Origin: a virus
DNA length: 64,000 nt
Strand: one strand, 5' to 3'
IMG/VR virus record: IMGVR_UViG_3300005573_000058
Location: 32,001-96,000 of that record
Shown one piece after another: positions 1 through 64,000 of the stretch. Within the stretch, counting starts at the first letter, position 1; the number at the start of each line of letters is the position of its first letter. The position numbers were made by a program, and so were the translations under genes. Below the pieces are notes generated by a model. The model saw nothing but the letters and a program-made list of their open reading frames with translations, made no database searches and was not told the DNA's origin.

Positions 1-993
1 TTGCATTTTACTTCTTACTTTATCCATTATACTCATTCCATAATAAAGTGTTGTTAAAAGAAAGTCAGAACCTGCTACTATTTTATTAACAATACCTTGA
101 GGTACATTAACAGAACTTAAACTTCTAAATGCTCCTCTAATTGAACTGCCAATTCCTTTTGTAATAACACCACCAGCACCAAAAAACATTGCATTACTTA
201 ACGTATATTTAGTAAAATCACTAACAGTTGATAGAGGATTAAATAAAGGCTTATCTTTGTATTCTTCAGGAGCTGTAAATCTACTTGCTGCATACCAGCT
301 AACAGAAGGAGGAATCCATCTAGCTGTACCATACACCGCACCAGCTCCTAGATATGGTATAACACCTTTTAAATTCCCTTTTTCTACTCCGAAAAATTTT
401 CCCTGACCCCACACTCTTTTTAATGATTCATAATATCCCTTAAAAGAAGATTCAGCTGGTTTATTAACTGTAAAATACTTAATAAAATTATTTATCTTTC
501 CATATGCCCTTCCTATAAATCCTGTATCTTTTCCAATATAACTTTCTACAAATGATAAAAAAGAAGGTTGTTCGGCATATTTTCCACCTGCAATAGCTCC
601 TTCTATAAGAGAAAAAATTGGATTTTTTATAGTTCTTTCTGCTGCTCCTTTAGCTGCTGCAGCAGCTGCTGCTTTTGCTGTAGATACTTCAGCTGTTGTA
701 GCTGCAGCCGCAGCAGCATCTGTTGCTACTGTTGATGCTGCTGTAGTTGCTGCTTTTGCTGCATTAATAGCTGCTTTAATAGCTTCTGATCCATGTTCAC
801 TTAATGCTCCAACAACTCTTTTACCTATACCTGCAAAAAGGCCACCAAATGCTTCTTGAGCTACGCTCCATAAAACTATATTACCAACAAATAAACCTGC
901 TTTTTTAAGTAAATTACCTGCTAAACTGCCCCAAGATCTAGTAGGCCTTTCATTCTCTTCTAATTTCTGCCTGATATATTCTTCTCTGTTCAT
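1..993 (-). CDS. Probable tape measure protein, N-terminal part (runs off the left edge)
   Basis: Manually translated open frame from ATG at 993 (MNREEYIRQKLEENERPTRSWGSLAG...), Ala/Gly-rich, open to position 1; follows tail tube and chaperone genes. Absent from the ORF track because it is truncated. Confidence 0.6.
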   Translation of the reverse strand, partial: MNREEYIRQKLEENERPTRSWGSLAGNLLKKAGLFVGNIVLWSVAQEAFGGLFAGIGKRVVGALSEHGSEAIKAAINAAKAATTAASTVATDAAAAAATTAEVSTAKAAAAAAAKGAAERTIKNPIFSLIEGAIAGGKYAEQPSFLSFVESYIGKDTGFIGRAYGKINNFIKYFTVNKPAESSFKGYYESLKRVWGQGKFFGVEKGNLKGVIPYLGAGAVYGTARWIPPSVSWYAASRFTAPEEYKDKPLFNPLSTVSDFTKYTLSNAMFFGAGGVITKGIGSSIRGAFRSLSSVNVPQGIVNKIVAGSDFLLTTLYYGMSIMDKVRSKMQ

Positions 994-1001
994 CACTATG
1001 T

Positions 1002-1010
1002 ATTATAGCA
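1002..1010 (-). promoter_or_regulatory. Extended -10 promoter (TGCTATAAT), probably giving a leaderless mRNA
   Basis: Minus strand TGCTATAATACATAGTGATG: TGnTATAAT consensus 8 nt before the ATG at 993, no Shine-Dalgarno. Confidence 0.55.
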
Positions 1011-1015
1011 TTAAA

Positions 1016-1642
1016 TTAGACAGATATTGCTTCTTTGATACTTTTACCTTGATCTATAAGATAATTAACATACGACATAACTAAATGTTTTTTTCTTACA
1101 TATTGTATTGTCTCCTTTTTATCAGCATCAAGTTGATCATATGGAACATTTTTAATTTCAAGATTAGAACTTTGTTTTTTGATATCACTTGATTTTATAC
1201 CTAATAATGACTGCATAATTGCTATATAACGAACAAACTGTATATCATCTAAATTTAAAATATCATCTACAGGTATATTCAAGTTTTTAGACATTAATAA
1301 AGATATATAATCATAGGGATATAAGCCTTTTTCTATATCATCTAATATATCTTTTGTAATTTCATCTATTTTTGTTGAATCATTCAATAAATAATTTTCC
1401 AATATTATAGAACTGAGAGATTCAATAATAAGACTATTAAAATCAAGATCCATTGGTTCAATGATACAACATGATACTAAATAGTTATTAGCTGCTTTAA
1501 CATTATATTTTTGTAAATAGCTATAAGTTATATATTCGCCAACAGTAGGATGTCTGTAGATATATGATACATTTTTAATAGTAGTTTTAAATAACTTTTT
1601 ATATTTTCTATATAACTCTTTTTTAGATATATCATCATACAT
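1016..1642 (-). CDS. Hypothetical protein, possibly a second tail assembly chaperone
   Basis: 208-aa ORF between the chaperone-like gene and the putative tape measure; position only. Confidence 0.45.
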   Translation of the reverse strand: MYDDISKKELYRKYKKLFKTTIKNVSYIYRHPTVGEYITYSYLQKYNVKAANNYLVSCCIIEPMDLDFNSLIIESLSSIILENYLLNDSTKIDEITKDILDDIEKGLYPYDYISLLMSKNLNIPVDDILNLDDIQFVRYIAIMQSLLGIKSSDIKKQSSNLEIKNVPYDQLDADKKETIQYVRKKHLVMSYVNYLIDQGKSIKEAISV

Positions 1643-1651
1643 TATATATTA

Positions 1652-2017
1652 CTATAATATCTCTGTTTCTATAGGCTCTGTTACAAAACCTGATAAACTC
1701 ATTATAGAATCAGATAAAGTTAAAACAACACCTGCTCCAAGATTAGCTTTTATATCTTCTTTAGACAACTGTGGATATACAAGACAATTTGCTATAACTT
1801 CTAATTCAAATTCTGTTGATTCTGGTGCTATATTTTCGGCGGTTTTTTCATTTACAAACTTTATCCATTCTTCTCTGTTAAATCCTCTTACAACATAGAT
1901 TTCCTTGCCAACTCTGATCTTAGCCATCTTCTCAAGTTTACCTTCTTTTCTTAATTTTTCCTTTTGTTCTTTAATAAATGCATCTAAATCAAATTCTTTT
2001 GTTTTTACATCTGGCAT
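1652..2017 (-). CDS. Probable tail assembly chaperone
   Basis: 121 aa, YVVRGFNREEW...CLVYP...GVVLTLSDSIMSLSGF pattern; AGGAGG RBS; position between tubes and tape measure. Confidence 0.55.
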   Translation of the reverse strand: MPDVKTKEFDLDAFIKEQKEKLRKEGKLEKMAKIRVGKEIYVVRGFNREEWIKFVNEKTAENIAPESTEFELEVIANCLVYPQLSKEDIKANLGAGVVLTLSDSIMSLSGFVTEPIETEIL

Positions 2018-2037
2018 ATATACCTCCTTCTTTATTA

Positions 2038-3519
2038 CTATATAATATCATTATAATCCAAGCATAATCTCACAATTCTTCTCATATATCTTAAATTCTT
2101 TTTAGACACGTCAGGCTCTGCTGGTGTTACAGATGGCAATGTCATTGTTTTTTCAATATTATATACTGAAACATCCAAATCGAAAACAAATTTTTCAACT
2201 TTACCTTTACAAAGATTTTTAGTGTCATCATCCAAAAAGATTTTTACATGCGTTTTTACATATTCATATATATCTTTTTCTATTTCACCTTCTCGATACC
2301 CATGTAGATAACCTAAAAAATCTTTTAATTCCATAACTTGTTTTTCTTTTACATCAAGTTTGTCTGGTGGCACAGTATATATCGGTACAAACCGCAAATA
2401 TAGAAATTTATCAACTGCATTTGGTTGAGGTAAAAAAACATCGACAAGAATTTTATTAAGCTTTTCAATTTCATCACTTGATACTGTGTTTTTCAGTAAT
2501 ATATCTTTAAAACTTATATTATCAATTGTAAGAACACCACTAACAACAACTTCTGTATTTGCTTCTTCTTTCTTAGTAGGTTCTTCAACTTGTATTGGCT
2601 TCTGATTTTCAATATCATCGCTCTTAACAGTATCTGCTTGTTTCATTAAATTACCAATAGCAACATCAGCATGACGAGCAAAAAATGTATATGTTACAAC
2701 TACAACATCATCTACAGTTATATTTTGTGACTCACCAACAATATGAACATCATATATATTTTTAACTGTATGCTCAGCTGCTGGAACATTCATATCACCA
2801 TATAATAAAACAAAATTGATTGCATTATTACCTGTACCTAATATACTTATTTCATCATTAACACTATCATAAGAATAATCAGCTTCATCTATTCTTCTTA
2901 ATCTATTTATTTGATTATCCCACCTAGCAAGAGAATTAGGATCAATATTTGAACTTGATAATTCATGCCACCACTTACCACCCCACAAATAATCTTCCAG
3001 TATTTCTGCCATATTCTCATATTCTGATAAGTTTGGATCAGCATAATTACTCAAAAATTCAGCTATGTTCCTATATATAGCAACAGGCGAATTTACAGCA
3101 CCTTGTATATATCCTACAGCCGGTGTGACATCATTCAAATATCTATAATAGTATAAAGATCTGATTTTAGATCTATCTTTTATAGCAAAATCAGTAGGCT
3201 GTTTTGATAATATATAATCAATAATAACTTCATTTTGATCTATTTCTCCTTGTGCTACTTTTCTAATAAGCTCCAAATATGCTTGTTCTGTAAATGCTAT
3301 AGAAAATGATCCTTCAACTAAAAAATTACCGCGTAATACAGCATCATATTCAGTTGAATTATAACCATAAATAGGAGTTTTAGACTGATTAGAAGACCAT
3401 TGAAATGCTATTATATCATCGACCCATATACTACCAACAAAAACTCTTACTTGCGCACCAGTGTATGCATCTACTAAATATGTTGTTCTTATATCACGCA
3501 ATTCGTTAAATCTTTTCAT
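2038..3519 (-). CDS. Tail-tube-fold virion protein with C-terminal extension (tube initiator/hub-like)
   Basis: N-terminal YTGAQVRVFVG...QSKTPIYGYNS...RG..LVEGSFSI aligns by eye with the tube motifs of the two adjacent genes. Confidence 0.6.
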   Translation of the reverse strand: MKRFNELRDIRTTYLVDAYTGAQVRVFVGSIWVDDIIAFQWSSNQSKTPIYGYNSTEYDAVLRGNFLVEGSFSIAFTEQAYLELIRKVAQGEIDQNEVIIDYILSKQPTDFAIKDRSKIRSLYYYRYLNDVTPAVGYIQGAVNSPVAIYRNIAEFLSNYADPNLSEYENMAEILEDYLWGGKWWHELSSSNIDPNSLARWDNQINRLRRIDEADYSYDSVNDEISILGTGNNAINFVLLYGDMNVPAAEHTVKNIYDVHIVGESQNITVDDVVVVTYTFFARHADVAIGNLMKQADTVKSDDIENQKPIQVEEPTKKEEANTEVVVSGVLTIDNISFKDILLKNTVSSDEIEKLNKILVDVFLPQPNAVDKFLYLRFVPIYTVPPDKLDVKEKQVMELKDFLGYLHGYREGEIEKDIYEYVKTHVKIFLDDDTKNLCKGKVEKFVFDLDVSVYNIEKTMTLPSVTPAEPDVSKKNLRYMRRIVRLCLDYNDII

Positions 3520-3521
3520 AA

Positions 3522-4628
3522 TTATGCTATATAACTATTGTTGATAGGAAAATCCCCTTCCTTAGTAGGATTTATATTTACAGGCTGTACATTTTCAAAT
3601 TCTATTCTTCCCATACTACCATAGTCACCATGTACATAACCATAATTTATTAATTCTCTCCTAAAATCAGAGAAAGGAAGACCTAACTTATCATATGGTA
3701 AATTAAATGTAGATGTATAATTCTCAATAAGAGATGTAAGTTCAGCAATATATAAATTATTAGTATTTATTATACCACTTATAGTATTTTGATCAATTTG
3801 ATTTAACTGTGAAATAATTACTCTATTATTTTTATCATCATATTTATATATCGACAAACTACCATATTTACTTATAAAACCTTCCTTACCTTCATTTGCC
3901 ATTTCTAATCTTTTATTACTCAATTCTAGTAGTGACTTCTGAGTTAGCATATTTATAAGAGAATTATGTTCATTTTCTGCTTTTGTTGTAAATAATTTCT
4001 TTTCATATTTTCCTGTACTATCATTATAATAAAACTTTTGTTGACCAACTGGACATAATAAATCAATATCTCTAGCAATAAAAGATCTATTATTTGTTAC
4101 AACAACATCATTAATAGAATTAACAAGACCTTCATCAATAAACTCAACACCATACAATCTAAGAAACGCTGAATGACCATATTCATCCATATATATAACG
4201 ACTACATCGAAAGGTGGAATTTGATCTGATAATGGACTATAAGAAAATCCATAATCAGAATCAATACTTATAGATGATACAATGTCTAGAAATGGATCGC
4301 CTTGTCTATTAACAACAAATTCTAAAGAACCAGCAATTGTTCTAGAACCCTTACATATATACTTAGGATAAGACCTACCTAAAGGTACAACCTGCTTTTT
4401 CTCTCTATGAATAGAATAAGTTATCATTGAAAGATTAGGAAGAATAGCATGTACTTTAACTTCAGGTATGTAGATAATTGTAACAGCATCAACTGGGCTA
4501 AAAGACCCCAGTTGATGCTGTTCTACGACTGTCGTTGATTTAGGAATACCGGTAGAATGTTCTGACTGTATTGCAGTAAGCATAGGTTTGGCTTTTGTTG
4601 CTAGCTCGTTCGTTTTATTAAAAAACAA
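3522..4628 (-). CDS. Tail tube paralog
   Basis: ITYSIHREK..V..LG...GSRTIAGSLEF and DQIPPFDV...YGVEF motifs shared with 4632-5336. Confidence 0.65.
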   Translation of the reverse strand: MFFNKTNELATKAKPMLTAIQSEHSTGIPKSTTVVEQHQLGSFSPVDAVTIIYIPEVKVHAILPNLSMITYSIHREKKQVVPLGRSYPKYICKGSRTIAGSLEFVVNRQGDPFLDIVSSISIDSDYGFSYSPLSDQIPPFDVVVIYMDEYGHSAFLRLYGVEFIDEGLVNSINDVVVTNNRSFIARDIDLLCPVGQQKFYYNDSTGKYEKKLFTTKAENEHNSLINMLTQKSLLELSNKRLEMANEGKEGFISKYGSLSIYKYDDKNNRVIISQLNQIDQNTISGIINTNNLYIAELTSLIENYTSTFNLPYDKLGLPFSDFRRELINYGYVHGDYGSMGRIEFENVQPVNINPTKEGDFPINNSYIA

Positions 4629-4631
4629 TTA

Positions 4632-5336
4632 TTAAACTCCTGTTAGAGTTGGAGGAACAAGATTTCCAAATGTTCCACCAATGTCATTACCCTGACCTTG
4701 AACTTCCACAGGAACCCAAGGAGTTATATTACTAGCTACCCATGTAAACTGATCTTCTATGGTAAGGTCTTCTGTAGATATGCCTTGTCCGTGGTTCAAA
4801 AATTCAACTCCATAAATTGCCATTGACATTGCCTGTCCAATTTCATTCCTACCCGTAACTGTAACATCAAAAGGTGGAATCTGATCTGGATAATGCGGAG
4901 AACTAAGTGTCATTCCAACAGCAGAACCATTACCAAAATTATTTACCACTCCAGCAAGTCTTTTCCCTTGTATAGCATTACCATTATTATCAACACTACT
5001 TCCAAGATAAGCATTTTCTATATCATTGCCATAATCTTTTCTCGCATATTTTGTTTCCTTCATAAGATCATACAAAGCATCCCTATCATAAACCACAAAA
5101 ACCATTGAACCTGCAATCCCCCGTTTGCCTCTGGAAAAACTAAGCGGGTTTGGTGCTCCTAAAACATAAATAGGAGCTTTCTCTCTTGTTACACTAAAAC
5201 TAATTCCTTGACAATTACCTAACAAGTACGTTCCTACAATCAAATTTATGTCAGAACCTCCCATAGAGGTATAACTTCTAGCAACATCAGAAACCACACC
5301 ATTCATACCAATACCACCAAAATTACTTGTACCCAT
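4632..5336 (-). CDS. Major tail tube protein
   Basis: GISFSVTREKAPIYVLG...SFSRGKRGIAGSMVF, PDQIPPFDV, YGVEF; directly after the sheath. Start moved from 5414 to the ATG at 5336, which has an AGGGAGGT RBS. Confidence 0.75.
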   Translation of the reverse strand: MGTSNFGGIGMNGVVSDVARSYTSMGGSDINLIVGTYLLGNCQGISFSVTREKAPIYVLGAPNPLSFSRGKRGIAGSMVFVVYDRDALYDLMKETKYARKDYGNDIENAYLGSSVDNNGNAIQGKRLAGVVNNFGNGSAVGMTLSSPHYPDQIPPFDVTVTGRNEIGQAMSMAIYGVEFLNHGQGISTEDLTIEDQFTWVASNITPWVPVEVQGQGNDIGGTFGNLVPPTLTGV

Positions 5337-5399
5337 AACTACCTCCCTTGTTGGTATCACAATATATATTAGCATACGAAATACAAAAACAAAAATAAA

Positions 5400-5424
5400 A
5401 AGGTCGGGTAACAAACCCGACCTT
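5400..5424 (-). terminator. Intrinsic terminator/attenuator between sheath and tube
   Basis: AAGGTCGGG-loop-CCCGACCTT inverted repeat followed by a T-tract on the minus strand. Confidence 0.55.
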
Positions 5425-5457
5425 CAAATAGGACACAAAATAATACAAAAATAATAA

Positions 5458-8337
5458 TTATGTTGCTGTCACTTTAACATTTATAACAATTGTCTTAACT
5501 TCAAATGCAGGAACAATTGTAAGATCAATATCAAGTTCACCAAGCACCTGCTTATTTGGATCAGATCTTACAACAGCTACTCCCCTCTGAATTATTCCCC
5601 TTCCAATTGTTTTTGACATAAATTTATCTATTTGCTGTTGTAATGAATTTCTAATAGCATCACTATTCTTTGAACCAAGATACTGAGATGCAATATATCT
5701 AATACCATTAACAACATAAGTTGTTTCCATATAGGTCGAAAGTAATGAATAATCAGAACCATAAGGAGCAAGTGTTGGATCTCCTGCTATTCTATATCCA
5801 TAATATGGTCTAAACATTACAGTTGTATATCTATTTTCAATAAGTTGATCTACCTGATCAGGTGTAAATGTATATCTCATTCCTACTGCTCTAACAGGTT
5901 GATTAACAGGTGTCTGATTATCAGGTAATGATGCTATAATACCTGCATATACAACTTCACCTGTTGTAGCTATAGGTAAAGATATACCAGGTATAGAAAT
6001 AATAGGTTCAAATGCTGTTACAACAAGTCTCTTAGATCTATTATCTCCAATCAATGCCATAGCATTTGCAGGTCTTGTTGCATCATTGTACTTAACATTA
6101 ACAAGTCTATCAAAATGATCTTTAATTTCATTAGGAGTAATATCTCCTTCTATAGGAGCAACCGACATAATACCAACAGCATCTGCTACAGATTTTGAAA
6201 GACTATCAAGATAGTCTAAGAAAAGTTCATATATACCAGCATTTTGAAGCTCTTCTACACCTGTATAAGTATTAAATGATCTAACATAATCATTAATATA
6301 TGCTCCAGCAAGAACAACTATATCTGCTGGATATGACTTAATTGCATCAAAAGTTTTCTTAAGCTCAATATATTTAAGTTCATTACTAATGTCAACACCT
6401 GATCTACCACCGTTCAATGATATAGCTGATGAAAGATCCATTTCTTCTGGTGCATATGTATAATCAAGACCAATCCACATTTTAACTTTAAGATTTTCAA
6501 CATCAATACGACAATCTTCTCCAGGAGGGAGATCTGGCCTTCTCAATGTATGAATATCTGATACTGGAGGAGATGATAAATCTGCTTTTCCAGATCTCAT
6601 ATTCTCTGCAACACTTGCAGCTAGTGAACCTGTATCAACTAGTTCATGTTTAAATGATTCGGTATAAGACGAAATACCAGTAGATGTTGCAATAGGAGTA
6701 AAACCACTACATTCTACAAATACATAACTTTGTTTATAAGGATCAACATTATAGAAACCTGGTTGTTTGTTAATATTAATGAATCTTAATTTACCTGATT
6801 TTGCATCATATAATTCAACATCAGATCCTATCTCATATTCCCTTCTATAAATATATGTAATAGCAATAGGTGATGGTAAAGCACTACCAAAATAAATTTT
6901 ATTACCAGCAACATAAAAATAAGTAAAATCTTTATCTTTTAACCCACCTAAGCTATTAACTCTTGTCAAAAGACCAACACATGAGTCAATATCAATATAT
7001 AACTTATCACCTGCTTCTAAATGATATTTAAGATTTGAATTTAAATTTAGTGTAACTTTTCTTGTATCATAACTCCAATCAATAGTAAATAAAGACGATC
7101 TCCTGCTACTAACTGGAATATTTGTTAAATCATAAATGGTCATCTTTTTACCATTTCTTTCAACATACAAAATAACATTATCTATGACATTAGGATCTAA
7201 TCCATTTATTGTTTTAATATAATCTACTGTATATTCAGGTGATATACTACTAAGTGCAAGAACATACTGTTCAAAATCTGAATTACTTAACGTCATTTCC
7301 AAAACATCTGGTGGCAAATACATATTAAATTCAACTTTTGTAAAAGTATTAGGGTCATTAACTGTTCCAATATATTTTGATCTTATAATTTGCCTAAATT
7401 CACTCTGATCTTTTCTATCACTAGTAAGATCAGCATCAAGTGGTATAATATAATTATCATCGTCAATAATATGCATAACAGGACCTAATAACGTAAATGT
7501 AGATGCACCTTCACCGTCTATAAACTGATGTGCAACTGCAGCTTCATAAACTCTATTTAACTTAACAATATTATTCAAAGATGTTGCATATGCCTTCTTA
7601 ACTCTGCCATCAAATGGATTCCTAGTATAATCTATAATTTCAGTACTAGAATCATAGCTAAGATTAGATAATGTAAGTGTAACAATACCTTCTGATGTAT
7701 CATATGCTGGTACATATCCGCTGAGATTTGCTGTTAAATCTATTTCATAATAACTCTGCAAGTCAGGAACAGATGCTCTGATAATTGTATTTAAATTAGG
7801 ATCATTATTAATAGCTTCTGCAAGTTCGATAGCATTATGAACATCTGCTTGAATATCAGGATCTGTATCATATGTATAAATAGATTCTATATTTGTTTTA
7901 GGATTATATATAATAATAGATAATCTATTATCAACAATACCTGTTCTTATAGATACATTATTATATATTTCTCCTGGATACAAAGCCTCTATCTGCAAAG
8001 CAAATAAACCAGATGTTTCAGCGTAAATTCCAGAACCTGATGTGACTTCATATATCTTAGCAGATGCTGTAGATCCTCCACCAATTCTAACTGCTCTTAC
8101 ATCTGGATTTGTACCTGTTGTTGATGCAAAAAATGTATAAATAGATTTTACTAAAGTTCCTTTATAAAAAGAACCAAATATTGCTAATGCATCACTAGCT
8201 TTCCTAATTCTAATAGGAACATTTACAGGTCCATCTTCAGCTGTTCCTATTAATAGCACAGAACGTGTATCATATGCCGCATCTTGTGTAACTTGAAGAT
8301 TATAATCTTGATATCTACTCTCAATATTCAAAGGCAT
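5458..8337 (-). CDS. Contractile tail sheath protein (large, with inserted domains)
   Basis: N-terminal LLIGTAEDGPVNVP..I...FG and C-terminal sheath-like ...IDLTIVPAFEVKTIVINV; 959 aa. Confidence 0.85.
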   Translation of the reverse strand: MPLNIESRYQDYNLQVTQDAAYDTRSVLLIGTAEDGPVNVPIRIRKASDALAIFGSFYKGTLVKSIYTFFASTTGTNPDVRAVRIGGGSTASAKIYEVTSGSGIYAETSGLFALQIEALYPGEIYNNVSIRTGIVDNRLSIIIYNPKTNIESIYTYDTDPDIQADVHNAIELAEAINNDPNLNTIIRASVPDLQSYYEIDLTANLSGYVPAYDTSEGIVTLTLSNLSYDSSTEIIDYTRNPFDGRVKKAYATSLNNIVKLNRVYEAAVAHQFIDGEGASTFTLLGPVMHIIDDDNYIIPLDADLTSDRKDQSEFRQIIRSKYIGTVNDPNTFTKVEFNMYLPPDVLEMTLSNSDFEQYVLALSSISPEYTVDYIKTINGLDPNVIDNVILYVERNGKKMTIYDLTNIPVSSRRSSLFTIDWSYDTRKVTLNLNSNLKYHLEAGDKLYIDIDSCVGLLTRVNSLGGLKDKDFTYFYVAGNKIYFGSALPSPIAITYIYRREYEIGSDVELYDAKSGKLRFININKQPGFYNVDPYKQSYVFVECSGFTPIATSTGISSYTESFKHELVDTGSLAASVAENMRSGKADLSSPPVSDIHTLRRPDLPPGEDCRIDVENLKVKMWIGLDYTYAPEEMDLSSAISLNGGRSGVDISNELKYIELKKTFDAIKSYPADIVVLAGAYINDYVRSFNTYTGVEELQNAGIYELFLDYLDSLSKSVADAVGIMSVAPIEGDITPNEIKDHFDRLVNVKYNDATRPANAMALIGDNRSKRLVVTAFEPIISIPGISLPIATTGEVVYAGIIASLPDNQTPVNQPVRAVGMRYTFTPDQVDQLIENRYTTVMFRPYYGYRIAGDPTLAPYGSDYSLLSTYMETTYVVNGIRYIASQYLGSKNSDAIRNSLQQQIDKFMSKTIGRGIIQRGVAVVRSDPNKQVLGELDIDLTIVPAFEVKTIVINVKVTAT

Positions 8338-8360
8338 ACTACCTCCTTATTTTTAAATTT

Positions 8361-9032
8361 TTAGTTATTATTCTCATATAAATTAACATATATTTTATTA
8401 ATAATATTTGTAGTATCTACTTTTAACTTTTGTATTCTAATACCATAAGATATCCTATTAACATGTAAATCAGTATAATCTACATCTATTGGCTGTAAAG
8501 AACTAATATATACAATTCTACCTAAGCCATTTTTGATAAATAGCGGAGTATAAATAGTCATTACTGCTTCGAACCATCTAGACAATTCTTGTAATTCTTT
8601 AATTCCTTGTGTAAATAAATCAAATTGTGTAACGATATCATATTCCTGTAAATAAACAGTAACTACACTATTTTCTAAATAAATCTCTTCGAATGGTTTT
8701 TCTTTTGTTGTATTATAAACATCTAAAAAACTAGGACCAGATGCTATTTGTTTTTTAGCAACTCTATAAACGATAGTTGGCTTAAAAAATCCTGTAGATG
8801 GTTCTTTTAGAGGAACATTCTCAATTCTCATTCCTAATCTTCTACGTATATATTCAGGATATATGGAAGTATATTCAACATCAGGACGTAAAGTTTCTAC
8901 AAGATAACCTACAGTTGAGAAAAAATCCCATTCATCCATCACTCCACTTAAATGTGTTCTATAATAATTAAATATACCACTTGTTAAATTTTCCAAAGTA
9001 TATCTACTTAATAAAACACCATTTTCAATCAT
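8361..9032 (-). CDS. Putative tail terminator/neck protein
   Basis: 223 aa immediately upstream of the sheath; YDIVTQFDLFT...EL..WFE pattern; synteny. Confidence 0.5.
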   Translation of the reverse strand: MIENGVLLSRYTLENLTSGIFNYYRTHLSGVMDEWDFFSTVGYLVETLRPDVEYTSIYPEYIRRRLGMRIENVPLKEPSTGFFKPTIVYRVAKKQIASGPSFLDVYNTTKEKPFEEIYLENSVVTVYLQEYDIVTQFDLFTQGIKELQELSRWFEAVMTIYTPLFIKNGLGRIVYISSLQPIDVDYTDLHVNRISYGIRIQKLKVDTTNIINKIYVNLYENNN

Positions 9033-9523
9033 TATAACTTTCCTTTTGTCACTACAATTTTATATTCTACTCTTCCTATATCTCCTCTAATATTATCTAT
9101 AGCTGTTACAATAAATGTTTTTTCTATAAAACTATCAAAATTTTTAGGTAAAGATGGTACTTTTTGAGAAGAACCAATAGGATCCTTTAACAAAAATATA
9201 TAATCTCCTCTATCAACTTGTATATAATGATACATATAAAAAATTACCCTAGGATCTTCTAACAATGATTGAATACTTATATCCTCTCCTTTTTTTCCAT
9301 GAATACTATATTCAACAAATCTTGTTCTTACCAAACCATCTTTATATTTAAATGACATACCAACAGGTGCTTCATCATATTTTATATCATAAGAAATATC
9401 TTTTTCAGAAGTAAAATGTCTCAACACAACCCAATGTCCATACTTTTTCATAAAGTCATCAAAATTTTTCCTAAGATCTATATAATTATCTCCACTATTA
9501 TAAAACGATCTTAATTCAATCAT
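9032..9523 (-). CDS. Putative head closure/neck protein
   Basis: IDLRKNFDDFM..YGHWVVLR...RGDIGRVEY; position between head and tail genes. Confidence 0.5.
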   Translation of the reverse strand: MIELRSFYNSGDNYIDLRKNFDDFMKKYGHWVVLRHFTSEKDISYDIKYDEAPVGMSFKYKDGLVRTRFVEYSIHGKKGEDISIQSLLEDPRVIFYMYHYIQVDRGDYIFLLKDPIGSSQKVPSLPKNFDSFIEKTFIVTAIDNIRGDIGRVEYKIVVTKGKL

Positions 9524-10882
9524 CTATAAATCCTCTCCCTCTTCATCTATCATAAAGCTAGAATATGGCTGTTTCTTTCCCCATAAATTATGTCTATATC
9601 CCCTATAAGGATAAAGATGCCATGGTGCTCTAGAGTCTAGTTTTGATGGAATAGGTGTTCTTACATAATCTGATCTTTTTGCATCTCTTATTGAACCAAC
9701 ATAACAATTATAAAAATCATCTAACAATCTTCCTAATAAATCAGCATTAACATTAATATCTATTTGAAAATCACCCAGTCTTTTTGAACCACCACTTAAA
9801 ACAACACCTGTCATTATAGCTCTTAACAGATCATACTTAACTTTACAAATTAAATATGTCAAATATGGTTCAATCAAGTTACCTTTACTATCAATTACTA
9901 TCATTCCTTTATTATACATTATCATTGTATTTTCATATATTAACCTATTAACAGTATCTAAAGGAACATTTGTAACAACATCACCTAACTCTATCAATAT
10001 ACTTCTAGCATCAATGTAATAAGGCACATACAATGTTGTAAACCAAAAAGAATAGTCTGATAACATAGGTAATAGAGTTGTTCCTGATATACCTTTCTTT
10101 ATTGTAACATTATATTCATAATTAGGTTGAATATCATCGCTACTTAATTCTATAACAAAAGCATTCAAATAATTATAATATTTAACATCTATTGGTACAA
10201 CAACATATTCTTTATTATCTAAAACATGCTTTCTTACAATAGTAATATAATCATTATTAATTTCAGATAATCTGCCAACAACTGAATGTCCAAAAATACC
10301 ACTGCCAAAAATAGCATCATAAGATAATAAATTAGATATATTAACAGAATCATTAAAATATACAAATATACTTGAATTATATAAATCTTTTAAATCAACA
10401 TTACTTTCACCATCTGATGGTATAGTTTTAATAACAGATAGATAATCTGTACTTATAACTGTAACTACATCTGTTTGTTTTATTTCTTCCGGTTTTTGTT
10501 CTTCAGTATATGAAATATTTGAGGAAGCAGTTTTAATAGAAAGTACATAAGTTCCATACAACGGATAGCCTTGTGTACTTTTAATACCTATAATATTAGG
10601 ATTAGTTGGATCTATAGTACCTACTATAGTTAATTTATAAACTTTATCATATTCTAAAAATGATTTAGGAGTTACACATATTGTATACGTTGTTCTATCA
10701 TATGATATATCAATAGGAACATTTGTTGATTCTACATCCTTTCTTAAATAAACAGTATAATTATTAATAGTAGATGTATCAAGATCCTGTGAAAAATAAA
10801 TATAAAATGAACCACTGATAGGAAAATTACCAGTATATTGTATAGGATCTGTTTTTACAATTCTTGGATAACTAATTGTCAT
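9524..10882 (-). CDS. Ig-like (Big_5-type) domain protein fused to a putative head-tail adaptor
   Basis: Two repeats of I/VIKT.P...N...IYFS..LD..TI...L.....Y..TI; C-terminal helical region with SKRLGDFQI. Confidence 0.6.
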   Translation of the reverse strand: MTISYPRIVKTDPIQYTGNFPISGSFYIYFSQDLDTSTINNYTVYLRKDVESTNVPIDISYDRTTYTICVTPKSFLEYDKVYKLTIVGTIDPTNPNIIGIKSTQGYPLYGTYVLSIKTASSNISYTEEQKPEEIKQTDVVTVISTDYLSVIKTIPSDGESNVDLKDLYNSSIFVYFNDSVNISNLLSYDAIFGSGIFGHSVVGRLSEINNDYITIVRKHVLDNKEYVVVPIDVKYYNYLNAFVIELSSDDIQPNYEYNVTIKKGISGTTLLPMLSDYSFWFTTLYVPYYIDARSILIELGDVVTNVPLDTVNRLIYENTMIMYNKGMIVIDSKGNLIEPYLTYLICKVKYDLLRAIMTGVVLSGGSKRLGDFQIDINVNADLLGRLLDDFYNCYVGSIRDAKRSDYVRTPIPSKLDSRAPWHLYPYRGYRHNLWGKKQPYSSFMIDEEGEDL

Positions 10883-11468
10883 CTTCTCCTAACCTAAGTT
10901 CATCTTTATCTACTGTACTTTTCAATGGACTATAATAATTATTAATCTTTTTCATAAGAAACTCTATAACGAATTCTCTTTTCCTATATTTTGTTTCTAA
11001 ATTCATCATATATCTTAATTGTTCTATATCATTTACATCATTTAATACATCAATATTTCTATAAGTAACCATATCTAAAATCTTTTTCAAATGTTTTTTA
11101 ATATCAGGAGTAATTTTAGATATCCTTTTACTATCAGTTGTTTTTATTTCGTTTTTGTCACAAGATTGTTCATTAACTGTTGAGTTACTTTTATTACTAT
11201 TTTTTATAATACTTTTTATTTCTGGATAAATTCCTTCATATGCTGGAAATAAACAATTACCATCATCATCAAAAGGAATTAATAAGCCATAGTCAATTGC
11301 TTTCTTTATATTAAAATTATTTTTATTTTCATCAATGAAATCATAGATTTTAGAAGGGTTTTCTAACAAATTTATACTTACACCAGAAACAGGATCAATA
11401 AATATAGATCCAAATTCTTTATTTATTACAACTAATGCAACATTTTTATTATTATAGTATATTTTCAT
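10872..11468 (-). CDS. Hypothetical protein downstream of the capsid gene
   Basis: 198-aa ORF in the structural operon. Confidence 0.5.
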   Translation of the reverse strand: MKIYYNNKNVALVVINKEFGSIFIDPVSGVSINLLENPSKIYDFIDENKNNFNIKKAIDYGLLIPFDDDGNCLFPAYEGIYPEIKSIIKNSNKSNSTVNEQSCDKNEIKTTDSKRISKITPDIKKHLKKILDMVTYRNIDVLNDVNDIEQLRYMMNLETKYRKREFVIEFLMKKINNYYSPLKSTVDKDELRLGEDDN

Positions 11469-11478
11469 ATTTTAAAAA

Positions 11479-11504
11479 AGGGTGGGTAGATTAACTACCC
11501 ACCC
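11479..11504 (-). terminator. Intrinsic terminator after the major capsid gene
   Basis: GGGTGGGTAG-ATTAA-CTACCCACCC perfect stem flanked by A tracts (T-tract on the minus strand). Confidence 0.7.
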
Positions 11505-11521
11505 ATAAAAAAACATACAAA

Positions 11522-12850
11522 TTATGCTAATATAACACCAGATATAGGTGCAAGTGTAACACTATTTACATTATCAAACACATAGTTCTTATCAATTATA
11601 ACATTCTTAGCAATAACAATAGCCTTTCCTTGATCTATAATAGCAAATCCGTACCTTTCACCTATCTTAAGAGTTTTTATATCCCTCAAAGGATCTTCAA
11701 AATCTTCAACTTGAATAGGTGATTTCTGCACAAGAACACCAACAGCATCAGAATCACACATAATAATATGTGTTGTAGGCTTACCTTCTGCTACTGTACC
11801 TGCTCTCCCACCATGTTCCTTATAATAAGCAAATGGAGTAACAATAACCTGAAGAGGAACAGGCAAGAAATCAGGTGATGTGTAGAATGTAGCACCATAA
11901 GGATTTAACTTCCATGTAAATGCGGAAGCTCCCATTCTTCCAAAACTATCTGGTCCATTTCCTGGTCCTGTTCCAAATGGCCCATATTTTGGCCCCAACT
12001 TCTGAATATCTTCAGGAAGTTCACCTTCAAATGTTGAAGATGGGGAACCTTGTGGTACAGTTTCACTTGCTATTTTACCATTTTTAAGCATAATTTCTCT
12101 CATAAGAGGATCTGTTGCAAATACCATCCAAGCAAGAGGATGCATAATAAGAGTATTAGGAATATAATTCCTCATTGTAACATATCCAAACATAACAGCA
12201 AGATCATTGAATGTCATTGTACCGTTCTGTACTCCAGCGATATTCCTACCAGTAAGAGAACCATAAATAGCATGTGTAGGATCTGCATTATCAAAAAGAA
12301 CAGTTCCAGTCTCATTCAAAAGCTGCATTGCTTTTTTCTCTTTGTGTCTTGCAAGCGCCCTACCAGCAGCTTTCAACCAAATATTAATAATACCTATCTG
12401 GTCTTCCTCTATTGCTTCCTCTGTAACTGGAAGTGCCATACCATGTTTTGTAATAGTAATAGGCTTAAGAGCTTCACCTGCATCAGCAATTGAAAGATTA
12501 ACAATAGGCCAAGGAGCTCCTTCTGGAATTTCAGAAGCTTCGATTGCACCAATAGCTCCTATTTTAACATAAATTCCTTTTTCCAGTTCCATCTGAGAAA
12601 ACAATGAAGTAACAACTAGACGTGGTTCGGCAGCTTCGATCAATAATGTATGAATTGTTCTAGGTAAAAATCTAGCTAAATCAGGTGATGTCAACATGTC
12701 TTTTAACCTAATTCTATCATTCTGAAAAATAGTCTGACCATAAGGTAAACGACCATTATTTTTAAATGATGCTAAAAATATATCAAATTTTTTCTTTTCA
12801 TCTCCAATTAATTGAGTTGTTATAGGAACAAATTGATTTCTAAGTTCCAT
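11522..12850 (-). CDS. Major capsid protein (HK97 fold)
   Basis: EIPEGAPWP, ITKHGMALPVTEEAIEEDQ, GRALARHKE, PNTLIMHPLAW, ERYGFAI; 442 aa; followed by a terminator. Confidence 0.85.
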   Translation of the reverse strand: MELRNQFVPITTQLIGDEKKKFDIFLASFKNNGRLPYGQTIFQNDRIRLKDMLTSPDLARFLPRTIHTLLIEAAEPRLVVTSLFSQMELEKGIYVKIGAIGAIEASEIPEGAPWPIVNLSIADAGEALKPITITKHGMALPVTEEAIEEDQIGIINIWLKAAGRALARHKEKKAMQLLNETGTVLFDNADPTHAIYGSLTGRNIAGVQNGTMTFNDLAVMFGYVTMRNYIPNTLIMHPLAWMVFATDPLMREIMLKNGKIASETVPQGSPSSTFEGELPEDIQKLGPKYGPFGTGPGNGPDSFGRMGASAFTWKLNPYGATFYTSPDFLPVPLQVIVTPFAYYKEHGGRAGTVAEGKPTTHIIMCDSDAVGVLVQKSPIQVEDFEDPLRDIKTLKIGERYGFAIIDQGKAIVIAKNVIIDKNYVFDNVNSVTLAPISGVILA

Positions 12851-12861
12851 ATTTCTCCTCC

Positions 12862-13911
12862 TTACAGATCTATGTATATTTTTGCTATTCCGAAGATACC
12901 ACTTCTAATAGCATTATACACGTCTTGTCTTGATGGTTCTGTTCCATTACTTATATACATAGCAACAGATGCAAATCCATACAAAAATGATGGTATACCC
13001 ATTGTGTCTGTTCCTGTCACATATGATTCTGGATAAGAGTCAGCATGTTGTGCCATACTCTTAGGAAATCTTGTGTCTAATTCACAAATCCTACCAACCT
13101 TCCAATCAGAATAATTCGTACCAGGATCAAATATCTTAAATTTACCATACATGTCTGACATAACTTGTTTACCACAAAGAAGATCGGTTTTAGCACCATA
13201 TAAGAAAGAAAATAAAGGAGCAAGTTCAAAATATACACCACTTGTACCATTTATGAAAGGAGTTGTAAAATTAGAATCAAAATCTGTTACATTAACAAAT
13301 GGAATTCCAATATATCCATTAACAACAACTCTTGTGATGTTATTATATGTTGGTGTATAATTAAGATATTTACCCCTCAAATCTGCATATACATCACTTA
13401 TAACAACACCAACCGGTCTTATATTACTAACTGTAAAAGAATCACCTGCTTTCGCTGCAGTTTTATCTGCCTTATAAATACCGAATTCCTCATCTAAATA
13501 TGTGTAAGTATATGTAACATCACTTCCAGTATCATCAGTAGCAGGAAATAGCAATCCACAAACACTATCAGGATATCCCCAAAACGAATCATCCAAGGAT
13601 AAACTTACAATATCACCTGTCACAGCGTCTGTATAAACAGGGATTGTACCATTATCTGCTGGTACAGGTATTCCTCCTGTAGAAAAAGGTCCCAATACAC
13701 CAACAATTGTTCCTTTTGTTATCACAATAGGATCATCTGTTGAAATATCTTTAAATACAACAGGAAGAAACTTTGCAGGATATGATGCCATTGTTATTGA
13801 TGCACCTTCCGTATAAAGAATCATATTTCTAAAAGAAGATTCAGCATATTTATCAGGAAGTGGCTTAAATGGCATATTTCTAGTTCTTCCAAAAAGTTCT
13901 ATATAGTCCAT
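12862..13911 (-). CDS. Head decoration/minor capsid protein
   Basis: Between protease and capsid genes; PIVITKGTIVG...RPVGVV pattern. Confidence 0.55.
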   Translation of the reverse strand: MDYIELFGRTRNMPFKPLPDKYAESSFRNMILYTEGASITMASYPAKFLPVVFKDISTDDPIVITKGTIVGVLGPFSTGGIPVPADNGTIPVYTDAVTGDIVSLSLDDSFWGYPDSVCGLLFPATDDTGSDVTYTYTYLDEEFGIYKADKTAAKAGDSFTVSNIRPVGVVISDVYADLRGKYLNYTPTYNNITRVVVNGYIGIPFVNVTDFDSNFTTPFINGTSGVYFELAPLFSFLYGAKTDLLCGKQVMSDMYGKFKIFDPGTNYSDWKVGRICELDTRFPKSMAQHADSYPESYVTGTDTMGIPSFLYGFASVAMYISNGTEPSRQDVYNAIRSGIFGIAKIYIDL

Positions 13912-13920
13912 ATTACCTCC

Positions 13921-15648
13921 TTATTTACGTTTAAAAAAGTCAAAAACATCTATTTTACCAGAGTCCTTAAAAATAAGGCTCTTTTGTTCATCAAAAAGTT
14001 TTTCCTTCTCAGCTAAAGCTTGAGTAATATCAGCAAGAGACACAAACTTCGTCTTATATTCATCTAAATACTTATCCAAATTACCAGAATTAAACTGTTG
14101 TTTATTTAATATTATATCAAGATACAAATAAGTTTTGAGCATTGTGTTATACAACTTATCATTTAATCTTTTATTTTCACTAACAAGAGCATCAAGTTGA
14201 TCTACTACAACATTAGTAGCTGTTTTTGATTCCTCAAAATCTTGTATCGTTTTTTGCAGATGATCTACTTTTGTTGATAACTTTTCAAATTTAGTAATCA
14301 AAGATTTGACTTCGTTTATCTGTTCCATCATTGATTTTACATGATCTTCTATTTTTTTATTTAAATCAGATACAACAGTTGAAACTCTAGTATCAACAAA
14401 CTTAATAATATCATCTGATATCGCATTTGTGGTAGAAGCAGATGTTATTGAACTATCAACTTTAATATTGTCAGTATTTTCAACCTCATCTTTCTTACTT
14501 TCACCACAACCAAGAGCTTTCTCTCTCCTCAATATGCATGCCAATATTCTTTTCTTTACATCTGCACTAAAATTAGATCTTGCAAGATATGTTTTAGCGA
14601 CTCTAACATGTAAACAATCAGGAACAGGAAAAGATCCCTTTTCATTATGACCTGGCCTAGGAGGACCACAGAAAACATTTTTTCTCAGTTTTTTCCTTTC
14701 CTTTGTTGTCAATTTTTTATCCTCAAGATTTTCATCATCACACTCAACACCTTCATCCTTATAATCAGGATTTTTAGCAAGAAAATCACTAATTTCCTTC
14801 TCAATTTCATTCTGAGCTTTATCAATTTCATCTAAGTCTTCTTTAGTTAGCTCAATATCAGAAAAATCCTCACATTCAATAATTACATCTTCCTGTTCCT
14901 TTGTATTTTTCTTATCTGGTTTATTACCCATTGTACCTCCCTTTTCATTATCTGTTGAATACATATCAAATAACATTATACTTTCGTTAAACTTAGAATT
15001 ATCTGATAACGATGTTCTAATATAATCGTTATATTGTTCTTCTGTAAGATATTTTTCCACCATAGCATGAGAATCTGCTGGAGTATTTACAAAAGCAATA
15101 TGTTCATATTCTAATTCTAATACATCCAAAAAACATAATTTCCCATCATAATATTTACCTAAAGTATGTTCATGGCTCATTATTTCACTCATTAAACTAA
15201 ATTTTTGTCCACATATAGAACACATAACATCAAGACCATGAACACCAACACTAACTGTTAGTAATCTTCCATCCATTACTTTTTCAATAGCATCTGGATC
15301 TAATATAGAAGCAACAACCCTTACATATCCATCTGGTATATTATAACTATTATTATCCAAAAGTCCATTCGCCAAGGGAACAAAAGTTGCATCTTTAACT
15401 CTACCTATAACATTTTCGACATTATCTTCGTGAGAAACTAAAACGGGTTTTGGATAAGGATTTAAAAATGAACTTATACCTGCAATTGCTGCTTCTTTCC
15501 TATATCTATAAAAATTTCTATTAACAAAACCTGTATGAGTTGCACTTATCACAGCATATATAGGTTTCTTTTTATCAAAAGATTTAAAAGTTTCATCAAA
15601 AGTATCAACAAGCTTTATAGAATAAAGATCTTTTAAAAGTATATTCAT
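13921..15648 (-). CDS. Prohead protease fused to scaffold
   Basis: ATH..NRN..RY, PVLVSH, IGRV, DGRLLTVSVG, CSICG, EHIAFVNTPAD; acidic and coiled-coil C-terminus. Confidence 0.8.
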   Translation of the reverse strand: MNILLKDLYSIKLVDTFDETFKSFDKKKPIYAVISATHTGFVNRNFYRYRKEAAIAGISSFLNPYPKPVLVSHEDNVENVIGRVKDATFVPLANGLLDNNSYNIPDGYVRVVASILDPDAIEKVMDGRLLTVSVGVHGLDVMCSICGQKFSLMSEIMSHEHTLGKYYDGKLCFLDVLELEYEHIAFVNTPADSHAMVEKYLTEEQYNDYIRTSLSDNSKFNESIMLFDMYSTDNEKGGTMGNKPDKKNTKEQEDVIIECEDFSDIELTKEDLDEIDKAQNEIEKEISDFLAKNPDYKDEGVECDDENLEDKKLTTKERKKLRKNVFCGPPRPGHNEKGSFPVPDCLHVRVAKTYLARSNFSADVKKRILACILRREKALGCGESKKDEVENTDNIKVDSSITSASTTNAISDDIIKFVDTRVSTVVSDLNKKIEDHVKSMMEQINEVKSLITKFEKLSTKVDHLQKTIQDFEESKTATNVVVDQLDALVSENKRLNDKLYNTMLKTYLYLDIILNKQQFNSGNLDKYLDEYKTKFVSLADITQALAEKEKLFDEQKSLIFKDSGKIDVFDFFKRK

Positions 15649-15705
15649 TCTTCTTACCTCCTACTAGATATAGCATATAACAGATTAAAAACCAAATAAT
15701 AACAA

Positions 15706-17817
15706 CTAATCATCAGAAATAACAATATCTCGTACGGCATTTGGATGCCATTTCCAAGGAATAAGATAAAAATGTTTATCTTCCATATCTATATTATCAG
15801 ATTCATTCTCAGTATTTTCTAATAAAAATTTAATTTTACATTTCTCATATCCCAATCTTTTAAGTACTAATAACTTAGCAGCACAATATACTCTCACCAT
15901 TGTTGTTCTAGCAAATACTTCTAAATTAAATTTTAACCTATTTTCTTTGTCAACAAAAGTAGGATATGTTTTATCATCATGCATTACTTGCTTAGCATGA
16001 AATATAGAATTTTGAATATCATTAAATATATTATTTCTCAGATATTTCATTATATCTTCTATCTTTATAAAATATGGATCATTTTTCTGAACATCTTCAA
16101 TATTATTACCATACATATCAAAAGTATCTTTTATAGCTTTATCTATACATTTATATGCATAACTAAAAACAACACTATTCATGTATTCTGACATCCTTTC
16201 ATAAACAGCACCAATACCATGTTCAAAATTTACAAACTCTTTATCTATAAATAAATGTAGTAAAGTCGACAACTTATTAACATATATATCATTAAGATAA
16301 TTCTTAACATTAGGTTTTATACTATCCATAAATATTAAATCTTCTAAACTAGAAACCTCGTCTGCTTTTAAACCTGCTGATTCCTTAGTACCATACTGAT
16401 TAGTAGGCATATTTAAAGTAGACAAATATCCTTCAACAGTTTCATCCCTAGATGTAGCAATTGCTGTTGGCAACTTAAACAAATAAAAATATGTTCTATT
16501 TAACGAATCAGATGACATTGTAGGAAGATTTAAATAATTACTCCTATATTCATCTAATGTTATAGCACTATTTTGATACAACACAAGACCATGATTTTCG
16601 TTCATATGCTTCCATTCTATATCTATTTCAGGAATATATATTCTAACATCAACATCTTTACTTTTTGATCCAAATAAATATGTTATTATTTCCTTCATAA
16701 CAAACTCATTCATGTATAAAGTATAAAAATTACTATATGTTTTTGCTAATCTCACTATGTTCTTACTAACTATCTGACTCGTTGCTCTATTAGACGTACC
16801 TGTTTCACCAAAATCTAATGCTGATAAACCAAGCCCCATTTGAACACGTTGTTTAAAATATTCTAAATAATCATAAACATCATTAAGATTAGAAGCTCCT
16901 TTATCTGGAACTTCTATAGACCATCTATCTGTTGTAATAAGAGCACCAGTACTTAATTTTTCCTCTATCTTCAGCTCCATTTCAGATATTTGTGCTCTTG
17001 TTTCATCTTCTGATGCTGCTTCTGAATTATATTTTAAATGAAATAATGGCACGATGTGCTGAAATATATATGCATAAATATCTTCTTCTAATCTTCTCAA
17101 TACTACCAAATCATCTAAAACAGGTAACATATATGGCACTGACCATAAAAATTTAGAATTTGGATAATACTTTAAATGCACAATATCTTCAACAGGAATA
17201 TAAACAGTATCCTTATTTGTTATATCTATATATTTAATAACATTACCATTTCCATCTGTTACAATACCAAGAGAAAAAGGAGATATACATTCGATACCAA
17301 TTATTTCTTTAACTTTCTTACCATTAATATATACAGACGAATCATCTTTTCCTCTAATTTTATGTACAAAAGCATTAGAATAAAGTATCAAATCTGTTAA
17401 AACTTTATAAGATAAATTTTCGAATGGATCTTGTGTTAATTCAAATAGAGACTTGAAATAATCTGTTGTTTTTGCTAAATATTTACTCGATGATGAAACC
17501 AAACCTATACCATTTAAAAATATATAAGACAATATAGAATCAACTGCTCTTCTTACTATAGAATCATGAAAATAAGTACTTTCAATATCAGCAAAAAAAC
17601 TAGGAGGATAATGAATATAATATTCTCTTCCCTGTTCATCTACAAATCTTTTATTTTTAAAATAAGAAACAACATTGCTTCTTGAATTTTTTAAATTTCT
17701 TATTATAGTACCACCACTTATTTGTTTATATATCACTTGACGTAATGATTTATCAACTTTCTCATTACCCTTATCACTAACATATATATCCTTTAAAACT
17801 ACTTGCAGATTATTCAT
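15706..17817 (-). CDS. Portal protein with C-terminal extension
   Basis: IVRRAVD, DLILYSNAFV, DIVHLK, RVQMGLGLS..DFGE....NRATS, ITLDEYR. Confidence 0.8.
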   Translation of the reverse strand: MNNLQVVLKDIYVSDKGNEKVDKSLRQVIYKQISGGTIIRNLKNSRSNVVSYFKNKRFVDEQGREYYIHYPPSFFADIESTYFHDSIVRRAVDSILSYIFLNGIGLVSSSSKYLAKTTDYFKSLFELTQDPFENLSYKVLTDLILYSNAFVHKIRGKDDSSVYINGKKVKEIIGIECISPFSLGIVTDGNGNVIKYIDITNKDTVYIPVEDIVHLKYYPNSKFLWSVPYMLPVLDDLVVLRRLEEDIYAYIFQHIVPLFHLKYNSEAASEDETRAQISEMELKIEEKLSTGALITTDRWSIEVPDKGASNLNDVYDYLEYFKQRVQMGLGLSALDFGETGTSNRATSQIVSKNIVRLAKTYSNFYTLYMNEFVMKEIITYLFGSKSKDVDVRIYIPEIDIEWKHMNENHGLVLYQNSAITLDEYRSNYLNLPTMSSDSLNRTYFYLFKLPTAIATSRDETVEGYLSTLNMPTNQYGTKESAGLKADEVSSLEDLIFMDSIKPNVKNYLNDIYVNKLSTLLHLFIDKEFVNFEHGIGAVYERMSEYMNSVVFSYAYKCIDKAIKDTFDMYGNNIEDVQKNDPYFIKIEDIMKYLRNNIFNDIQNSIFHAKQVMHDDKTYPTFVDKENRLKFNLEVFARTTMVRVYCAAKLLVLKRLGYEKCKIKFLLENTENESDNIDMEDKHFYLIPWKWHPNAVRDIVISDD

Positions 17818-17839
17818 TTATTTAAAATAAATATAGCAT

Positions 17840-19963
17840 TTATTTAATATTTTTCCAAATCTCATTAAAATCCTCACTATAATCCTCAATACCACATTCA
17901 TCAACTGATTTAAATAACAATGTTAGTGGATCATTGTCTTGTAAAAATGCACCAGATGTTGGATCTCTCTTAAACAAAGAAATTATTTCCGCATCCGAAA
18001 GACCTGCATCTTTTAAAATAGACACTAATGGATAACCTTCAGATGATTTTAATTTATCCATTATGTAATTAGATAACTTATCATTTATAGTACCATCAGG
18101 TGATATTATCTGTTGTTGTTCTACTGCTAATTCACCTATACTAGCACTGCCAACAGACATATTTCCAATATTATTAAAAATATTATTAACATCTCTATTT
18201 AAACATTTAAAATAATACATAATATTACCTGTTAAATTATTTGCCTTTTTTAAGACCTCTTCCATTTCACCTAAGAAATTTATAATTGTTTGCATAGCAA
18301 TACTTTTCTTTATAGTATTAATACCATTCTTTATATTACTATCAATATTTTTCTTTATATAATTCAAACAATCTGTTAGTATCCTCTTCATATTATTTAC
18401 AACTTCATCATATAGATTAATAAGAATATCAATAAAAGATGCAAATGCAAAACATTCTAAAAGTACTTTTTTTAATTTACTATCTTCTCTACTTTTTTGT
18501 TTTAAATTTTTAAGATATTTTATTAATGCATTATTTTTAGTCATATAATCAACAACATATAACAAAACAGATACTAAACCACCTAATATAGCTAATATAA
18601 AACATTTTACAATATCTGATACAGATGTTATAACAAAATCCAATTCAGTTCTATTAAAATTTAGAGCAAATTGCAACATTGCTCTAATTGTTCTTAAATA
18701 ACCTATAAACTTATTTACTTCTTTCTTTTCTTTTGGAGATAATGATATTAAATTTCTAATTAAACAACAAGCTAATCTTCTATCAGAAATTAAGAAATTA
18801 ACTGTTGTAACAAAATCATCTATTGCTCTTCCAATTGACCTTACAATTTCATCTAATCCATCTAATATATCTGGGGCAATATCAAAACTTTTTAGCTTAC
18901 TTGATTCTAAAATATCCTTAGATATTAATAAATTCTTTCCTAAATACTTACCAATATCGAAAAGAGACAAACCAAGATTGTTTGTATCATCTGCTCTTGC
19001 TTTTAAATCATTTTTGTAATCCTCAATAATATTTTTTGCTCTATCTCTACATTTTGATGGGGCTACATCCCCCATATATTTTGATATTTCTTTTTGTAAA
19101 TCGCCAAACATCTGAATAGTTACAACTTCATCTTTATCAGATGTTATTGGAACAGGTTTTTTCTGATCATCATCCCATTCATATTCCCTAGAATCCCAAC
19201 ATTTCTTTTCAACAATTCCTCCAAATAAACCCATTACAGGCATTTTACTATACCATTTATTTCTAAATTTATACCTACATTCAATAAACAATTCTTTATA
19301 TTTATCAATATTTAAATCTAATCCTATATCATAAGGCAATTTAGATTTAATAAGTTCAAAAAGTTTTATAAGAGGAGTTAAAACTCTCACTACTATACCT
19401 TTTATAATACCAACAGCCAGAGATAAGCCAAATTTCAAAACATAATATAAAATCCATTCTGCTACATATAAAAACACAAGTTTAAAAACTTGCAATATAC
19501 TCAATGATTTAAAATCTTTCAAAACATCATCCAAATTCTTTTTAGTAATACCTTCATCAATTAAATTACACTCATCATCGTATTTTGTAACTTTGACATC
19601 TACTACAACTTTACCATTTTCAACTGTATGAAAACCAATATTAGAAAAATCTATAGGTATAACAACATTTGGATTTAACAAAGTATCTAAAGCTTTTTCA
19701 TAATCATTAATATCTATTTCTTCTTTTACACTACTTTTAACCTTTATATCAGCTAAATATTTTCGTAACTTATCTAAACCATCAGATAGCATCAATTCAT
19801 ACTTTTTTAAATCATCTAACAAACTATCTGCTTTAGATCTTCTTTCTTCTTGTTCTTGTTCTTTTTGTTCTTCTCTTTTTTCAGACAGTAATTTATCTTC
19901 CGTTGTTACAACTCTTCTAGGTTCCCATTCTATTCTAGGCTTTTTTGATAACCCTTTCCCCAT
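17840..19963 (-). CDS. Hypothetical protein between terminase and portal
   Basis: 707-aa helical ORF with two hydrophobic stretches; overlaps the terminase stop. Confidence 0.5.
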   Translation of the reverse strand: MGKGLSKKPRIEWEPRRVVTTEDKLLSEKREEQKEQEQEERRSKADSLLDDLKKYELMLSDGLDKLRKYLADIKVKSSVKEEIDINDYEKALDTLLNPNVVIPIDFSNIGFHTVENGKVVVDVKVTKYDDECNLIDEGITKKNLDDVLKDFKSLSILQVFKLVFLYVAEWILYYVLKFGLSLAVGIIKGIVVRVLTPLIKLFELIKSKLPYDIGLDLNIDKYKELFIECRYKFRNKWYSKMPVMGLFGGIVEKKCWDSREYEWDDDQKKPVPITSDKDEVVTIQMFGDLQKEISKYMGDVAPSKCRDRAKNIIEDYKNDLKARADDTNNLGLSLFDIGKYLGKNLLISKDILESSKLKSFDIAPDILDGLDEIVRSIGRAIDDFVTTVNFLISDRRLACCLIRNLISLSPKEKKEVNKFIGYLRTIRAMLQFALNFNRTELDFVITSVSDIVKCFILAILGGLVSVLLYVVDYMTKNNALIKYLKNLKQKSREDSKLKKVLLECFAFASFIDILINLYDEVVNNMKRILTDCLNYIKKNIDSNIKNGINTIKKSIAMQTIINFLGEMEEVLKKANNLTGNIMYYFKCLNRDVNNIFNNIGNMSVGSASIGELAVEQQQIISPDGTINDKLSNYIMDKLKSSEGYPLVSILKDAGLSDAEIISLFKRDPTSGAFLQDNDPLTLLFKSVDECGIEDYSEDFNEIWKNIK

Positions 19964-22068
19964 TAAAAAATTCTCCTACTTATATGTCCCTTTCTTTTAT
20001 AAAAAGAAGATGATCTTACATTCGAAATATCTCTTTTTGTAAATTTTACTAATTTTATATTATTATCGTTTGCAATAGGTAAATCATCTTTATTTGCCTC
20101 ATTAACACTTTGTGCATTCGTTACTATCTTTTGACTGTATGGTATCCCCAAATTATTAACTGCCTGTTGTATCTTTTGAGATGCTATATCAGATGTTGAA
20201 TCAATTTCTAATGTTTTCTTAGTAGTTTCAACTTCTTGTCCTTTTTTTAATATATTAACAACTCTAATATCATTAAAAACATTTATACCTCTATCTTTAA
20301 CTTTTAAAGAATACACAGAATGATTCATAATATAAGCAAAAAAAGATAACATTAAAGCATAAATAGAATGACAATTTTCATCTTCATATATTGGTATATT
20401 TAATGGACCTGTTTTTTTAACTCTTAAATTACGCATTTCATATGCTAATAGACCTATATTATCTTCAGATGATGACATTCTAAATTTTCTCATCGATAAT
20501 AACCTACTAAACATCTCTACCATTAGCGGTTTTATCACCTTTTTCACAGCTTTTCTTGCTGCATAATCCCATATTTCAACCAATCTACCAAACTCAATAG
20601 CAACTACTTTTTTCTCAAAATCAACAATATTACGCTTTTTAGCAAGATTTTTCAAGTCTTCTATAGCAGTATGACCATAACCATAATCAACATAGATATA
20701 TTCACAAGGAAACTTTTCATTTAATCTTAATATCTCTTCTATTGTTTTATCCTGAACAAAACTGTTGCCTTGTATTATTTTATGATAAACAACCCTAAAA
20801 ATATTCTTATTTTTCATGTATTCCAACACAACTATCCTATCACCAACCTTTGGAGTATTCCAGTCAACTCCCATAAAATATAAATTATCTTTATCATATA
20901 CCATATCCTCATATTTATATCTATACAATGATGCATTAATATCATCATGACTAAAAACACCTTCAACCTCATCACCAAATTCAGCCTCATATTCTCTTTC
21001 ATATACCCACGGTGTTGCTGCATACAACCTTTTGTAAAATCTTTCTCTTTCTATAGTCCAATTAGGGTTGGCTTCATAAACAGTTAAATGTTTTGTCCAA
21101 AATCCTAATTCAGGTTTAGTTTGTGTGTCATAAAAGAACGACCTTTTACCTGATGGAGTAGATGAAACAATTAATTTCATATCTTTAGAACCAGATATAA
21201 TAGCTAAAATAGTACCAAGAGTCTCAGATGATATAAAATCGGCCTCATCTATAATCATTAATTCAGCATCTGAACCCCTAAGAGTCGCACCTTTCGTACT
21301 TCTTTCAGCTGTTGTAAAACCCTTTATATAACTACCATTTCTAAATGAAATCTCAAATGGATTTCTTTTTCTAAAGACCATCATACTAGATTTAATCAAA
21401 GGAGAATTAGAAACTAACCTAAATATAATATCCCATAATACTCTAACTTGAGATTCATACGGAGCCAATAAAACTACTTTCTTATTATTTTGAGTAGCAC
21501 AATACCATAAAGCAAAAACAGCAATAGCAACACTTTTACCACATCTTCTTGCTATTCGTAATGAAACTTTATCATGAACTTTCATTGCATAAATAACTTC
21601 TTTCTGCCATGCTCTTAATTTCAATGGCTCTTTAACGCTATCAGGATCAGTCAAAATAGTCTCAGCCCATTTAACTGGATCATTTAAAATATTGACATAT
21701 GCTTTTAAATAATCTTTGTCTATATTATCTATACTCCCACTTGCATATTTAACATCCCGTATATTACCACCCTTTTGTATAACATTCAATAAATTATTAT
21801 CTTCTTTTAAAAAATCTAATAAAAGATCTGATTCAATTCGTCCATAAGTATTTCTTTCTTTTTGTGTAACATCATTACTAAGTATTCTTCTAATTCTTGT
21901 AGCAAACCAAGAAATAAGATTATCAGGATAAGGACCGTTTTTTAATAACTTTTTAAGATCTTCAATAGGAAGAAATGCATTCTCAAAGATAATCTTTCTA
22001 TCTTCCTCTGATATAGAATTAAGACCTGTTGTATCATACAATGTATCATATTTTCTATTTACTCTCAT
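19963..22068 (-). CDS. terL: Terminase large subunit
   Basis: LRAWQKE, ARRCGKS (Walker A), LMIIDEAD (Walker B), SSTPSG, REYEAEF, GVDWN nuclease motif, YVDYGYG. Confidence 0.92.
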   Translation of the reverse strand: MRVNRKYDTLYDTTGLNSISEEDRKIIFENAFLPIEDLKKLLKNGPYPDNLISWFATRIRRILSNDVTQKERNTYGRIESDLLLDFLKEDNNLLNVIQKGGNIRDVKYASGSIDNIDKDYLKAYVNILNDPVKWAETILTDPDSVKEPLKLRAWQKEVIYAMKVHDKVSLRIARRCGKSVAIAVFALWYCATQNNKKVVLLAPYESQVRVLWDIIFRLVSNSPLIKSSMMVFRKRNPFEISFRNGSYIKGFTTAERSTKGATLRGSDAELMIIDEADFISSETLGTILAIISGSKDMKLIVSSTPSGKRSFFYDTQTKPELGFWTKHLTVYEANPNWTIERERFYKRLYAATPWVYEREYEAEFGDEVEGVFSHDDINASLYRYKYEDMVYDKDNLYFMGVDWNTPKVGDRIVVLEYMKNKNIFRVVYHKIIQGNSFVQDKTIEEILRLNEKFPCEYIYVDYGYGHTAIEDLKNLAKKRNIVDFEKKVVAIEFGRLVEIWDYAARKAVKKVIKPLMVEMFSRLLSMRKFRMSSSEDNIGLLAYEMRNLRVKKTGPLNIPIYEDENCHSIYALMLSFFAYIMNHSVYSLKVKDRGINVFNDIRVVNILKKGQEVETTKKTLEIDSTSDIASQKIQQAVNNLGIPYSQKIVTNAQSVNEANKDDLPIANDNNIKLVKFTKRDISNVRSSSFYKRKGHISRRIF

Positions 22069-23042
22069 ATAGCATTAACAGCATTATGCATCAATGATGC
22101 TTCTTCTCCTAAATAATTTCTAACACTTAATCCTGCAACTTGCATTGCTTGTAAAGCTGCTTGTCTTTCTGTAACAGCCTGTTGAGTTACAAAAGCAGAT
22201 TCTAGATAACCACCTACTTCTGTTCTTCTTATTTTATTTGCTATAGTATTAAGACCTCTACTTGCAGCTTCAACTGTACCAAAAACAGTATTTACAGCAA
22301 ATTTACTTACATCATAAACATTAAGAGCAGTAAGACCATATCCTACAAGCCTTGCAAAACCCATTAATGCAGGAAGGTATTTAGGTACCCCAATTTGAGT
22401 TACCTTTCCAATCTCTGTCTTTGCTGCTTTATAAAGTTTAAGTTCTTTTACAACTTTTTCCTTTGCTAACATTTCTTCTATTTTTCCTTTTTCAAAAAAC
22501 TTTCCACCAAATAAAATCGTTTTAATAGACGATGGTGCTTCTTTAGTTCCAAATATAAATTTATGTAACCAACTAGGTTGAAAAACTTCTTTACCCCCCT
22601 CTGTTATTTTTTTTCCTAATAACCATTCTGCTGTTGTTCTTAAAAATCCTCCTTCCGTTGTAACTTTACTAATTCTTTCAGCCAAACTTTGACTCAAAGA
22701 TGCTGCTACTCCTCCTGCTGCTTCAAATATTTGTCTACCACCAGGAATATACCATAAAAGACCACCAAACTGTAACGGCGCTTTTCCTGCTCCAAATCTT
22801 AACAGTCCTAATGTTTTCCAAGGCATTCTATAATACCAAAAAACAGAAGCAACAGGGTTTCTTAAACCCCAAGTCCAAAAACCTTTTTTGACACCAAAAA
22901 CATTACCAAAAACTCCTGTATTACCTTGAATAAATCTTCTATATCGTTCCCTAGCTAAATCAGGATCTGAAACTTTAACATCAGAAACTATTGTTGATGT
23001 AATTGAAGGAGGAGGTTCAAAAATATTTTTATCGTAAAACAT
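22065..23042 (-). CDS. Hypothetical, probably virion-internal protein
   Basis: Gly/aromatic-rich 325 aa; C-terminal A.TERQAALQAM...LGEEA motif. Confidence 0.5.
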   Translation of the reverse strand: MFYDKNIFEPPPSITSTIVSDVKVSDPDLARERYRRFIQGNTGVFGNVFGVKKGFWTWGLRNPVASVFWYYRMPWKTLGLLRFGAGKAPLQFGGLLWYIPGGRQIFEAAGGVAASLSQSLAERISKVTTEGGFLRTTAEWLLGKKITEGGKEVFQPSWLHKFIFGTKEAPSSIKTILFGGKFFEKGKIEEMLAKEKVVKELKLYKAAKTEIGKVTQIGVPKYLPALMGFARLVGYGLTALNVYDVSKFAVNTVFGTVEAASRGLNTIANKIRRTEVGGYLESAFVTQQAVTERQAALQAMQVAGLSVRNYLGEEASLMHNAVNAI

Positions 23043-23049
23043 CTATCTG

Positions 23050-23325
23050 TTATTTATTCAACCAACCGCGATGTCTTAAACTATATAATGAATTTGTCAA
23101 TCCTACGGTTGATCTAGTTAAAGGATTATAAGTAGAAGAATTAGTATATACAAAATAACCAACACCAGTTCCTGGAGAATTTTGTATCGTTAAAGGATTT
23201 GTTAATTTACGTCTTAACTCATCTTTCCTAATAATATTTTTAGCAGCAATACCTGCACCTAATAAAAACATAGCAGATATTCCAATTCCTCCTGCAAATT
23301 TAACCATCGATGGTGTTATTTTCAT
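23050..23325 (-). CDS. Small hypothetical protein with N-terminal hydrophobic helix
   Basis: 91 aa; GGAGGT RBS. Confidence 0.55.
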   Translation of the reverse strand: MKITPSMVKFAGGIGISAMFLLGAGIAAKNIIRKDELRRKLTNPLTIQNSPGTGVGYFVYTNSSTYNPLTRSTVGLTNSLYSLRHRGWLNK

Positions 23326-24344
23326 GCTACACCTCCAAGTCTATTCATATACATTTTAGCATTAAAAGCATAAGTTCCAAGATGTCCTTTTGAATAATCT
23401 GTTGAAATCAAACTATTAGATAATCTTGCTGTAGCATTTAAATTAACATTAACATCACTGCCATAGTAATTTAACATTGTATTAGCAACTATAGGGTTCA
23501 ACCCATCTACTACAGCATCATTTTTCATATATTGATTAATTTCTAATGCTTGTCCTTGCAATGCCAAAGCATCTTTACCTGAACCAAATGGAGTGTATCT
23601 TCTTCTCATTTCTTCTGTCATATATCCTCTATTTTGTTCCATATCAAAATAACCTCTATTCCTCTGAGGTATATTATCAACAGCATAATGACCTTCTATG
23701 GCATTAGATATTCTTCTAAATACCCATCTACCAATATAAAGAGCACCAAAAACTGCTACTGGAATAGCCCAAGTTGGTGATATAGGTATCTTGCCTAATG
23801 TTGTCTTTAATATTTCACCTATCGGCTTAACAAAATTTTTAGCTTTAGTAGCAATAGTTCCTAACATCTTTTGAACTTTTTGACTAGCAAAAATAGAGGT
23901 AGCTGTCGCTGCAACATCAGTTGCTCCTTCCACTGTCTTTTCTGTTGCCCTAACTGCCTCGGCTGTTTCAGTTGTTTTTGTTATTGTTTCCTTTTTACCT
24001 TTTACTCTTCCTTGTGAATCAACAACAAACTTTCTTTCGGTAATCTCTTCCAACAACTTCGCTCTTTTCTTTTCCCATTCTTCTGTACCCTCTTTCAATT
24101 CACCTACCCTTTCTGAAAAGGATTTTGTTGTTTCATAAGGTATTTTCTTCTCTACATTTCTAGCAGTAATTGTAGCTTCTCTAAATGAATTTCTTTTTAA
24201 AACAGAACTAACTTCTTCTTCTACTCTTTTAACCCTTTCCATCATTCTTGCATAATTTAATTCAAATTTAAGTAAAAATATCTTATTTCTATACTCATTT
24301 CTATACTCAGGAATCCTAGAACGTAAAAGATTAATTTTTACCAT
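23322..24344 (-). CDS. Hypothetical protein with one hydrophobic segment
   Basis: 340-aa ORF with overlapping start and stop codons in the operon. Confidence 0.55.
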   Translation of the reverse strand: MVKINLLRSRIPEYRNEYRNKIFLLKFELNYARMMERVKRVEEEVSSVLKRNSFREATITARNVEKKIPYETTKSFSERVGELKEGTEEWEKKRAKLLEEITERKFVVDSQGRVKGKKETITKTTETAEAVRATEKTVEGATDVAATATSIFASQKVQKMLGTIATKAKNFVKPIGEILKTTLGKIPISPTWAIPVAVFGALYIGRWVFRRISNAIEGHYAVDNIPQRNRGYFDMEQNRGYMTEEMRRRYTPFGSGKDALALQGQALEINQYMKNDAVVDGLNPIVANTMLNYYGSDVNVNLNATARLSNSLISTDYSKGHLGTYAFNAKMYMNRLGGVA

Positions 24345-24346
24345 AA

Positions 24347-25519
24347 TTAATTATCAATATTACTGGAATATGGTCTATATGAAAAATTTAATAGTTCTAA
24401 ATATTTTTTATCAACAGTCGATATAAATTCATCTATTTTTAATCTTAATTTATCATCTGTTATCTTATGTTCATCATAGAAGAAACCAACCTCTACAATA
24501 TCATTTACAATATCAAGATAAAATCTTTTATCATCCAATAATTCTAAAAACTTAGATGTTGATTTACCTGCTATTCTACCATTCAAACTGTTGTTATTTA
24601 TAAATATAACAAAATTTCTTATTATATTCTGTATATTTTCATCTGAACATAACTCAACAACAGTATCTATAATACCATTCTGATATTCAAAAAATGTAGA
24701 ACTTAAAAATGATTTAAACATATTTATAGATTCTGCTTCTTTATTATTTTTGTTATTTTTTACAACATTCATAACAACGTTACTATCATCCTGTAGTATA
24801 GATTTTGCTTCTGTTTTATTTAGCTTTTCTAATAATTGCTTCCTTTCATCTTGTGCTTCTTTAGAATATGTTAACATCGTTTCTTCATCATTATATTCTA
24901 CTGAAATTAAATCTTTAGATTTACTAACAATTTCTGCTAATGCAGAAAGAGGATCTTTAACATCTTTCATTTTCTCTACAACTTTTGCTCTTCTTGTAGC
25001 AATAAATTCATTTAAGATCTTTATTTTTCTATCTTGTAATCTTAACTTAAGATCAATAACAGGATTTATTACTTCATCATATTCTACAGACTTAGTAACT
25101 GGGTTGACAGTTTTAGGTATACGTTTTATTAAATTTTCTTCAAGAGATGGACCTACTGTTCTCCATATATCTAACAATTGTATTTCAACAAGATCATTAA
25201 TAAGCATTTCTTCTGCTTTCGTTTGTGGTTGTATATCAATATCAGATAATAATGATTCTCTAATCTTCATTATCAATATTGCTTCAATCGGACAGTATTT
25301 ACCTTTAACTTTTTCTATTTCCTCATCGTTATTGTATATAGGACAGTAAGCTTTATTTTCACATGCATCTGCCAAGCAAATCTTAGGAAGAACTTTTGCA
25401 GATATCATGTGTTCAACCATATTATTGATATTATTTACAAGATCAGTATTAAAATATACACCAGATATTAATTCTAAATTATATTTATCTTTTATATTAA
25501 TATCCTGGGACATCGACAT
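24347..25519 (-). CDS. Cys-cluster protein, candidate terminase small subunit
   Basis: C..AC....YCP...G.YCPIE followed by helical region with NPVIDLKLRL..RK; upstream of terL. The TerS call is positional. Confidence 0.4.
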   Translation of the reverse strand: MSMSQDINIKDKYNLELISGVYFNTDLVNNINNMVEHMISAKVLPKICLADACENKAYCPIYNNDEEIEKVKGKYCPIEAILIMKIRESLLSDIDIQPQTKAEEMLINDLVEIQLLDIWRTVGPSLEENLIKRIPKTVNPVTKSVEYDEVINPVIDLKLRLQDRKIKILNEFIATRRAKVVEKMKDVKDPLSALAEIVSKSKDLISVEYNDEETMLTYSKEAQDERKQLLEKLNKTEAKSILQDDSNVVMNVVKNNKNNKEAESINMFKSFLSSTFFEYQNGIIDTVVELCSDENIQNIIRNFVIFINNNSLNGRIAGKSTSKFLELLDDKRFYLDIVNDIVEVGFFYDEHKITDDKLRLKIDEFISTVDKKYLELLNFSYRPYSSNIDN

Positions 25520-26210
25520 CCTCTTTTTTATAATAGCGTTTGTATTTCATTCCATCAATAATAAGATCATATGATTTAAATGAGAGAAAGTTTAAATTTA
25601 TACTATTATAAAAGTCTTTATCAGATTTTAATAAATCAATATGTAACAAGTCTACTACATCTTTTCTAAGTTGAGATATACTAAGACCTGATGGACAACT
25701 TTTTCTACGTAATTTAATACCATCTTTAACATACCATCCAGTAGTTTCCAAATTTCTATGACCAAAGATAGTAAAAAATGGATTTAGAGAAAACTCAACA
25801 CATAACATAGCAACATAATATACAAGTGCTCTATATGTATCAGGTTTCAAATTCTCTATATTTTTATAATCTAAACATATATTATATGAACATTTATTCC
25901 ATGGTCCAACAGCATATACAATATCTTCTGGAAATGCTGTTTCATATATAACAGTTTTACGAGCTGTTTTTTCGATATAAGAATGATAACATATAGAAGG
26001 ACAACCTTCAGCACATACATGACAACCTGGCGATGTATGATACTTTGCTATTTTATAAACATCTGCTTCATCTTGGTTATCATCATCTGCTGAATTATGA
26101 ATAACTATCATGGTAATGTCATCTTTAGAACGTTTTTTAATTTTTTCTTCTTTACGAGGAAGTTCAGCTATTATATTTTTTACATTTTTTCTAAAATCTA
26201 GTATATTCAT
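25497..26210 (-). CDS. N-acetylmuramoyl-L-alanine amidase (Amidase_2 endolysin)
   Basis: IVIHNSA, I..YH, ICYHSYI, IFGHR, KSCPS zinc-amidase motifs. Confidence 0.8.
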   Translation of the reverse strand: MNILDFRKNVKNIIAELPRKEEKIKKRSKDDITMIVIHNSADDDNQDEADVYKIAKYHTSPGCHVCAEGCPSICYHSYIEKTARKTVIYETAFPEDIVYAVGPWNKCSYNICLDYKNIENLKPDTYRALVYYVAMLCVEFSLNPFFTIFGHRNLETTGWYVKDGIKLRRKSCPSGLSISQLRKDVVDLLHIDLLKSDKDFYNSINLNFLSFKSYDLIIDGMKYKRYYKKEDVDVPGY

Positions 26211-26220
26211 ATTAACCTAC

Positions 26221-26406
26221 CTAACAAGCTGCAGGAGGTTCTTCTTCTATATCTTCTGTTCTTTCATCTAAATCAATAGGACATTTATCTATTAATTTAA
26301 TTAACTTCTCTTTAATCAACATAACAACTTGAATATCTGATACTCTAATCTGAGCGGTATCAAGTAATAACAATATAGCCTTAACATCTTCTTTATTTAA
26401 CCTCAT
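26221..26406 (-). CDS. Small hypothetical protein in the lysis region
   Basis: 61 aa with AAGGAGG RBS. Confidence 0.5.
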   Translation of the reverse strand: MRLNKEDVKAILLLLDTAQIRVSDIQVVMLIKEKLIKLIDKCPIDLDERTEDIEEEPPAAC

Positions 26407-26408
26407 TA

Positions 26409-26681
26409 TTATTTTCCTCCTTCTTTTCCATTTTCCTGTTTATTATTACCATTATTTTTCATAAAAATAAAATCCTGTGTTACATTCAATCCCATAAATA
26501 CCCCTGCTATTACAAAAATGTATGGAGTTATATATTTTAGAAAATCTAAAATCAATTCATTTTTACTAATCAAAAAGAACCATAGAACAGGAGTATAAAT
26601 CCAGAATACAAAAAGCATCAGTGTGAAAAATTTTCTACCCCATTTCTTGATAAAATCAGAATACATAATTATCTCCACCAC
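26409..26681 (-). CDS. Holin-like membrane protein
   Basis: GRKFF..ML then two transmembrane helices and a charged tail; near the amidase. Confidence 0.5.
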   Translation of the reverse strand: MVEIIMYSDFIKKWGRKFFTLMLFVFWIYTPVLWFFLISKNELILDFLKYITPYIFVIAGVFMGLNVTQDFIFMKNNGNNKQENGKEGGK

Positions 26682-27049
26682 ATATTAAATAACACAATTA
26701 ACGTTCCTAATATCAACAGTCCATACACCATGCCAAAAAAATCATGCTTAAGATCATCCCATGAAAAACCAGTTTTTCTTACGAATCTATCAAACATTTC
26801 TTTCATAAGACCTACAACAAAAGTAAGTAAAAATGCAAACTTAAATGACAGCTCAACACCAAGTTTAAAAATTGGTACATAATAAAGAACAAAAAATAGA
26901 ACAAAGAATAAAATAAAACTCACTAAAACATGTAAAAACTGATCAACTCTTGCACTACGTAATGCTCTAATCTCTTGTTTCATATAATTTACAACAAAAA
27001 ACAAAATTATAAATGTTGCTACGATTCTAAATAAAATATCTGTTAACAT
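26669..27049 (-). CDS. Membrane protein, VanZ/YfiM-like
   Basis: DQFLH...KEMFD...SWDDL..D..G motif with several transmembrane helices. Confidence 0.5.
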   Translation of the reverse strand: MLTDILFRIVATFIILFFVVNYMKQEIRALRSARVDQFLHVLVSFILFFVLFFVLYYVPIFKLGVELSFKFAFLLTFVVGLMKEMFDRFVRKTGFSWDDLKHDFFGMVYGLLILGTLIVLFNMWWR

Positions 27050-27072
27050 AATAACCTCCTTCTTTATTAATG

Positions 27073-27534
27073 TTATTTACTTTCACTTGACATTCCATGA
27101 TATATCGATATTGTACCCTTCTTATTATTGCTATAAACAACAGCTTCAATATAAAGAACAAGACTAAAAGGCATACCTAATTCATCTAATGATATAAGAG
27201 TATAACCATTTTTAAATGTATACGTATTAAATTCTTTTAACTTATTTAAAACATAAGTTGAATCAAGAGCAGTAGTATAAGATGATTTAAAAATACACTT
27301 AACACTGTCAATAGTATCATTTACAACGACAGCAATAGAATGAAACTGATAAAGTTCATAATCTGTAATAGGACCAAATAAAACAGTATCATTTGAATTT
27401 ACACTATAATTACTACATATTTGATCAACTTTCCATGATGTTGATACTGGCGTTTTCCAATTAGATAAATAATTTTTTTGAATATTTTTTGAATACTTTG
27501 TTGTATTACATAAAAGAAACAATAAATATAACAT
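27073..27534 (-). CDS. Putative exported/structural protein
   Basis: Short hydrophobic N-terminus MLYLLFLLC; beta-rich body; GGAGGT RBS. Confidence 0.55.
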   Translation of the reverse strand: MLYLLFLLCNTTKYSKNIQKNYLSNWKTPVSTSWKVDQICSNYSVNSNDTVLFGPITDYELYQFHSIAVVVNDTIDSVKCIFKSSYTTALDSTYVLNKLKEFNTYTFKNGYTLISLDELGMPFSLVLYIEAVVYSNNKKGTISIYHGMSSESK

Positions 27535-27548
27535 TTATACCTCCATCA

Positions 27549-28115
27549 TTAATATTTTTTCTTCATAAGAATATAATTTACTCTACCTGTATATACAAGA
27601 GCCGTTGTAACTACCACACTATCAGTCTTTGTATATCCACCTACTGCAATAGGTGTTTCGCTTGCACAAGAGACAACAACAATCCAGGAAGTATCAACTC
27701 CTGCTAAATATCTTGCTTTTCTCGTTTCTGCATTGAAATACATCGTATCACAAAGGTATGAGGAACCACCAATTTGTCCCATTTTTGAAACACTAAAATG
27801 ATAAGAACCAGCTGTATCTCCAACCACAAGAGAACTTTTGCAAAATAAAGTATCCCAAACACATAATTTTGTAAAAGCGTGTATAATACTTCCAATTTGT
27901 AGATAACCATCTTTTATATACACCACATCTCCCCAAGAAGGATTAGTAGGATTATATTTAAGGATAAGTGAATTGTTGTAAACATATTTAAATTGTAAAG
28001 TGTCAACATAAAAACTATCGTTCAAAGATGAAGAATGTATATCTATTTTGTCCTGCACATAATCACTATTGATACTACGACTAGCCCACGAAAAAATAAA
28101 TAACAAATAAATCAT
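27549..28115 (-). CDS. Putative exported/structural protein
   Basis: Short hydrophobic N-terminus MIYLLFIFS; beta-rich body; AGGAGGT RBS. Confidence 0.55.
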   Translation of the reverse strand: MIYLLFIFSWASRSINSDYVQDKIDIHSSSLNDSFYVDTLQFKYVYNNSLILKYNPTNPSWGDVVYIKDGYLQIGSIIHAFTKLCVWDTLFCKSSLVVGDTAGSYHFSVSKMGQIGGSSYLCDTMYFNAETRKARYLAGVDTSWIVVVSCASETPIAVGGYTKTDSVVVTTALVYTGRVNYILMKKKY

Positions 28116-28142
28116 AATTTATACCTCCTACTATTTATTATA

Positions 28143-28219
28143 CAGAACCCCCCACCCACACCAGGTGGTCCTGATGCTTGTCTTGTTGTATACAACAAGA
28201 TGATATGGTAGAGGTTCTG
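28143..28219 (-). ncRNA. Predicted three-way-junction RNA element
   Basis: Minus strand: outer stem CAGAACCTCTACC/GGTGGGGGGTTCTG (G-U pairs possible only on this strand) enclosing TCTTGTTG-TATA-CAACAAGA and GCATCAGG-ACCA-CCTGGTGT. Confidence 0.45.
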
Positions 28220-28699
28220 TCATTGTTTTTTACTATCGTCATAAATTATTGTTCCAACAAGCTTGTAAAAAAATTTATTCCAAAAATCAATATCACCAAT
28301 ATTATCTTTAAAAGTAACAACGCCATACACAAGTCCATACCTCTTCGCTAGTTCTTTTTTAAATTTATCTCTCTTTATCTGTTCAATAAAATTATTCTGA
28401 TTTATAAAAAATGTCTTTGTATTAACAAAATGTTGCATACCATGTACCTCAATAACTAGATTATACTTAGGAATGAAAAAATCATATCTAATGTTTATAC
28501 CATTATCAACAAAGTCTTTGAACATAACTTCTTCATAAACTTCATTTCTACCACCTACTAATCTTCTCAATATTGTACCAACAGCTCTTTGTAATCTACT
28601 ATGTTCTTTTATAGCTTCTTTGTCACAGTAAAATTTATATATACCGTATTCATGATAACTATTATTTAGATCGTTTTTATCATTTCTTTTTCTTGTCAT
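28220..28699 (-). CDS. PD-(D/E)xK (DUF559/Vsr-like) endonuclease
   Basis: EEV.F...RYDFFIPKYNLVIEVHGMQHF...RD..K. Start moved to the ATG at 28699, just after an extended -10. Confidence 0.7.
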   Translation of the reverse strand: MTRKRNDKNDLNNSYHEYGIYKFYCDKEAIKEHSRLQRAVGTILRRLVGGRNEVYEEVMFKDFVDNGINIRYDFFIPKYNLVIEVHGMQHFVNTKTFFINQNNFIEQIKRDKFKKELAKRYGLVYGVVTFKDNIGDIDFWNKFFYKLVGTIIYDDSKKQ

Positions 28700-29372
28700 C
28701 ACATGTATTATAGCACAAAACTGCATCATCTTTATGCATGTTAAAATAATTTTCTATTCTATATTCTATCTCTTTAACTTTATAGTAATAATCATAGTTT
28801 TCTTTGTAATATCTACCTGCATAATATCTTGCTATACCATCTTTTTCGCCATATCTGCTAATTAAATATTTTAAATGTTTACACCCTGTTCTAATATTAA
28901 GTTCTATATCAAATAACTGTTGTTCATTTAACTGCTCATCATGATATAACTGAGCTGTTGTATACATCAATTGCATAAGTCCTCTTGCGCCACAAGATGA
29001 AACTGCTGTCATATCAAAATCTGATTCAACTTGTATAACAGCTATAACAAGAGATGTATTTAGATCATATTCTTTAGATATGTTATAACATAACACAACG
29101 ATATTAGATATATAATCATATGAATAAAAACTGTATTCAGATTTTATATAATTAGCATATAATATCATGTTTATAAGATCAGATTTTGATACATATAGAT
29201 CAGAATTAAGATCGTTTATACTAACAGACCTATTTAACATTCTAACGTCTTCTTTTAGTTCATTAAATTGAACAACAATTTTAACAAGTAAAAATAAATT
29301 TAAAAATAACAAAATATATATTAAAATTTTATTAATTTTACTAAATTTTGTGTTTTCTTTTCTCATATGCAT
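28680..29372 (-). CDS. Membrane-anchored lytic transglycosylase (SLT domain)
   Basis: N-terminal TM helix; AVIQVESDF, AVS..GARGLMQLM..TA, NIRTGCKHL, YYAG. Confidence 0.85.
   Translation of the reverse strand: MHMRKENTKFSKINKILIYILLFLNLFLLVKIVVQFNELKEDVRMLNRSVSINDLNSDLYVSKSDLINMILYANYIKSEYSFYSYDYISNIVVLCYNISKEYDLNTSLVIAVIQVESDFDMTAVSSCGARGLMQLMYTTAQLYHDEQLNEQQLFDIELNIRTGCKHLKYLISRYGEKDGIARYYAGRYYKENYDYYYKVKEIEYRIENYFNMHKDDAVLCYNTCDDKKKK
28707..28715 (-). promoter_or_regulatory. Extended -10 promoter (TGCTATAAT), leaderless
   Basis: TGCTATAATACATGTGATG, nearly identical to the element in front of the tape measure gene. Confidence 0.55.
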
Positions 29373-29535
29373 ACCTCGCCCTTAAAGATTTAATTGCATT
29401 TTTCTTTGCCAACGATGTACCAACAACTTTACCTGTATCTTTCCTGACTATTTTCCACTTTCTTTTACCTCTGTCTTTTTTAATAACCCATGGCGGAGGA
29501 GATGATGAAGGAGGAGAAGAAGGAGGAGGAGTCAT
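29341..29535 (-). CDS. Small basic hypothetical protein
   Basis: 64 aa, PW.I.K...KWKIV..DTGKVVG...K..A. Confidence 0.5.
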   Translation of the reverse strand: MTPPPSSPPSSSPPPWVIKKDRGKRKWKIVRKDTGKVVGTSLAKKNAIKSLRARYAYEKRKHKI

Positions 29536-29664
29536 TACTTCCTCCCCCTCTTTTTGGACGAGCCTTTCTTTGTCATAGGTTTTCCCTTTGCTATAATTTT
29601 TATCTTAGACACTATAACCTCCTTTGTTAATGTCACAAAAACATTATAGCACTCATTATATACA

Positions 29665-29693
29665 TATATAACAATATTTTTAAAATTTGTCAA
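29665..29693 (-). promoter_or_regulatory. Sigma70-type promoter at the head of the structural/lysis arm
   Basis: TTGACA-17 nt-TATATA with TG extension; a second TGCTATAAT at 29643-29651. Confidence 0.6.
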
Positions 29694-29834
29694 GTACTTT
29701 TTTAAAATATTTTCATTTTTTTAAAATAATGAAACAATGGAAGGGAGGGGGGTGGCGGCGTAAATATAGTTATAACATTTTTACAGATAGGGGGGAGGGA
29801 TGGTATATAAAACAGATATAAGATCAAAAAAACT

Positions 29835-30360
29835 TCTATAACAACTGTTGTATACAACTGTTATAATAACTGTTACTACAACTGTTGTATACAACTGTTA
29901 TAACAACTGTTCTATATATATTACAGTTCTTATCATTGTTATGTTGTAATAACTGTTACAATAGTTACATATATATGCTTACGCATATATGTTCAACAAT
30001 GATAAGAACTGTAATATGTAACTGTTATAACAACTGTTCTTATAACTGTTATTACAACTGTTACTACAACTGTTATATAACGATCTTATAATGATCATAT
30101 ATACAACAGCTCTTTATTACTGTAACTGTTACATATATCGCTTACGCTACTGTTGAACAGTAATAAGAACTGTTGCATAGCAGTATATATTGTTGTATAT
30201 AGAACAAATGTAACATTTTATGTTACATTTGTTCTATAGATCATATAATAGATCATATATATAACGTTCTTATAACTGCATATATAGCTATTATATAGTA
30301 TATATATAATATACATAATATATAACTGTTACTATAACTGTTCATGTAACTGTTATATAA
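29835..30360. repeat. Non-coding field of degenerate 12-13 bp repeats (core AACTGTT)
   Basis: e.g. acaactgttgtat-acaactgttata-ataactgttact-acaactgttgtat; many further copies. Confidence 0.75.
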
Positions 30361-30432
30361 CAAAAAAGATTTAAAATTTTTATAATAATTATAAACAGAT
30401 AATTATGACTTAAATAAAATTCCTATACCTGC

Positions 30433-30981
30433 TCAATTTTGATTAACATCTTTTATTATTTCCTGAAAATTAAAATTGTTTTTAATTTCGTTCCAAAATC
30501 TTTCTACTTCGCATTTCTTTTCAGGTGGATGTTTAACGATATCATGAAAAGCAATAATTCCTCCTTTTCTTACCAGTGGCGAATACATTTCAAAATCTTT
30601 TTTAACTCCTTCATATGAATGATTACCATCTATAAAAAGAAAATCTACTTCTCTTCCATCAAGAATTTTAATTACTTTTTCTTTTGTTACATTAGAAGCT
30701 GAGTTACCTATGACAAGATTAAAAGAACTACCAAATCTATCTGATAAGTAAGATGTCTTTTTTACTACCGCTTGCTCTATATCTACCCCAATATATGTTC
30801 CTCCAGTTTCTTTTAAAATAGAAAGCCAGAAAAATGCTGTTCCTCCACTTTCCACCCCAATTTCAAGAACTGTTTTAAGTGGTTTTAATTCACATACTTT
30901 ATCAAACAAAAGATGAAGTTCTTCTTCAACTTGACATGGTGGAACTACTTTTAATTTTAAAGTTTCAGTAAAAGAAATCAT
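30433..30981 (-). CDS. Class I SAM-dependent methyltransferase (Methyltransf_24-like), ending at a premature-looking TGA
   Basis: VLEIGVESGGT, DFLFIDGNHSYEGVKKDF..Y..LVRKGGIIAFHD; the frame continues *AGIGILFKS* to 30403. Confidence 0.8.
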   Translation of the reverse strand: MISFTETLKLKVVPPCQVEEELHLLFDKVCELKPLKTVLEIGVESGGTAFFWLSILKETGGTYIGVDIEQAVVKKTSYLSDRFGSSFNLVIGNSASNVTKEKVIKILDGREVDFLFIDGNHSYEGVKKDFEMYSPLVRKGGIIAFHDIVKHPPEKKCEVERFWNEIKNNFNFQEIIKDVNQN

Positions 30982-31005
30982 TATAACCTCACGATTTTTA
31001 ATATA

Positions 31006-31803
31006 TTATTTGTTGAATGGTTTATTAAATGTTTCATTGCCAGGCATCCCACCCCATTTACTTATATAATATCTTCTTAAACTTTCAAACACAGGAGATG
31101 AACATACAACATTGTTTTTGATACTTTCTTTCTGTGTTCTACTGCCATAATGATAGTATAAAGCATTCATAACTCTTACAAATTTATACCCACCTATCTT
31201 TATTCTATAATCATAATCTTTATCTTCGAAATAAGCAGGATAGAAATTAGTATCAAACATGCCAACCTTCTCAATAATATCAGGCTCAACAAGAAAAGCA
31301 CTGTAATCATTTATTCTACTACTAGGTCTAAATCTTATATCAGTATTTAAACTAAAGATATCTTCTGGCCTGGCTAATATGTTGTCATTCTTACAAATAG
31401 ATACAGCAAATGCAACTATAACTTTATCATCTTGTTCTTTTGCTCTATTATACTGCTCTATCAGATTATTGATACATTCAGGATGAAATAAAACGTCATT
31501 GTTTATGATGAATACATAATCATAATTATGTTCTTTTGCATACAACAGTCCACTGTTCCAACTTCTTGCCACGCCAATATTACAAAAGTTAAATATAACA
31601 TCTATTTTATCTTTATTTTGTTCAGCATATTCTTTTAATAAATTTCTGTTTACATTATCTGAATTGTTATCAATGATCAATATCTTATAATCATATAATT
31701 GCTCATTTACTTTAATACTGTTCAAACAAAGTAGTGTATATTCTTTAAATAGATTAAGCACAGGTATAACAATTAGAAGTCTTTTTCTATCGTTTCTTAT
31801 CAT
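31006..31803 (-). CDS. Glycosyltransferase family 2
   Basis: IVIPVLN, IIDNNSD, NIGVARSWNSG, IINNDV, VGMFDTNF...YFEDKDY..R, YHYGS. Confidence 0.88.
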   Translation of the reverse strand: MIRNDRKRLLIVIPVLNLFKEYTLLCLNSIKVNEQLYDYKILIIDNNSDNVNRNLLKEYAEQNKDKIDVIFNFCNIGVARSWNSGLLYAKEHNYDYVFIINNDVLFHPECINNLIEQYNRAKEQDDKVIVAFAVSICKNDNILARPEDIFSLNTDIRFRPSSRINDYSAFLVEPDIIEKVGMFDTNFYPAYFEDKDYDYRIKIGGYKFVRVMNALYYHYGSRTQKESIKNNVVCSSPVFESLRRYYISKWGGMPGNETFNKPFNK

Positions 31804-32024
31804 TTACTATTTGTTTTTGAATTGTTGTTAGACTTTTTATAATCTGTCTCATAAAAGCCACCCCCTCTAAACAACAAATTAACAGAACTATACACACGTC
31901 TTATATCATGTGAATGACAGTAATGACATGTAACAGTAGATTCATCATAGTTCATCTCTAGATATTCAGTAAAAGTCTTGTTACATTTATTACATTTAAA
32001 TTCGTAGAATGGCGGCGGCGACAT
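31800..32024 (-). CDS. FmdB-family zinc-ribbon protein
   Basis: P.YEFKCNKC...F...CHYC.S...RVYS...F.GGGFYETDYK. Confidence 0.75.
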   Translation of the reverse strand: MSPPPFYEFKCNKCNKTFTEYLEMNYDESTVTCHYCHSHDIRRVYSSVNLLFRGGGFYETDYKKSNNNSKTNSK

Positions 32025-32683
32025 TATATTTCTTCCCCCCTCTGCCATATCTTTTTAATCTCACTAGTAGCAGGATAGCTAGTTAATATATTATACATTA
32101 GATGAGCAGGACTGACAACACTATCAACTGCCAATCTCACGCCAGCATATTCATAAGATAGAGCAGCTAACTCACTACAGAAGTAAGCAAAATCAACTTG
32201 ATTAAGATATCTAGCTATTATAGTATCTTTAACTAAATACTTTATAATAGGTATCTTTAACAAAAACGACAGCACGCCAGGTAGATCATACAACGTGCCA
32301 ACCTTACTCAATGCAAATCTACATATCTTCTCTCTTTTATCTGAATCTAATATAGATAAATCTAACGTATATACTGTTTCAAAATCAGTGAAATGTCTAT
32401 TCAACTTAGTTACTTTCACGCCAGTGAAATCAGCAGATACACACTCCCCATCGCCAATATACACTTCTACATGAGATGGCAGTGTGTCTATTTTATCATG
32501 AAAATTTATATCTTCTATACTCTCATACCATGCTATAAGTTTTGACCATATACTCTTATGATCTCTAACAAATATGAGTGTACCTGGTAGTATATAATCA
32601 ATATCATTAGTATCATCTGTTATATCATACAAAAGTTCTTTTCTTTTGTTTTTTAACTGTATATATTTTTTAATATTCAACAT
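32024..32683 (-). CDS. Permuted papain-like NlpC/P60 enzyme (YiiX/YebB-like)
   Basis: PGTLIF, SHVEVYIG, VG..YD, YFCSEL...Y..AG, SP: His precedes Cys as in permuted NlpC/P60. Confidence 0.75.
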   Translation of the reverse strand: MLNIKKYIQLKNKRKELLYDITDDTNDIDYILPGTLIFVRDHKSIWSKLIAWYESIEDINFHDKIDTLPSHVEVYIGDGECVSADFTGVKVTKLNRHFTDFETVYTLDLSILDSDKREKICRFALSKVGTLYDLPGVLSFLLKIPIIKYLVKDTIIARYLNQVDFAYFCSELAALSYEYAGVRLAVDSVVSPAHLMYNILTSYPATSEIKKIWQRGEEI

Positions 32684-32700
32684 AGTTTAACCTCCTGTTA

Positions 32701-32795
32701 TAACATTACTACATCAGTAGCAGTCGCCGTTTTAACATTACTACATCAGCGGCAGTCGCTATTGTAACATTTACAACATCAGTGGCAGTCGTTCT
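32701..32795 (-). repeat. Three tandem ~32-bp repeats containing (G/A)CGACTGC(T/C)(A/G)CTGATGT
   Basis: cagtagcagtcg 32715, cagcggcagtcg 32747, cagtggcagtcg 32780, just upstream of the 32683 gene. Confidence 0.7.
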
Positions 32796-32829
32796 TTTAT
32801 AGTCATTCTTACACATCGTAGATAGTATA

Positions 32830-33430
32830 GCATATAACTGTTCTAAACAATGATATATTTTAAAATATAGATCAAGTAACGATTGTTACTTGATCATATA
32901 ACTGTTCTAAGTAGTGAATGTTATTGTTCTAATAACTGCTGTTATCTGTTTTTTAACTGTATAAGATAGATGAAATAGATGTATAAGAATGATGATAAAG
33001 ATGTAATAAACAAGATATAGGCTGCGAAAGTAAATATAAGAATGATAGTAGAACATATAGAAATATATAAAACAGATATAGAAAGCATAAAAATGAATAT
33101 AACAATGTAGCAGCAGTTAATGAGCAGGTATAAGAGCAGTATAAGAGCAGAATAGAGCAAGATAAGGGCAGTATAAGAGCAATATAAGAGCAAATAAATG
33201 GAACGACAGTTAATAGAGCAATGTAATGTAGAGCTGATGTAAGAGCAGATATAAGAGCAAGTAGAAGGCGGTGCGGTTTATAGAACAATAACGGCGACAT
33301 AACTTATAGAGCAGGTATAGGAACAGTATAGAGCTGTTATTAGAGCAAAGAAAAAAGAGCGGTGTAAGAACAGGTATAGGAACAATAGAAGAACAATGTA
33401 GAGCAGGTATAAGAACGGCTGAAGCAGGTG
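32830..33430. repeat. Non-coding strand-switch region with degenerate TA(A)GA(G/A)CAG repeats
   Basis: Many tataagagcag / tagagcag / taagaacag copies; the ORF-track ORFs here are low-complexity artefacts. Confidence 0.65.
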
Positions 33431-33472
33431 TGTAGCTATCTGAAAGTCATACTATTATCACGAGTGGTAAGT

Positions 33473-33700
33473 GGTTGTTTTTGATGGTATAGGGCTGTTC
33501 CGAGCCCTAGCCATCAAAAACGACCAAATGAAGCCTATCAACCTGGGCTGCAGGGGTTGATAGGATAGGGCACTGTAGCAACTTTCTCCCATAGCTGCCG
33601 CCCTATGGGAGGAGGGAAAAAAGAAAATGGCGGCAAAAAGGGAGGTAGGTATGTATAAAAAAGAAGAACAAAGGCAGCCAGGTGACACTCCGGCTGCTAA
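33473..33700 (+). ncRNA. GC-rich structured leader/ncRNA with two predicted pseudoknots
   Basis: Hairpins GGTTGTTTTTGATGG..AGGGCT/AGCCCT..CCATCAAAAACGACC, CCTATCAACC/GGTTGATAGG (loop GCTGCAG can pair with CTGTAGC), CTCCCATAG/CTATGGGAG (loop TGCCGCC can pair with GGCGGCA at 33629). Confidence 0.5.
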
Positions 33701-33767
33701 CGACAATAATAGGAGTGTCAACAAGCAGGGTAATGGAACAGGGACAGAACATAAAAAAGGAGGTAAT

Positions 33768-34808
33768 ATGAACATAGTAAATACATTCATACATAATATG
33801 AAAAAGAATATGACTACAGAAAATGCAAAAGACTTTGCGCAGATCATGACACTGACAGATGCAAAAGCTCTATGGGACAGCTATAAGAACTTCAAGATGA
33901 TAGAGACAGAGGATAACAACAAGAAGATGGAACAGATACTGATGAAACAGTTGATGAAAGAAGCTGTTGAGGCATTCATAAATAGATATAATGGAACAGA
34001 AATGAGTACTGTAGCTATGACTCCAGAAGAGATAGATACAGCTCTTACAAATATTGAAAGAACAGAAGAAGAGATTGAAAAGAAGATTAAAATGATCATG
34101 AGTAAGATAAATACTGATGATATGATGAAAGTCACAAAGAATTCTATATATGAATTTGTTACAGAAGTTGTAAAAATGAAGAATCCAACAACTGCAGATA
34201 TACTGAAACTTGCTATGAATATGAAAGTATCTACAATGACATCAGATACATTCGGTATTAAATTTGAGAAAGCATTTGCAGAAGCAGTAGCTGCTGTCGA
34301 CAAGATTGCTGGAAAGGAAGCTGTAAAGATAGAAATTGAAAATACAGAAGAATCTAAGATGGTTTCTATCCTTGATGGTGTGTTTAAAGTTGATATACTG
34401 AAGATATTCACAGATGTCATCCACATGATGCAAGTGAAGATGGTCAGAAAGTATAGTGATAGAAAATATAATATAGATCAGATGTTGACAGAAAAAACAG
34501 AAGCTATCAAAATGATGAATATTCTTGAGATGATAATAGAAGAGTTTGCGACAGATGGTAAGATAGATGATAAGACAGATGATAAAAAGATTACATTTAA
34601 AAATAATGTAATATTCTTCGAGAACATAGTGATGGATACAATAATAAACAGTCCACGCAGAAATGAATATGCAGAAGAGATAATTAGATATATTAATAAA
34701 ACAGATATAAAGGACAATGAAATCCTTGTTATTACATATGCCGAGATAAATAGTATTACAAGAGAAGCAGAAGTTACATTTAGAACATTGAAAAAGGAGA
34801 CAGTGTGA
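33768..34808 (+). CDS. Hypothetical Met-rich helical protein, first gene of the plus arm
   Basis: Start moved to the ATG at 33768 (AAGGAGGT RBS); coupled by GTGA to the next gene. Confidence 0.65.
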   Translation: MNIVNTFIHNMKKNMTTENAKDFAQIMTLTDAKALWDSYKNFKMIETEDNNKKMEQILMKQLMKEAVEAFINRYNGTEMSTVAMTPEEIDTALTNIERTEEEIEKKIKMIMSKINTDDMMKVTKNSIYEFVTEVVKMKNPTTADILKLAMNMKVSTMTSDTFGIKFEKAFAEAVAAVDKIAGKEAVKIEIENTEESKMVSILDGVFKVDILKIFTDVIHMMQVKMVRKYSDRKYNIDQMLTEKTEAIKMMNILEMIIEEFATDGKIDDKTDDKKITFKNNVIFFENIVMDTIINSPRRNEYAEEIIRYINKTDIKDNEILVITYAEINSITREAEVTFRTLKKETV

Positions 34809-37396
34809 ACAATAATAAAAATAACAAAATAAATAATAATATGAATACAAATATGAATAACAGAGTGATAATAGCATATACAGACGGATCTTGGACATCT
34901 AACAATCCAAATGTTGCTGGATTTGGTATCGTGATTACAGATATAAATAGAAATGTTGTCTATACAGAGACTGGTGAATTGACAGGTAATATTGTGAAGA
35001 TGAGACAAGTAGCAGGAGAGATGAAAGCTGCTATGAAAGCTGTATATTATGCAATAAACAACAGATATAATGAAATTGTTATCAGATATGACTATGAAGG
35101 CGTCGAAAAATGGGCCACTGGAGCATGGAAAGCAAAGAATGAATGGACTAAGAAATATGCAGAATGGATGAATAACGCGATGAAGAGAATAAGGATCAGA
35201 TTTGAGAAGATTAATGCAGCAGATAATATAGCAGACATGATAGCAAGAGAATCTACTGGAGCAAAGGATGCACATAACAGTGAAAGCAGATTAAAAGGAA
35301 TGTTCAATATGACAATGAAAAAAGATAATAATATGAATAATAACAAAAATAACGATACAGAAAAAGTAAGTCCTATGATTAGAGCAGTAGCGACAGAGGT
35401 AAATAAGATGCTCAATAATGACAACAGAATTAAGAAGATTAACAATGAGTATTGCACAATCGATCTGATTGTTGTAGCAAAGAGAGAAAATTCAGACATC
35501 GTGTCTGTAGCAGCTGAAGCAAGACAAGGCGTGATCAGTATAGAGAATGCAGAGATATATTATAAGAATATGATTAAATTTAAAGGATTCATTCCAACAG
35601 AAGCTGAAATTAAAGCGATAATTGGTGATAGAGAATTCATTTATGTAACTTCCAGTGGTCAAGGTCAGACAGATCCAATTATTATGATAGTTGCAAATGA
35701 TAGAATTAGAGAGGACAGAGAGCTTCTCAAGCTTGTAACGAATAATAAGAAGAAACTGCAAAGAATCAAGCTGCTCATCAGATCTCGTAAGTTCATGTTT
35801 GGTAATATAGGTATTACAGACGTTAAGTTCCTCGAAGATCCTGCTGACAACGATTATAGAACAGATGGTGTTATTTATCTAAATACAGATTTCGTAAGAG
35901 ACTTCAATAAGAAGAACGGTATAGATCTTGTTGGTGCAGAAGTGAAAGGTCTTGTGAAAGGTACTATAATGATGAGAGCAGATATACCATATAATGCTAT
36001 TGGTGTCCCAGTCGAAAATGCTCTCAAGTTCGACACAAGGGATAAGAATCTCATTCTTACACGTTCTGGTATAGCAGAATTTGCTGATTTCAGAATGACT
36101 CATACAAGAGGTCTGCCAATAGAACTTATACATCTTGTGAACAAGAAACTTACAAAGGATGAAAAGATTACAACTGCAGATCTTAAGATCAAGATACATG
36201 ATTCTAAACTCTTACACTATGTGTGGAAGATACCAGAGCTCAGAACAAAGATGATAGTTGAAAAGATCATGGATGAATTCAAAGCTGCTATTGTGAAAGC
36301 ATTCAAGACAGATATAAGGAAAGCTGGTGCTGTAATTGAACCTAAACTTGATCTTGACTATGACGAAGTAGTTGTACCACGCAAGATAGCAGAATGGATG
36401 AATATTAAAGTTGGTGACAAGGTTGCTCTATTCAGATCTCCAATTCCAACTCTGTTCAATCTTGCACAACTTAAAGTTGTAGCAACTACAGAACATAATG
36501 TGATCATGCTCAATCCAGATGTTGTGAAGTTTATACTTCTTGGTGATTATGATGGTGATACTGCCTTTATTATAACAGAACCAAGAATTGTTAAAGTTGC
36601 AACACCACCATCTACAATTATAGATGAAGCAAAGAGACTTGTAACTGAGTATGCAGAGAAAGTAGAAGAAAGGGCAGCTAATGTTGGTGATCTTGATGAG
36701 TATGAAATATGGAATCTGTCTTATAAGAACGCACAGCAGATTGGTAGAGCAACTTATAATCATTGGAGCTATATTGAGAAACATTATACATTCAGAGAAC
36801 AGATGAAGAGCTGGCTCTATAGAGTTCAGATGATCATAGATGCAACTAAATATGGAATCAATATTGGAGAAGTACAGAGCGATCTCGAAAATGAAATATA
36901 TGAAAATATGCTTGTTTCTGGTAAGTTTAGTGCAGAAAGTACCATAGAACTAGTAAATAAGAAGATTAATAGAACAGAAATATTTGGTATCCAAATGACA
37001 GAAGCATTTAAACTTGCATTTAAGAAGATGATTGAATATATGAATAAAGATGTTGATACAGCTGATATGAATAGAATTAGAAAGTTTACTAACGATGCAA
37101 TAGAACTGATTAAGAAACAAGGAAAGACAAAGATCTTAGATGAATATCTACTTACACTTTATAGAGATAAGAAATTTAATACTATAAAAACTATGATAGA
37201 AACAGATACTGAAAATAAGATCGATAGATTTATACTTGCTATTGCTGCACTCAGAGTATGGAACTATCCATGGAATGTTGGTATAGCAGAATTTGTGAAT
37301 CCAGATCTTATTGAAAAGCTTTATAATATAGAACATGCTAATTTCGAAGATGAAGAGCCAGAAATAGGAATAGATATTGATCAGGAGGAGATATGA
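34805..37396 (+). CDS. RNase HI domain fused to a single-chain two-barrel (YonO/eRdRP-like) nucleotide polymerase
   Basis: N-terminal IIAYTDGSW, RQVAGEMKA, RYDYEGV..W, N.IADMIA (RNase HI D-E-D-D residues); then TDGVIYL, EVKGLVKG, ALFRSPIP, LGDYDGD (DxDGD at 36545-36559). Confidence 0.75.
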   Translation: MNNNKNNKINNNMNTNMNNRVIIAYTDGSWTSNNPNVAGFGIVITDINRNVVYTETGELTGNIVKMRQVAGEMKAAMKAVYYAINNRYNEIVIRYDYEGVEKWATGAWKAKNEWTKKYAEWMNNAMKRIRIRFEKINAADNIADMIARESTGAKDAHNSESRLKGMFNMTMKKDNNMNNNKNNDTEKVSPMIRAVATEVNKMLNNDNRIKKINNEYCTIDLIVVAKRENSDIVSVAAEARQGVISIENAEIYYKNMIKFKGFIPTEAEIKAIIGDREFIYVTSSGQGQTDPIIMIVANDRIREDRELLKLVTNNKKKLQRIKLLIRSRKFMFGNIGITDVKFLEDPADNDYRTDGVIYLNTDFVRDFNKKNGIDLVGAEVKGLVKGTIMMRADIPYNAIGVPVENALKFDTRDKNLILTRSGIAEFADFRMTHTRGLPIELIHLVNKKLTKDEKITTADLKIKIHDSKLLHYVWKIPELRTKMIVEKIMDEFKAAIVKAFKTDIRKAGAVIEPKLDLDYDEVVVPRKIAEWMNIKVGDKVALFRSPIPTLFNLAQLKVVATTEHNVIMLNPDVVKFILLGDYDGDTAFIITEPRIVKVATPPSTIIDEAKRLVTEYAEKVEERAANVGDLDEYEIWNLSYKNAQQIGRATYNHWSYIEKHYTFREQMKSWLYRVQMIIDATKYGINIGEVQSDLENEIYENMLVSGKFSAESTIELVNKKINRTEIFGIQMTEAFKLAFKKMIEYMNKDVDTADMNRIRKFTNDAIELIKKQGKTKILDEYLLTLYRDKKFNTIKTMIETDTENKIDRFILAIAALRVWNYPWNVGIAEFVNPDLIEKLYNIEHANFEDEEPEIGIDIDQEEI

Positions 37397-37722
37397 TCGA
37401 CAATAAAATAATTAATATGATATTTTATAAAGTTGTTGTCAGAGGAACTAACAGCGGACCATGGTCAATTAATATGACAGAGAAAGAGAAAGCTACATCC
37501 AAATATGTATTCTTTGCAGATGAAAGAAACATTAATATATGGATCAGAGAGGCAGTAAGAACTTATGGCGACAGATATGAATTTGATCTTGTTTGCTATA
37601 GAGTTAAAGTAAATAATATTGATAATGTTATATATGAACCTAATCAGATTGTTATCAGAAAAGATGCAATTATATCTGTAACAGAGAAGATGAGAGTAAA
37701 GATCAACAAGGAGGCAGTGTGA
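37393..37722 (+). CDS. Hypothetical protein
   Basis: 109 aa, AGGAGG RBS, ATGA overlap. Confidence 0.6.
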   Translation: MIDNKIINMIFYKVVVRGTNSGPWSINMTEKEKATSKYVFFADERNINIWIREAVRTYGDRYEFDLVCYRVKVNNIDNVIYEPNQIVIRKDAIISVTEKMRVKINKEAV

Positions 37723-38420
37723 ACAATAATATTAATATAACTATGAAGAATCTTATGAAACAGATCCATGAATATATGAAGCAGATTCATGAACATAATA
37801 GCAGAATAAGTCATGAACAGAAGTTACAGAGAGAGATAAAAGATAATAGAAAGTTGATAATCAGATGGCTACAAGCATATGAAGTTGTTGATAAGACATA
37901 CGATGAAATATTTGAATATGAATTCAGTACAGCAGATAAGATAGAGAAAGCAGCAGAGGTAGTGATAAATAAGAAACATATGGATCATGTAAAAGTCGGA
38001 TTATTGTTCAATCATAAAGCTGTAAGAAGAACATTCAAAGGAGATGTATTTTCAATGTCAGGAGAACAGTTGAAAGATCTATTGAACAGATATGTGAGAG
38101 CGATGAAAGATGAAAACAATAGTGAGGATAGTTTAACAGAACAGTTCTTTAAGATGCATCATCTGAATGTACATACTGTTGAACAGATAGATGACAACAG
38201 ATTATATAAAACACAGAAAGCAGGTGGAGTTGTTCGTGAGTGCTGGGTCAGAGGTAGAATAATAGGTATAGTACTTAGAGATAGAATAAATCATATTTAC
38301 AACGAAAAAGAAGGACAGTTAATTATAGATGTATTAAGAACAGCGTTAGAATATGCGAAAAAGAACAATATACCAGTTTACATAATAGATGATAGGCAGC
38401 AGAGAGTATATATGGCATAA
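37719..38420 (+). CDS. Hypothetical protein
   Basis: 233 aa, GTGA overlap, AAGGAGG RBS. Confidence 0.6.
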   Translation: MNNNINITMKNLMKQIHEYMKQIHEHNSRISHEQKLQREIKDNRKLIIRWLQAYEVVDKTYDEIFEYEFSTADKIEKAAEVVINKKHMDHVKVGLLFNHKAVRRTFKGDVFSMSGEQLKDLLNRYVRAMKDENNSEDSLTEQFFKMHHLNVHTVEQIDDNRLYKTQKAGGVVRECWVRGRIIGIVLRDRINHIYNEKEGQLIIDVLRTALEYAKKNNIPVYIIDDRQQRVYMA

Positions 38421-38430
38421 CAATTTAAAA

Positions 38431-38750
38431 AAGCATCAGATATACATACTAGACGCATGCACTGTCGTGCACTGTAAGTGCATATGCATGTGTTACCTTT
38501 CTTAAGGTAACATGTGCATGGTGCATGTTGTTAGTATCTATATCTGATGCTTGGGTGTTGGCCTCACCCTTAAAAAAGGCCCGTTAGTTCAGGTGAGGTT
38601 CCGGACGAGAACATAGGAACCCCGGGGGCAGTAGCCCTGACATCGACAGCGGGCACTAATGTGCACCACGCTGTCGATTTTTTTCTTCCTGGCAGTCCTT
38701 AAGCTGCAGGAGGACATAAGTCCAGGAAGAGAAAATGGTAACTGCAGCAA
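38431..38750 (+). ncRNA. Large structured intergenic RNA-like element (long hairpin, pseudoknots, internal terminator)
   Basis: About 120-nt hairpin AAGCATCAGATATA...TATATCTGATGCTT; GGGTG/CACCC with loop GGCCT pairing AGGCC; GGTTCC/GGAACC; ATCGACAGCG/CGCTGTCGAT plus T-tract; TCTTCCTGG/CCAGGAAGA with GCTGCAG pairing CTGCAGC at 38742. Confidence 0.55.
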
Positions 38751-38821
38751 AAAACAAGAGCGATGGCATGGTGCCATCGCTCTAAACTTTGCTGCCTTTT
38801 ATGGCGGCAGAAGGAGGAGGT

Positions 38822-39199
38822 ATGTCTTTGTTGAAATTTGATGTCAAAAAAGTTATTATCACAAAAAATGAGATAAAAGTTGAAAAAAATGTTGTTGAAG
38901 CGATTAAAAAAGTTGCGGATATATCTTATAAGATGTATCCGCTTAAGAAAATTGTATGGATAAAGATTGACGATTTATGCGTTATAAGTCAAAATCCTAA
39001 AGGTAGAAGTATATATGCTAAGTTAGTAAGTAAAAACATAATAGGAATATATAGAGTAGGATGGATTGTTAAAGATAAAAAGGGTAAAAGAGAGTGGGTA
39101 GCAAAATATTTTTTGCGACCTAATCGAGAAAAAAATATATTTGAACTGGAAATCTACAAGCCAGGTTCGAAGATACCTGGCTTAGATGACAGGAAGTAA
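38822..39199 (+). CDS. Cassette 1 hypothetical protein (paralog of 44565-44996)
   Basis: ATG at 38822 with AGGAGG; SQNPKG.S.YA.LVS.N.IG.YR.GWI...AKYFLR.NR...LEIY.P...G.DDRK shared with the paralog. Confidence 0.7.
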   Translation: MSLLKFDVKKVIITKNEIKVEKNVVEAIKKVADISYKMYPLKKIVWIKIDDLCVISQNPKGRSIYAKLVSKNIIGIYRVGWIVKDKKGKREWVAKYFLRPNREKNIFELEIYKPGSKIPGLDDRK

Positions 39200-39420
39200 A
39201 ATAAATATGGTGGGTGGATAGGTTTGTTATTCTATCCCCCCCACCATATTCCCTCCAGGGAGAGTAGCGATTATGTATTGTTGCTACTCTCACTATGGGG
39301 AAGGAATAAACACACAGGCAACTGAAAATATGGTTGCCTGTGTTAATGGTTTTTAAAAAATTTGATAGGAACAGTGAGGTTCTATTCCTTCTGTTCCTAT
39401 CATAAAAATAAGGAGGTATT

Positions 39421-39756
39421 ATGTTAATTGTGTGTAACAGTTTTAGCACAAATATGTTAAATTCTTTTAATGATGAATCAGTTATCAGTTTCCGAAAAAT
39501 TTCCTTGCAAGAAGCAAGGAAATTCGTAGAAGACGCTGAGAGCGTCTCATCAGCTGTCGGCCATGCGCCGACTGCAGAAGTATTCTCTAAGTTGTTGGGA
39601 ATTAGAATAGAAACGAACAGGACCGAGATAAAACTCGGTCCTGAAACTGTCTTACTAATAGGTAGCCTCGGAACGAGGCTACCTGAAGGAAGAATCCTGT
39701 CCAAGGAAGAGCTTGAAGCTCTTCCAATTATTTGGTGGGTCGCCTCATTGGTTTAG
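39421..39756 (+). CDS. acrIII-1: AcrIII-1-family (DUF1874/YddF) cyclic oligoadenylate ring nuclease, anti-CRISPR
   Basis: ML.V.NSFS.NML, SAVGH..TA...S.LLG.....NR..IKL, L..RLPEGRIL...EL: signature of DUF1874, including the catalytic GH. Confidence 0.85.
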   Translation: MLIVCNSFSTNMLNSFNDESVISFRKISLQEARKFVEDAESVSSAVGHAPTAEVFSKLLGIRIETNRTEIKLGPETVLLIGSLGTRLPEGRILSKEELEALPIIWWVASLV

Positions 39757-39991
39757 GCAACCCACCAAAGAGAAGCCCCTTTCAGGGCTTCTCTTTTTGC
39801 CCCCCGCCATAGAGTTCCACAGTAGCCTGCGGGGGGCTTGTTCATACTACAGATGTAACATATGTAACAGTTGTATGAACAGAAGATTTCATTACTGTTC
39901 ATACAACTGTTGTATCTGCTTAAAACGGTTTTTAAAAAATAGAAATAGCAGGTTCTACTCCTGCTACTTCTATTATAAAAAAGGAGGTTGT

Positions 39992-40171
39992 ATGAAAAAA
40001 GAAGGAAAAATAGTAGTTAGGTTTGGAAGGTCTGATCCTGATGGAATAAGCTACTACTGTTTTCAAGAAGATAAAACTTATTACTCAGGATACTTTGATA
40101 TCATAGAAATAGAATTAAGTATAGAAGAGTGGAAAAAACTGAAAAGTCAATTAAAAACCCACAGCTGCTAA
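39992..40171 (+). CDS. Cassette 3 small hypothetical protein (59 aa)
   Basis: ATG at 39992 after AAGGAGGT; the track's longer N-terminus is translated repeat. Confidence 0.6.
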   Translation: MKKEGKIVVRFGRSDPDGISYYCFQEDKTYYSGYFDIIEIELSIEEWKKLKSQLKTHSC

Positions 40172-40383
40172 ACTGTGGGTTTTTTCTTTTTGCCCCCCGC
40201 CCTAGCCAATCCAAAGTAGCTGGCGGGGGGCTTGTTCATATTAAAGATGTAACAGAAGTATGAACAGAAGTTTTATTACTGTTCATACAACTGTTGCATC
40301 AATAGAGGTTTTTAAAAAAAGAGCAATGACAATGGTGTCATTGCTCTAAACAGCTGCCTTACGGCAGCAAAAAGGAGGTTTTT

Positions 40384-40920
40384 ATGATAAAAGAAGTTCA
40401 TGTAAACATATATGAAGTAATCATAAGAAAACTGGATACACCTTCTGACATATCTAAAGATGAAGCTATGATATACTTACAACTTGCGAAAGATAACGAT
40501 AATTATTACAGAAACGCAAAAAGAATTTATGAAAAGTTCAAAGATGATCCTGAGATAAGAAAAGAACTGCTCGAAAATGGTTTTACAGATCCTAAATTCT
40601 TATGGTCGTTAAGCGAAGACGAAATTAAAAATGCAAGAAAAGATTACAGATTTGCATTGGAAATAGTGTATAATATGACAGCGAAGGAAATCAGAGATGT
40701 TATACAAAGATGGAAGAAGGAAGAGGAAGAAATAGAAAGAAAGAGGAAAGAAGAAGAAAAAGAAGAAGCAAAAAGAATTGCTGAAGAGCTAGAAATTACA
40801 AAAGAAGATATAATAAGCAAGCCAGTAGAAGTAATCAAAAGGATAAGAATTATGAAAAATGCATATTTAAAAGAAGCAAAAGAAGTATTTGATAAAATAA
40901 AGAAAGTCCTCCTTGAGTGA
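40384..40920 (+). CDS. Cassette 4 protein with C-terminal ribosomal L7/L12 CTD-like motif
   Basis: KPVEVIKRIRIMKNAYLKEAKEVFD resembles the bL12 CTD pattern K..VIK.VR....LKEAK..V. Confidence 0.55.
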   Translation: MIKEVHVNIYEVIIRKLDTPSDISKDEAMIYLQLAKDNDNYYRNAKRIYEKFKDDPEIRKELLENGFTDPKFLWSLSEDEIKNARKDYRFALEIVYNMTAKEIRDVIQRWKKEEEEIERKRKEEEKEEAKRIAEELEITKEDIISKPVEVIKRIRIMKNAYLKEAKEVFDKIKKVLLE

Positions 40921-41144
40921 GGACTTTCTTTTTTTGTTACAGTAATCAGCCCGCCGCCACAGAATTTCAAAGCAGCCTGCGGCGGGCTTGTTTTTAAAGA
41001 TGCAACAGATGTATAGACAGAAGATTTTAATATAGTTCATACATCTGTTGCATCTGCTTAAAACGGTTTTTTAAAAAACAAGAGCGATGGCATGGTGCCA
41101 TCGCTCTAAACCTTGCCATCATATTGATGGCAAAAGGAGGTAAT

Positions 41145-41546
41145 ATGAAGAAGTATGATGCTATTTGTTTGTTAAAGAAAATTGGAACAACCAAAGAAAA
41201 CTTTGAACAAATGCCAAAAGAAGAAATAGTAGAAAAAATTTATAAGGAACTGAATACATATAGTTTACAAACTGCGAATGATTTATATAAAGAGATAAAG
41301 GAATCTGTTCACAAAGAAGTTGATATAAAAGAAGCTTTAACTGATTTCTCAAATAAAGTTGAAGCTGCTGATAAAAATGCTTACGATATAGAGTTTATTT
41401 ACGACATGTTGGATGCTGTTATAGAATTGCTACAAGACTTAGGATATGAAATTGACAAAGATATATCCAAAAGATTATGGAGAACGTTAGGTGAAATGAA
41501 GATCATTTGTGAAAAATATGAAAGTAAAAAGAACGCTCTCAACTGA
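41145..41546 (+). CDS. Cassette 5 hypothetical protein
   Basis: ATG at 41145 after AAGGAGGT. Confidence 0.65.
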   Translation: MKKYDAICLLKKIGTTKENFEQMPKEEIVEKIYKELNTYSLQTANDLYKEIKESVHKEVDIKEALTDFSNKVEAADKNAYDIEFIYDMLDAVIELLQDLGYEIDKDISKRLWRTLGEMKIICEKYESKKNALN

Positions 41547-41763
41547 GAGCGTTCTTTTTTGTTACAGTAATCCGCCCGCCGCCCCAGCTTATCCAAAGCA
41601 GCCTGCGGCGGGCTGTTCATATTACAGATGCAACAGATGTATGAATAGAAGATTTTAATACAGTTCATACATCTGTTGTATCAACAGAGGTTTTTAAAAA
41701 AATCGGTAGGAACAGTAAGGTTCTATTCCTTCTGTTCCTATCTGTAAATAAAAGGAGGTATTT

Positions 41764-42510
41764 ATGAACCTAAAAGAATTTTATTTTAAAGAAGGAAATA
41801 AAGTAACAGTAAGCAGAGAAGTACTAAATGATTATGATAAATACAATGTTAGTTACAACGGAAAAACATGGACATTTGATATAGGTGAGGATGTGAATGG
41901 TCTAGAAGAAATACTAAATAAGACAGATCTTGCAGAAGACGAAAAACTTGCTCTACAACTGTCCATAGAAAAAACATCACTGTTAAGAGAGATGTTTCCA
42001 GATATAAAAATGATAAAAGAGATGATAAAAGAGACAAAAGAAAACGAAAGTAGAAAAGAGAGAGTAAGATCAAGAGTAACAGTTGTAGAAGAAAAAGTAT
42101 ACGAAGAAATAAAAGATCTAAGAGAAGAGAAGAAAGAAAGGTTAGAGCAGATGAAAGAAGAAGCGGAAGAAAAATACAATGAAATAAGGAAAGAAATGAA
42201 AGAAGATGAAATGATAAAAGAAGAACATGAATGCTCATTTGGCAATATAATTATCACAAAGAATATCAAAAGAGAGATAAGTCCAGTTGACTACGCAGAA
42301 GAAATTTCAGTGCTCAAAGAGCATGAAATATACATCAGAGATCCTGAAAAAGGACCGCTACTCCAAAGGATAACTGATGTATCTGACACGTACGCTTACT
42401 ACTACTTCGATATAAAGACAGAAACGAAAACGACTATAAATATAGAATTTAAAGCTGATATACCTGATCACATAATTAATGATATTAAAAAATACTTAAA
42501 AATAAAATAG
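41764..42510 (+). CDS. Cassette 6 hypothetical coiled-coil protein
   Basis: 248 aa, E/K-rich, AAGGAGGT RBS. Confidence 0.65.
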   Translation: MNLKEFYFKEGNKVTVSREVLNDYDKYNVSYNGKTWTFDIGEDVNGLEEILNKTDLAEDEKLALQLSIEKTSLLREMFPDIKMIKEMIKETKENESRKERVRSRVTVVEEKVYEEIKDLREEKKERLEQMKEEAEEKYNEIRKEMKEDEMIKEEHECSFGNIIITKNIKREISPVDYAEEISVLKEHEIYIRDPEKGPLLQRITDVSDTYAYYYFDIKTETKTTINIEFKADIPDHIINDIKKYLKIK

Positions 42511-42581
42511 GTTTTAAAAAAAATGATAGGAGCAAACAGGTTCTACTCCTGTTGCTCCTATCAAAAAATAAAGGAGGTTGT

Positions 42582-42983
42582 ATGGACGAGAAGATTTATA
42601 ATACGTACTTTTGGTGGAAGGGGTATATACTTGCCCCTTCAATGGTGAGGGAATTAAAGAGTTTCCTTCCCAGTATTCAAGAATACTGGGAAGCTCTGAA
42701 AAGGAACTCCAGATACATTCTAACTGATTTACAAAGAGATGGATTAGATAGAAGAAAGGAGGTAGTGGAGAAAATTTACAGGAGAGCTGTAAAGAAATGG
42801 ATAAATCTCTTTACAGATCCGAATCTTGATATGACTTCAGACGAGGATTTTATAATCTTCTTAAAGATGCTAGTTGACTGTCTGAAACCATACAGCAAAT
42901 ATGTTGGCGAGCGAAAAGATCGCCAATACATTAAAAAGATCTTGACGAAGATAATAGAAGAATACTACGAAGAAAATAAATAA
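42582..42983 (+). CDS. Cassette 7 hypothetical protein
   Basis: ATG at 42582 after AAGGAGGT. Confidence 0.65.
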   Translation: MDEKIYNTYFWWKGYILAPSMVRELKSFLPSIQEYWEALKRNSRYILTDLQRDGLDRRKEVVEKIYRRAVKKWINLFTDPNLDMTSDEDFIIFLKMLVDCLKPYSKYVGERKDRQYIKKILTKIIEEYYEENK

Positions 42984-43196
42984 GAAGCCCCTTTCGGGGC
43001 TTCTTATTCCGCCCCCCGCCACAGCCTACTCACAGTAGCCGGCGGGGGGCTGTTCATATTACAGATGTAACAGAAGTATGAACAGAAGTACCATCATTGT
43101 TCATACTCCTGTTGCATCAATAAAAGGTCTTCAAAAAAGATAAGAACAAGAAAGGTTCCACTCCTTCTGTTCTTATCTGTAAAATAGGAGGCATAT

Positions 43197-43352
43197 ATGA
43201 AAAATAAAGACTAAAAAAGAAAAGAAAAACTTGAAAGAATAAAAGAACTAAGAAGATACAATGGCAAAATACCTGCTGAGAAGATTTTCATAAAAAGAAG
43301 TACCAAGCATGACAATGACTGGAAATATGAAACATATGAAACTGATGAATAA
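43197..43352 (+). pseudogene. Cassette 8: homolog of 51616-51831 with an in-frame TAA at codon 6
   Basis: AGGAGG-ATG; MKNKD*KRKEKLERIKELRRYNGKIPAEKIFIKRSTKHDNDWKYETYETDE* versus ...KIKRIKSMSRSRIPSVKIMHRSKRHENDWKY. Confidence 0.6.
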
Positions 43353-43590
43353 AAAGAAACCTTTATGGTTTCTTTTTTACTGCAGCAGCCCCCCGCCTCA
43401 GCCTACTCACAGTAGCCGGCGGGGGGCTTGTTCTTATTACAGATGTAACAGGTGTATAGACAGAAGATCTTATATCATCTGTTTATACACCTGTTATATC
43501 TGTTGATGGGTTTTTAAAAAATAATAAAGAGCAGTTGCATGGTGCAACTGCTCTAAACTGCAGCTATATGCTGCAAGAAAGGAGGATGTT

Positions 43591-44055
43591 ATGATAGTAT
43601 TCATAGGAAAAAGCTACAAATTAGATAACGGAGACTTACTGATATCATCGTATGGCAAGTATGAGCCAGACATGCTGATACTAGTTCCAAAAAACCATGT
43701 GCAAATTTCAAAGATAGTCGACGAAGAAAGATACTACGTTGACATAGAAGTAAAAGAAAACGAAAATATAAAATTTAGTGCGAACTGTGTAAAGATCGTC
43801 CCAGGAACATTTGGAAAGACGAAAAAAGGAGCTGATATTTTTAAGATTGATATAAATGGTCCTCATCTACTTATAGAAGTCCAATGGGGCGGAAGCTTCA
43901 GGACGACCGATGGCAGGTTAGAATCTCCCATAGACGAAACGAAGATAATAAAGAAGATCAGGAAAAGTTCGCATGGAGGTGGATTAGGAAATACGTATTA
44001 TATATTCGACAGGAAGTACTATGAGAGTTATACACCAAATATAGATGATTTTTGA
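43591..44055 (+). CDS. Cassette 9 hypothetical protein
   Basis: 154 aa; G....TKKG...F, HLLIEVQWGG.F, S.GGGLG..Y motifs. Confidence 0.65.
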   Translation: MIVFIGKSYKLDNGDLLISSYGKYEPDMLILVPKNHVQISKIVDEERYYVDIEVKENENIKFSANCVKIVPGTFGKTKKGADIFKIDINGPHLLIEVQWGGSFRTTDGRLESPIDETKIIKKIRKSSHGGGLGNTYYIFDRKYYESYTPNIDDF

Positions 44056-44210
44056 TATATCCACCCCGCCGCATCAGCCATTCATAGTAGCAGGCGGCGG
44101 GGTTTGCTCTTTAAAAGTGCAACAGATGTATATATAGAAGATCTTATATCTGTTTATACATCTGTTGCATTTGTTGATCGGTTTTTTAAAAAATAAAAAA
44201 GGAGGTATAT

Positions 44211-44384
44211 ATGAAACATGTTACAAAAGTTGTATTGTTTGTAGCTTTTGGTGCAATTGTTGTAGCCTTGTTCTGCAGCAAATGGTTATTGAAAGGCCTT
44301 GTATGGACTAACAGAAAGTTAAATCAATTGATAAATAAAAACAAGGCCTACACCAAAAGTTATAAAAATAATAATCAGCCTTAG
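44211..44384 (+). CDS. Cassette 10 small membrane protein (57 aa)
   Basis: Manually translated MKHVTKVVLFVAFGAIVVALFCSKWLL...; AAGGAGGT RBS; too short for the ORF track. Confidence 0.55.
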   Translation: MKHVTKVVLFVAFGAIVVALFCSKWLLKGLVWTNRKLNQLINKNKAYTKSYKNNNQP

Positions 44385-44564
44385 CAACAACGCCCGCCGC
44401 CATAGAGTTTCACAGTAGCAGGCGGCGGGCTGTTACTGAGCATTAAAAAGGCTGATTGCTACAGTTATGTAGCTGTTTGTGTATCGGTTTTTAAAAAATA
44501 AAGAGCAGTAACATGGTGTTACTGCTCTAAACCTGCAGCTATATGCTGCAAAAAAGGAGGTTGT

Positions 44565-44996
44565 ATGAATTTTAATTTTAATTTTAACAAGTTATTTAAG
44601 AAATTTACTGGATCGAAAGCTACAAGAATAAAATTCGATCCAGAGAAAGTTGTTGTTTCTGTAAATGAAGTTAATGCAGATAAGAAGACTGTTGCTACAA
44701 TAATAGAGGTAGCAACTGAAACGTACAAGCAATTTCCAGCAAAGGATGTTGTAACAAAGAAAACCGGTGATCTATATATATCCAGCCAGAATCCAAAAGG
44801 AAAAAGCTCATATGCTGATCTTGTTAGCAGAAATGTAATAGGTGCATATAGATTAGGATGGATATATGCGAAAGATGGTAAAAATATAATCTGGAAGGCA
44901 AAGTACTTCCTTCGCGCAAATCGGAAGGAAGGTAATTTCCAACTCGAGATCTATCAACCGAATTCTATGATAAAAGGTATCGACGACAGGAAGTGA
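44565..44996 (+). CDS. Cassette 11 hypothetical protein (paralog of 38822-39199)
   Basis: Clear colinear similarity to cassette 1. Confidence 0.7.
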   Translation: MNFNFNFNKLFKKFTGSKATRIKFDPEKVVVSVNEVNADKKTVATIIEVATETYKQFPAKDVVTKKTGDLYISSQNPKGKSSYADLVSRNVIGAYRLGWIYAKDGKNIIWKAKYFLRANRKEGNFQLEIYQPNSMIKGIDDRK

Positions 44997-45000
44997 GCAT

Positions 45001-45032
45001 AAGAGCCCCACAGTAGTGGGGCTCTCTTTTTT
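45001..45032 (+). terminator. Intrinsic terminator closing the array
   Basis: AGAGCCCCAC-AGTA-GTGGGGCTCT plus T-tract. Confidence 0.75.
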
Positions 45033-45213
45033 TAGAACAGAAGAATAAAAGAACAGAAAAACAGAAATAGAACAGAAGTGAAACCCCACAAAAGCAGTTA
45101 AAATTGAACATTTTTCAACTTCTTTCACCACTCATCCCCACTTAACTGCTCTATTTTTAACTTTTTCTACTGCTTTTGTGGGGTTTCAAAAAATCAAAAA
45201 ATTAAAAAATTAT

Positions 45214-45288
45214 GGCCTCGTCGTCTAAATGGTTTAGGACTCCAGCTTTTCAAGCTGGAAATGGTGGGTTCAAGTCCCCCCGAGGCTA
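45214..45288 (+). tRNA. trnE: tRNA-Glu (TTC), CCA not encoded
   Basis: Acceptor GGCCTCG/CGAGGCT, D arm GTCT..TGG..GGAC, anticodon stem CCAGC/GCTGG with loop TT-TTC-AA, T loop GTTCAAGTC. Confidence 0.85.
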
Positions 45289-45310
45289 TAATAAAAGAAA
45301 AGGAGGTAAT

Positions 45311-45502
45311 ATGTTAATAGAAAAAAAGAAGTTTTTTATATATTTGACAAAAAATCAAATAGGAGCCGGCACAAACAACGGCTCCATAAGCATGCACTGG
45401 TATAGAAAATGGATAGGAATAAGAACATATAAAGGCATAGATACAGAGGAAATAAATTTAGGTTATATATGGATAGTTATAGCAAAAATAAAGGAGGAAT
45501 AG
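45311..45502 (+). CDS. Small hypothetical protein
   Basis: True start is the ATG at 45311 (AGGAGGT); the track's N-terminus overlaps the tRNA. Confidence 0.55.
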   Translation: MLIEKKKFFIYLTKNQIGAGTNNGSISMHWYRKWIGIRTYKGIDTEEINLGYIWIVIAKIKEE

Positions 45503-45703
45503 ATGAAGAAAATGAAAAAAGTAATGAAAGGTATAATTTATACAACGATAGACATAGCCATGATAGTAAGCTTCAATGTTATGTGCATAGCAATATTGAA
45601 TAGCTTACATGTAAATAAGTCATGGCTAGTTATACCTTTCATAGGTTCAATAGCTGCCATAGAAGGCAGCTTAGAACAGAACATAAAAGATAGCCTCTCA
45701 TAA
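45503..45703 (+). CDS. Small membrane protein
   Basis: 66 aa, two hydrophobic segments, AAGGAGG RBS; terminator overlaps the stop. Confidence 0.55.
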   Translation: MKKMKKVMKGIIYTTIDIAMIVSFNVMCIAILNSLHVNKSWLVIPFIGSIAAIEGSLEQNIKDSLS

Positions 45704-45840
45704 GAGAGGTTATCTTTTTTCTTTAGCGTTTTTCGGTTGTTTATAGCTATTTCGCTATAGCAAGTAGCGAAGTAGCTATAGCAAGAAGAACATGCGAAAG
45801 AGGATACAGAAAAAAATTTTAGCTAGAGATACGAACTGAA

Positions 45841-46150
45841 GATCTAATAGATGAAGGCGGAGGTGGAATATTTACACGTCAATGTCTAGAATATATACAA
45901 GAAAATGAGAATGAGACACCTGATAGAATCATCGTATTCTCAGATAGCCAAGACTGCGGACTGGCCAGACAAAAGAATCCCAAAGCCATTCGGAATTAGA
46001 AATTATATCATCGATGTTGCAGCACATACTCACGGAATTAATTACAAAGGGGTATGGACAGCAGAAATCAGCGGATGGAGCGAAAGATTCCTAGACTATA
46101 TATTTGCTTTCGAAGGTATAGAAGTAGGTCAAGAAGAAGAAACAGAATAG
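45841..46150 (+). pseudogene. Frameshifted C-terminal fragment of a TROVE/Ro60 (vWA) protein
   Basis: GGGGIFTRQCLEYI...PDRIIVFSDSQDC, extra G at 45958, then DWPDKRIPKPFG..NYIIDV....GINYKGVWTAEISGWSERFLDYI; no start codon or RBS. Confidence 0.65.
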
Positions 46151-46155
46151 TAAAA

Positions 46156-46187
46156 AAGAGGCTGTCCAGTGTATTGGACAGCCTCTT
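46156..46187. terminator. Hairpin terminator, possibly bidirectional
   Basis: AAGAGGCTGTCCA-loop-TGGACAGCCTCTT. Confidence 0.6.
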
Positions 46188-46260
46188 ACTGCTCATACAA
46201 CTGATATAAAAGAGATATATGAACTATGATGTTACTCTATTAATTGTTTTCTTATATATA

Positions 46261-46457
46261 TACTACTACTATATATATATTATTATTAATATATATATAT
46301 AGTAGTAGTAATAGGTATAAAATTTTTATAAGCTGTTGAAAATCAATCATCGTTATGTGGAAAAAATGTGGAAAAGATGTGGATAAAATGTGGATAAAAA
46401 TTTTTATCAACAGGTTTTCCACAGGTTTTCCACATAGTTATCCACAGGTTTTCCACA
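46261..46457. promoter_or_regulatory. oriC-like element: AT-rich palindrome plus 9 phased DnaA boxes
   Basis: TACTACTACTATATATATA...TATATATATAGTAGTAGTA (46261-46310); TGTGGA(A/T)AA at 46356, 46367, 46378, 46389; TT(A/T)TC(C/A)ACA at 46404, 46415, 46426, 46438, 46449. Confidence 0.8.
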
Positions 46458-46975
46458 TAAGTTGTATGAACAGACAGAAGTATAATTTTACTGATTACTA
46501 TCTGATATAAAAGGCGGGGCGTCGTAAGACGACGTCACCGCCGCCATAAAAAAACAGTTAATAGAACAATGTCGCTGTAGTAACAGTTGTTAGAACGACA
46601 CTGCTATAGTAACAGTTGTTAGAGCAAACATAGAATAAAATAAAGTAACAGTTACTGCTACAGCTATAGCAGTATTAAGCAACTGCCACTGTTACAGTTA
46701 TAATTTTATTAGCGTCTTGTGACATTTTATTAGAAATGTCAAAAAAATAAGAACAGTTGTTATAGCAACAAATGATATGGTAATATCAAGATCTAATCTA
46801 TCAGCAATTGCTGATAGATTAACATAGAACCAATCAAAAAGTACTCAGAAAGGGGAAGACGTGTAAAACTGCTTACTTCTGTAAGAATAAAAGTTAAGTT
46901 TAGACATAATAAACATGTTAGATATCAGTTACTTGCAACAAGTTATTAAACTGATACTTCAACGTCAATTGATTT

Positions 46976-47075
46976 CAATTGCAACTGCCACTGTTCATAT
47001 AACTGCTACAATTGCAACTGCCATTGTTCATATATCTGCTACAATTGCAACTGCCATTGTTCACCTATCTGCTAC
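46976..47075. repeat. Three tandem 33-bp repeats
   Basis: CAATTGCAACTGCCA(C/T)TGTTCA..TA.CTGCTA x3. Confidence 0.75.
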
Positions 47076-47487
47076 AAGTGAATATAAGATATAGAATATC
47101 TAGATATCTGTCTATCCGCTCGATAGCGGATAGACAGCTGAAGAACGACTATAGGCGTTTTGCTCACTTCAAGTGAGATAATAATGTAAGTTTAGATATA
47201 AGAATATATAGCTATAGAATAGCAAATAGAGCAAATTGCTACTGCCAAGAGTAAAGTAGCAATTTGCGCAGTTATGAAAAAAACTGCGAAAATAAAGTTA
47301 AGTTAAGTTATATATATATTAAGATGTCATCAGCAACAAGAACATTGCAATGCTAAATAATATAAATAAATAAAATAAAAGTCATAATGATGTAATTAAT
47401 GTAATAATGTAACTGTTATTGCTACAGTAACTGTCATAAAGAATAGTAAAACAAAAGAAAAAAAATAATAATAAATGCTACTGCCGT

Positions 47488-47625
47488 AGTATCTGTTATA
47501 AAGAGCAACTGTTATGCTGTAATATCTATTATAAAAGGCGACTGCCACTGTAGTAATATCTGCTATAAAAGGCGACTGCCACTGCTGTAATATCTGCTAT
47601 AAAAGGCAGGCGTCATACTGCTGTA
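47488..47625 (+). repeat. About four degenerate 32-34 bp repeats containing GGCGACTGCCACTG
   Basis: TAATATCT(A/G)(T/C)TATAAAAGGCGACTGCCACTG with cores at 47537 and 47571 plus degenerate flanking copies. Confidence 0.7.
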
Positions 47626-47660
47626 AAACATAATAAATATTGTCAGTAGGAGGTAAAAAT

Positions 47661-47876
47661 ATGATATTATATCAGCTGTTTGTTAATTTGAACTTGTATT
47701 CTATCTGTAGTAAATGTGTATTTACTGGGTGTGCATTATATGAAAACAACTGTTTTAGGAATAAATCAAAGTTAAATAACGTTAGTATACGTTTATATCA
47801 GGAATATTATAACATTGTACGTGTAAAAACGATGGATGAATATATAGCAGTAGATGGTACATCGCAACTTATTTGA
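47661..47876 (+). CDS. Small Cys-rich protein, family member 1
   Basis: ATG at 47661 after AGGAGGT; YQL.VNLN...CSKC...C.....C. Confidence 0.55.
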   Translation: MILYQLFVNLNLYSICSKCVFTGCALYENNCFRNKSKLNNVSIRLYQEYYNIVRVKTMDEYIAVDGTSQLI

Positions 47877-48030
47877 TATTTTAGCTGTAACTATGATAAA
47901 AGATAGCAAATGTCCGTTGTAACAGTAGTAAGAGCGGCTTGTGGCAGTTGTAAGAGCAGCTTATAGCTACTGTATGTAGCTGTAACTATTATAAAAGCAG
48001 TTTACAACAGCAGCACGAGCAGCCAGTTGT

Positions 48031-48226
48031 TGCTCATATAACTGCTACAAGGAGAAATTGTTCTAATAACTGTTACAAAGAGATATTGTTCATATAACTG
48101 TTACAAAGAGATACTGTTCTTATAACTGCTGTATAGATACATTGCTCTTATAATTGCTACAAAGAGATATTGCTCTAATAACTGCTACAAAGAAATACTG
48201 TTCATATAACTGCTGTATAGATATCG
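48031..48226. repeat. Seven tandem 28-bp repeats (iteron-like)
   Basis: TG(T/C)TC..ATAACTG(T/C)TACAAAGAGATA. at 48031, 48059, 48087, 48115, 48143, 48171, 48199. Confidence 0.8.
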
Positions 48227-48282
48227 TTTTATGATTTTTGTTCAAACTGTCAAAAAAAATTGATATAAAAGGCAGGTGTAAT

Positions 48283-48465
48283 ATGAAAATAAATGTAGAA
48301 TTGTTAAATATTCAAATGAAACTATTTTGTCAGCATTGTTACTATGATATTACATCTAGATGTTATCAATATGAAAGAATAGATGGTAAGATAAATTTAA
48401 TATGTACATTATTAAATATTGTAGAACATAGTATTAGTAAATTGTCTAAAATACAGGAGGTATAA
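48283..48465 (+). CDS. Small Cys-rich protein, family member 2
   Basis: MKINVELLNIQMKLFCQHC...C...C. Confidence 0.5.
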   Translation: MKINVELLNIQMKLFCQHCYYDITSRCYQYERIDGKINLICTLLNIVEHSISKLSKIQEV

Positions 48466-48466
48466 T

Positions 48467-48655
48467 ATGAGAGTACAAGTTCAGATTTGTTTTTATGATA
48501 TAAACATAGATGGTACAAACTGCTACTTTAGAGAATGTAAGTATATGTATGATGATTCTTGTAAACTGAAATTGAATAGAAAAATGAAAAGTTTTCAATA
48601 TCTATGTGATATATTATATCAGTTTAAGAGGATTATGTTAGAAATAGTGAGGTAA
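48467..48655 (+). CDS. Small Cys-rich protein, family member 3
   Basis: MRVQVQICFYDINI...C....C...C...LC; AGGAGGT RBS. Confidence 0.55.
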   Translation: MRVQVQICFYDINIDGTNCYFRECKYMYDDSCKLKLNRKMKSFQYLCDILYQFKRIMLEIVR

Positions 48656-48657
48656 AT

Positions 48658-48945
48658 GTGAAGATATCTGTTCAATATTGTTATTATGATTTAAATATAA
48701 GTTCATCTCATTGGTGTAGAAACTGTAGATATTCATATACGTTGTCTTCGAAAGTAAATCATGATATATCAGAAATTTGTCGTTGTAGTATAAATGTAAA
48801 GCGTGAGCGATTAGATGATATAAGTATATATAACAGGTATAACACTTTGAAATATTATATTTACTTTTTATATAGCTATTTATGTTCTACATTGTTGTTA
48901 AGTAGAAAAGAGCTGATAAAGATAGTTGAAGAGATAACTGTATAA
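48658..48945 (+). CDS. Small Cys-rich protein, family member 4
   Basis: MKISVQYCYYDLNI...CRNC...C...LC. Confidence 0.55.
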   Translation: MKISVQYCYYDLNISSSHWCRNCRYSYTLSSKVNHDISEICRCSINVKRERLDDISIYNRYNTLKYYIYFLYSYLCSTLLLSRKELIKIVEEITV

Positions 48946-48972
48946 AACTGTTGTATAAAGAGGAGGAAAGAT

Positions 48973-49209
48973 ATGTTGATTAGATTACAACTTCTGTTTA
49001 TTGATGTAAATGTAGACATAAGAGAAGTAACAGCTTATTGTAATCGTTGTGTAACTGATAAATCTGTATGTGCATTACTGTTAAAAAGTCATTATAAGAC
49101 TGTATTTCACTACGATAAAACGACTATTGAATATAATAGTTGTACTGTATGTAGTATATTATTTGATACTAGTAAGAGTTTGTTATTTAGTTTAACAGCT
49201 GATAAATAA
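48973..49209 (+). CDS. Small Cys-rich protein, family member 5
   Basis: MLIRLQLLFIDVNV...CNRC...C...CTVC; AGGAGG RBS. Confidence 0.55.
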   Translation: MLIRLQLLFIDVNVDIREVTAYCNRCVTDKSVCALLLKSHYKTVFHYDKTTIEYNSCTVCSILFDTSKSLLFSLTADK

Positions 49210-49358
49210 GTGAGGTTTACGCATATCAACCTCCTTCTGTTGTAGATAGGTAGCATATGTATCAGTTTTATCTGCTTTCCTCCTATAGGTAAATAAAGTT
49301 GATTCAAGTACATATGCTACCTATCGTTATTTATAAATAGTTAAAGAAAGGAGGAACA

Positions 49359-49850
49359 ATGAAAGATCAATTTGTTAAAGTTGTAAAGATTGGCTCGAAA
49401 AGGACGCCAGGTGGTAGATGGTATTATGTATATTGTAAAATAATTCTTTACAAAAAAGAAGACAAGATCATGTTAAGTATATCAGGAGTAGAAGGACCGC
49501 TGAGTTCAGGTAATGCTCTAGGTAGTACAGGTCAGATAAATCCTGTTCAAGTAGAAAGATATGCTGAAGAATGGAACGAAGATATGTTGCGAAGATTCAA
49601 TGAGATATGGTCAGAATATCATCTTAATGATATGCATTTAGGAACAATTGTTCAAGAAAGAATATTAGAACAGTTTAATTGTACAAGTCTTGGCGATCCA
49701 AGAGTTAAACAAATTCTGAAAGAGTTCAATGTATTAGAACATTGTGGATCAGTATATGGCACTGAATTTAAGACAAGAAAGATATCTGAAGAAATAATCA
49801 GATTCTTGTATAATCTACCGACAGCAAATAAGATGCCAGCGTGGGTATAA
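49359..49850 (+). CDS. Hypothetical phage protein
   Basis: LSISGVEGP..SGNA.GS.GQI...W..YHLNDM..G motif-rich; strong RBS. Confidence 0.65.
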   Translation: MKDQFVKVVKIGSKRTPGGRWYYVYCKIILYKKEDKIMLSISGVEGPLSSGNALGSTGQINPVQVERYAEEWNEDMLRRFNEIWSEYHLNDMHLGTIVQERILEQFNCTSLGDPRVKQILKEFNVLEHCGSVYGTEFKTRKISEEIIRFLYNLPTANKMPAWV

Positions 49851-50027
49851 AAATGTTCTGCTTGCCTCATCTAACTTCTTGTGCTTCTGTAGTTTTAGCT
49901 GTTCTGTTTGATGGTTTTTAAAAAATGTTTTTAAAAATTTTAAAATGGGAGGTTAATCAGAATAGCTAAAGAGATTGGGTATATTAATTAAAAAATAAGA
50001 AAAAAAATAAAAAAAAAGGAGGTAAAT

Positions 50028-50291
50028 ATGGTCAGTTTAGCACAAAGGAAGGTATTGGCCAAGAAAGGGTTAGTGTTAGATGTTGATAACCTCAAATGGC
50101 CAATACAAGATATTACAAGAGCAAAGGCCGCAAAAGTATACTCAGCCAAGTTATATAAGCAGCATATGATAAGTAAGGCTGAGTATGCCAAGATTCAGCA
50201 TGCCGCCAATGCTGCAATAAAAATTTATAAAAGCGGCGGCAGCCAAGCAGATGTTGCTAGATATATCGACCGTTATAATTTATATGTTTAA
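50028..50291 (+). CDS. Small basic hypothetical protein
   Basis: 87 aa; AAGGAGGT RBS. Confidence 0.6.
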   Translation: MVSLAQRKVLAKKGLVLDVDNLKWPIQDITRAKAAKVYSAKLYKQHMISKAEYAKIQHAANAAIKIYKSGGSQADVARYIDRYNLYV

Positions 50292-50714
50292 TAAATAATG
50301 AATAAGGCAGGTAGCTAATGTTGAAATAGAGCGGAAAGCCACCTGCCTTGTTCTGTTAAAAAGGGAGGTTGTAATGATAGTTTTAGAGTATTTAGCAAGT
50401 ATTACATTCTTTATTGTTACTTTTAGATTCGTCGATGGTATGATAAACAAAGTAAATAGAAAGTTTGGTAATATGAAGAATGTCAAAAAGATAGATATAA
50501 GAAAATTAATATAAAAAAAGGAGGATAAAATGTATAAAAGTCATAGTAAAAAGACTAAAATAGGTAAATGTTGTATATGTGGTAAAACAGTGTATCATGA
50601 GGACTTAGCAAAAGACTGTGTAAAGTTTGCTGAGTTTTATATGACTGGCTTGTGCAGCGAATGTCAAGATTTTGTATTTAAAGAACAGGCAGAAGAAGAA
50701 TGAAAGGAGGATAT

Positions 50715-50915
50715 ATGTTTGCTAAAATCGAGAAGGAATGTATTATTGAAAGATTTTTTATTGTATGTCCTCATTGTGGTGAAGTTATTGAAGGGTCTTC
50801 AAGAGAACAAGTATGGAGAGAAGCACTAGAGAAGGGTTGGAGATATGATGAGGGAGAGGGTACAATATGTTGTAAAAATTGTTGTTCTTATTATCAAAAA
50901 ATAAAGGAGGTATAA
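50715..50915 (+). CDS. Small zinc-ribbon protein
   Basis: CPHC...GW......CCKNC; ATG after AAGGAGG. Confidence 0.6.
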   Translation: MFAKIEKECIIERFFIVCPHCGEVIEGSSREQVWREALEKGWRYDEGEGTICCKNCCSYYQKIKEV

Positions 50916-50916
50916 T

Positions 50917-51225
50917 ATGTCGTTATTTTTTATAATTTTTGCTATAGTAAATGTTGCAGCTTGTATAGTTGCATGGTTTCTTGAATCGAAGAAAGGTATA
51001 TATTACATTAAATATGTTAAAGATAATATGAACAAATGGAAGACAGTAATGGTGCCATTCTATGTAGCAAAAGCTATTTTCTTAATGTTTCCATTATTTG
51101 TTGATATAGCAGTAACTATGGGACTGATAGCTATCTTCAACTTTGGTGGTTGGTATGGAGGAGTATTAGGATTGTTTGCTTCTAATTTGATATCGTTGTT
51201 GATAATTAGAACGTTAGTAATGTAA
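50917..51225 (+). CDS. Membrane protein
   Basis: Three hydrophobic segments; RBS. Confidence 0.6.
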   Translation: MSLFFIIFAIVNVAACIVAWFLESKKGIYYIKYVKDNMNKWKTVMVPFYVAKAIFLMFPLFVDIAVTMGLIAIFNFGGWYGGVLGLFASNLISLLIIRTLVM

Positions 51226-51280
51226 TTATAAAAAAACAAGGCACCACTGTTATCAGTGGTGCCTTAAAAAAGGAGGTTAT

Positions 51281-51598
51281 ATGTTAAATTTTTTAGCAGT
51301 TATAAAAAGAAGTGTAAGTGAAAGAAAGGCTGTCTTAGAGTTAAGACAGCTCAAGCATGAGTTATATGATAATCTGATAAATATTGGCAGAGGAGAACAT
51401 AATGTTGAAGTTGTTAAGAAGATCATTAGAATAATTGATCATATATCTGATAAATATAAAGATGAATTTGAAGATCTTGATAGTGTAACATTATATTTAT
51501 GTTGCTATTCAAGATTTAAACTATTCATGTTAAAAATAAGAGCATTATTTAGCAGAGAAAGTCTTGACAAATTGATAAAAAATGTTATATTTAAATAG
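51281..51598 (+). CDS. Hypothetical protein
   Basis: 105 aa; AAGGAGGT RBS. Confidence 0.6.
   Translation: MLNFLAVIKRSVSERKAVLELRQLKHELYDNLINIGRGEHNVEVVKKIIRIIDHISDKYKDEFEDLDSVTLYLCCYSRFKLFMLKIRALFSRESLDKLIKNVIFK
51564..51591 (+). promoter_or_regulatory. Sigma70-type promoter
   Basis: TTGACA-16 nt-TATATT with TG extension, upstream of 51616. Confidence 0.55.
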
Positions 51599-51615
51599 GA
51601 GAGAAGGAGGTATAT

Positions 51616-51831
51616 ATGAAACTGAGTGAAGATCTATGTAAAGATATTGACTTATATAGAGTATATTATGCTCAAAAGAAAAAAAGAAGAAAGAAGAAAA
51701 TGTTAGATAAGATTGATAAGATTAAGAGAATAAAAAGTATGAGTAGGTCTAGAATACCTTCAGTAAAGATAATGCATCGTTCAAAAAGACATGAAAATGA
51801 TTGGAAGTATAGAGTAAACGATGAGGAGTAA
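51616..51831 (+). CDS. Small basic protein (intact homolog of the cassette 8 pseudogene)
   Basis: 71 aa, K/R-rich, ...RHENDWKY; hairpin terminator over the stop. Confidence 0.6.
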   Translation: MKLSEDLCKDIDLYRVYYAQKKKRRKKKMLDKIDKIKRIKSMSRSRIPSVKIMHRSKRHENDWKYRVNDEE

Positions 51832-51874
51832 TTTACTCCTCATCGTTTTTTGATTTTAAAAAGAAGGAGGTAAA

Positions 51875-52933
51875 ATGTTAGTAGTTCATTCGTTAAATAA
51901 AGTAAATATGCTTGATATAAAGAGAATTGTAGAAAGATATCTGCAGCAATTTGGTGTTGCAACTTTGAATGTAACGAATGATACATTTGATCTAGGAGAT
52001 GATATAAAGATTATTGAGTCTAGAGTGACATTTCTGCCAAGAAATCAAACTGCTGCTAATAAATATGCATTTGTTGAGAAGGAGACATATGGAGAGGTCT
52101 TCCTTCAAGGTAGGAATATTTTTAATATTTCTACTGATGATAAAGTTCAGAAGCAGATGTATAGAATGTTATTTGAAACAGAAGAAGGTGATCTATCATT
52201 ATTGTTCATATTAAGAGCATTATATAAACAGAATAAAATGAAGATCATAATGTTAGAAAATGTTGGTAAAGAATATTTTAAGACTGGTCAGATTGGAATT
52301 GAGATTACTGATAATTGTAACGATCTGACTTTTAGAAAGTTATTAGATATGACAATAGAAGATGTAAAGAAAGAGAAGATGGTACAAAAAGAATATAATT
52401 TGAAAGATAAAAAGTATGTTGAAAGAACATTAGAATATCTTCCAGCATATTTAATATATCCTCTAGCATTGAATGTTAGAACACATTCAGTAGGTATAGC
52501 AAGAGAAAATAATGTTATCTTTCAGAACGATAGAATAGTATCATTGCCATATATGCTACCATTGCCAGTTTATTATATTGATAAAAGTAGGATACAAGTA
52601 ACTGAAAATCAGAAAGAGTATGTTAAAATGGAAATTGATGTGGATGAGAGTATTATAACAAAAGGTTCAGTTGATATCGACTTAGATATGAAGAGTGAAA
52701 CTTCAGCTATTGTTTCTAAGAGCAATTATCTGTTTACTAGTAAGAACAAGTTTACAAAGTTTTATAAGGAGAAGGATATTTTAAAGAAGTTGAACATTGC
52801 AAATGAGATAGAGAAAGATCTTGAATATGTTGATTTACAGGAGATTATACGTAGAAATATTAGCGATATAGAACAGATGAAAACAATGCAATTTGATCTT
52901 CCAGAGACAAAGCTTATAGCATGTTACAAATAG
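51875..52933 (+). CDS. Hypothetical protein
   Basis: 352 aa; AAGGAGGT RBS; no recognised motif. Confidence 0.65.
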   Translation: MLVVHSLNKVNMLDIKRIVERYLQQFGVATLNVTNDTFDLGDDIKIIESRVTFLPRNQTAANKYAFVEKETYGEVFLQGRNIFNISTDDKVQKQMYRMLFETEEGDLSLLFILRALYKQNKMKIIMLENVGKEYFKTGQIGIEITDNCNDLTFRKLLDMTIEDVKKEKMVQKEYNLKDKKYVERTLEYLPAYLIYPLALNVRTHSVGIARENNVIFQNDRIVSLPYMLPLPVYYIDKSRIQVTENQKEYVKMEIDVDESIITKGSVDIDLDMKSETSAIVSKSNYLFTSKNKFTKFYKEKDILKKLNIANEIEKDLEYVDLQEIIRRNISDIEQMKTMQFDLPETKLIACYK

Positions 52934-52941
52934 GAAGAGAT

Positions 52942-53091
52942 ATGAAAGTAAACATATATCAACTTAACTTAAATCTTAAATCTGATTGCGACGCCTGTAA
53001 GTTTGAATATTGTTTCTCATCATGTAAAAAGGTTAATATAGGTGATGCTACAATCAGGTTAAATTCGTATATAGCAAAGGAAACACTTTAG
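52942..53091 (+). CDS. Small Cys-rich protein, family member 6 (49 aa)
   Basis: Manually translated MKVNIYQLNLNLKSDCDACKFEYCFSSCKK... Confidence 0.45.
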   Translation: MKVNIYQLNLNLKSDCDACKFEYCFSSCKKVNIGDATIRLNSYIAKETL

Positions 53092-53200
53092 CAAAGTGAC
53101 GATGACATGTACATTAGTCACCTCTACAACTATAATTAGTATAGCCTTCGGCTGATTATCAGCGGAGGCTATACTAATATTTAATTAGGAGGAAGTTAAT

Positions 53201-53395
53201 ATGCTTTATATTCAATTAGACAAAAATGTAAAGGGTGTATTTAATATTTATTGCAAATCGTGTTCTTTTAGTAGCATCCCAAATTGTAGACTTCTTGTTT
53301 TTAGGAGAGGTGAGACTGAACAAGCATGTAAAGTATTTGAGTCTACTTGTGTCAGGACATGGTCACTTGTATATATAAAAGAAGATAATATTTAG
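53201..53395 (+). CDS. Small Cys-rich protein, family member 7
   Basis: MLYIQLD.NV....YCKSC.....C...C; AGGAGG RBS. Confidence 0.5.
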   Translation: MLYIQLDKNVKGVFNIYCKSCSFSSIPNCRLLVFRRGETEQACKVFESTCVRTWSLVYIKEDNI

Positions 53396-53435
53396 CGTTT
53401 TATGTTTAATTTTTTTTAAAAAAAGGAGGAAAATT

Positions 53436-55523
53436 ATGAAAAATAAAAAGCAAGTTTTAAAAGCTGCCCCGATAAAATTGGTAAAGGGGCAGAGATTTGT
53501 AATGCTTAGACATATAGTAGTTAAGAAAGATGGTACATTTGAAATAACAGATGGTAAGTATGTTAACATCGATGTAGGACAGAATAAATTAGCATTGAAT
53601 ATGTGGAGATATATGGCTAAATTTGTTGATGAAAAAGGTAAGAATATTGTACCATCAAAAGATGTATTAAAAAAGTTAGAAGATCAATATGAAATTACAT
53701 ATATTCATACTGGTCATAGAGGAACTGAGGCTAGAGTATTGTTAAAGAAGTTCAACAAAGTTGAAAGATATCTGAAAGGATTACCTGTTGAAAAGAAAAT
53801 AGCAAGAAGAAAGCTGTTTTTAAGAAGAAAGATAGACGACTTCAGATCATATGGTATAGATAAAATAAGAATAATAAATGTTCCAAAAGAGTATGAAAAA
53901 TATGTAGATGGTGTAATATTCTATAAAGGCAAAGAGATTATGAAAGGTGATAAGAACAGAAGAAACTTAGAAGGAGCAGAAGTGAAAGGATTTGCAAAAG
54001 GATCATTGATGAATGTTAATAAGTCAAAGTTCTTTAAGAAGTTAATAGGAGATGTACAAGAAGATGAATTAGTTATACCATCTTGTAACGTTAAAATGAG
54101 GAAAGATTTAAAATATACAATAGATGATATATGGATAGCTGAATATGCAAAGACAAGAGCTGTTGTTAAAGATGAATTAGAATATGGTATAGCAGCGATG
54201 ATAAAAAATGTAAAACCTATTGATGTACCTGAATGGACATTAGAAAGGATATATGAACTTGTAAAGTTGACTGATAATGATAACATGGCAAGTGCATTGT
54301 TAAAGGCAGGTGTACCATTGAATGATCAGTATTTTGTTCAATCAGCAGAACCTATTATATCTGCTGAGATAAGTAGAATATTTAGAATCGGATATGGATT
54401 AACAGGATTTGCTGTTGCTCTGCCAAAGGCAGGTAAGGTTGATGAAATTGTCGTTGGTAAAAGAATTGCAAAGTGGTTGAATATAAAGAAAGGAGGAACT
54501 GTTGTTCTTACAAGAAATCCAATTCCAGGTATATTAGGACTACTGAGAGTAAAAGTTAAAAAGATTGTAGATAAAGATGTTATTTATGTTCATCCAGATA
54601 TATGGACAGGTGTATTGAAAGGAGACTATGATGGTGATCTGTGTCAGTTGATTGTTGATTATCCAGAGCTTAAAGAACATGCATTTGAGCCAGCTCATGC
54701 TCTAAAGCTAGTTGAAAAAGCAAATAAGATGATAGAGAAAGAAGATAGTACAGAAGAAAATCTGCAGCAAACAGAACTTGATGTATATCATGCTATTGTA
54801 TCAAATGCAGCTGCTGTAGGTATATTGACGATGGAATGGTTAGAAAGGATGAATGAATATCATAAGATGTCAAAAGATAAAAGAGCTGTTCAAATGTATG
54901 TTGATTTTGAAGACATTCAAAAGAGTATAGATGGAATGAAACATGATGCATATAAGAATGCTGTTAAGCTTGCTGATAGAATTAAGAATATTATGAGAAC
55001 GAGACAAGTAAATAGCTATTTAAGAGCTATAAGGAATGTTAATATATCTTATGAGAATAGAATAGAAGTTATAAGAAGTGCAAATTATACATCAGATGAT
55101 ATTTATGAAAAGATTGTATGTAGAAGAAGAAATGCTATAAAGGGATTAGATAGTATTGGTAGTCAAACAGTTGAATATGATTATAGAAGTGCAGCAAAGA
55201 AGATGTTAAAAGAGGTTAATATCGACTCTGAAAGATTACAGAAAGCAAGACAGATGGTGATTAAGTTTCATAGTAAAAATGGATATTCGGAAATGGCTAC
55301 TATTGAGTTAGCTAAGAAGTTGTACAAAACGCTGAAGCTTAAAAAGAATATAGTAGCATTGCTAGAAGCAAGTACATATCCAAGAGGAGTTGGAAGAGCA
55401 GCAATGTTGAGTCTGCCAACTGCAAAAAAGATAGTGAAACTAGCAATTCAAGATATGAACGATGTTAAAGAAATAATAGAACAAGATATAAAAGAAGTTA
55501 AGAAGATAATAAATCAGCCATGA
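53436..55523 (+). CDS. Single-chain two-barrel (YonO/eRdRP-like) nucleotide polymerase, paralog of 34805-37396 without RNase H
   Basis: VDGVIFY, GAEVKGFAKG, IAKWLNIK.G..V.L.RNPIP, LKGDYDGD (54624-54638), IDGMKH; colinear with the fused copy. Confidence 0.75.
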   Translation: MKNKKQVLKAAPIKLVKGQRFVMLRHIVVKKDGTFEITDGKYVNIDVGQNKLALNMWRYMAKFVDEKGKNIVPSKDVLKKLEDQYEITYIHTGHRGTEARVLLKKFNKVERYLKGLPVEKKIARRKLFLRRKIDDFRSYGIDKIRIINVPKEYEKYVDGVIFYKGKEIMKGDKNRRNLEGAEVKGFAKGSLMNVNKSKFFKKLIGDVQEDELVIPSCNVKMRKDLKYTIDDIWIAEYAKTRAVVKDELEYGIAAMIKNVKPIDVPEWTLERIYELVKLTDNDNMASALLKAGVPLNDQYFVQSAEPIISAEISRIFRIGYGLTGFAVALPKAGKVDEIVVGKRIAKWLNIKKGGTVVLTRNPIPGILGLLRVKVKKIVDKDVIYVHPDIWTGVLKGDYDGDLCQLIVDYPELKEHAFEPAHALKLVEKANKMIEKEDSTEENLQQTELDVYHAIVSNAAAVGILTMEWLERMNEYHKMSKDKRAVQMYVDFEDIQKSIDGMKHDAYKNAVKLADRIKNIMRTRQVNSYLRAIRNVNISYENRIEVIRSANYTSDDIYEKIVCRRRNAIKGLDSIGSQTVEYDYRSAAKKMLKEVNIDSERLQKARQMVIKFHSKNGYSEMATIELAKKLYKTLKLKKNIVALLEASTYPRGVGRAAMLSLPTAKKIVKLAIQDMNDVKEIIEQDIKEVKKIINQP

Positions 55524-55536
55524 GCAAAAGTTACAA

Positions 55537-55571
55537 GAAGACCATAGACTCGTTCTATGGTCTTCTTTTTT
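55537..55571 (+). terminator. Intrinsic terminator
   Basis: AGAAGACCATAGA-loop-TCTATGGTCTTCT plus T-tract. Confidence 0.75.
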
Positions 55572-55593
55572 GATAAGTATAAATAATTGTATA

Positions 55594-55830
55594 TCAATGG
55601 AAATTGATAAGCTATATGATGCCAAATTAAGCATTAACTACATTTACATTCCGTTAATGCTTTCACTGGCATCATATATGCAGAAGTGAATAACTTCTGA
55701 AAAAAAATTTTTAAATTGAGATACAAGATTCAATGGAAATTGAAAGTTATCGAAACAGTTTATTTTATTCCGCACATTTCATGTGCTTGTAAAATAAACT
55801 GTTTCAGAAGTGAACAGCTTCTGAAAAAAA
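55594..55830 (+). ncRNA. Two-unit structured RNA-like repeat at the head of the ATPase-RNase H-ligase-RT operon
   Basis: Each unit: TCAAT-GGAA-ATTGA (55594, 55730), a sequence-unrelated long hairpin, then CAGAAG-TGAA(T/C)A(A/G)-CTTCTG-A-tract (55681, 55805). Confidence 0.5.
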
Positions 55831-55856
55831 TGTATATTTATTAAAAGGAGGTATAT

Positions 55857-56099
55857 ATGAAAGGAGACATGAAGAAGTCTGTATATGTAGATTATGATGA
55901 AGAAGCTAAAATGTATTATATCAGGGTCGTACATAGTTATAAAATAGAGCGTCCTCAGGAAAGACTAGGTAAGAAGATCAATAAGCCTGATTGGAGACAG
56001 ATAAATAAGATTGTAAAAGTTATGCAAGAATTTTGGAACGTACAGCAGTATTTAGCTGATATTTATAAAAGTAAAGAAAAATGTACAGGGGAGGAATAA
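55857..56099 (+). CDS. Hypothetical protein
   Basis: 80 aa; AAGGAGGT RBS. Confidence 0.55.
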   Translation: MKGDMKKSVYVDYDEEAKMYYIRVVHSYKIERPQERLGKKINKPDWRQINKIVKVMQEFWNVQQYLADIYKSKEKCTGEE

Positions 56100-56163
56100 T
56101 GGATAATAAAGAGAAGTTAAATAGTTTATTTTTTTTAAAAAAAAATAACAAAAAGGAGGTTAA

Positions 56164-57321
56164 ATGAGTAATAAAACAATTCAAAGTAATGATTTATTAG
56201 TTTTGTCGCCAAAAGGTATAAAAGAGTTGGTAAGTTATTTTGTAAAGGCTGATATTCCTATATTGATCTGGGGTCAAACAGGAGTTGGTAAAACTCAGAT
56301 AGTAAAACAGATCGCACAAGAGAATGGTTATGATATGTTAGCGTTGTATCTAAATCAAGCTGATACATTAGGTGATTTATTAGGATTGCCGTATGTGAAT
56401 GCTGAAAAAGGTATAACTGAATTTTTACCGCCGCCAATAATTAAAGCAGCTGAACATGCTGAAAAGCCAACTATTTTATTCTTAGATGAGATAAACAGAT
56501 GTAGGAAAGAATTTAGAAATGCTATATATAGGTTAGTTCAGGAGAGAGTATTAGATCAGAGGAAGTTAAATGTCAGAATAGTAGCTGCTGCGAATCCATC
56601 GACAGATAAATATTTTGATACAGAAGAATTTGATGAAGCATTTCTAAATAGATTTGCACATGTTGGTATGAAATCTGATCTAACTGATTGGAAAGAATTT
56701 GCACATAGGAGAGGAGTCCATCCAACTGTTATTTCTTTTGCAAGTGAGTCAACAGCTTTTAGCAACGATCCTATAACATTTTCTAAGATAGTAACGCCAA
56801 GAGATCTTATTGAGAGTTTATCTAAGATTGTAAACATTATAGAAAATGATAAAGAACTTACTGAAGACGATAAATATAGGTTAATCGAGGAATCAGCAAA
56901 AGCGATATTAGGAATAGGTAAAGGTATTGCTTATACAAAAATGTATAAAGATTTGGAAAAGCCAATTCAGCCAGATGAATGGTTGCTGTCATCTAAAGAG
57001 AATCTTTCTAATAAGCTGAATGAACTTATCAGCAAAGGTCAAACTGATATAGTTATTAGTTCAGTCTATAATATTGCAAGAATTGATGCAAAGAAGATAA
57101 ATGATACATCAGCTAAGAAGATAATTAATGTATTATTAGAACAAACAGCTGAGATTATTGTTAATGCTATTATGATTTTGCCAGAAGTTGGACAAGATGT
57201 ATATCAGAAGATTTTAGAGTTAGCTCCAAATGAAGCAAGAAAGTTAGTAAGTGTTTATACGGAAAAAATGGATTTATTTAATAAACAAACTAAGAATGCG
57301 AATGGGAAAAGTAAAAGTTAA
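56164..57321 (+). CDS. MoxR-like AAA+ ATPase
   Basis: WGQTGVGKT, DLLGLP, ILFLDEINR, IVAAANP, FLNRFAH, TPR. Confidence 0.88.
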   Translation: MSNKTIQSNDLLVLSPKGIKELVSYFVKADIPILIWGQTGVGKTQIVKQIAQENGYDMLALYLNQADTLGDLLGLPYVNAEKGITEFLPPPIIKAAEHAEKPTILFLDEINRCRKEFRNAIYRLVQERVLDQRKLNVRIVAAANPSTDKYFDTEEFDEAFLNRFAHVGMKSDLTDWKEFAHRRGVHPTVISFASESTAFSNDPITFSKIVTPRDLIESLSKIVNIIENDKELTEDDKYRLIEESAKAILGIGKGIAYTKMYKDLEKPIQPDEWLLSSKENLSNKLNELISKGQTDIVISSVYNIARIDAKKINDTSAKKIINVLLEQTAEIIVNAIMILPEVGQDVYQKILELAPNEARKLVSVYTEKMDLFNKQTKNANGKSKS

Positions 57322-57332
57322 AAGGAGGTAAT

Positions 57333-57563
57333 ATGAAAGATGTAAGAAATATTATTAAATTTTTAAAGGATGAAATAAGATGTATAAGACAGGAATATGA
57401 TGTAGATTTATGGGATCAGACAGATATTTCATCGCTTGATAGTACAGAAGCATTTAATAGAGGTGTCTATAGAGCATATGTACAGATATTAGAGATGCTT
57501 GACAGTATTATTAAAAAAGAAGGTAAAGAAAATCATAGGAGGTTAAATGAGTCTAAAAGATGA
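57333..57563 (+). CDS. Hypothetical protein
   Basis: 76 aa; AAGGAGGT RBS. Confidence 0.55.
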   Translation: MKDVRNIIKFLKDEIRCIRQEYDVDLWDQTDISSLDSTEAFNRGVYRAYVQILEMLDSIIKKEGKENHRRLNESKR

Positions 57564-59487
57564 ACTCCAAAGAGTAAGAATGGCATCATTGTCAGATGAA
57601 GATTGGTTAGGAATATTCATATTAGAGTTTGCAAAAAGATATGAGTTTTATGGACATCTTGTGTATCAGTTTAGAAGAAGATTAGTTGATCAGAAGATAT
57701 CATATATGGGTACGCCGTTGTTTATGCAGATTGAGATGCCACTTGGAAGTTCAACATTGATAGATAGAAAATTTGTTGATGCAACTTTAGTATCATGTAT
57801 TGAAAATATGAAAACACTGCCTTTTAATCAGGTGATTGGAATTTTGCATCATGAGATATTACATTTTACTAATATGCATTCAATAAGAGGGTTAAATATT
57901 GCGAAACAAATAGCAAAAGAGGTAGGAGTATTAGATCCAAAAGAGTTATATGATAATCCTGTATTTACAGCAATTTTGAATATTGCTGCAGATGCATCTA
58001 TTAATGAATATGTTAGGGAATTTGACGAATACAGAGATGGTATAGTTACGATATCTTCTATCAACAAAGAATATAAACTGAAGTTAAGTCCTGGAGCATC
58101 TTTTGAAGAGATATTCTTCTCTTTATATAAATTTGAAAAAGATAAGATAAAGAAAGCGCAGAAAAGTATTCATGAAATAAGGAAAGTTATACAACAGATT
58201 AATCAGAAGATACAGCAAGCATCTCAGAATAGAAATAAGCAGATAAAGCAGATAACAGAGAAGCTAAAGAAAGAAGCAGGTGAGTATAATAGTAAAGCTA
58301 ATAGCCAACAGAGTCAACAGTTGAAAGATCAGGCAGATAGTATAGATCAGAAATCTGATGAGATGAAAGATGCTGAGAGTAAAGGAGATAATAGAAAGCA
58401 GCAGCAAGTAGAAGATGAAATGAAGAAAATGGCAGGTCAAATGAAAGAGCAGATAGATGAAACAGAACAACAACAGCAGGAAGAAGAAGGAAAAGATAAC
58501 CTCAATAGAATGAAAGATTTAATTAAACAGTTAGAAGACATGTTAAATGGTCAGCAACAAAATCAACAGCAAAATCAGCAACAAAATCAACAACATGAAC
58601 AGGAAGAAGGTAACGATGAAGATCAAAGTGATCAACAGAATAATAGCAGTTTAAAAGATTTGATAAATCAGCTGGAGAAAAACTTTAGCAATCAGCTGAA
58701 AGAGTTAAGAAAGCTATTATCAACACCAATAGCTTTAGCTGATGAGAAAGATAAAGATAATATAGAACAGATGACAAAAGCAAAGATATATAATGCATAT
58801 AAACAGACATCAGATAAAGGTAGAGGATCTATTCCATCGGACGTGTTAGAGATCATAGAAAGTATTGAAAAGCCAGTAAGTATACCTCTTCATCAGTTCT
58901 TAAGAAGAATAGCAAATAGTTATGCTAAACAGAATAGGACATTGTCGTTCAGGAGATATGATAAAAGATATGGTACAGTGCCTGGTGATATAGTTAGTAA
59001 TAAAGAGACTGTCGCATTTATATTAGATGTATCTGGTTCAATGTCAAATGAATTGTTAGCAGAGGGTGTTGCATTTTTGAATACTATATCGAAAGATTAT
59101 GAAACTATTATGTGTCAGATTGATACTGAACTAAAATTAGATCGGATAAAAATACTAAATAGAAGAGTAGATAAACTAGAAGTCGAAGGCAGAGGCGGAA
59201 CAGATTTTAACGATTTATTCAGATTAATGAAAGGTGAAGAACTGGAACAACATGAGATAAAGTATTATAAGTTGTTGAAAAGAGCTGCAACTGTGTTCAT
59301 ATTTACTGATACAAATGCTAGTATAGATACTAGAAGATATAATCAAAAAGAGATAAAACAATCTGTTGTATTTATAACTGATAGTAAATATATATACAAT
59401 GAAGTATTAGATTTTGGTGGTGTAGTTATAAAATATGATAAAAATAATAAGATATATGAAGTAATAAGAGGAGGCATATATGAATAA
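57547..59487 (+). CDS. HExxH metallopeptidase-like plus vWA domain protein (DUF2201-like MoxR partner)
   Basis: ILHHEILH...H..R, NIAAD..IN, Q-rich linker, ILDVSGSM (MIDAS), GRGGTDF, IFTD. Confidence 0.82.
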   Translation: MSLKDELQRVRMASLSDEDWLGIFILEFAKRYEFYGHLVYQFRRRLVDQKISYMGTPLFMQIEMPLGSSTLIDRKFVDATLVSCIENMKTLPFNQVIGILHHEILHFTNMHSIRGLNIAKQIAKEVGVLDPKELYDNPVFTAILNIAADASINEYVREFDEYRDGIVTISSINKEYKLKLSPGASFEEIFFSLYKFEKDKIKKAQKSIHEIRKVIQQINQKIQQASQNRNKQIKQITEKLKKEAGEYNSKANSQQSQQLKDQADSIDQKSDEMKDAESKGDNRKQQQVEDEMKKMAGQMKEQIDETEQQQQEEEGKDNLNRMKDLIKQLEDMLNGQQQNQQQNQQQNQQHEQEEGNDEDQSDQQNNSSLKDLINQLEKNFSNQLKELRKLLSTPIALADEKDKDNIEQMTKAKIYNAYKQTSDKGRGSIPSDVLEIIESIEKPVSIPLHQFLRRIANSYAKQNRTLSFRRYDKRYGTVPGDIVSNKETVAFILDVSGSMSNELLAEGVAFLNTISKDYETIMCQIDTELKLDRIKILNRRVDKLEVEGRGGTDFNDLFRLMKGEELEQHEIKYYKLLKRAATVFIFTDTNASIDTRRYNQKEIKQSVVFITDSKYIYNEVLDFGGVVIKYDKNNKIYEVIRGGIYE

Positions 59488-59944
59488 AAATGTAATAATT
59501 GCCTATGTAGATGGATCTTGGTCATCTAAAAATCCTGATATATCAGGATATGGTGTTGTCATTACTGATGTCAATAACAATGTAATTTATGTAGATAAAG
59601 GTTATATTACAGGAGATGCTACAGTAATGAGACAAGTAGCTGGGGAAGTAGAATCAGTTGTAAGAGCTGTTGATTATGCAATAAAGAATAAATATAGTAA
59701 GATTGTTATTAAGTATGATTATGAAGGAGTAAGAAGTTGGGTTACAGGTGACTGGGAAACAAGGAATGAGTGGACAAGAAGATATTCAGAATGGATGGAT
59801 GATGCGAAGAAAAAAGTGCTGATCAAATTTGAAAAAATAGAATCAAAAGATAATGTAGCAGATATAATGGCAAGAGCATATACGAAAGCAGGAGATGTTC
59901 ATAATAGTGAGAGTAAGTTAAAGAAGGAATTTGATTTAAGATAA
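59480..59944 (+). CDS. Stand-alone ribonuclease HI (paralog of the fused domain at 34805)
   Basis: IIAYVDGSWSS.NP, MRQVAGE, KYDYEGV..W..G.W...NEWT, DNVADIMAR...HNSES.LK. Confidence 0.85.
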   Translation: MNKNVIIAYVDGSWSSKNPDISGYGVVITDVNNNVIYVDKGYITGDATVMRQVAGEVESVVRAVDYAIKNKYSKIVIKYDYEGVRSWVTGDWETRNEWTRRYSEWMDDAKKKVLIKFEKIESKDNVADIMARAYTKAGDVHNSESKLKKEFDLR

Positions 59945-59982
59945 AGACAGTTATTATAGAAAGAGTAAAAAAGGAGGTAAAT

Positions 59983-60471
59983 ATGAATAGATTTCCAGTT
60001 TGTGCTGCTTTTTATTATGTTATAGCTAAAAGATTAGGATATAAAGAAGATGAAGCGAAGAGTTTAGGATTAGCAAGAGCAATATTTTTTGCAGCAGCAA
60101 AGACAGGATTTAAAAAAGGAACAGGGAAAGTTACAGGTTATGTTAGTTCAGATAAAAAGACAACGAAATCTAATATTGTACCAAAACAGATCATGTTTGC
60201 AGGTCTTTATACGACAGTAGTAGAAAAGAACGGCGAGTTAAGAGCTGTTGTAGGAAAAGTTATTGATCCTAAGCAGTTTGATAGATCAGTTATAAAGTCA
60301 AAGTTTAATCTTATATCACCTAAATCATTTGACTATTTTTGTGCAAAGGTAAATGATCTTATATCAGACTATACAAATGAAGAGTTGAATAATAGTAAGT
60401 TAGCTTATAGTTTATATCAGAGGATAAGAGATGAATACAGAAGTGATGAGTTTTACAAAGAGGTAAAATGA
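59983..60471 (+). CDS. Hypothetical protein
   Basis: 162 aa, MNRFPV.A...A.RLGY..DEAKSLG.A.A..FA; RBS. Confidence 0.65.
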   Translation: MNRFPVCAAFYYVIAKRLGYKEDEAKSLGLARAIFFAAAKTGFKKGTGKVTGYVSSDKKTTKSNIVPKQIMFAGLYTTVVEKNGELRAVVGKVIDPKQFDRSVIKSKFNLISPKSFDYFCAKVNDLISDYTNEELNNSKLAYSLYQRIRDEYRSDEFYKEVK

Positions 60472-61028
60472 TATATCCAATGAGTCCTGTTCCATTACTA
60501 AATCCTAAACTATTAGGCGATGTAAGAAGATATTGGCTGAACTATAAATATGATGGCTGGAGATTAATAGTAGATAAAGGTAAATTTTTTTCTAGAAGGG
60601 GGAACGAGCTGAAAGGATGGATAGGACTTGATAGATTTAAAGATCTAGGTTATGAATATCCTCTTGATTGTGAGCTCATGACGTTGGATATGAAAAGAAC
60701 ATCTATACCATCTGTTAAAAATCAAGATGTAGCTGTTCTTATTATATTGGATGTAATAGTAGAAGATGTTCCTATAGAAGATAGAATATCATTATTTCCA
60801 TCTATCTATAATAACTGTAGATATAAACATTGTGAATTTTATAGTATTGAAAATGTGGACGATATAAATAGGTATTTAGAACAGGCTATAAGAACAGGAT
60901 ACTGTGATGGCATTGTATTAAAAAAGAAAAACAGCTTATATTATCCTGGAAGGGAAGAGCAGATTATGAGCGTTGATTGGATAAAGGTAAAAGAGAGAAT
61001 AAAAGAAAATAAAAAGGAGGTCATATGA
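60468..61028 (+). CDS. Minimal ATP-dependent ligase (nucleotidyltransferase domain only)
   Basis: KYDGWR (motif I), FFSRRG, LDCE, ILDV, DGIVLKK..S.Y.PGR, WIKVK; no room for an OB-fold. Confidence 0.78.
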   Translation: MIYPMSPVPLLNPKLLGDVRRYWLNYKYDGWRLIVDKGKFFSRRGNELKGWIGLDRFKDLGYEYPLDCELMTLDMKRTSIPSVKNQDVAVLIILDVIVEDVPIEDRISLFPSIYNNCRYKHCEFYSIENVDDINRYLEQAIRTGYCDGIVLKKKNSLYYPGREEQIMSVDWIKVKERIKENKKEVI

Positions 61029-61393
61029 ATGGTGATATATTATTGTCAACTTTAACAAACGTAGCTGTTAAAAGGATATCTGATGAAATGTATGAAGTTA
61101 TAGTTGATGAGTTAGATAGACATAATGATAAAATAGCTGTATATGTGAAGTTTGTATATGGTAAGATAATATTAACAGACGACGAATATTATTATTATGA
61201 TATAATATCATGTCACGATTCATTTGATGTTCGACAGGAGGTTTTATCTATAATAAGTAAATATAATGTAAAATTAATTAGGAATGAACTGGTTATGGAG
61301 ACAAATGAGAAGAACTTAAAAGAAGATTTTATAAACTATGTAAAAGCAATAAAAGCGTTGAATACTTATTTTGATACATATAAGAAAGTATAA
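61025..61393 (+). CDS. DUF1828-like protein
   Basis: LDRHNDKIAVYV......IILTDD.Y pattern. Confidence 0.55.
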   Translation: MNGDILLSTLTNVAVKRISDEMYEVIVDELDRHNDKIAVYVKFVYGKIILTDDEYYYYDIISCHDSFDVRQEVLSIISKYNVKLIRNELVMETNEKNLKEDFINYVKAIKALNTYFDTYKKV

Positions 61394-61413
61394 ATTTAGA
61401 AAAGGAGGTAATT

Positions 61414-61725
61414 ATGAATAAGCAACAATTAAAAGAAGAACTTAAAGATGTTAAAATATTATATTTTGTTTCCAAAAATTCAACTTATACGAATTGGAAT
61501 GTGTATTATGTAAAGGATAATAGATTACATCAGATATGGATCGACACAGATGAAAAAGATATTCCAACGTTTTGGATACCTGAACATATAACGAAAAAAG
61601 GAAATCGAATAGGTGGATATTTTCAGAATACTGTACTAGGTAGTAGTAGAGTATTTGAGATAGCATTAAGTCTTAGTAGATGGCTATATAATGGTGAGCA
61701 TGAATTTGATTATGTGATTTTATAG
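61414..61725 (+). CDS. Hypothetical protein directly upstream of the RT
   Basis: 103 aa; AAGGAGGT RBS. Confidence 0.6.
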   Translation: MNKQQLKEELKDVKILYFVSKNSTYTNWNVYYVKDNRLHQIWIDTDEKDIPTFWIPEHITKKGNRIGGYFQNTVLGSSRVFEIALSLSRWLYNGEHEFDYVIL

Positions 61726-61739
61726 AAAGGAGGTTGAAA

Positions 61740-63899
61740 ATGGATAAAAGTATTTTAGCAACATATGTATATACGTTATATACATCGTTGAAAAACTCTA
61801 TAGAAAAATTATATAGTAGTAGTCCGCAAATTAAAAAAGATATTCTTACAAATAGATATTTTATGCCAGATTACAAAAATGAGTATGTTAAAGAATTTAT
61901 AAAAAAGAAAAGGACAGGTGGTATAAGAAGAATATATGAGCCATCAGGAGAGTTGAAAGAAGTTTTAGTTAATTTTGATTTATTTATGAAGTCTATATGG
62001 CTGTTTGATAATAATTATAATTATGTTATAATGAGGAAGGACGATGAAGAAGATGATGTAACAAGTTATATAGAGAAGTACAAGTATATTAAATATAAAA
62101 ATAATACAGCATTTATATTATCAACAAGAGGATCTAGTGTAGCAGGATTTGAAAAGATGATAGAAGATTACTTTTTATCTAAAAATCCAGATGATTATTT
62201 GATCATTAAAACAGATGTGAAAGATTTTTTTACATCTGTAAGATATGATGTGATGGCAAATATATTCAAAACAGTATATAGTGATTTATATAATAATTTT
62301 AGTGAGTTGACAGCTCAAATAGGTATTACGCCTTTAGAAGATTTCTTAAGTGTAATATCAGATGCTTTGGCATTATCGTTTTATAAAGGATCGTTACCGC
62401 AAGGTTTTCCGACATCTCCGTTGTTATCATATTATTATATAATAGGTAATAAGCTTTTATGTAGTGAAACTTTTTCTTTAAAACTGGCAAAGCTTTCTGC
62501 TAGAGATAAAGATAAATATAACAGAGATGACAGTTTTTATATCTGCAATAAAATACCTATTAGTTTGACAACAAGACAAAAGTTAGACTATATAATAGAT
62601 ACTATCTGTACTAAAAAGGCTGATCTGAACAAAGAGATAATAAAGGTAAGAATAGAAGATATAGTTACAAGATATGCATCTGATATATTTTTAAATGTAA
62701 TATTACAATATCCAATAAATAAGTTAGTTCATTTAAAAAAGGATCCTAAAGCAGATACTAATAGACTTAGTTGTACATTTTCTATAGTAAACTATGTCGA
62801 TGATGTTCTATTTATTATGAATAATGTGTTGATTAGAGAAGTCAGAAAATGGCAATCAAGAAAGGAATATATGAAAGCGCTTTCAGGAGATATAAAGAAT
62901 AGTATTGGTATAGGATTAGATAGAGATTTAGTTAATATGGTATATAGTGCAATTATGTATAAATTAACTGATGTATTAATGTATTTCTATTTTAATCCTG
63001 TAGATGTCCTGAATAAGAAATCTCTATCTAGACCTATGGTAATAAATAGTTATAAAATAAATGCAACAGTAAATGTCTTGTCATATCCTGAGATAGCAGA
63101 TTTGTTTTTAAAATGTTTTGTTAAGGTAAAAGAGAAATATGATAATACAACTGATACGAATGAGAAGAATGTATATCTAAGTCTTTTGTATAGATTCTTG
63201 TTGATAGATGAACTTTATGTCAGCTTATATGATGCAGAAAGTATACTGCAAGAATATAATTTCTTAAAATATAGCGATTTATATAAGCAATATAAAGAGA
63301 AGTATTTAGCACTATCTGATTTTTATCCTGAGTTGGACAAGTCGATATATTTAGATAAGTCTACTGGAACAGTAGAAAAATTAGCAAAAGAGCTGGAGGA
63401 TATGCTTTATAAAGATGATATAGATGCATATATGATTAGAATAATTGGACTGGATAAGATTGGACAGGTTATTAAGTTATATGGTAATTCATATGTAAAA
63501 GAAGAAAATGGAATATTGTATTATGATGGTGTACCAGCATTCAGTCATAGAAAAACTAGAGTTATGTTCTTTAAAACGTTGAAGAAAGTATTAGGTATGA
63601 TATGGATGAAGAATGGTAAATTATCTCCAGCAAAGTATAAATCGTACAGAGAGCAGATATTTCAGATTTTGAAAAAAATTAAAGAAAAGCCCTTGACAAA
63701 ACAGGAAATTAATATTATAATTAAGATGGACGTAAAAGATTATATAAAACAGATAGATGGTTATTTTTCTTATGCAGAAGAGTTGAAATCAGTAAGTGAT
63801 AGGAGAGCGTTTAAGGAATTTAAAGATATGTATAACAAATTCAAAGAATATGTTGCTAGTTTAGAAGAAGTAGAACAAAAACAAGGAGGTAGTATATGA
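61740..63899 (+). CDS. Reverse transcriptase (retron/UG-like motifs) with two large insertions
   Basis: FIKKKRTGGIRRIYEP..ELK, IKTDVKDFFTSV, LPQGFPTSPLLS, NYVDD, KTRV...KVLG. Start set at ATG 61740, 6 nt after AAGGAGG. Confidence 0.88.
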   Translation: MDKSILATYVYTLYTSLKNSIEKLYSSSPQIKKDILTNRYFMPDYKNEYVKEFIKKKRTGGIRRIYEPSGELKEVLVNFDLFMKSIWLFDNNYNYVIMRKDDEEDDVTSYIEKYKYIKYKNNTAFILSTRGSSVAGFEKMIEDYFLSKNPDDYLIIKTDVKDFFTSVRYDVMANIFKTVYSDLYNNFSELTAQIGITPLEDFLSVISDALALSFYKGSLPQGFPTSPLLSYYYIIGNKLLCSETFSLKLAKLSARDKDKYNRDDSFYICNKIPISLTTRQKLDYIIDTICTKKADLNKEIIKVRIEDIVTRYASDIFLNVILQYPINKLVHLKKDPKADTNRLSCTFSIVNYVDDVLFIMNNVLIREVRKWQSRKEYMKALSGDIKNSIGIGLDRDLVNMVYSAIMYKLTDVLMYFYFNPVDVLNKKSLSRPMVINSYKINATVNVLSYPEIADLFLKCFVKVKEKYDNTTDTNEKNVYLSLLYRFLLIDELYVSLYDAESILQEYNFLKYSDLYKQYKEKYLALSDFYPELDKSIYLDKSTGTVEKLAKELEDMLYKDDIDAYMIRIIGLDKIGQVIKLYGNSYVKEENGILYYDGVPAFSHRKTRVMFFKTLKKVLGMIWMKNGKLSPAKYKSYREQIFQILKKIKEKPLTKQEINIIIKMDVKDYIKQIDGYFSYAEELKSVSDRRAFKEFKDMYNKFKEYVASLEEVEQKQGGSI
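63693..63721 (+). promoter_or_regulatory. Perfect sigma70 consensus promoter inside the RT 3' end
   Basis: TTGACA (63693)-17 nt-TATAAT (63716). Confidence 0.65.
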
Positions 63900-64000
63900 A
63901 AAAGCTGCCAAATGAGTTATGGTCGCCTAATAAAGTTAAAATATTTGGTAAAGGTCAGTTATCAGATAACGAGTTTACAAGGCTAGTTATAGCTATTGAT
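63896..64000 (+). CDS. Gene translationally coupled to the RT (partial, runs off the right edge)
   Basis: ATGA overlap with the RT stop, AAGGAGGT RBS; MKKLPNELWSPNKVKIFGKGQLSDNEFTRLVIAID... Confidence 0.6.
   Translation, partial: MKKLPNELWSPNKVKIFGKGQLSDNEFTRLVIAID

What the first reader, a model, noticed from the sequence alone, without database searches (positions are those of the whole stretch)
34805..37396. RNase H fused to a minimal two-barrel (DxDGD) polymerase
Seen: an intact RNase HI domain (about aa 20-165) is joined in frame to a region with DG, K..KG, R.P and GDYDGD motifs in the order found in SPbeta YonO and eukaryotic RNAi RdRPs. I know of no described RNase H-two-barrel polymerase fusion. 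Inference: it could make and process RNA primers, clear R-loops behind a polymerase on ssDNA or newly injected DNA, or act in an RNA-to-DNA cycle with the phage RT.
Basis: partly seen in the sequence, partly recalled or inferred. Interest (0 to 1): 0.88.

Follow-up and report, generated by a model that had tools for sequence, protein, structure and literature searches.

The report
RNase H fused to phage RNA polymerase
A large hot-spring phage encodes one protein that joins an RNA-cutting RNase H to a small cell-type RNA polymerase; the pairing is real and recurs in other uncultured viruses, but it has been noted in print and its job is still untested.

Summary
ORF 34805-37396 (+, 863 aa) is one uninterrupted gene. 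Two separate assemblies reproduce it without a difference.

- **RNase H part:** residues ~20-157 are a type-1 RNase H with the DEDD residues kept.

It is not a detectable YonO relative by sequence.

The phage also has an unfused paralogue (53436-55523) and a stand-alone RNase H (59480-59944). Related metagenomic phages keep RNase H next to the orthologous polymerase gene. Four more distant proteins join the same RNase H type to a DxDGD polymerase-like region, at either end.

A 2012 paper mentions RdRP-like enzymes combined with RNase H in cyanobacteria.

Most likely it is an early phage transcriptase that clears its own RNA:DNA hybrids. Origin priming is the main rival.

This scan had noted two-barrel polymerase fusions on other DNA.

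The parts
34805..37396 (+). Whole fusion gene, 863 aa (RNase H + two-barrel RNA polymerase), GTG start, stop included
   Evidence: identical in two assemblies; same protein on record on 5 contigs from 3 sources
34794..34799 (+). Shine-Dalgarno-like AAGGAG, 5 nt before the GTG start
   Evidence: read from the sequence
34862..35275 (+). Type-1 RNase H domain, about aa 20-157; DEDD = D27, E72, D96, D144
   Evidence: Pfam RVT_3 27.8 bits; PHROG 531; PDB 2kq2 3.7e-13; conservation in 33 sequences; positions
35276..35533 (+). Asn/Lys-rich linker and poorly conserved N-terminal leader of the polymerase part (aa 158-243). The stand-alone RNase H paralogue aligns up to about aa 169, and unfused polymerases start at about aa 177. 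In-frame ATGs lie at aa 166, 169, 171 and 177, and AAAGGA lies 9 nt before the ATG of aa 169.
   Evidence: A separate internal start is inference only.
35534..36868 (+). Two-barrel polymerase core (aa 244-688), confidently modelled
35864..35962 (+). Beta-like barrel motifs: D354-G355 and G377-A-E-V-K381-G-L-V-K385-G386
   Evidence: invariant in 11 of 11 sequences; positions
36434..36559 (+). Beta-prime-like barrel motifs: R544-S-P546 and G580-D581-Y-D583-G-D585 (metal-binding triad)
   Evidence: invariant in 11 of 11 sequences; Pfam RdRP 580-691; profile match to P23-45 gp96 RNAP 3e-4 over this stretch
36869..37393 (+). C-terminal helical region (aa 689-863), low model confidence, weakly conserved
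   Evidence: pLDDT 30-49; alignment A1
33627..34808 (+). Upstream gene of the same operon (393 aa, no family found); its stop overlaps the fusion's start
37393..37722 (+). Downstream 109-aa gene overlapping the fusion's stop. Homologues (34-36% identity) lie just upstream of the orthologous polymerase genes in L004, L005 and L007.
   Evidence: no Pfam or PHROG family
37719..38420 (+). Last gene of the overlapping four-gene run (233 aa, no family found)
53436..55523 (+). Unfused paralogous two-barrel polymerase (695 aa, 'group B'), 25% identical to the fused one, with all the same motifs
59480..59944 (+). Stand-alone RNase H paralogue (154 aa, 55-56% identical to the fused domain), 0.5 kb upstream of an ATP-dependent ligase-domain gene

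Best explanation
The gene encodes a bifunctional phage enzyme. One part is a non-virion, single-chain two-barrel DNA-dependent RNA polymerase, most like gp64 of Thermus phage P23-45 in fold. An active type-1 RNase H is attached covalently to its N-terminus.

**Proposed working**
1. The gene is expressed from the start of the rightward, probably early, block, as the second of four overlapping genes.
2. The polymerase part transcribes phage DNA.
3. The tethered RNase H cuts the RNA strand of any RNA:DNA hybrid (R-loop) that this minimal polymerase leaves behind. Such hybrids should form easily on this 30% G+C genome at hot-spring temperature.
4. Cutting them keeps the template clear for further transcription and for the phage replisome.

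**Shown here:** the fusion, both folds and domains, retention of all catalytic residues, and a recurrent evolutionary linkage of this RNase H type with such polymerases.

**Inferred:** DNA-templated RNA synthesis, RNase H activity, early timing, and R-loop clearing as the purpose.

My odds are about 0.9 for the identity and about 0.45 for the R-loop-clearing mechanism. The figure below is for the mechanism.
For: **Identity**
- Pfam RdRP and RVT_3 both score above their cut-offs.
- PDB 2kq2 RNase H matches at 3.7e-13, and DEDD is conserved.
- The eight residues that Ruprich-Robert & Thuriaux 2010 list as invariant in two-barrel RNAPs (passage) are all present. They are invariant in 11 of 11 relatives.
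- The AlphaFold model has mean pLDDT 69 and pTM 0.66, with most of the core at pLDDT 70-97.
- Foldseek gives 28 PDB matches at E <= 0.001. The rows listed down to E 5e-4 are all two-barrel polymerases: QDE-1 2.2e-12, RDR2, P23-45 gp96, gp64, crAss phi14:2 gp66 and vaccinia RNAP.
- BFVD and ESM Atlas neighbours are phage 'RdRP' clusters.

**Transcriptase rather than primase**
- The closest solved relatives, gp64 and gp96, transcribe early genes (Chaban 2024, passages).
- The phage has its own primase-helicase and PolB, about 50 kb away from this gene.

**Functional coupling of RNase H and polymerase**
- RNase H lies directly after the orthologous polymerase in L006, with a 20-nt gap. It lies 0.8-1.8 kb downstream in L004 and L005. 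That is 3 of 3 group-A loci whose downstream flank is held.
- Four distant proteins in three lineages join the same RNase H type to a [RK]xP...DxDGD region, N- or C-terminally: P0009, P0013/P0034 and P0039.
- The combination has been noted in print for cyanobacterial versions.
Against: - No activity, template preference or timing was measured.
- YonO, the best-studied minimal two-barrel RNAP, releases its RNA properly: its transcripts were RNase H-resistant (Forrest 2017, passage). A need for hybrid clearing is therefore not established for this enzyme class.
- A tethered RNase H could equally serve primer maturation.
- The gene lies 1.4-1.7 kb from an 11-nt-phased repeat array and near the cumulative GC-skew minimum. 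That would also suit an origin-linked role.
- The fused polymerase sits on a long branch, 1.68 changes per site against 0.63-0.82 for its kin. This could mean a changed function.
- The distant fusions are supported only by motifs, weak-to-moderate profile matches (hhalign E 1e-3 to 1e-5) and language-model neighbours, not by structures.
Confidence: 0.45

Rival explanations
1. Origin primer maker. The polymerase transcribes into a replication origin. The transcript stays annealed as an R-loop. The attached RNase H trims it to a 3'-OH that the phage PolB extends. This would work like ColE1 RNA II with RNase H, or like mitochondrial priming (both recalled from general knowledge), but in a single polypeptide.
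For: - Aravind et al. 2012 suggest that RdRP-like enzymes of phages and selfish elements may act as primases, and that the RNase H combination points to RNA-DNA hybrids (passage).
- The operon starts 0.2 kb after a dense array of 11-nt-phased repeats at 33000-33450. The array's motif occurs 26 times in the window against 1.45 expected.
- The array lies near the cumulative GC-skew minimum.
- An unfused paralogue is available for ordinary transcription.
- The fused copy sits on a long branch.
Against: - The phage has a DnaG-DnaB primase-helicase.
- The GC-skew switch coincides with the switch of gene orientation, so it need not mark an origin.
- The repeat motif also clusters at 30036-30433 and 46993-48214. 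That pattern looks more like promoter or operator fields, or region boundaries, than a single origin.
- In relatives the RNase H sits among small genes of unknown family beside the polymerase genes, with no replication gene found in 10 of 10 neighbours scanned.
Confidence: 0.2
2. Fusion without mechanistic coupling. The RNase H does ordinary replication work, such as Okazaki primer removal, or general hybrid removal. It was merely joined to a neighbouring polymerase gene by loss of a stop codon. Internal initiation may still give free polymerase.
For: - The domain boundary coincides with the natural end of the stand-alone RNase H (about aa 169) and the natural start of unfused polymerases (about aa 177).
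- In-frame ATGs with an AAAGGA 9 nt upstream lie at the joint.
- The same RNase H type is also found fused to unrelated enzymes, for example Orn/Lys/Arg decarboxylases P0058 and P0088.
Against: - Of the 12 RNase H-bearing representatives of 400 aa or more among the best 150 (the four unfused polymerases left out), 5 are polymerase fusions. These fall in at least four lineages and both orientations.
- RNase H is adjacent to or near the polymerase gene in 3 of 3 relatives' loci.
- The genome already has a second RNase H beside a ligase for replication work.
Confidence: 0.15
3. RNA-templated or RT-coupled cycle. The polymerase copies RNA, like QDE-1 and RDR enzymes, or it feeds the phage's RT-like enzyme, with RNase H removing templates.
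For: - Foldseek's best E-values are to RNA-dependent QDE-1 and RDR2.
- Pfam's matching family is named RdRP.
- An RT-like ORF, an RNase H and a ligase-domain gene cluster at 59480-63899.
Against: - The characterised phage members YonO, gp64 and gp96 use DNA templates.
- The RT-like ORF is 24 kb away, has its own RNase H neighbour, and reaches only 15.4 bits on RVT_1, below the cut-off.
Confidence: 0.05
4. Artefact. The open frame joins two genes through an assembly or sequencing error.
For: - The joint is low-complexity A/T-rich sequence.
- A 47-nt direct repeat, 70% alike, stands at the ORF start and at the joint.
Against: - Contigs of two runs from two samples cover the whole stretch with 0 differences and 0 gaps.
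- The identical protein is on record on 5 contigs from JGI/IMG, ENA and Logan.
- Comparable fusions exist in unrelated metagenomic proteins.
Confidence: 0.02

Closest known systems
Thermus phage P23-45 gp64 / P74-26 gp62 non-virion RNA polymerase (PDB 8F72, 8F5M; Chaban et al. 2024, PMC10770324, passages read)
   Same: - Single-chain two-barrel RNAP of a thermophilic phage.
- Similar core size.
- The phage carries more than one such polymerase.
- The family profile also matches the sister enzyme gp96 by sequence, at 3e-4.
   Different: - No RNase H in gp64 or gp96: 'RNase H' occurs 0 times in the paper's main text.
- Only 11% identity in the structural alignment.
- gp64 itself is not among the 13 PDB sequences that the profile reached at E <= 10.
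- The host and phage type here are unknown.
YonO of Bacillus prophage SPbeta (Forrest et al. 2017, PMC5467207, passages read)
   Same: - Single-chain two-barrel DNA-dependent RNAP of a phage.
- Same order of catalytic motifs.
- About the same size as the polymerase part.
   Different: - No detectable sequence relationship beyond the DxDGD stretch: hhalign E 0.083, probability 0.7%.
- No SPbeta hit by tblastn at E <= 1.
- YonO has no RNase H domain.
[quoted passage not shown] 2012, PMC3417536, one passage read; it cites Iyer & Aravind 2011, not held)
   Same: The same pair of domains, and the same inference that the enzyme works on RNA-DNA hybrids.
   Different: - Described for cyanobacterial chromosomal or selfish-element genes, not for a phage.
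- I could not see whether those are true fusions or neighbours, nor their sequences.
- My searches found no experimental work on them.
Eukaryotic RNAi polymerases QDE-1 / RDR2 (PDB 5FSW, 2J7N, 7W82)
   Same: - Two-barrel single-chain fold.
- Pfam family PF05183.
   Different: - Those enzymes copy RNA or ssDNA in silencing pathways.
- They are larger (about 900-1100 aa) and have no RNase H.
- Only 11-14% identity.
Type-1 RNase H of Herelleviridae-type Staphylococcus phages (PHROG 531) and PDB 2KQ2
   Same: - The RNase H domain belongs to this subfamily: 35-39% identity to the phage genes, 3.7e-13 to 2kq2.
- Shared YDY-G-x-x-W-A-x-G-x-W-K motif.
   Different: - Those are stand-alone proteins of about 140 aa.
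- The domain here lacks the His-containing loop that 13 of the 33 aligned sequences carry, and it is fused to a polymerase.

Membership tests
Two-barrel (double-psi beta-barrel) RNA polymerase superfamily | Eight invariant catalytic residues: the Asp triad of DxDxD, R and P of RxP, two Lys and one Asp of the beta-like barrel (listed in Ruprich-Robert & Thuriaux 2010, passage) | tested here: met
   D581, D583, D585; R544, P546; K381, K385; D354. All are invariant in 11 of 11 aligned sequences.
Two-barrel (double-psi beta-barrel) RNA polymerase superfamily | Two double-psi beta-barrels in the fold, facing one active site | tested here: met
   AlphaFold2 model (pTM 0.66, most of the core at pLDDT 70-97). 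Top Foldseek and VIA matches are two-barrel polymerases, and isolated DPBB domains (p97 N domain, a designed DPBB) also match. This is a predicted structure, not a solved one.
Two-barrel (double-psi beta-barrel) RNA polymerase superfamily | Template-dependent NTP polymerisation abolished by mutating the Asp triad | not testable with these tools
   Needs biochemistry.
Pfam PF05183 (RdRP) | Whole-protein score above the curated gathering cut-off | tested here: met
   27.1 bits against 23.8, E 2.3e-6. Only residues 580-691 match, to profile positions 434-543 of 582.
YonO family in the narrow sense (SPbeta YonO relatives) | Detectable sequence homology to YonO beyond the catalytic motif | tested here: not met
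   hhalign of the 11-sequence profile against YonO: E 0.083, probability 0.7%, 46 columns around DxDGD. tblastn of the polymerase part against 50,697 phage records at E <= 1 hit 8 records, none of them SPbeta.
P23-45 gp64-type non-virion RNAP | Shared fold beyond the barrels, with best structural match to gp64/gp62 | tested here: met
P23-45 gp64-type non-virion RNAP | Sequence-level family membership | tested here: inconclusive
   The family profile reaches gp96 (8h2m/8h2n) at 3e-4, but gp64 is not among the 13 sequences at E <= 10.
Type-1 RNase H (RNase HI-like; Pfam RVT_3 / RNase_H) | Domain model above cut-off and the four carboxylates (DEDD) | tested here: met
   RVT_3 27.8 bits against 21.6; 2kq2 3.7e-13. 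D27, E72 and D96 are invariant and D144 at least 90% conserved in 33 sequences. The assignment of these columns to the catalytic DEDD rests on my knowledge of RNase HI.
Type-1 RNase H (RNase HI-like; Pfam RVT_3 / RNase_H) | Cleavage of RNA in RNA:DNA hybrids | not testable with these tools
   Needs an enzyme assay.

The most novel reading that the evidence does not exclude
The fusion is a self-contained origin-firing enzyme. The polymerase transcribes into the neighbouring 11-nt-phased repeat field. The tethered RNase H converts the persistent R-loop into the leading-strand primer for the phage PolB. This would be a ColE1- or mitochondria-style priming pathway compressed into one polypeptide. 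It would be repeatedly reinvented by viruses and selfish elements that join RNase H to two-barrel polymerases at either end.
Probability: 0.2. Interest if true: 0.8.

Novelty: new variant of a known kind. Interest (0 to 1): 0.55.

Why it matters
Single-chain two-barrel RNA polymerases of phages (YonO, crAss gp66, P23-45 gp64 and gp96) are models for the minimal core of cellular RNA polymerase. They lack most of the parts that cellular enzymes use to handle the RNA:DNA hybrid.

A covalently attached, apparently active RNase H recurs in several unrelated lineages and in both orientations. In sister phages the same pairing appears as neighbouring genes. This is comparative evidence that hybrid processing is part of how some of these enzymes work.

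No member of this architecture has been studied at the bench, as far as my searches show. This thermophilic example has an unfused paralogue in the same genome as a built-in control. That makes it a convenient protein for asking whether the RNase H clears R-loops, matures primers or recycles stalled complexes.

The domain combination itself is not new to the literature. The value lies in the new phage family, the evidence of recurrence and the testability.

Tried and rejected
**Structure and complex prediction**
- The single-sequence AlphaFold run of the whole protein failed (mean pLDDT 34.9). It was replaced by the run with alignment A2.
- Complex prediction of the polymerase core with the RNase H domain gave no answer: score 0.00, controls not run. 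This is not evidence either way.

**Searches for relatives that found little**
- Three word-indexed protein searches returned only the protein itself, plus P0152 in one of them. Only the 8000 candidates sharing most words were scored. They say nothing about rarity.
- The search for related loci found no relatives in viral contigs with A1, P0039 or P0013. It found none in genome contigs with A1 or P0009.
- tblastn of P0001, P0013 and P0039 against 50,697 phage records hit 326, 352 and 322 records. No record covers 80% or more of any query. Every listed row (30, 12 and 12) covers only the RNase H end.
- The polymerase part alone hit 8 records at E 0.1-0.5. Two of the genes are annotated 'RNA-dependent RNA polymerase'. 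This is too weak to use.
The genomic contexts of P0003, P0009, P0013, P0034 and P0039 could therefore not be fetched.

**A third polymerase in this genome**
- My A2 profile found only the two known copies among all stop-to-stop frames of 60 aa or more in the genome.
- Pfam found no family in the 2665-aa and 2198-aa proteins.
- The lead is neither supported nor excluded.

**Other negative or inconclusive results**
- YonO homology was not shown.
- Sigma-70-like promoters are no more frequent than in shuffles: 35 found against 31.7 expected.
- No RNA holder is listed for the stretch.

**Papers**
- Iyer & Aravind 2011 (PMC3769190) is not held.
- Supplements are closed. Supplementary Data 4 of Chaban 2024, a survey of viral two-barrel RNAPs, may already list such fusions, and I could not see it.
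- The statement that no experimental study of an RNase H-fused two-barrel polymerase is in print rests on searches of the held library only.

**Rows left out**
- P0014 was left out of alignment A2 and the tree. It is a variant of the L004 770-aa protein with the RxP barrel segment missing.
- L005, L008 and L012 were also left out. They are 96-99% identical to rows that were kept, or partial.

Full report
**The object.** The window is bases 32001-96000 of a 138,661-base virus record, estimated 80% complete. It has about 30% G+C. The two public runs that hold the stretch are labelled hot springs metagenome.

Genes run leftwards up to about 33 kb and rightwards after it. ORF 34805..37396 (+) is the second of four overlapping rightward genes: 33627..34808, 34805..37396, 37393..37722 and 37719..38420. 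Its GTG start has an AAGGAG 5 nt upstream and overlaps the preceding stop.

**Is the fusion real?** The frame is open for 863 codons. Logan contigs of two runs (two samples, two studies) each cover 34600-37600 in one piece, with no differing letter, gap, joint or loose end. Both runs may be the source of this DNA, so this shows reproducible assembly rather than independent occurrence. The identical protein is on record on 5 contigs from JGI/IMG, ENA and Logan.

The joint is low-complexity. A 47-nt stretch at the ORF start is 70% alike to one at the joint. I give this no weight beyond noting it.

**RNase H part.**
- Pfam RVT_3 matches residues 26-138 at 27.8 bits, against a cut-off of 21.6.
- PHROG 531 'Rnase H' matches at 1.5e-15.
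- The five PDB sequences reached at E <= 1 are all RNases H. The best is 2kq2, at 3.7e-13 over residues 24-157.
- In an alignment of 33 members of this subfamily, D27, E72 and D96 are invariant and D144 is at least 90% conserved. These are the four carboxylates of type-1 RNase H; that assignment comes from my knowledge of the family.
- The domain lacks the His-bearing loop that 13 of the 33 sequences carry. So do the phage's stand-alone paralogue and 18 of the other sequences.

**Polymerase part.** Pfam RdRP (PF05183) matches residues 580-691 at 27.1 bits, against a cut-off of 23.8.

An exhaustive HMMER search of 1.84 billion representatives gave 2688 proteins at E <= 0.001. Most of these are RNases H. 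Among the 150 listed, phmmer with the polymerase part alone finds four relatives apart from the protein itself: P0003, P0014, P0118 and the window's own paralogue P0054.

One scan of metagenome contigs gave nine loci with relatives. In an 11-sequence alignment the following columns are invariant:
- D354-G355
- G377, E379, K381, G382, K385, G386
- R544, P546
- G580, D581, D583, G584, D585

These include all eight residues that Ruprich-Robert & Thuriaux (2010, passage) list as invariant in two-barrel RNA polymerases.

**Fold.** The single-sequence fold failed. With the 11-row alignment, the core (protein residues 244-688) is modelled mostly at pLDDT 70-97, with pTM 0.66. The C-terminal 175 residues stay below 50.
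- Foldseek against the PDB gives 28 matches at E <= 0.001. The rows listed down to E 5e-4 are all two-barrel polymerases: QDE-1 2.2e-12, RDR2, P23-45 gp96 4.6e-6, gp64 3e-5, crAss-like phi14:2 gp66 6.6e-5 and vaccinia RNAP. Isolated double-psi barrels follow.
- The family profile also reaches P23-45 gp96 by sequence, at 3e-4.
- BFVD and ESM Atlas neighbours are phage proteins labelled RdRP.

By contrast, the profile does not detect SPbeta YonO (hhalign E 0.083, probability 0.7%). 'YonO-like' holds only at superfamily level.

**Paralogues and relatives.** The genome holds an unfused paralogue at 53436..55523 (695 aa; BLASTP 3e-25, 25% identity). It also holds a stand-alone RNase H at 59480..59944, 55-56% identical to the fused domain. 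That gene lies 0.5 kb upstream of an ATP-dependent ligase-domain gene.

A maximum-likelihood tree splits the polymerases into two clades with 100/100 support.
- **Group A:** the fused copy, L006, and two tandem paralogues in L004 and L007.
- **Group B:** the unfused copy with L009, L010, L011 and P0118.

The fused copy has the longest branch (1.68), so its exact place is unsure.

Group B keeps its neighbours in L011 and partly in L010: small genes upstream, then an AAA+ ATPase and a DUF2201/VWA protein downstream.

Group A keeps two associates.
- A 107-109-aa protein. It lies downstream here (37393..37722) and upstream in L004, L005 and L007.
- RNase H. It starts 20 nt after the polymerase stop in L006 (3289..3747). 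It lies 0.8 kb and 1.8 kb downstream in L004 and L005.

RNase H is thus present in all 3 group-A loci whose downstream flank is held; L007 ends inside the polymerase gene. None of the five group-B loci (2.4-15 kb) contains an RNase H.

**More distant fusions.** Among the 150 best representatives, 16 are 400 aa or longer. Eight of the 150 carry [RK]xP, then 25-50 residues, then DxDGD. Four of these eight are the group A/B polymerases, including the query's own record P0002. The other four are long proteins whose RNase H domain is 39-44% identical to the one here.

| Protein | Length | RNase H position |
|---|---|---|
| P0009 | 905 aa | C-terminal |
| P0013 | 1088 aa | C-terminal |
| P0034 | 1215 aa | C-terminal, with a NADAR-like stretch before it |
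| P0039 | 1004 aa | N-terminal |

Evidence that the non-RNase H parts are polymerases:
- Each has a KGT motif about 200-250 residues before DxDGD.
- hhalign against the family profile aligns the RxP-DxDGD barrel in register. E is 1.2e-5 for P0013, 1.8e-5 (probability 78%) for the P0013/P0034 pair, and 1.1e-3 for P0009 and P0039.
- BLASTP of the window protein against P0034 gives 2e-4 in the polymerase part.
- For the non-RNase H part of P0039, 23 of 30 language-model neighbours are clusters carrying PF05183.

I call these probable, not proven, polymerase fusions. They form three lineages besides this one; P0013 and P0034 are 35% identical.

None of the 50,697 cultured-phage records covers 80% or more of P0001, P0013 or P0039. 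Every listed row covers only the RNase H end.

**What is in print.** Aravind et al. [quoted passage not shown] They add that such enzymes may have arisen as primases of selfish elements. They cite Iyer & Aravind 2011, which is not held.
- Chaban et al. 2024 (passages) show that P23-45 has a virion RNAP and a non-virion RNAP, both two-barrel. They say many viral genomes encode two such RNAPs.
- Forrest et al. 2017 (passages) show that YonO is a DNA-dependent RNAP whose transcripts are RNase H-resistant, and that it has no detectable hydrolytic activity.
- Five searches found no experimental study of an RNase H-fused two-barrel polymerase in the held library.

**Mechanism.** Shown: a single polypeptide with an apparently intact RNase H active site and an apparently intact two-barrel polymerase active site. 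The two functions are linked evolutionarily in several lineages, by fusion at either end and by adjacency. From this I infer that the RNase H acts on hybrids made by the polymerase.

I favour a transcriptase that clears its own R-loops (about 0.45), for three reasons.
- The nearest characterised enzymes are early-gene transcriptases.
- The gene sits at the head of the rightward block, far from the replisome genes. Those are PolB at G000 117451-119829 and the DnaG-DnaB primase-helicase at 121138-123579.
- The genome keeps a separate RNase H beside a ligase, for replication work.

The main rival (about 0.2) is R-loop priming at an origin.
- For it: the operon begins just after a field of 11-nt-phased repeats (33000-33450). 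The motif is over-represented, at 26 matches against 1.45 expected. The field lies near the cumulative GC-skew minimum.
- Against it: the same motif also clusters at 30036-30433 and 46993-48214, and the skew switch coincides with the switch of gene orientation.

A fusion with no mechanistic meaning (about 0.15) is made less likely by the recurrence. An RNA-templated or RT-linked role (about 0.05) has no specific support. An artefact (about 0.02) is contradicted.

**Verdict.** The polymerase family (groups A and B) carries no name in the libraries I could query, and it is closest in fold to the Thermus-phage gp64 enzymes. The RNase H fusion is a variant of a domain combination already mentioned in print for cyanobacterial relatives, and never characterised as far as my searches show. 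Interest is moderate. The find is a clean, testable case rather than a new kind of system.

Earlier notes of this scan describe two-barrel polymerases with other fusions on other DNA: DEDDh exonuclease, tape measure, and one giant cyanophage protein with an 'RNase H-like' part. A candidate virion polymerase upstream of this window was also noted. I could neither confirm nor exclude it.

Noticed in passing
window 33000-33450; also 30036-30433 (-) and 46993-48214 (-): Dense fields of 11-nt-phased repeats (ATAAGAGCAGt / AGCAGGTATAGGAAC). The 15-mer with up to 3 mismatches occurs 26 times against 1.45 expected. The fields flank the block 33.4-47 kb in opposite orientation. They could be origin iterons, phage-polymerase promoter or operator fields, or region boundaries.
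   Followed up: partly
window 33472-33626: Three G+C-rich hairpins (33472-33526, 33534-33564, about 33590-33612), followed by AGGAGG and the ATG of gene 33627. They resemble the stem-loop leaders that another note describes before the small genes at 38757-45032.
   Followed up: no
window 53436-59487; L011 2377-12615: The unfused group-B polymerase keeps a conserved neighbourhood in a related metagenomic locus. Three small genes lie upstream. Downstream lie an AAA+ (MoxR/dynein-like) ATPase (56164-57321) and a DUF2201 metallopeptidase/VWA protein (57547-59487).
   Followed up: partly
window 37393-37722; L004 1540-1863, L005 1660-1983, L007 about 1209-1493: A 107-109-aa protein of no known family is conserved next to group-A polymerase genes (34-36% identity). 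It is a candidate accessory factor of the polymerase.
   Followed up: partly
window 59480-63899: Cluster of a stand-alone RNase H, a 162-aa ORF, an ATP-dependent DNA ligase-domain protein (186 aa), a DUF1828 protein, a 103-aa ORF and a 721-aa ORF. The 721-aa ORF matches RVT_1 only weakly, at 15.4 bits and E 7.4e-4, below the cut-off.
   Followed up: partly
L004 2495-7044, L005 2615-7164, L007 3355-7010: Related phages carry two group-A polymerase paralogues in tandem (770 and 745 aa). With a group-B copy, apparently on other contigs, that would make three polymerases.
   Followed up: partly
G000 106332-110834 (outside the window; L018): A 1501-aa anaerobic ribonucleotide reductase (NrdD, 1.4e-153) is interrupted by intein splicing and LAGLIDADG homing-endonuclease domains.
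   Followed up: no
G000 18419-26413 and 26409-33002 (-); the second runs into window 1-996: Two giant proteins (2665 and 2198 aa) in the leftward block have no Pfam family at E <= 0.01 and no match to my polymerase profile.
   Followed up: partly
window 39421-39756: A 111-aa protein of the STIV B116-like family (PF08960, 2.2e-19; PHROG 5063, 2.2e-27), a family named after an archaeal virus protein.
   Followed up: no
proteins P0058 (608 aa) and P0088 (687 aa) from the representative search: The same RNase H subfamily is also fused, at either end, to Orn/Lys/Arg decarboxylase domains. P0015 (5922 aa) carries it internally.
   Followed up: no
protein P0014 (697 aa): A database variant of the L004 770-aa polymerase lacks the segment holding the RxP barrel strand. 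It is possibly a deletion or an assembly fault.
   Followed up: no
window 45213-45289: A tRNA-Glu (anticodon TTC) is the only tRNA gene found in the window.
   Followed up: no
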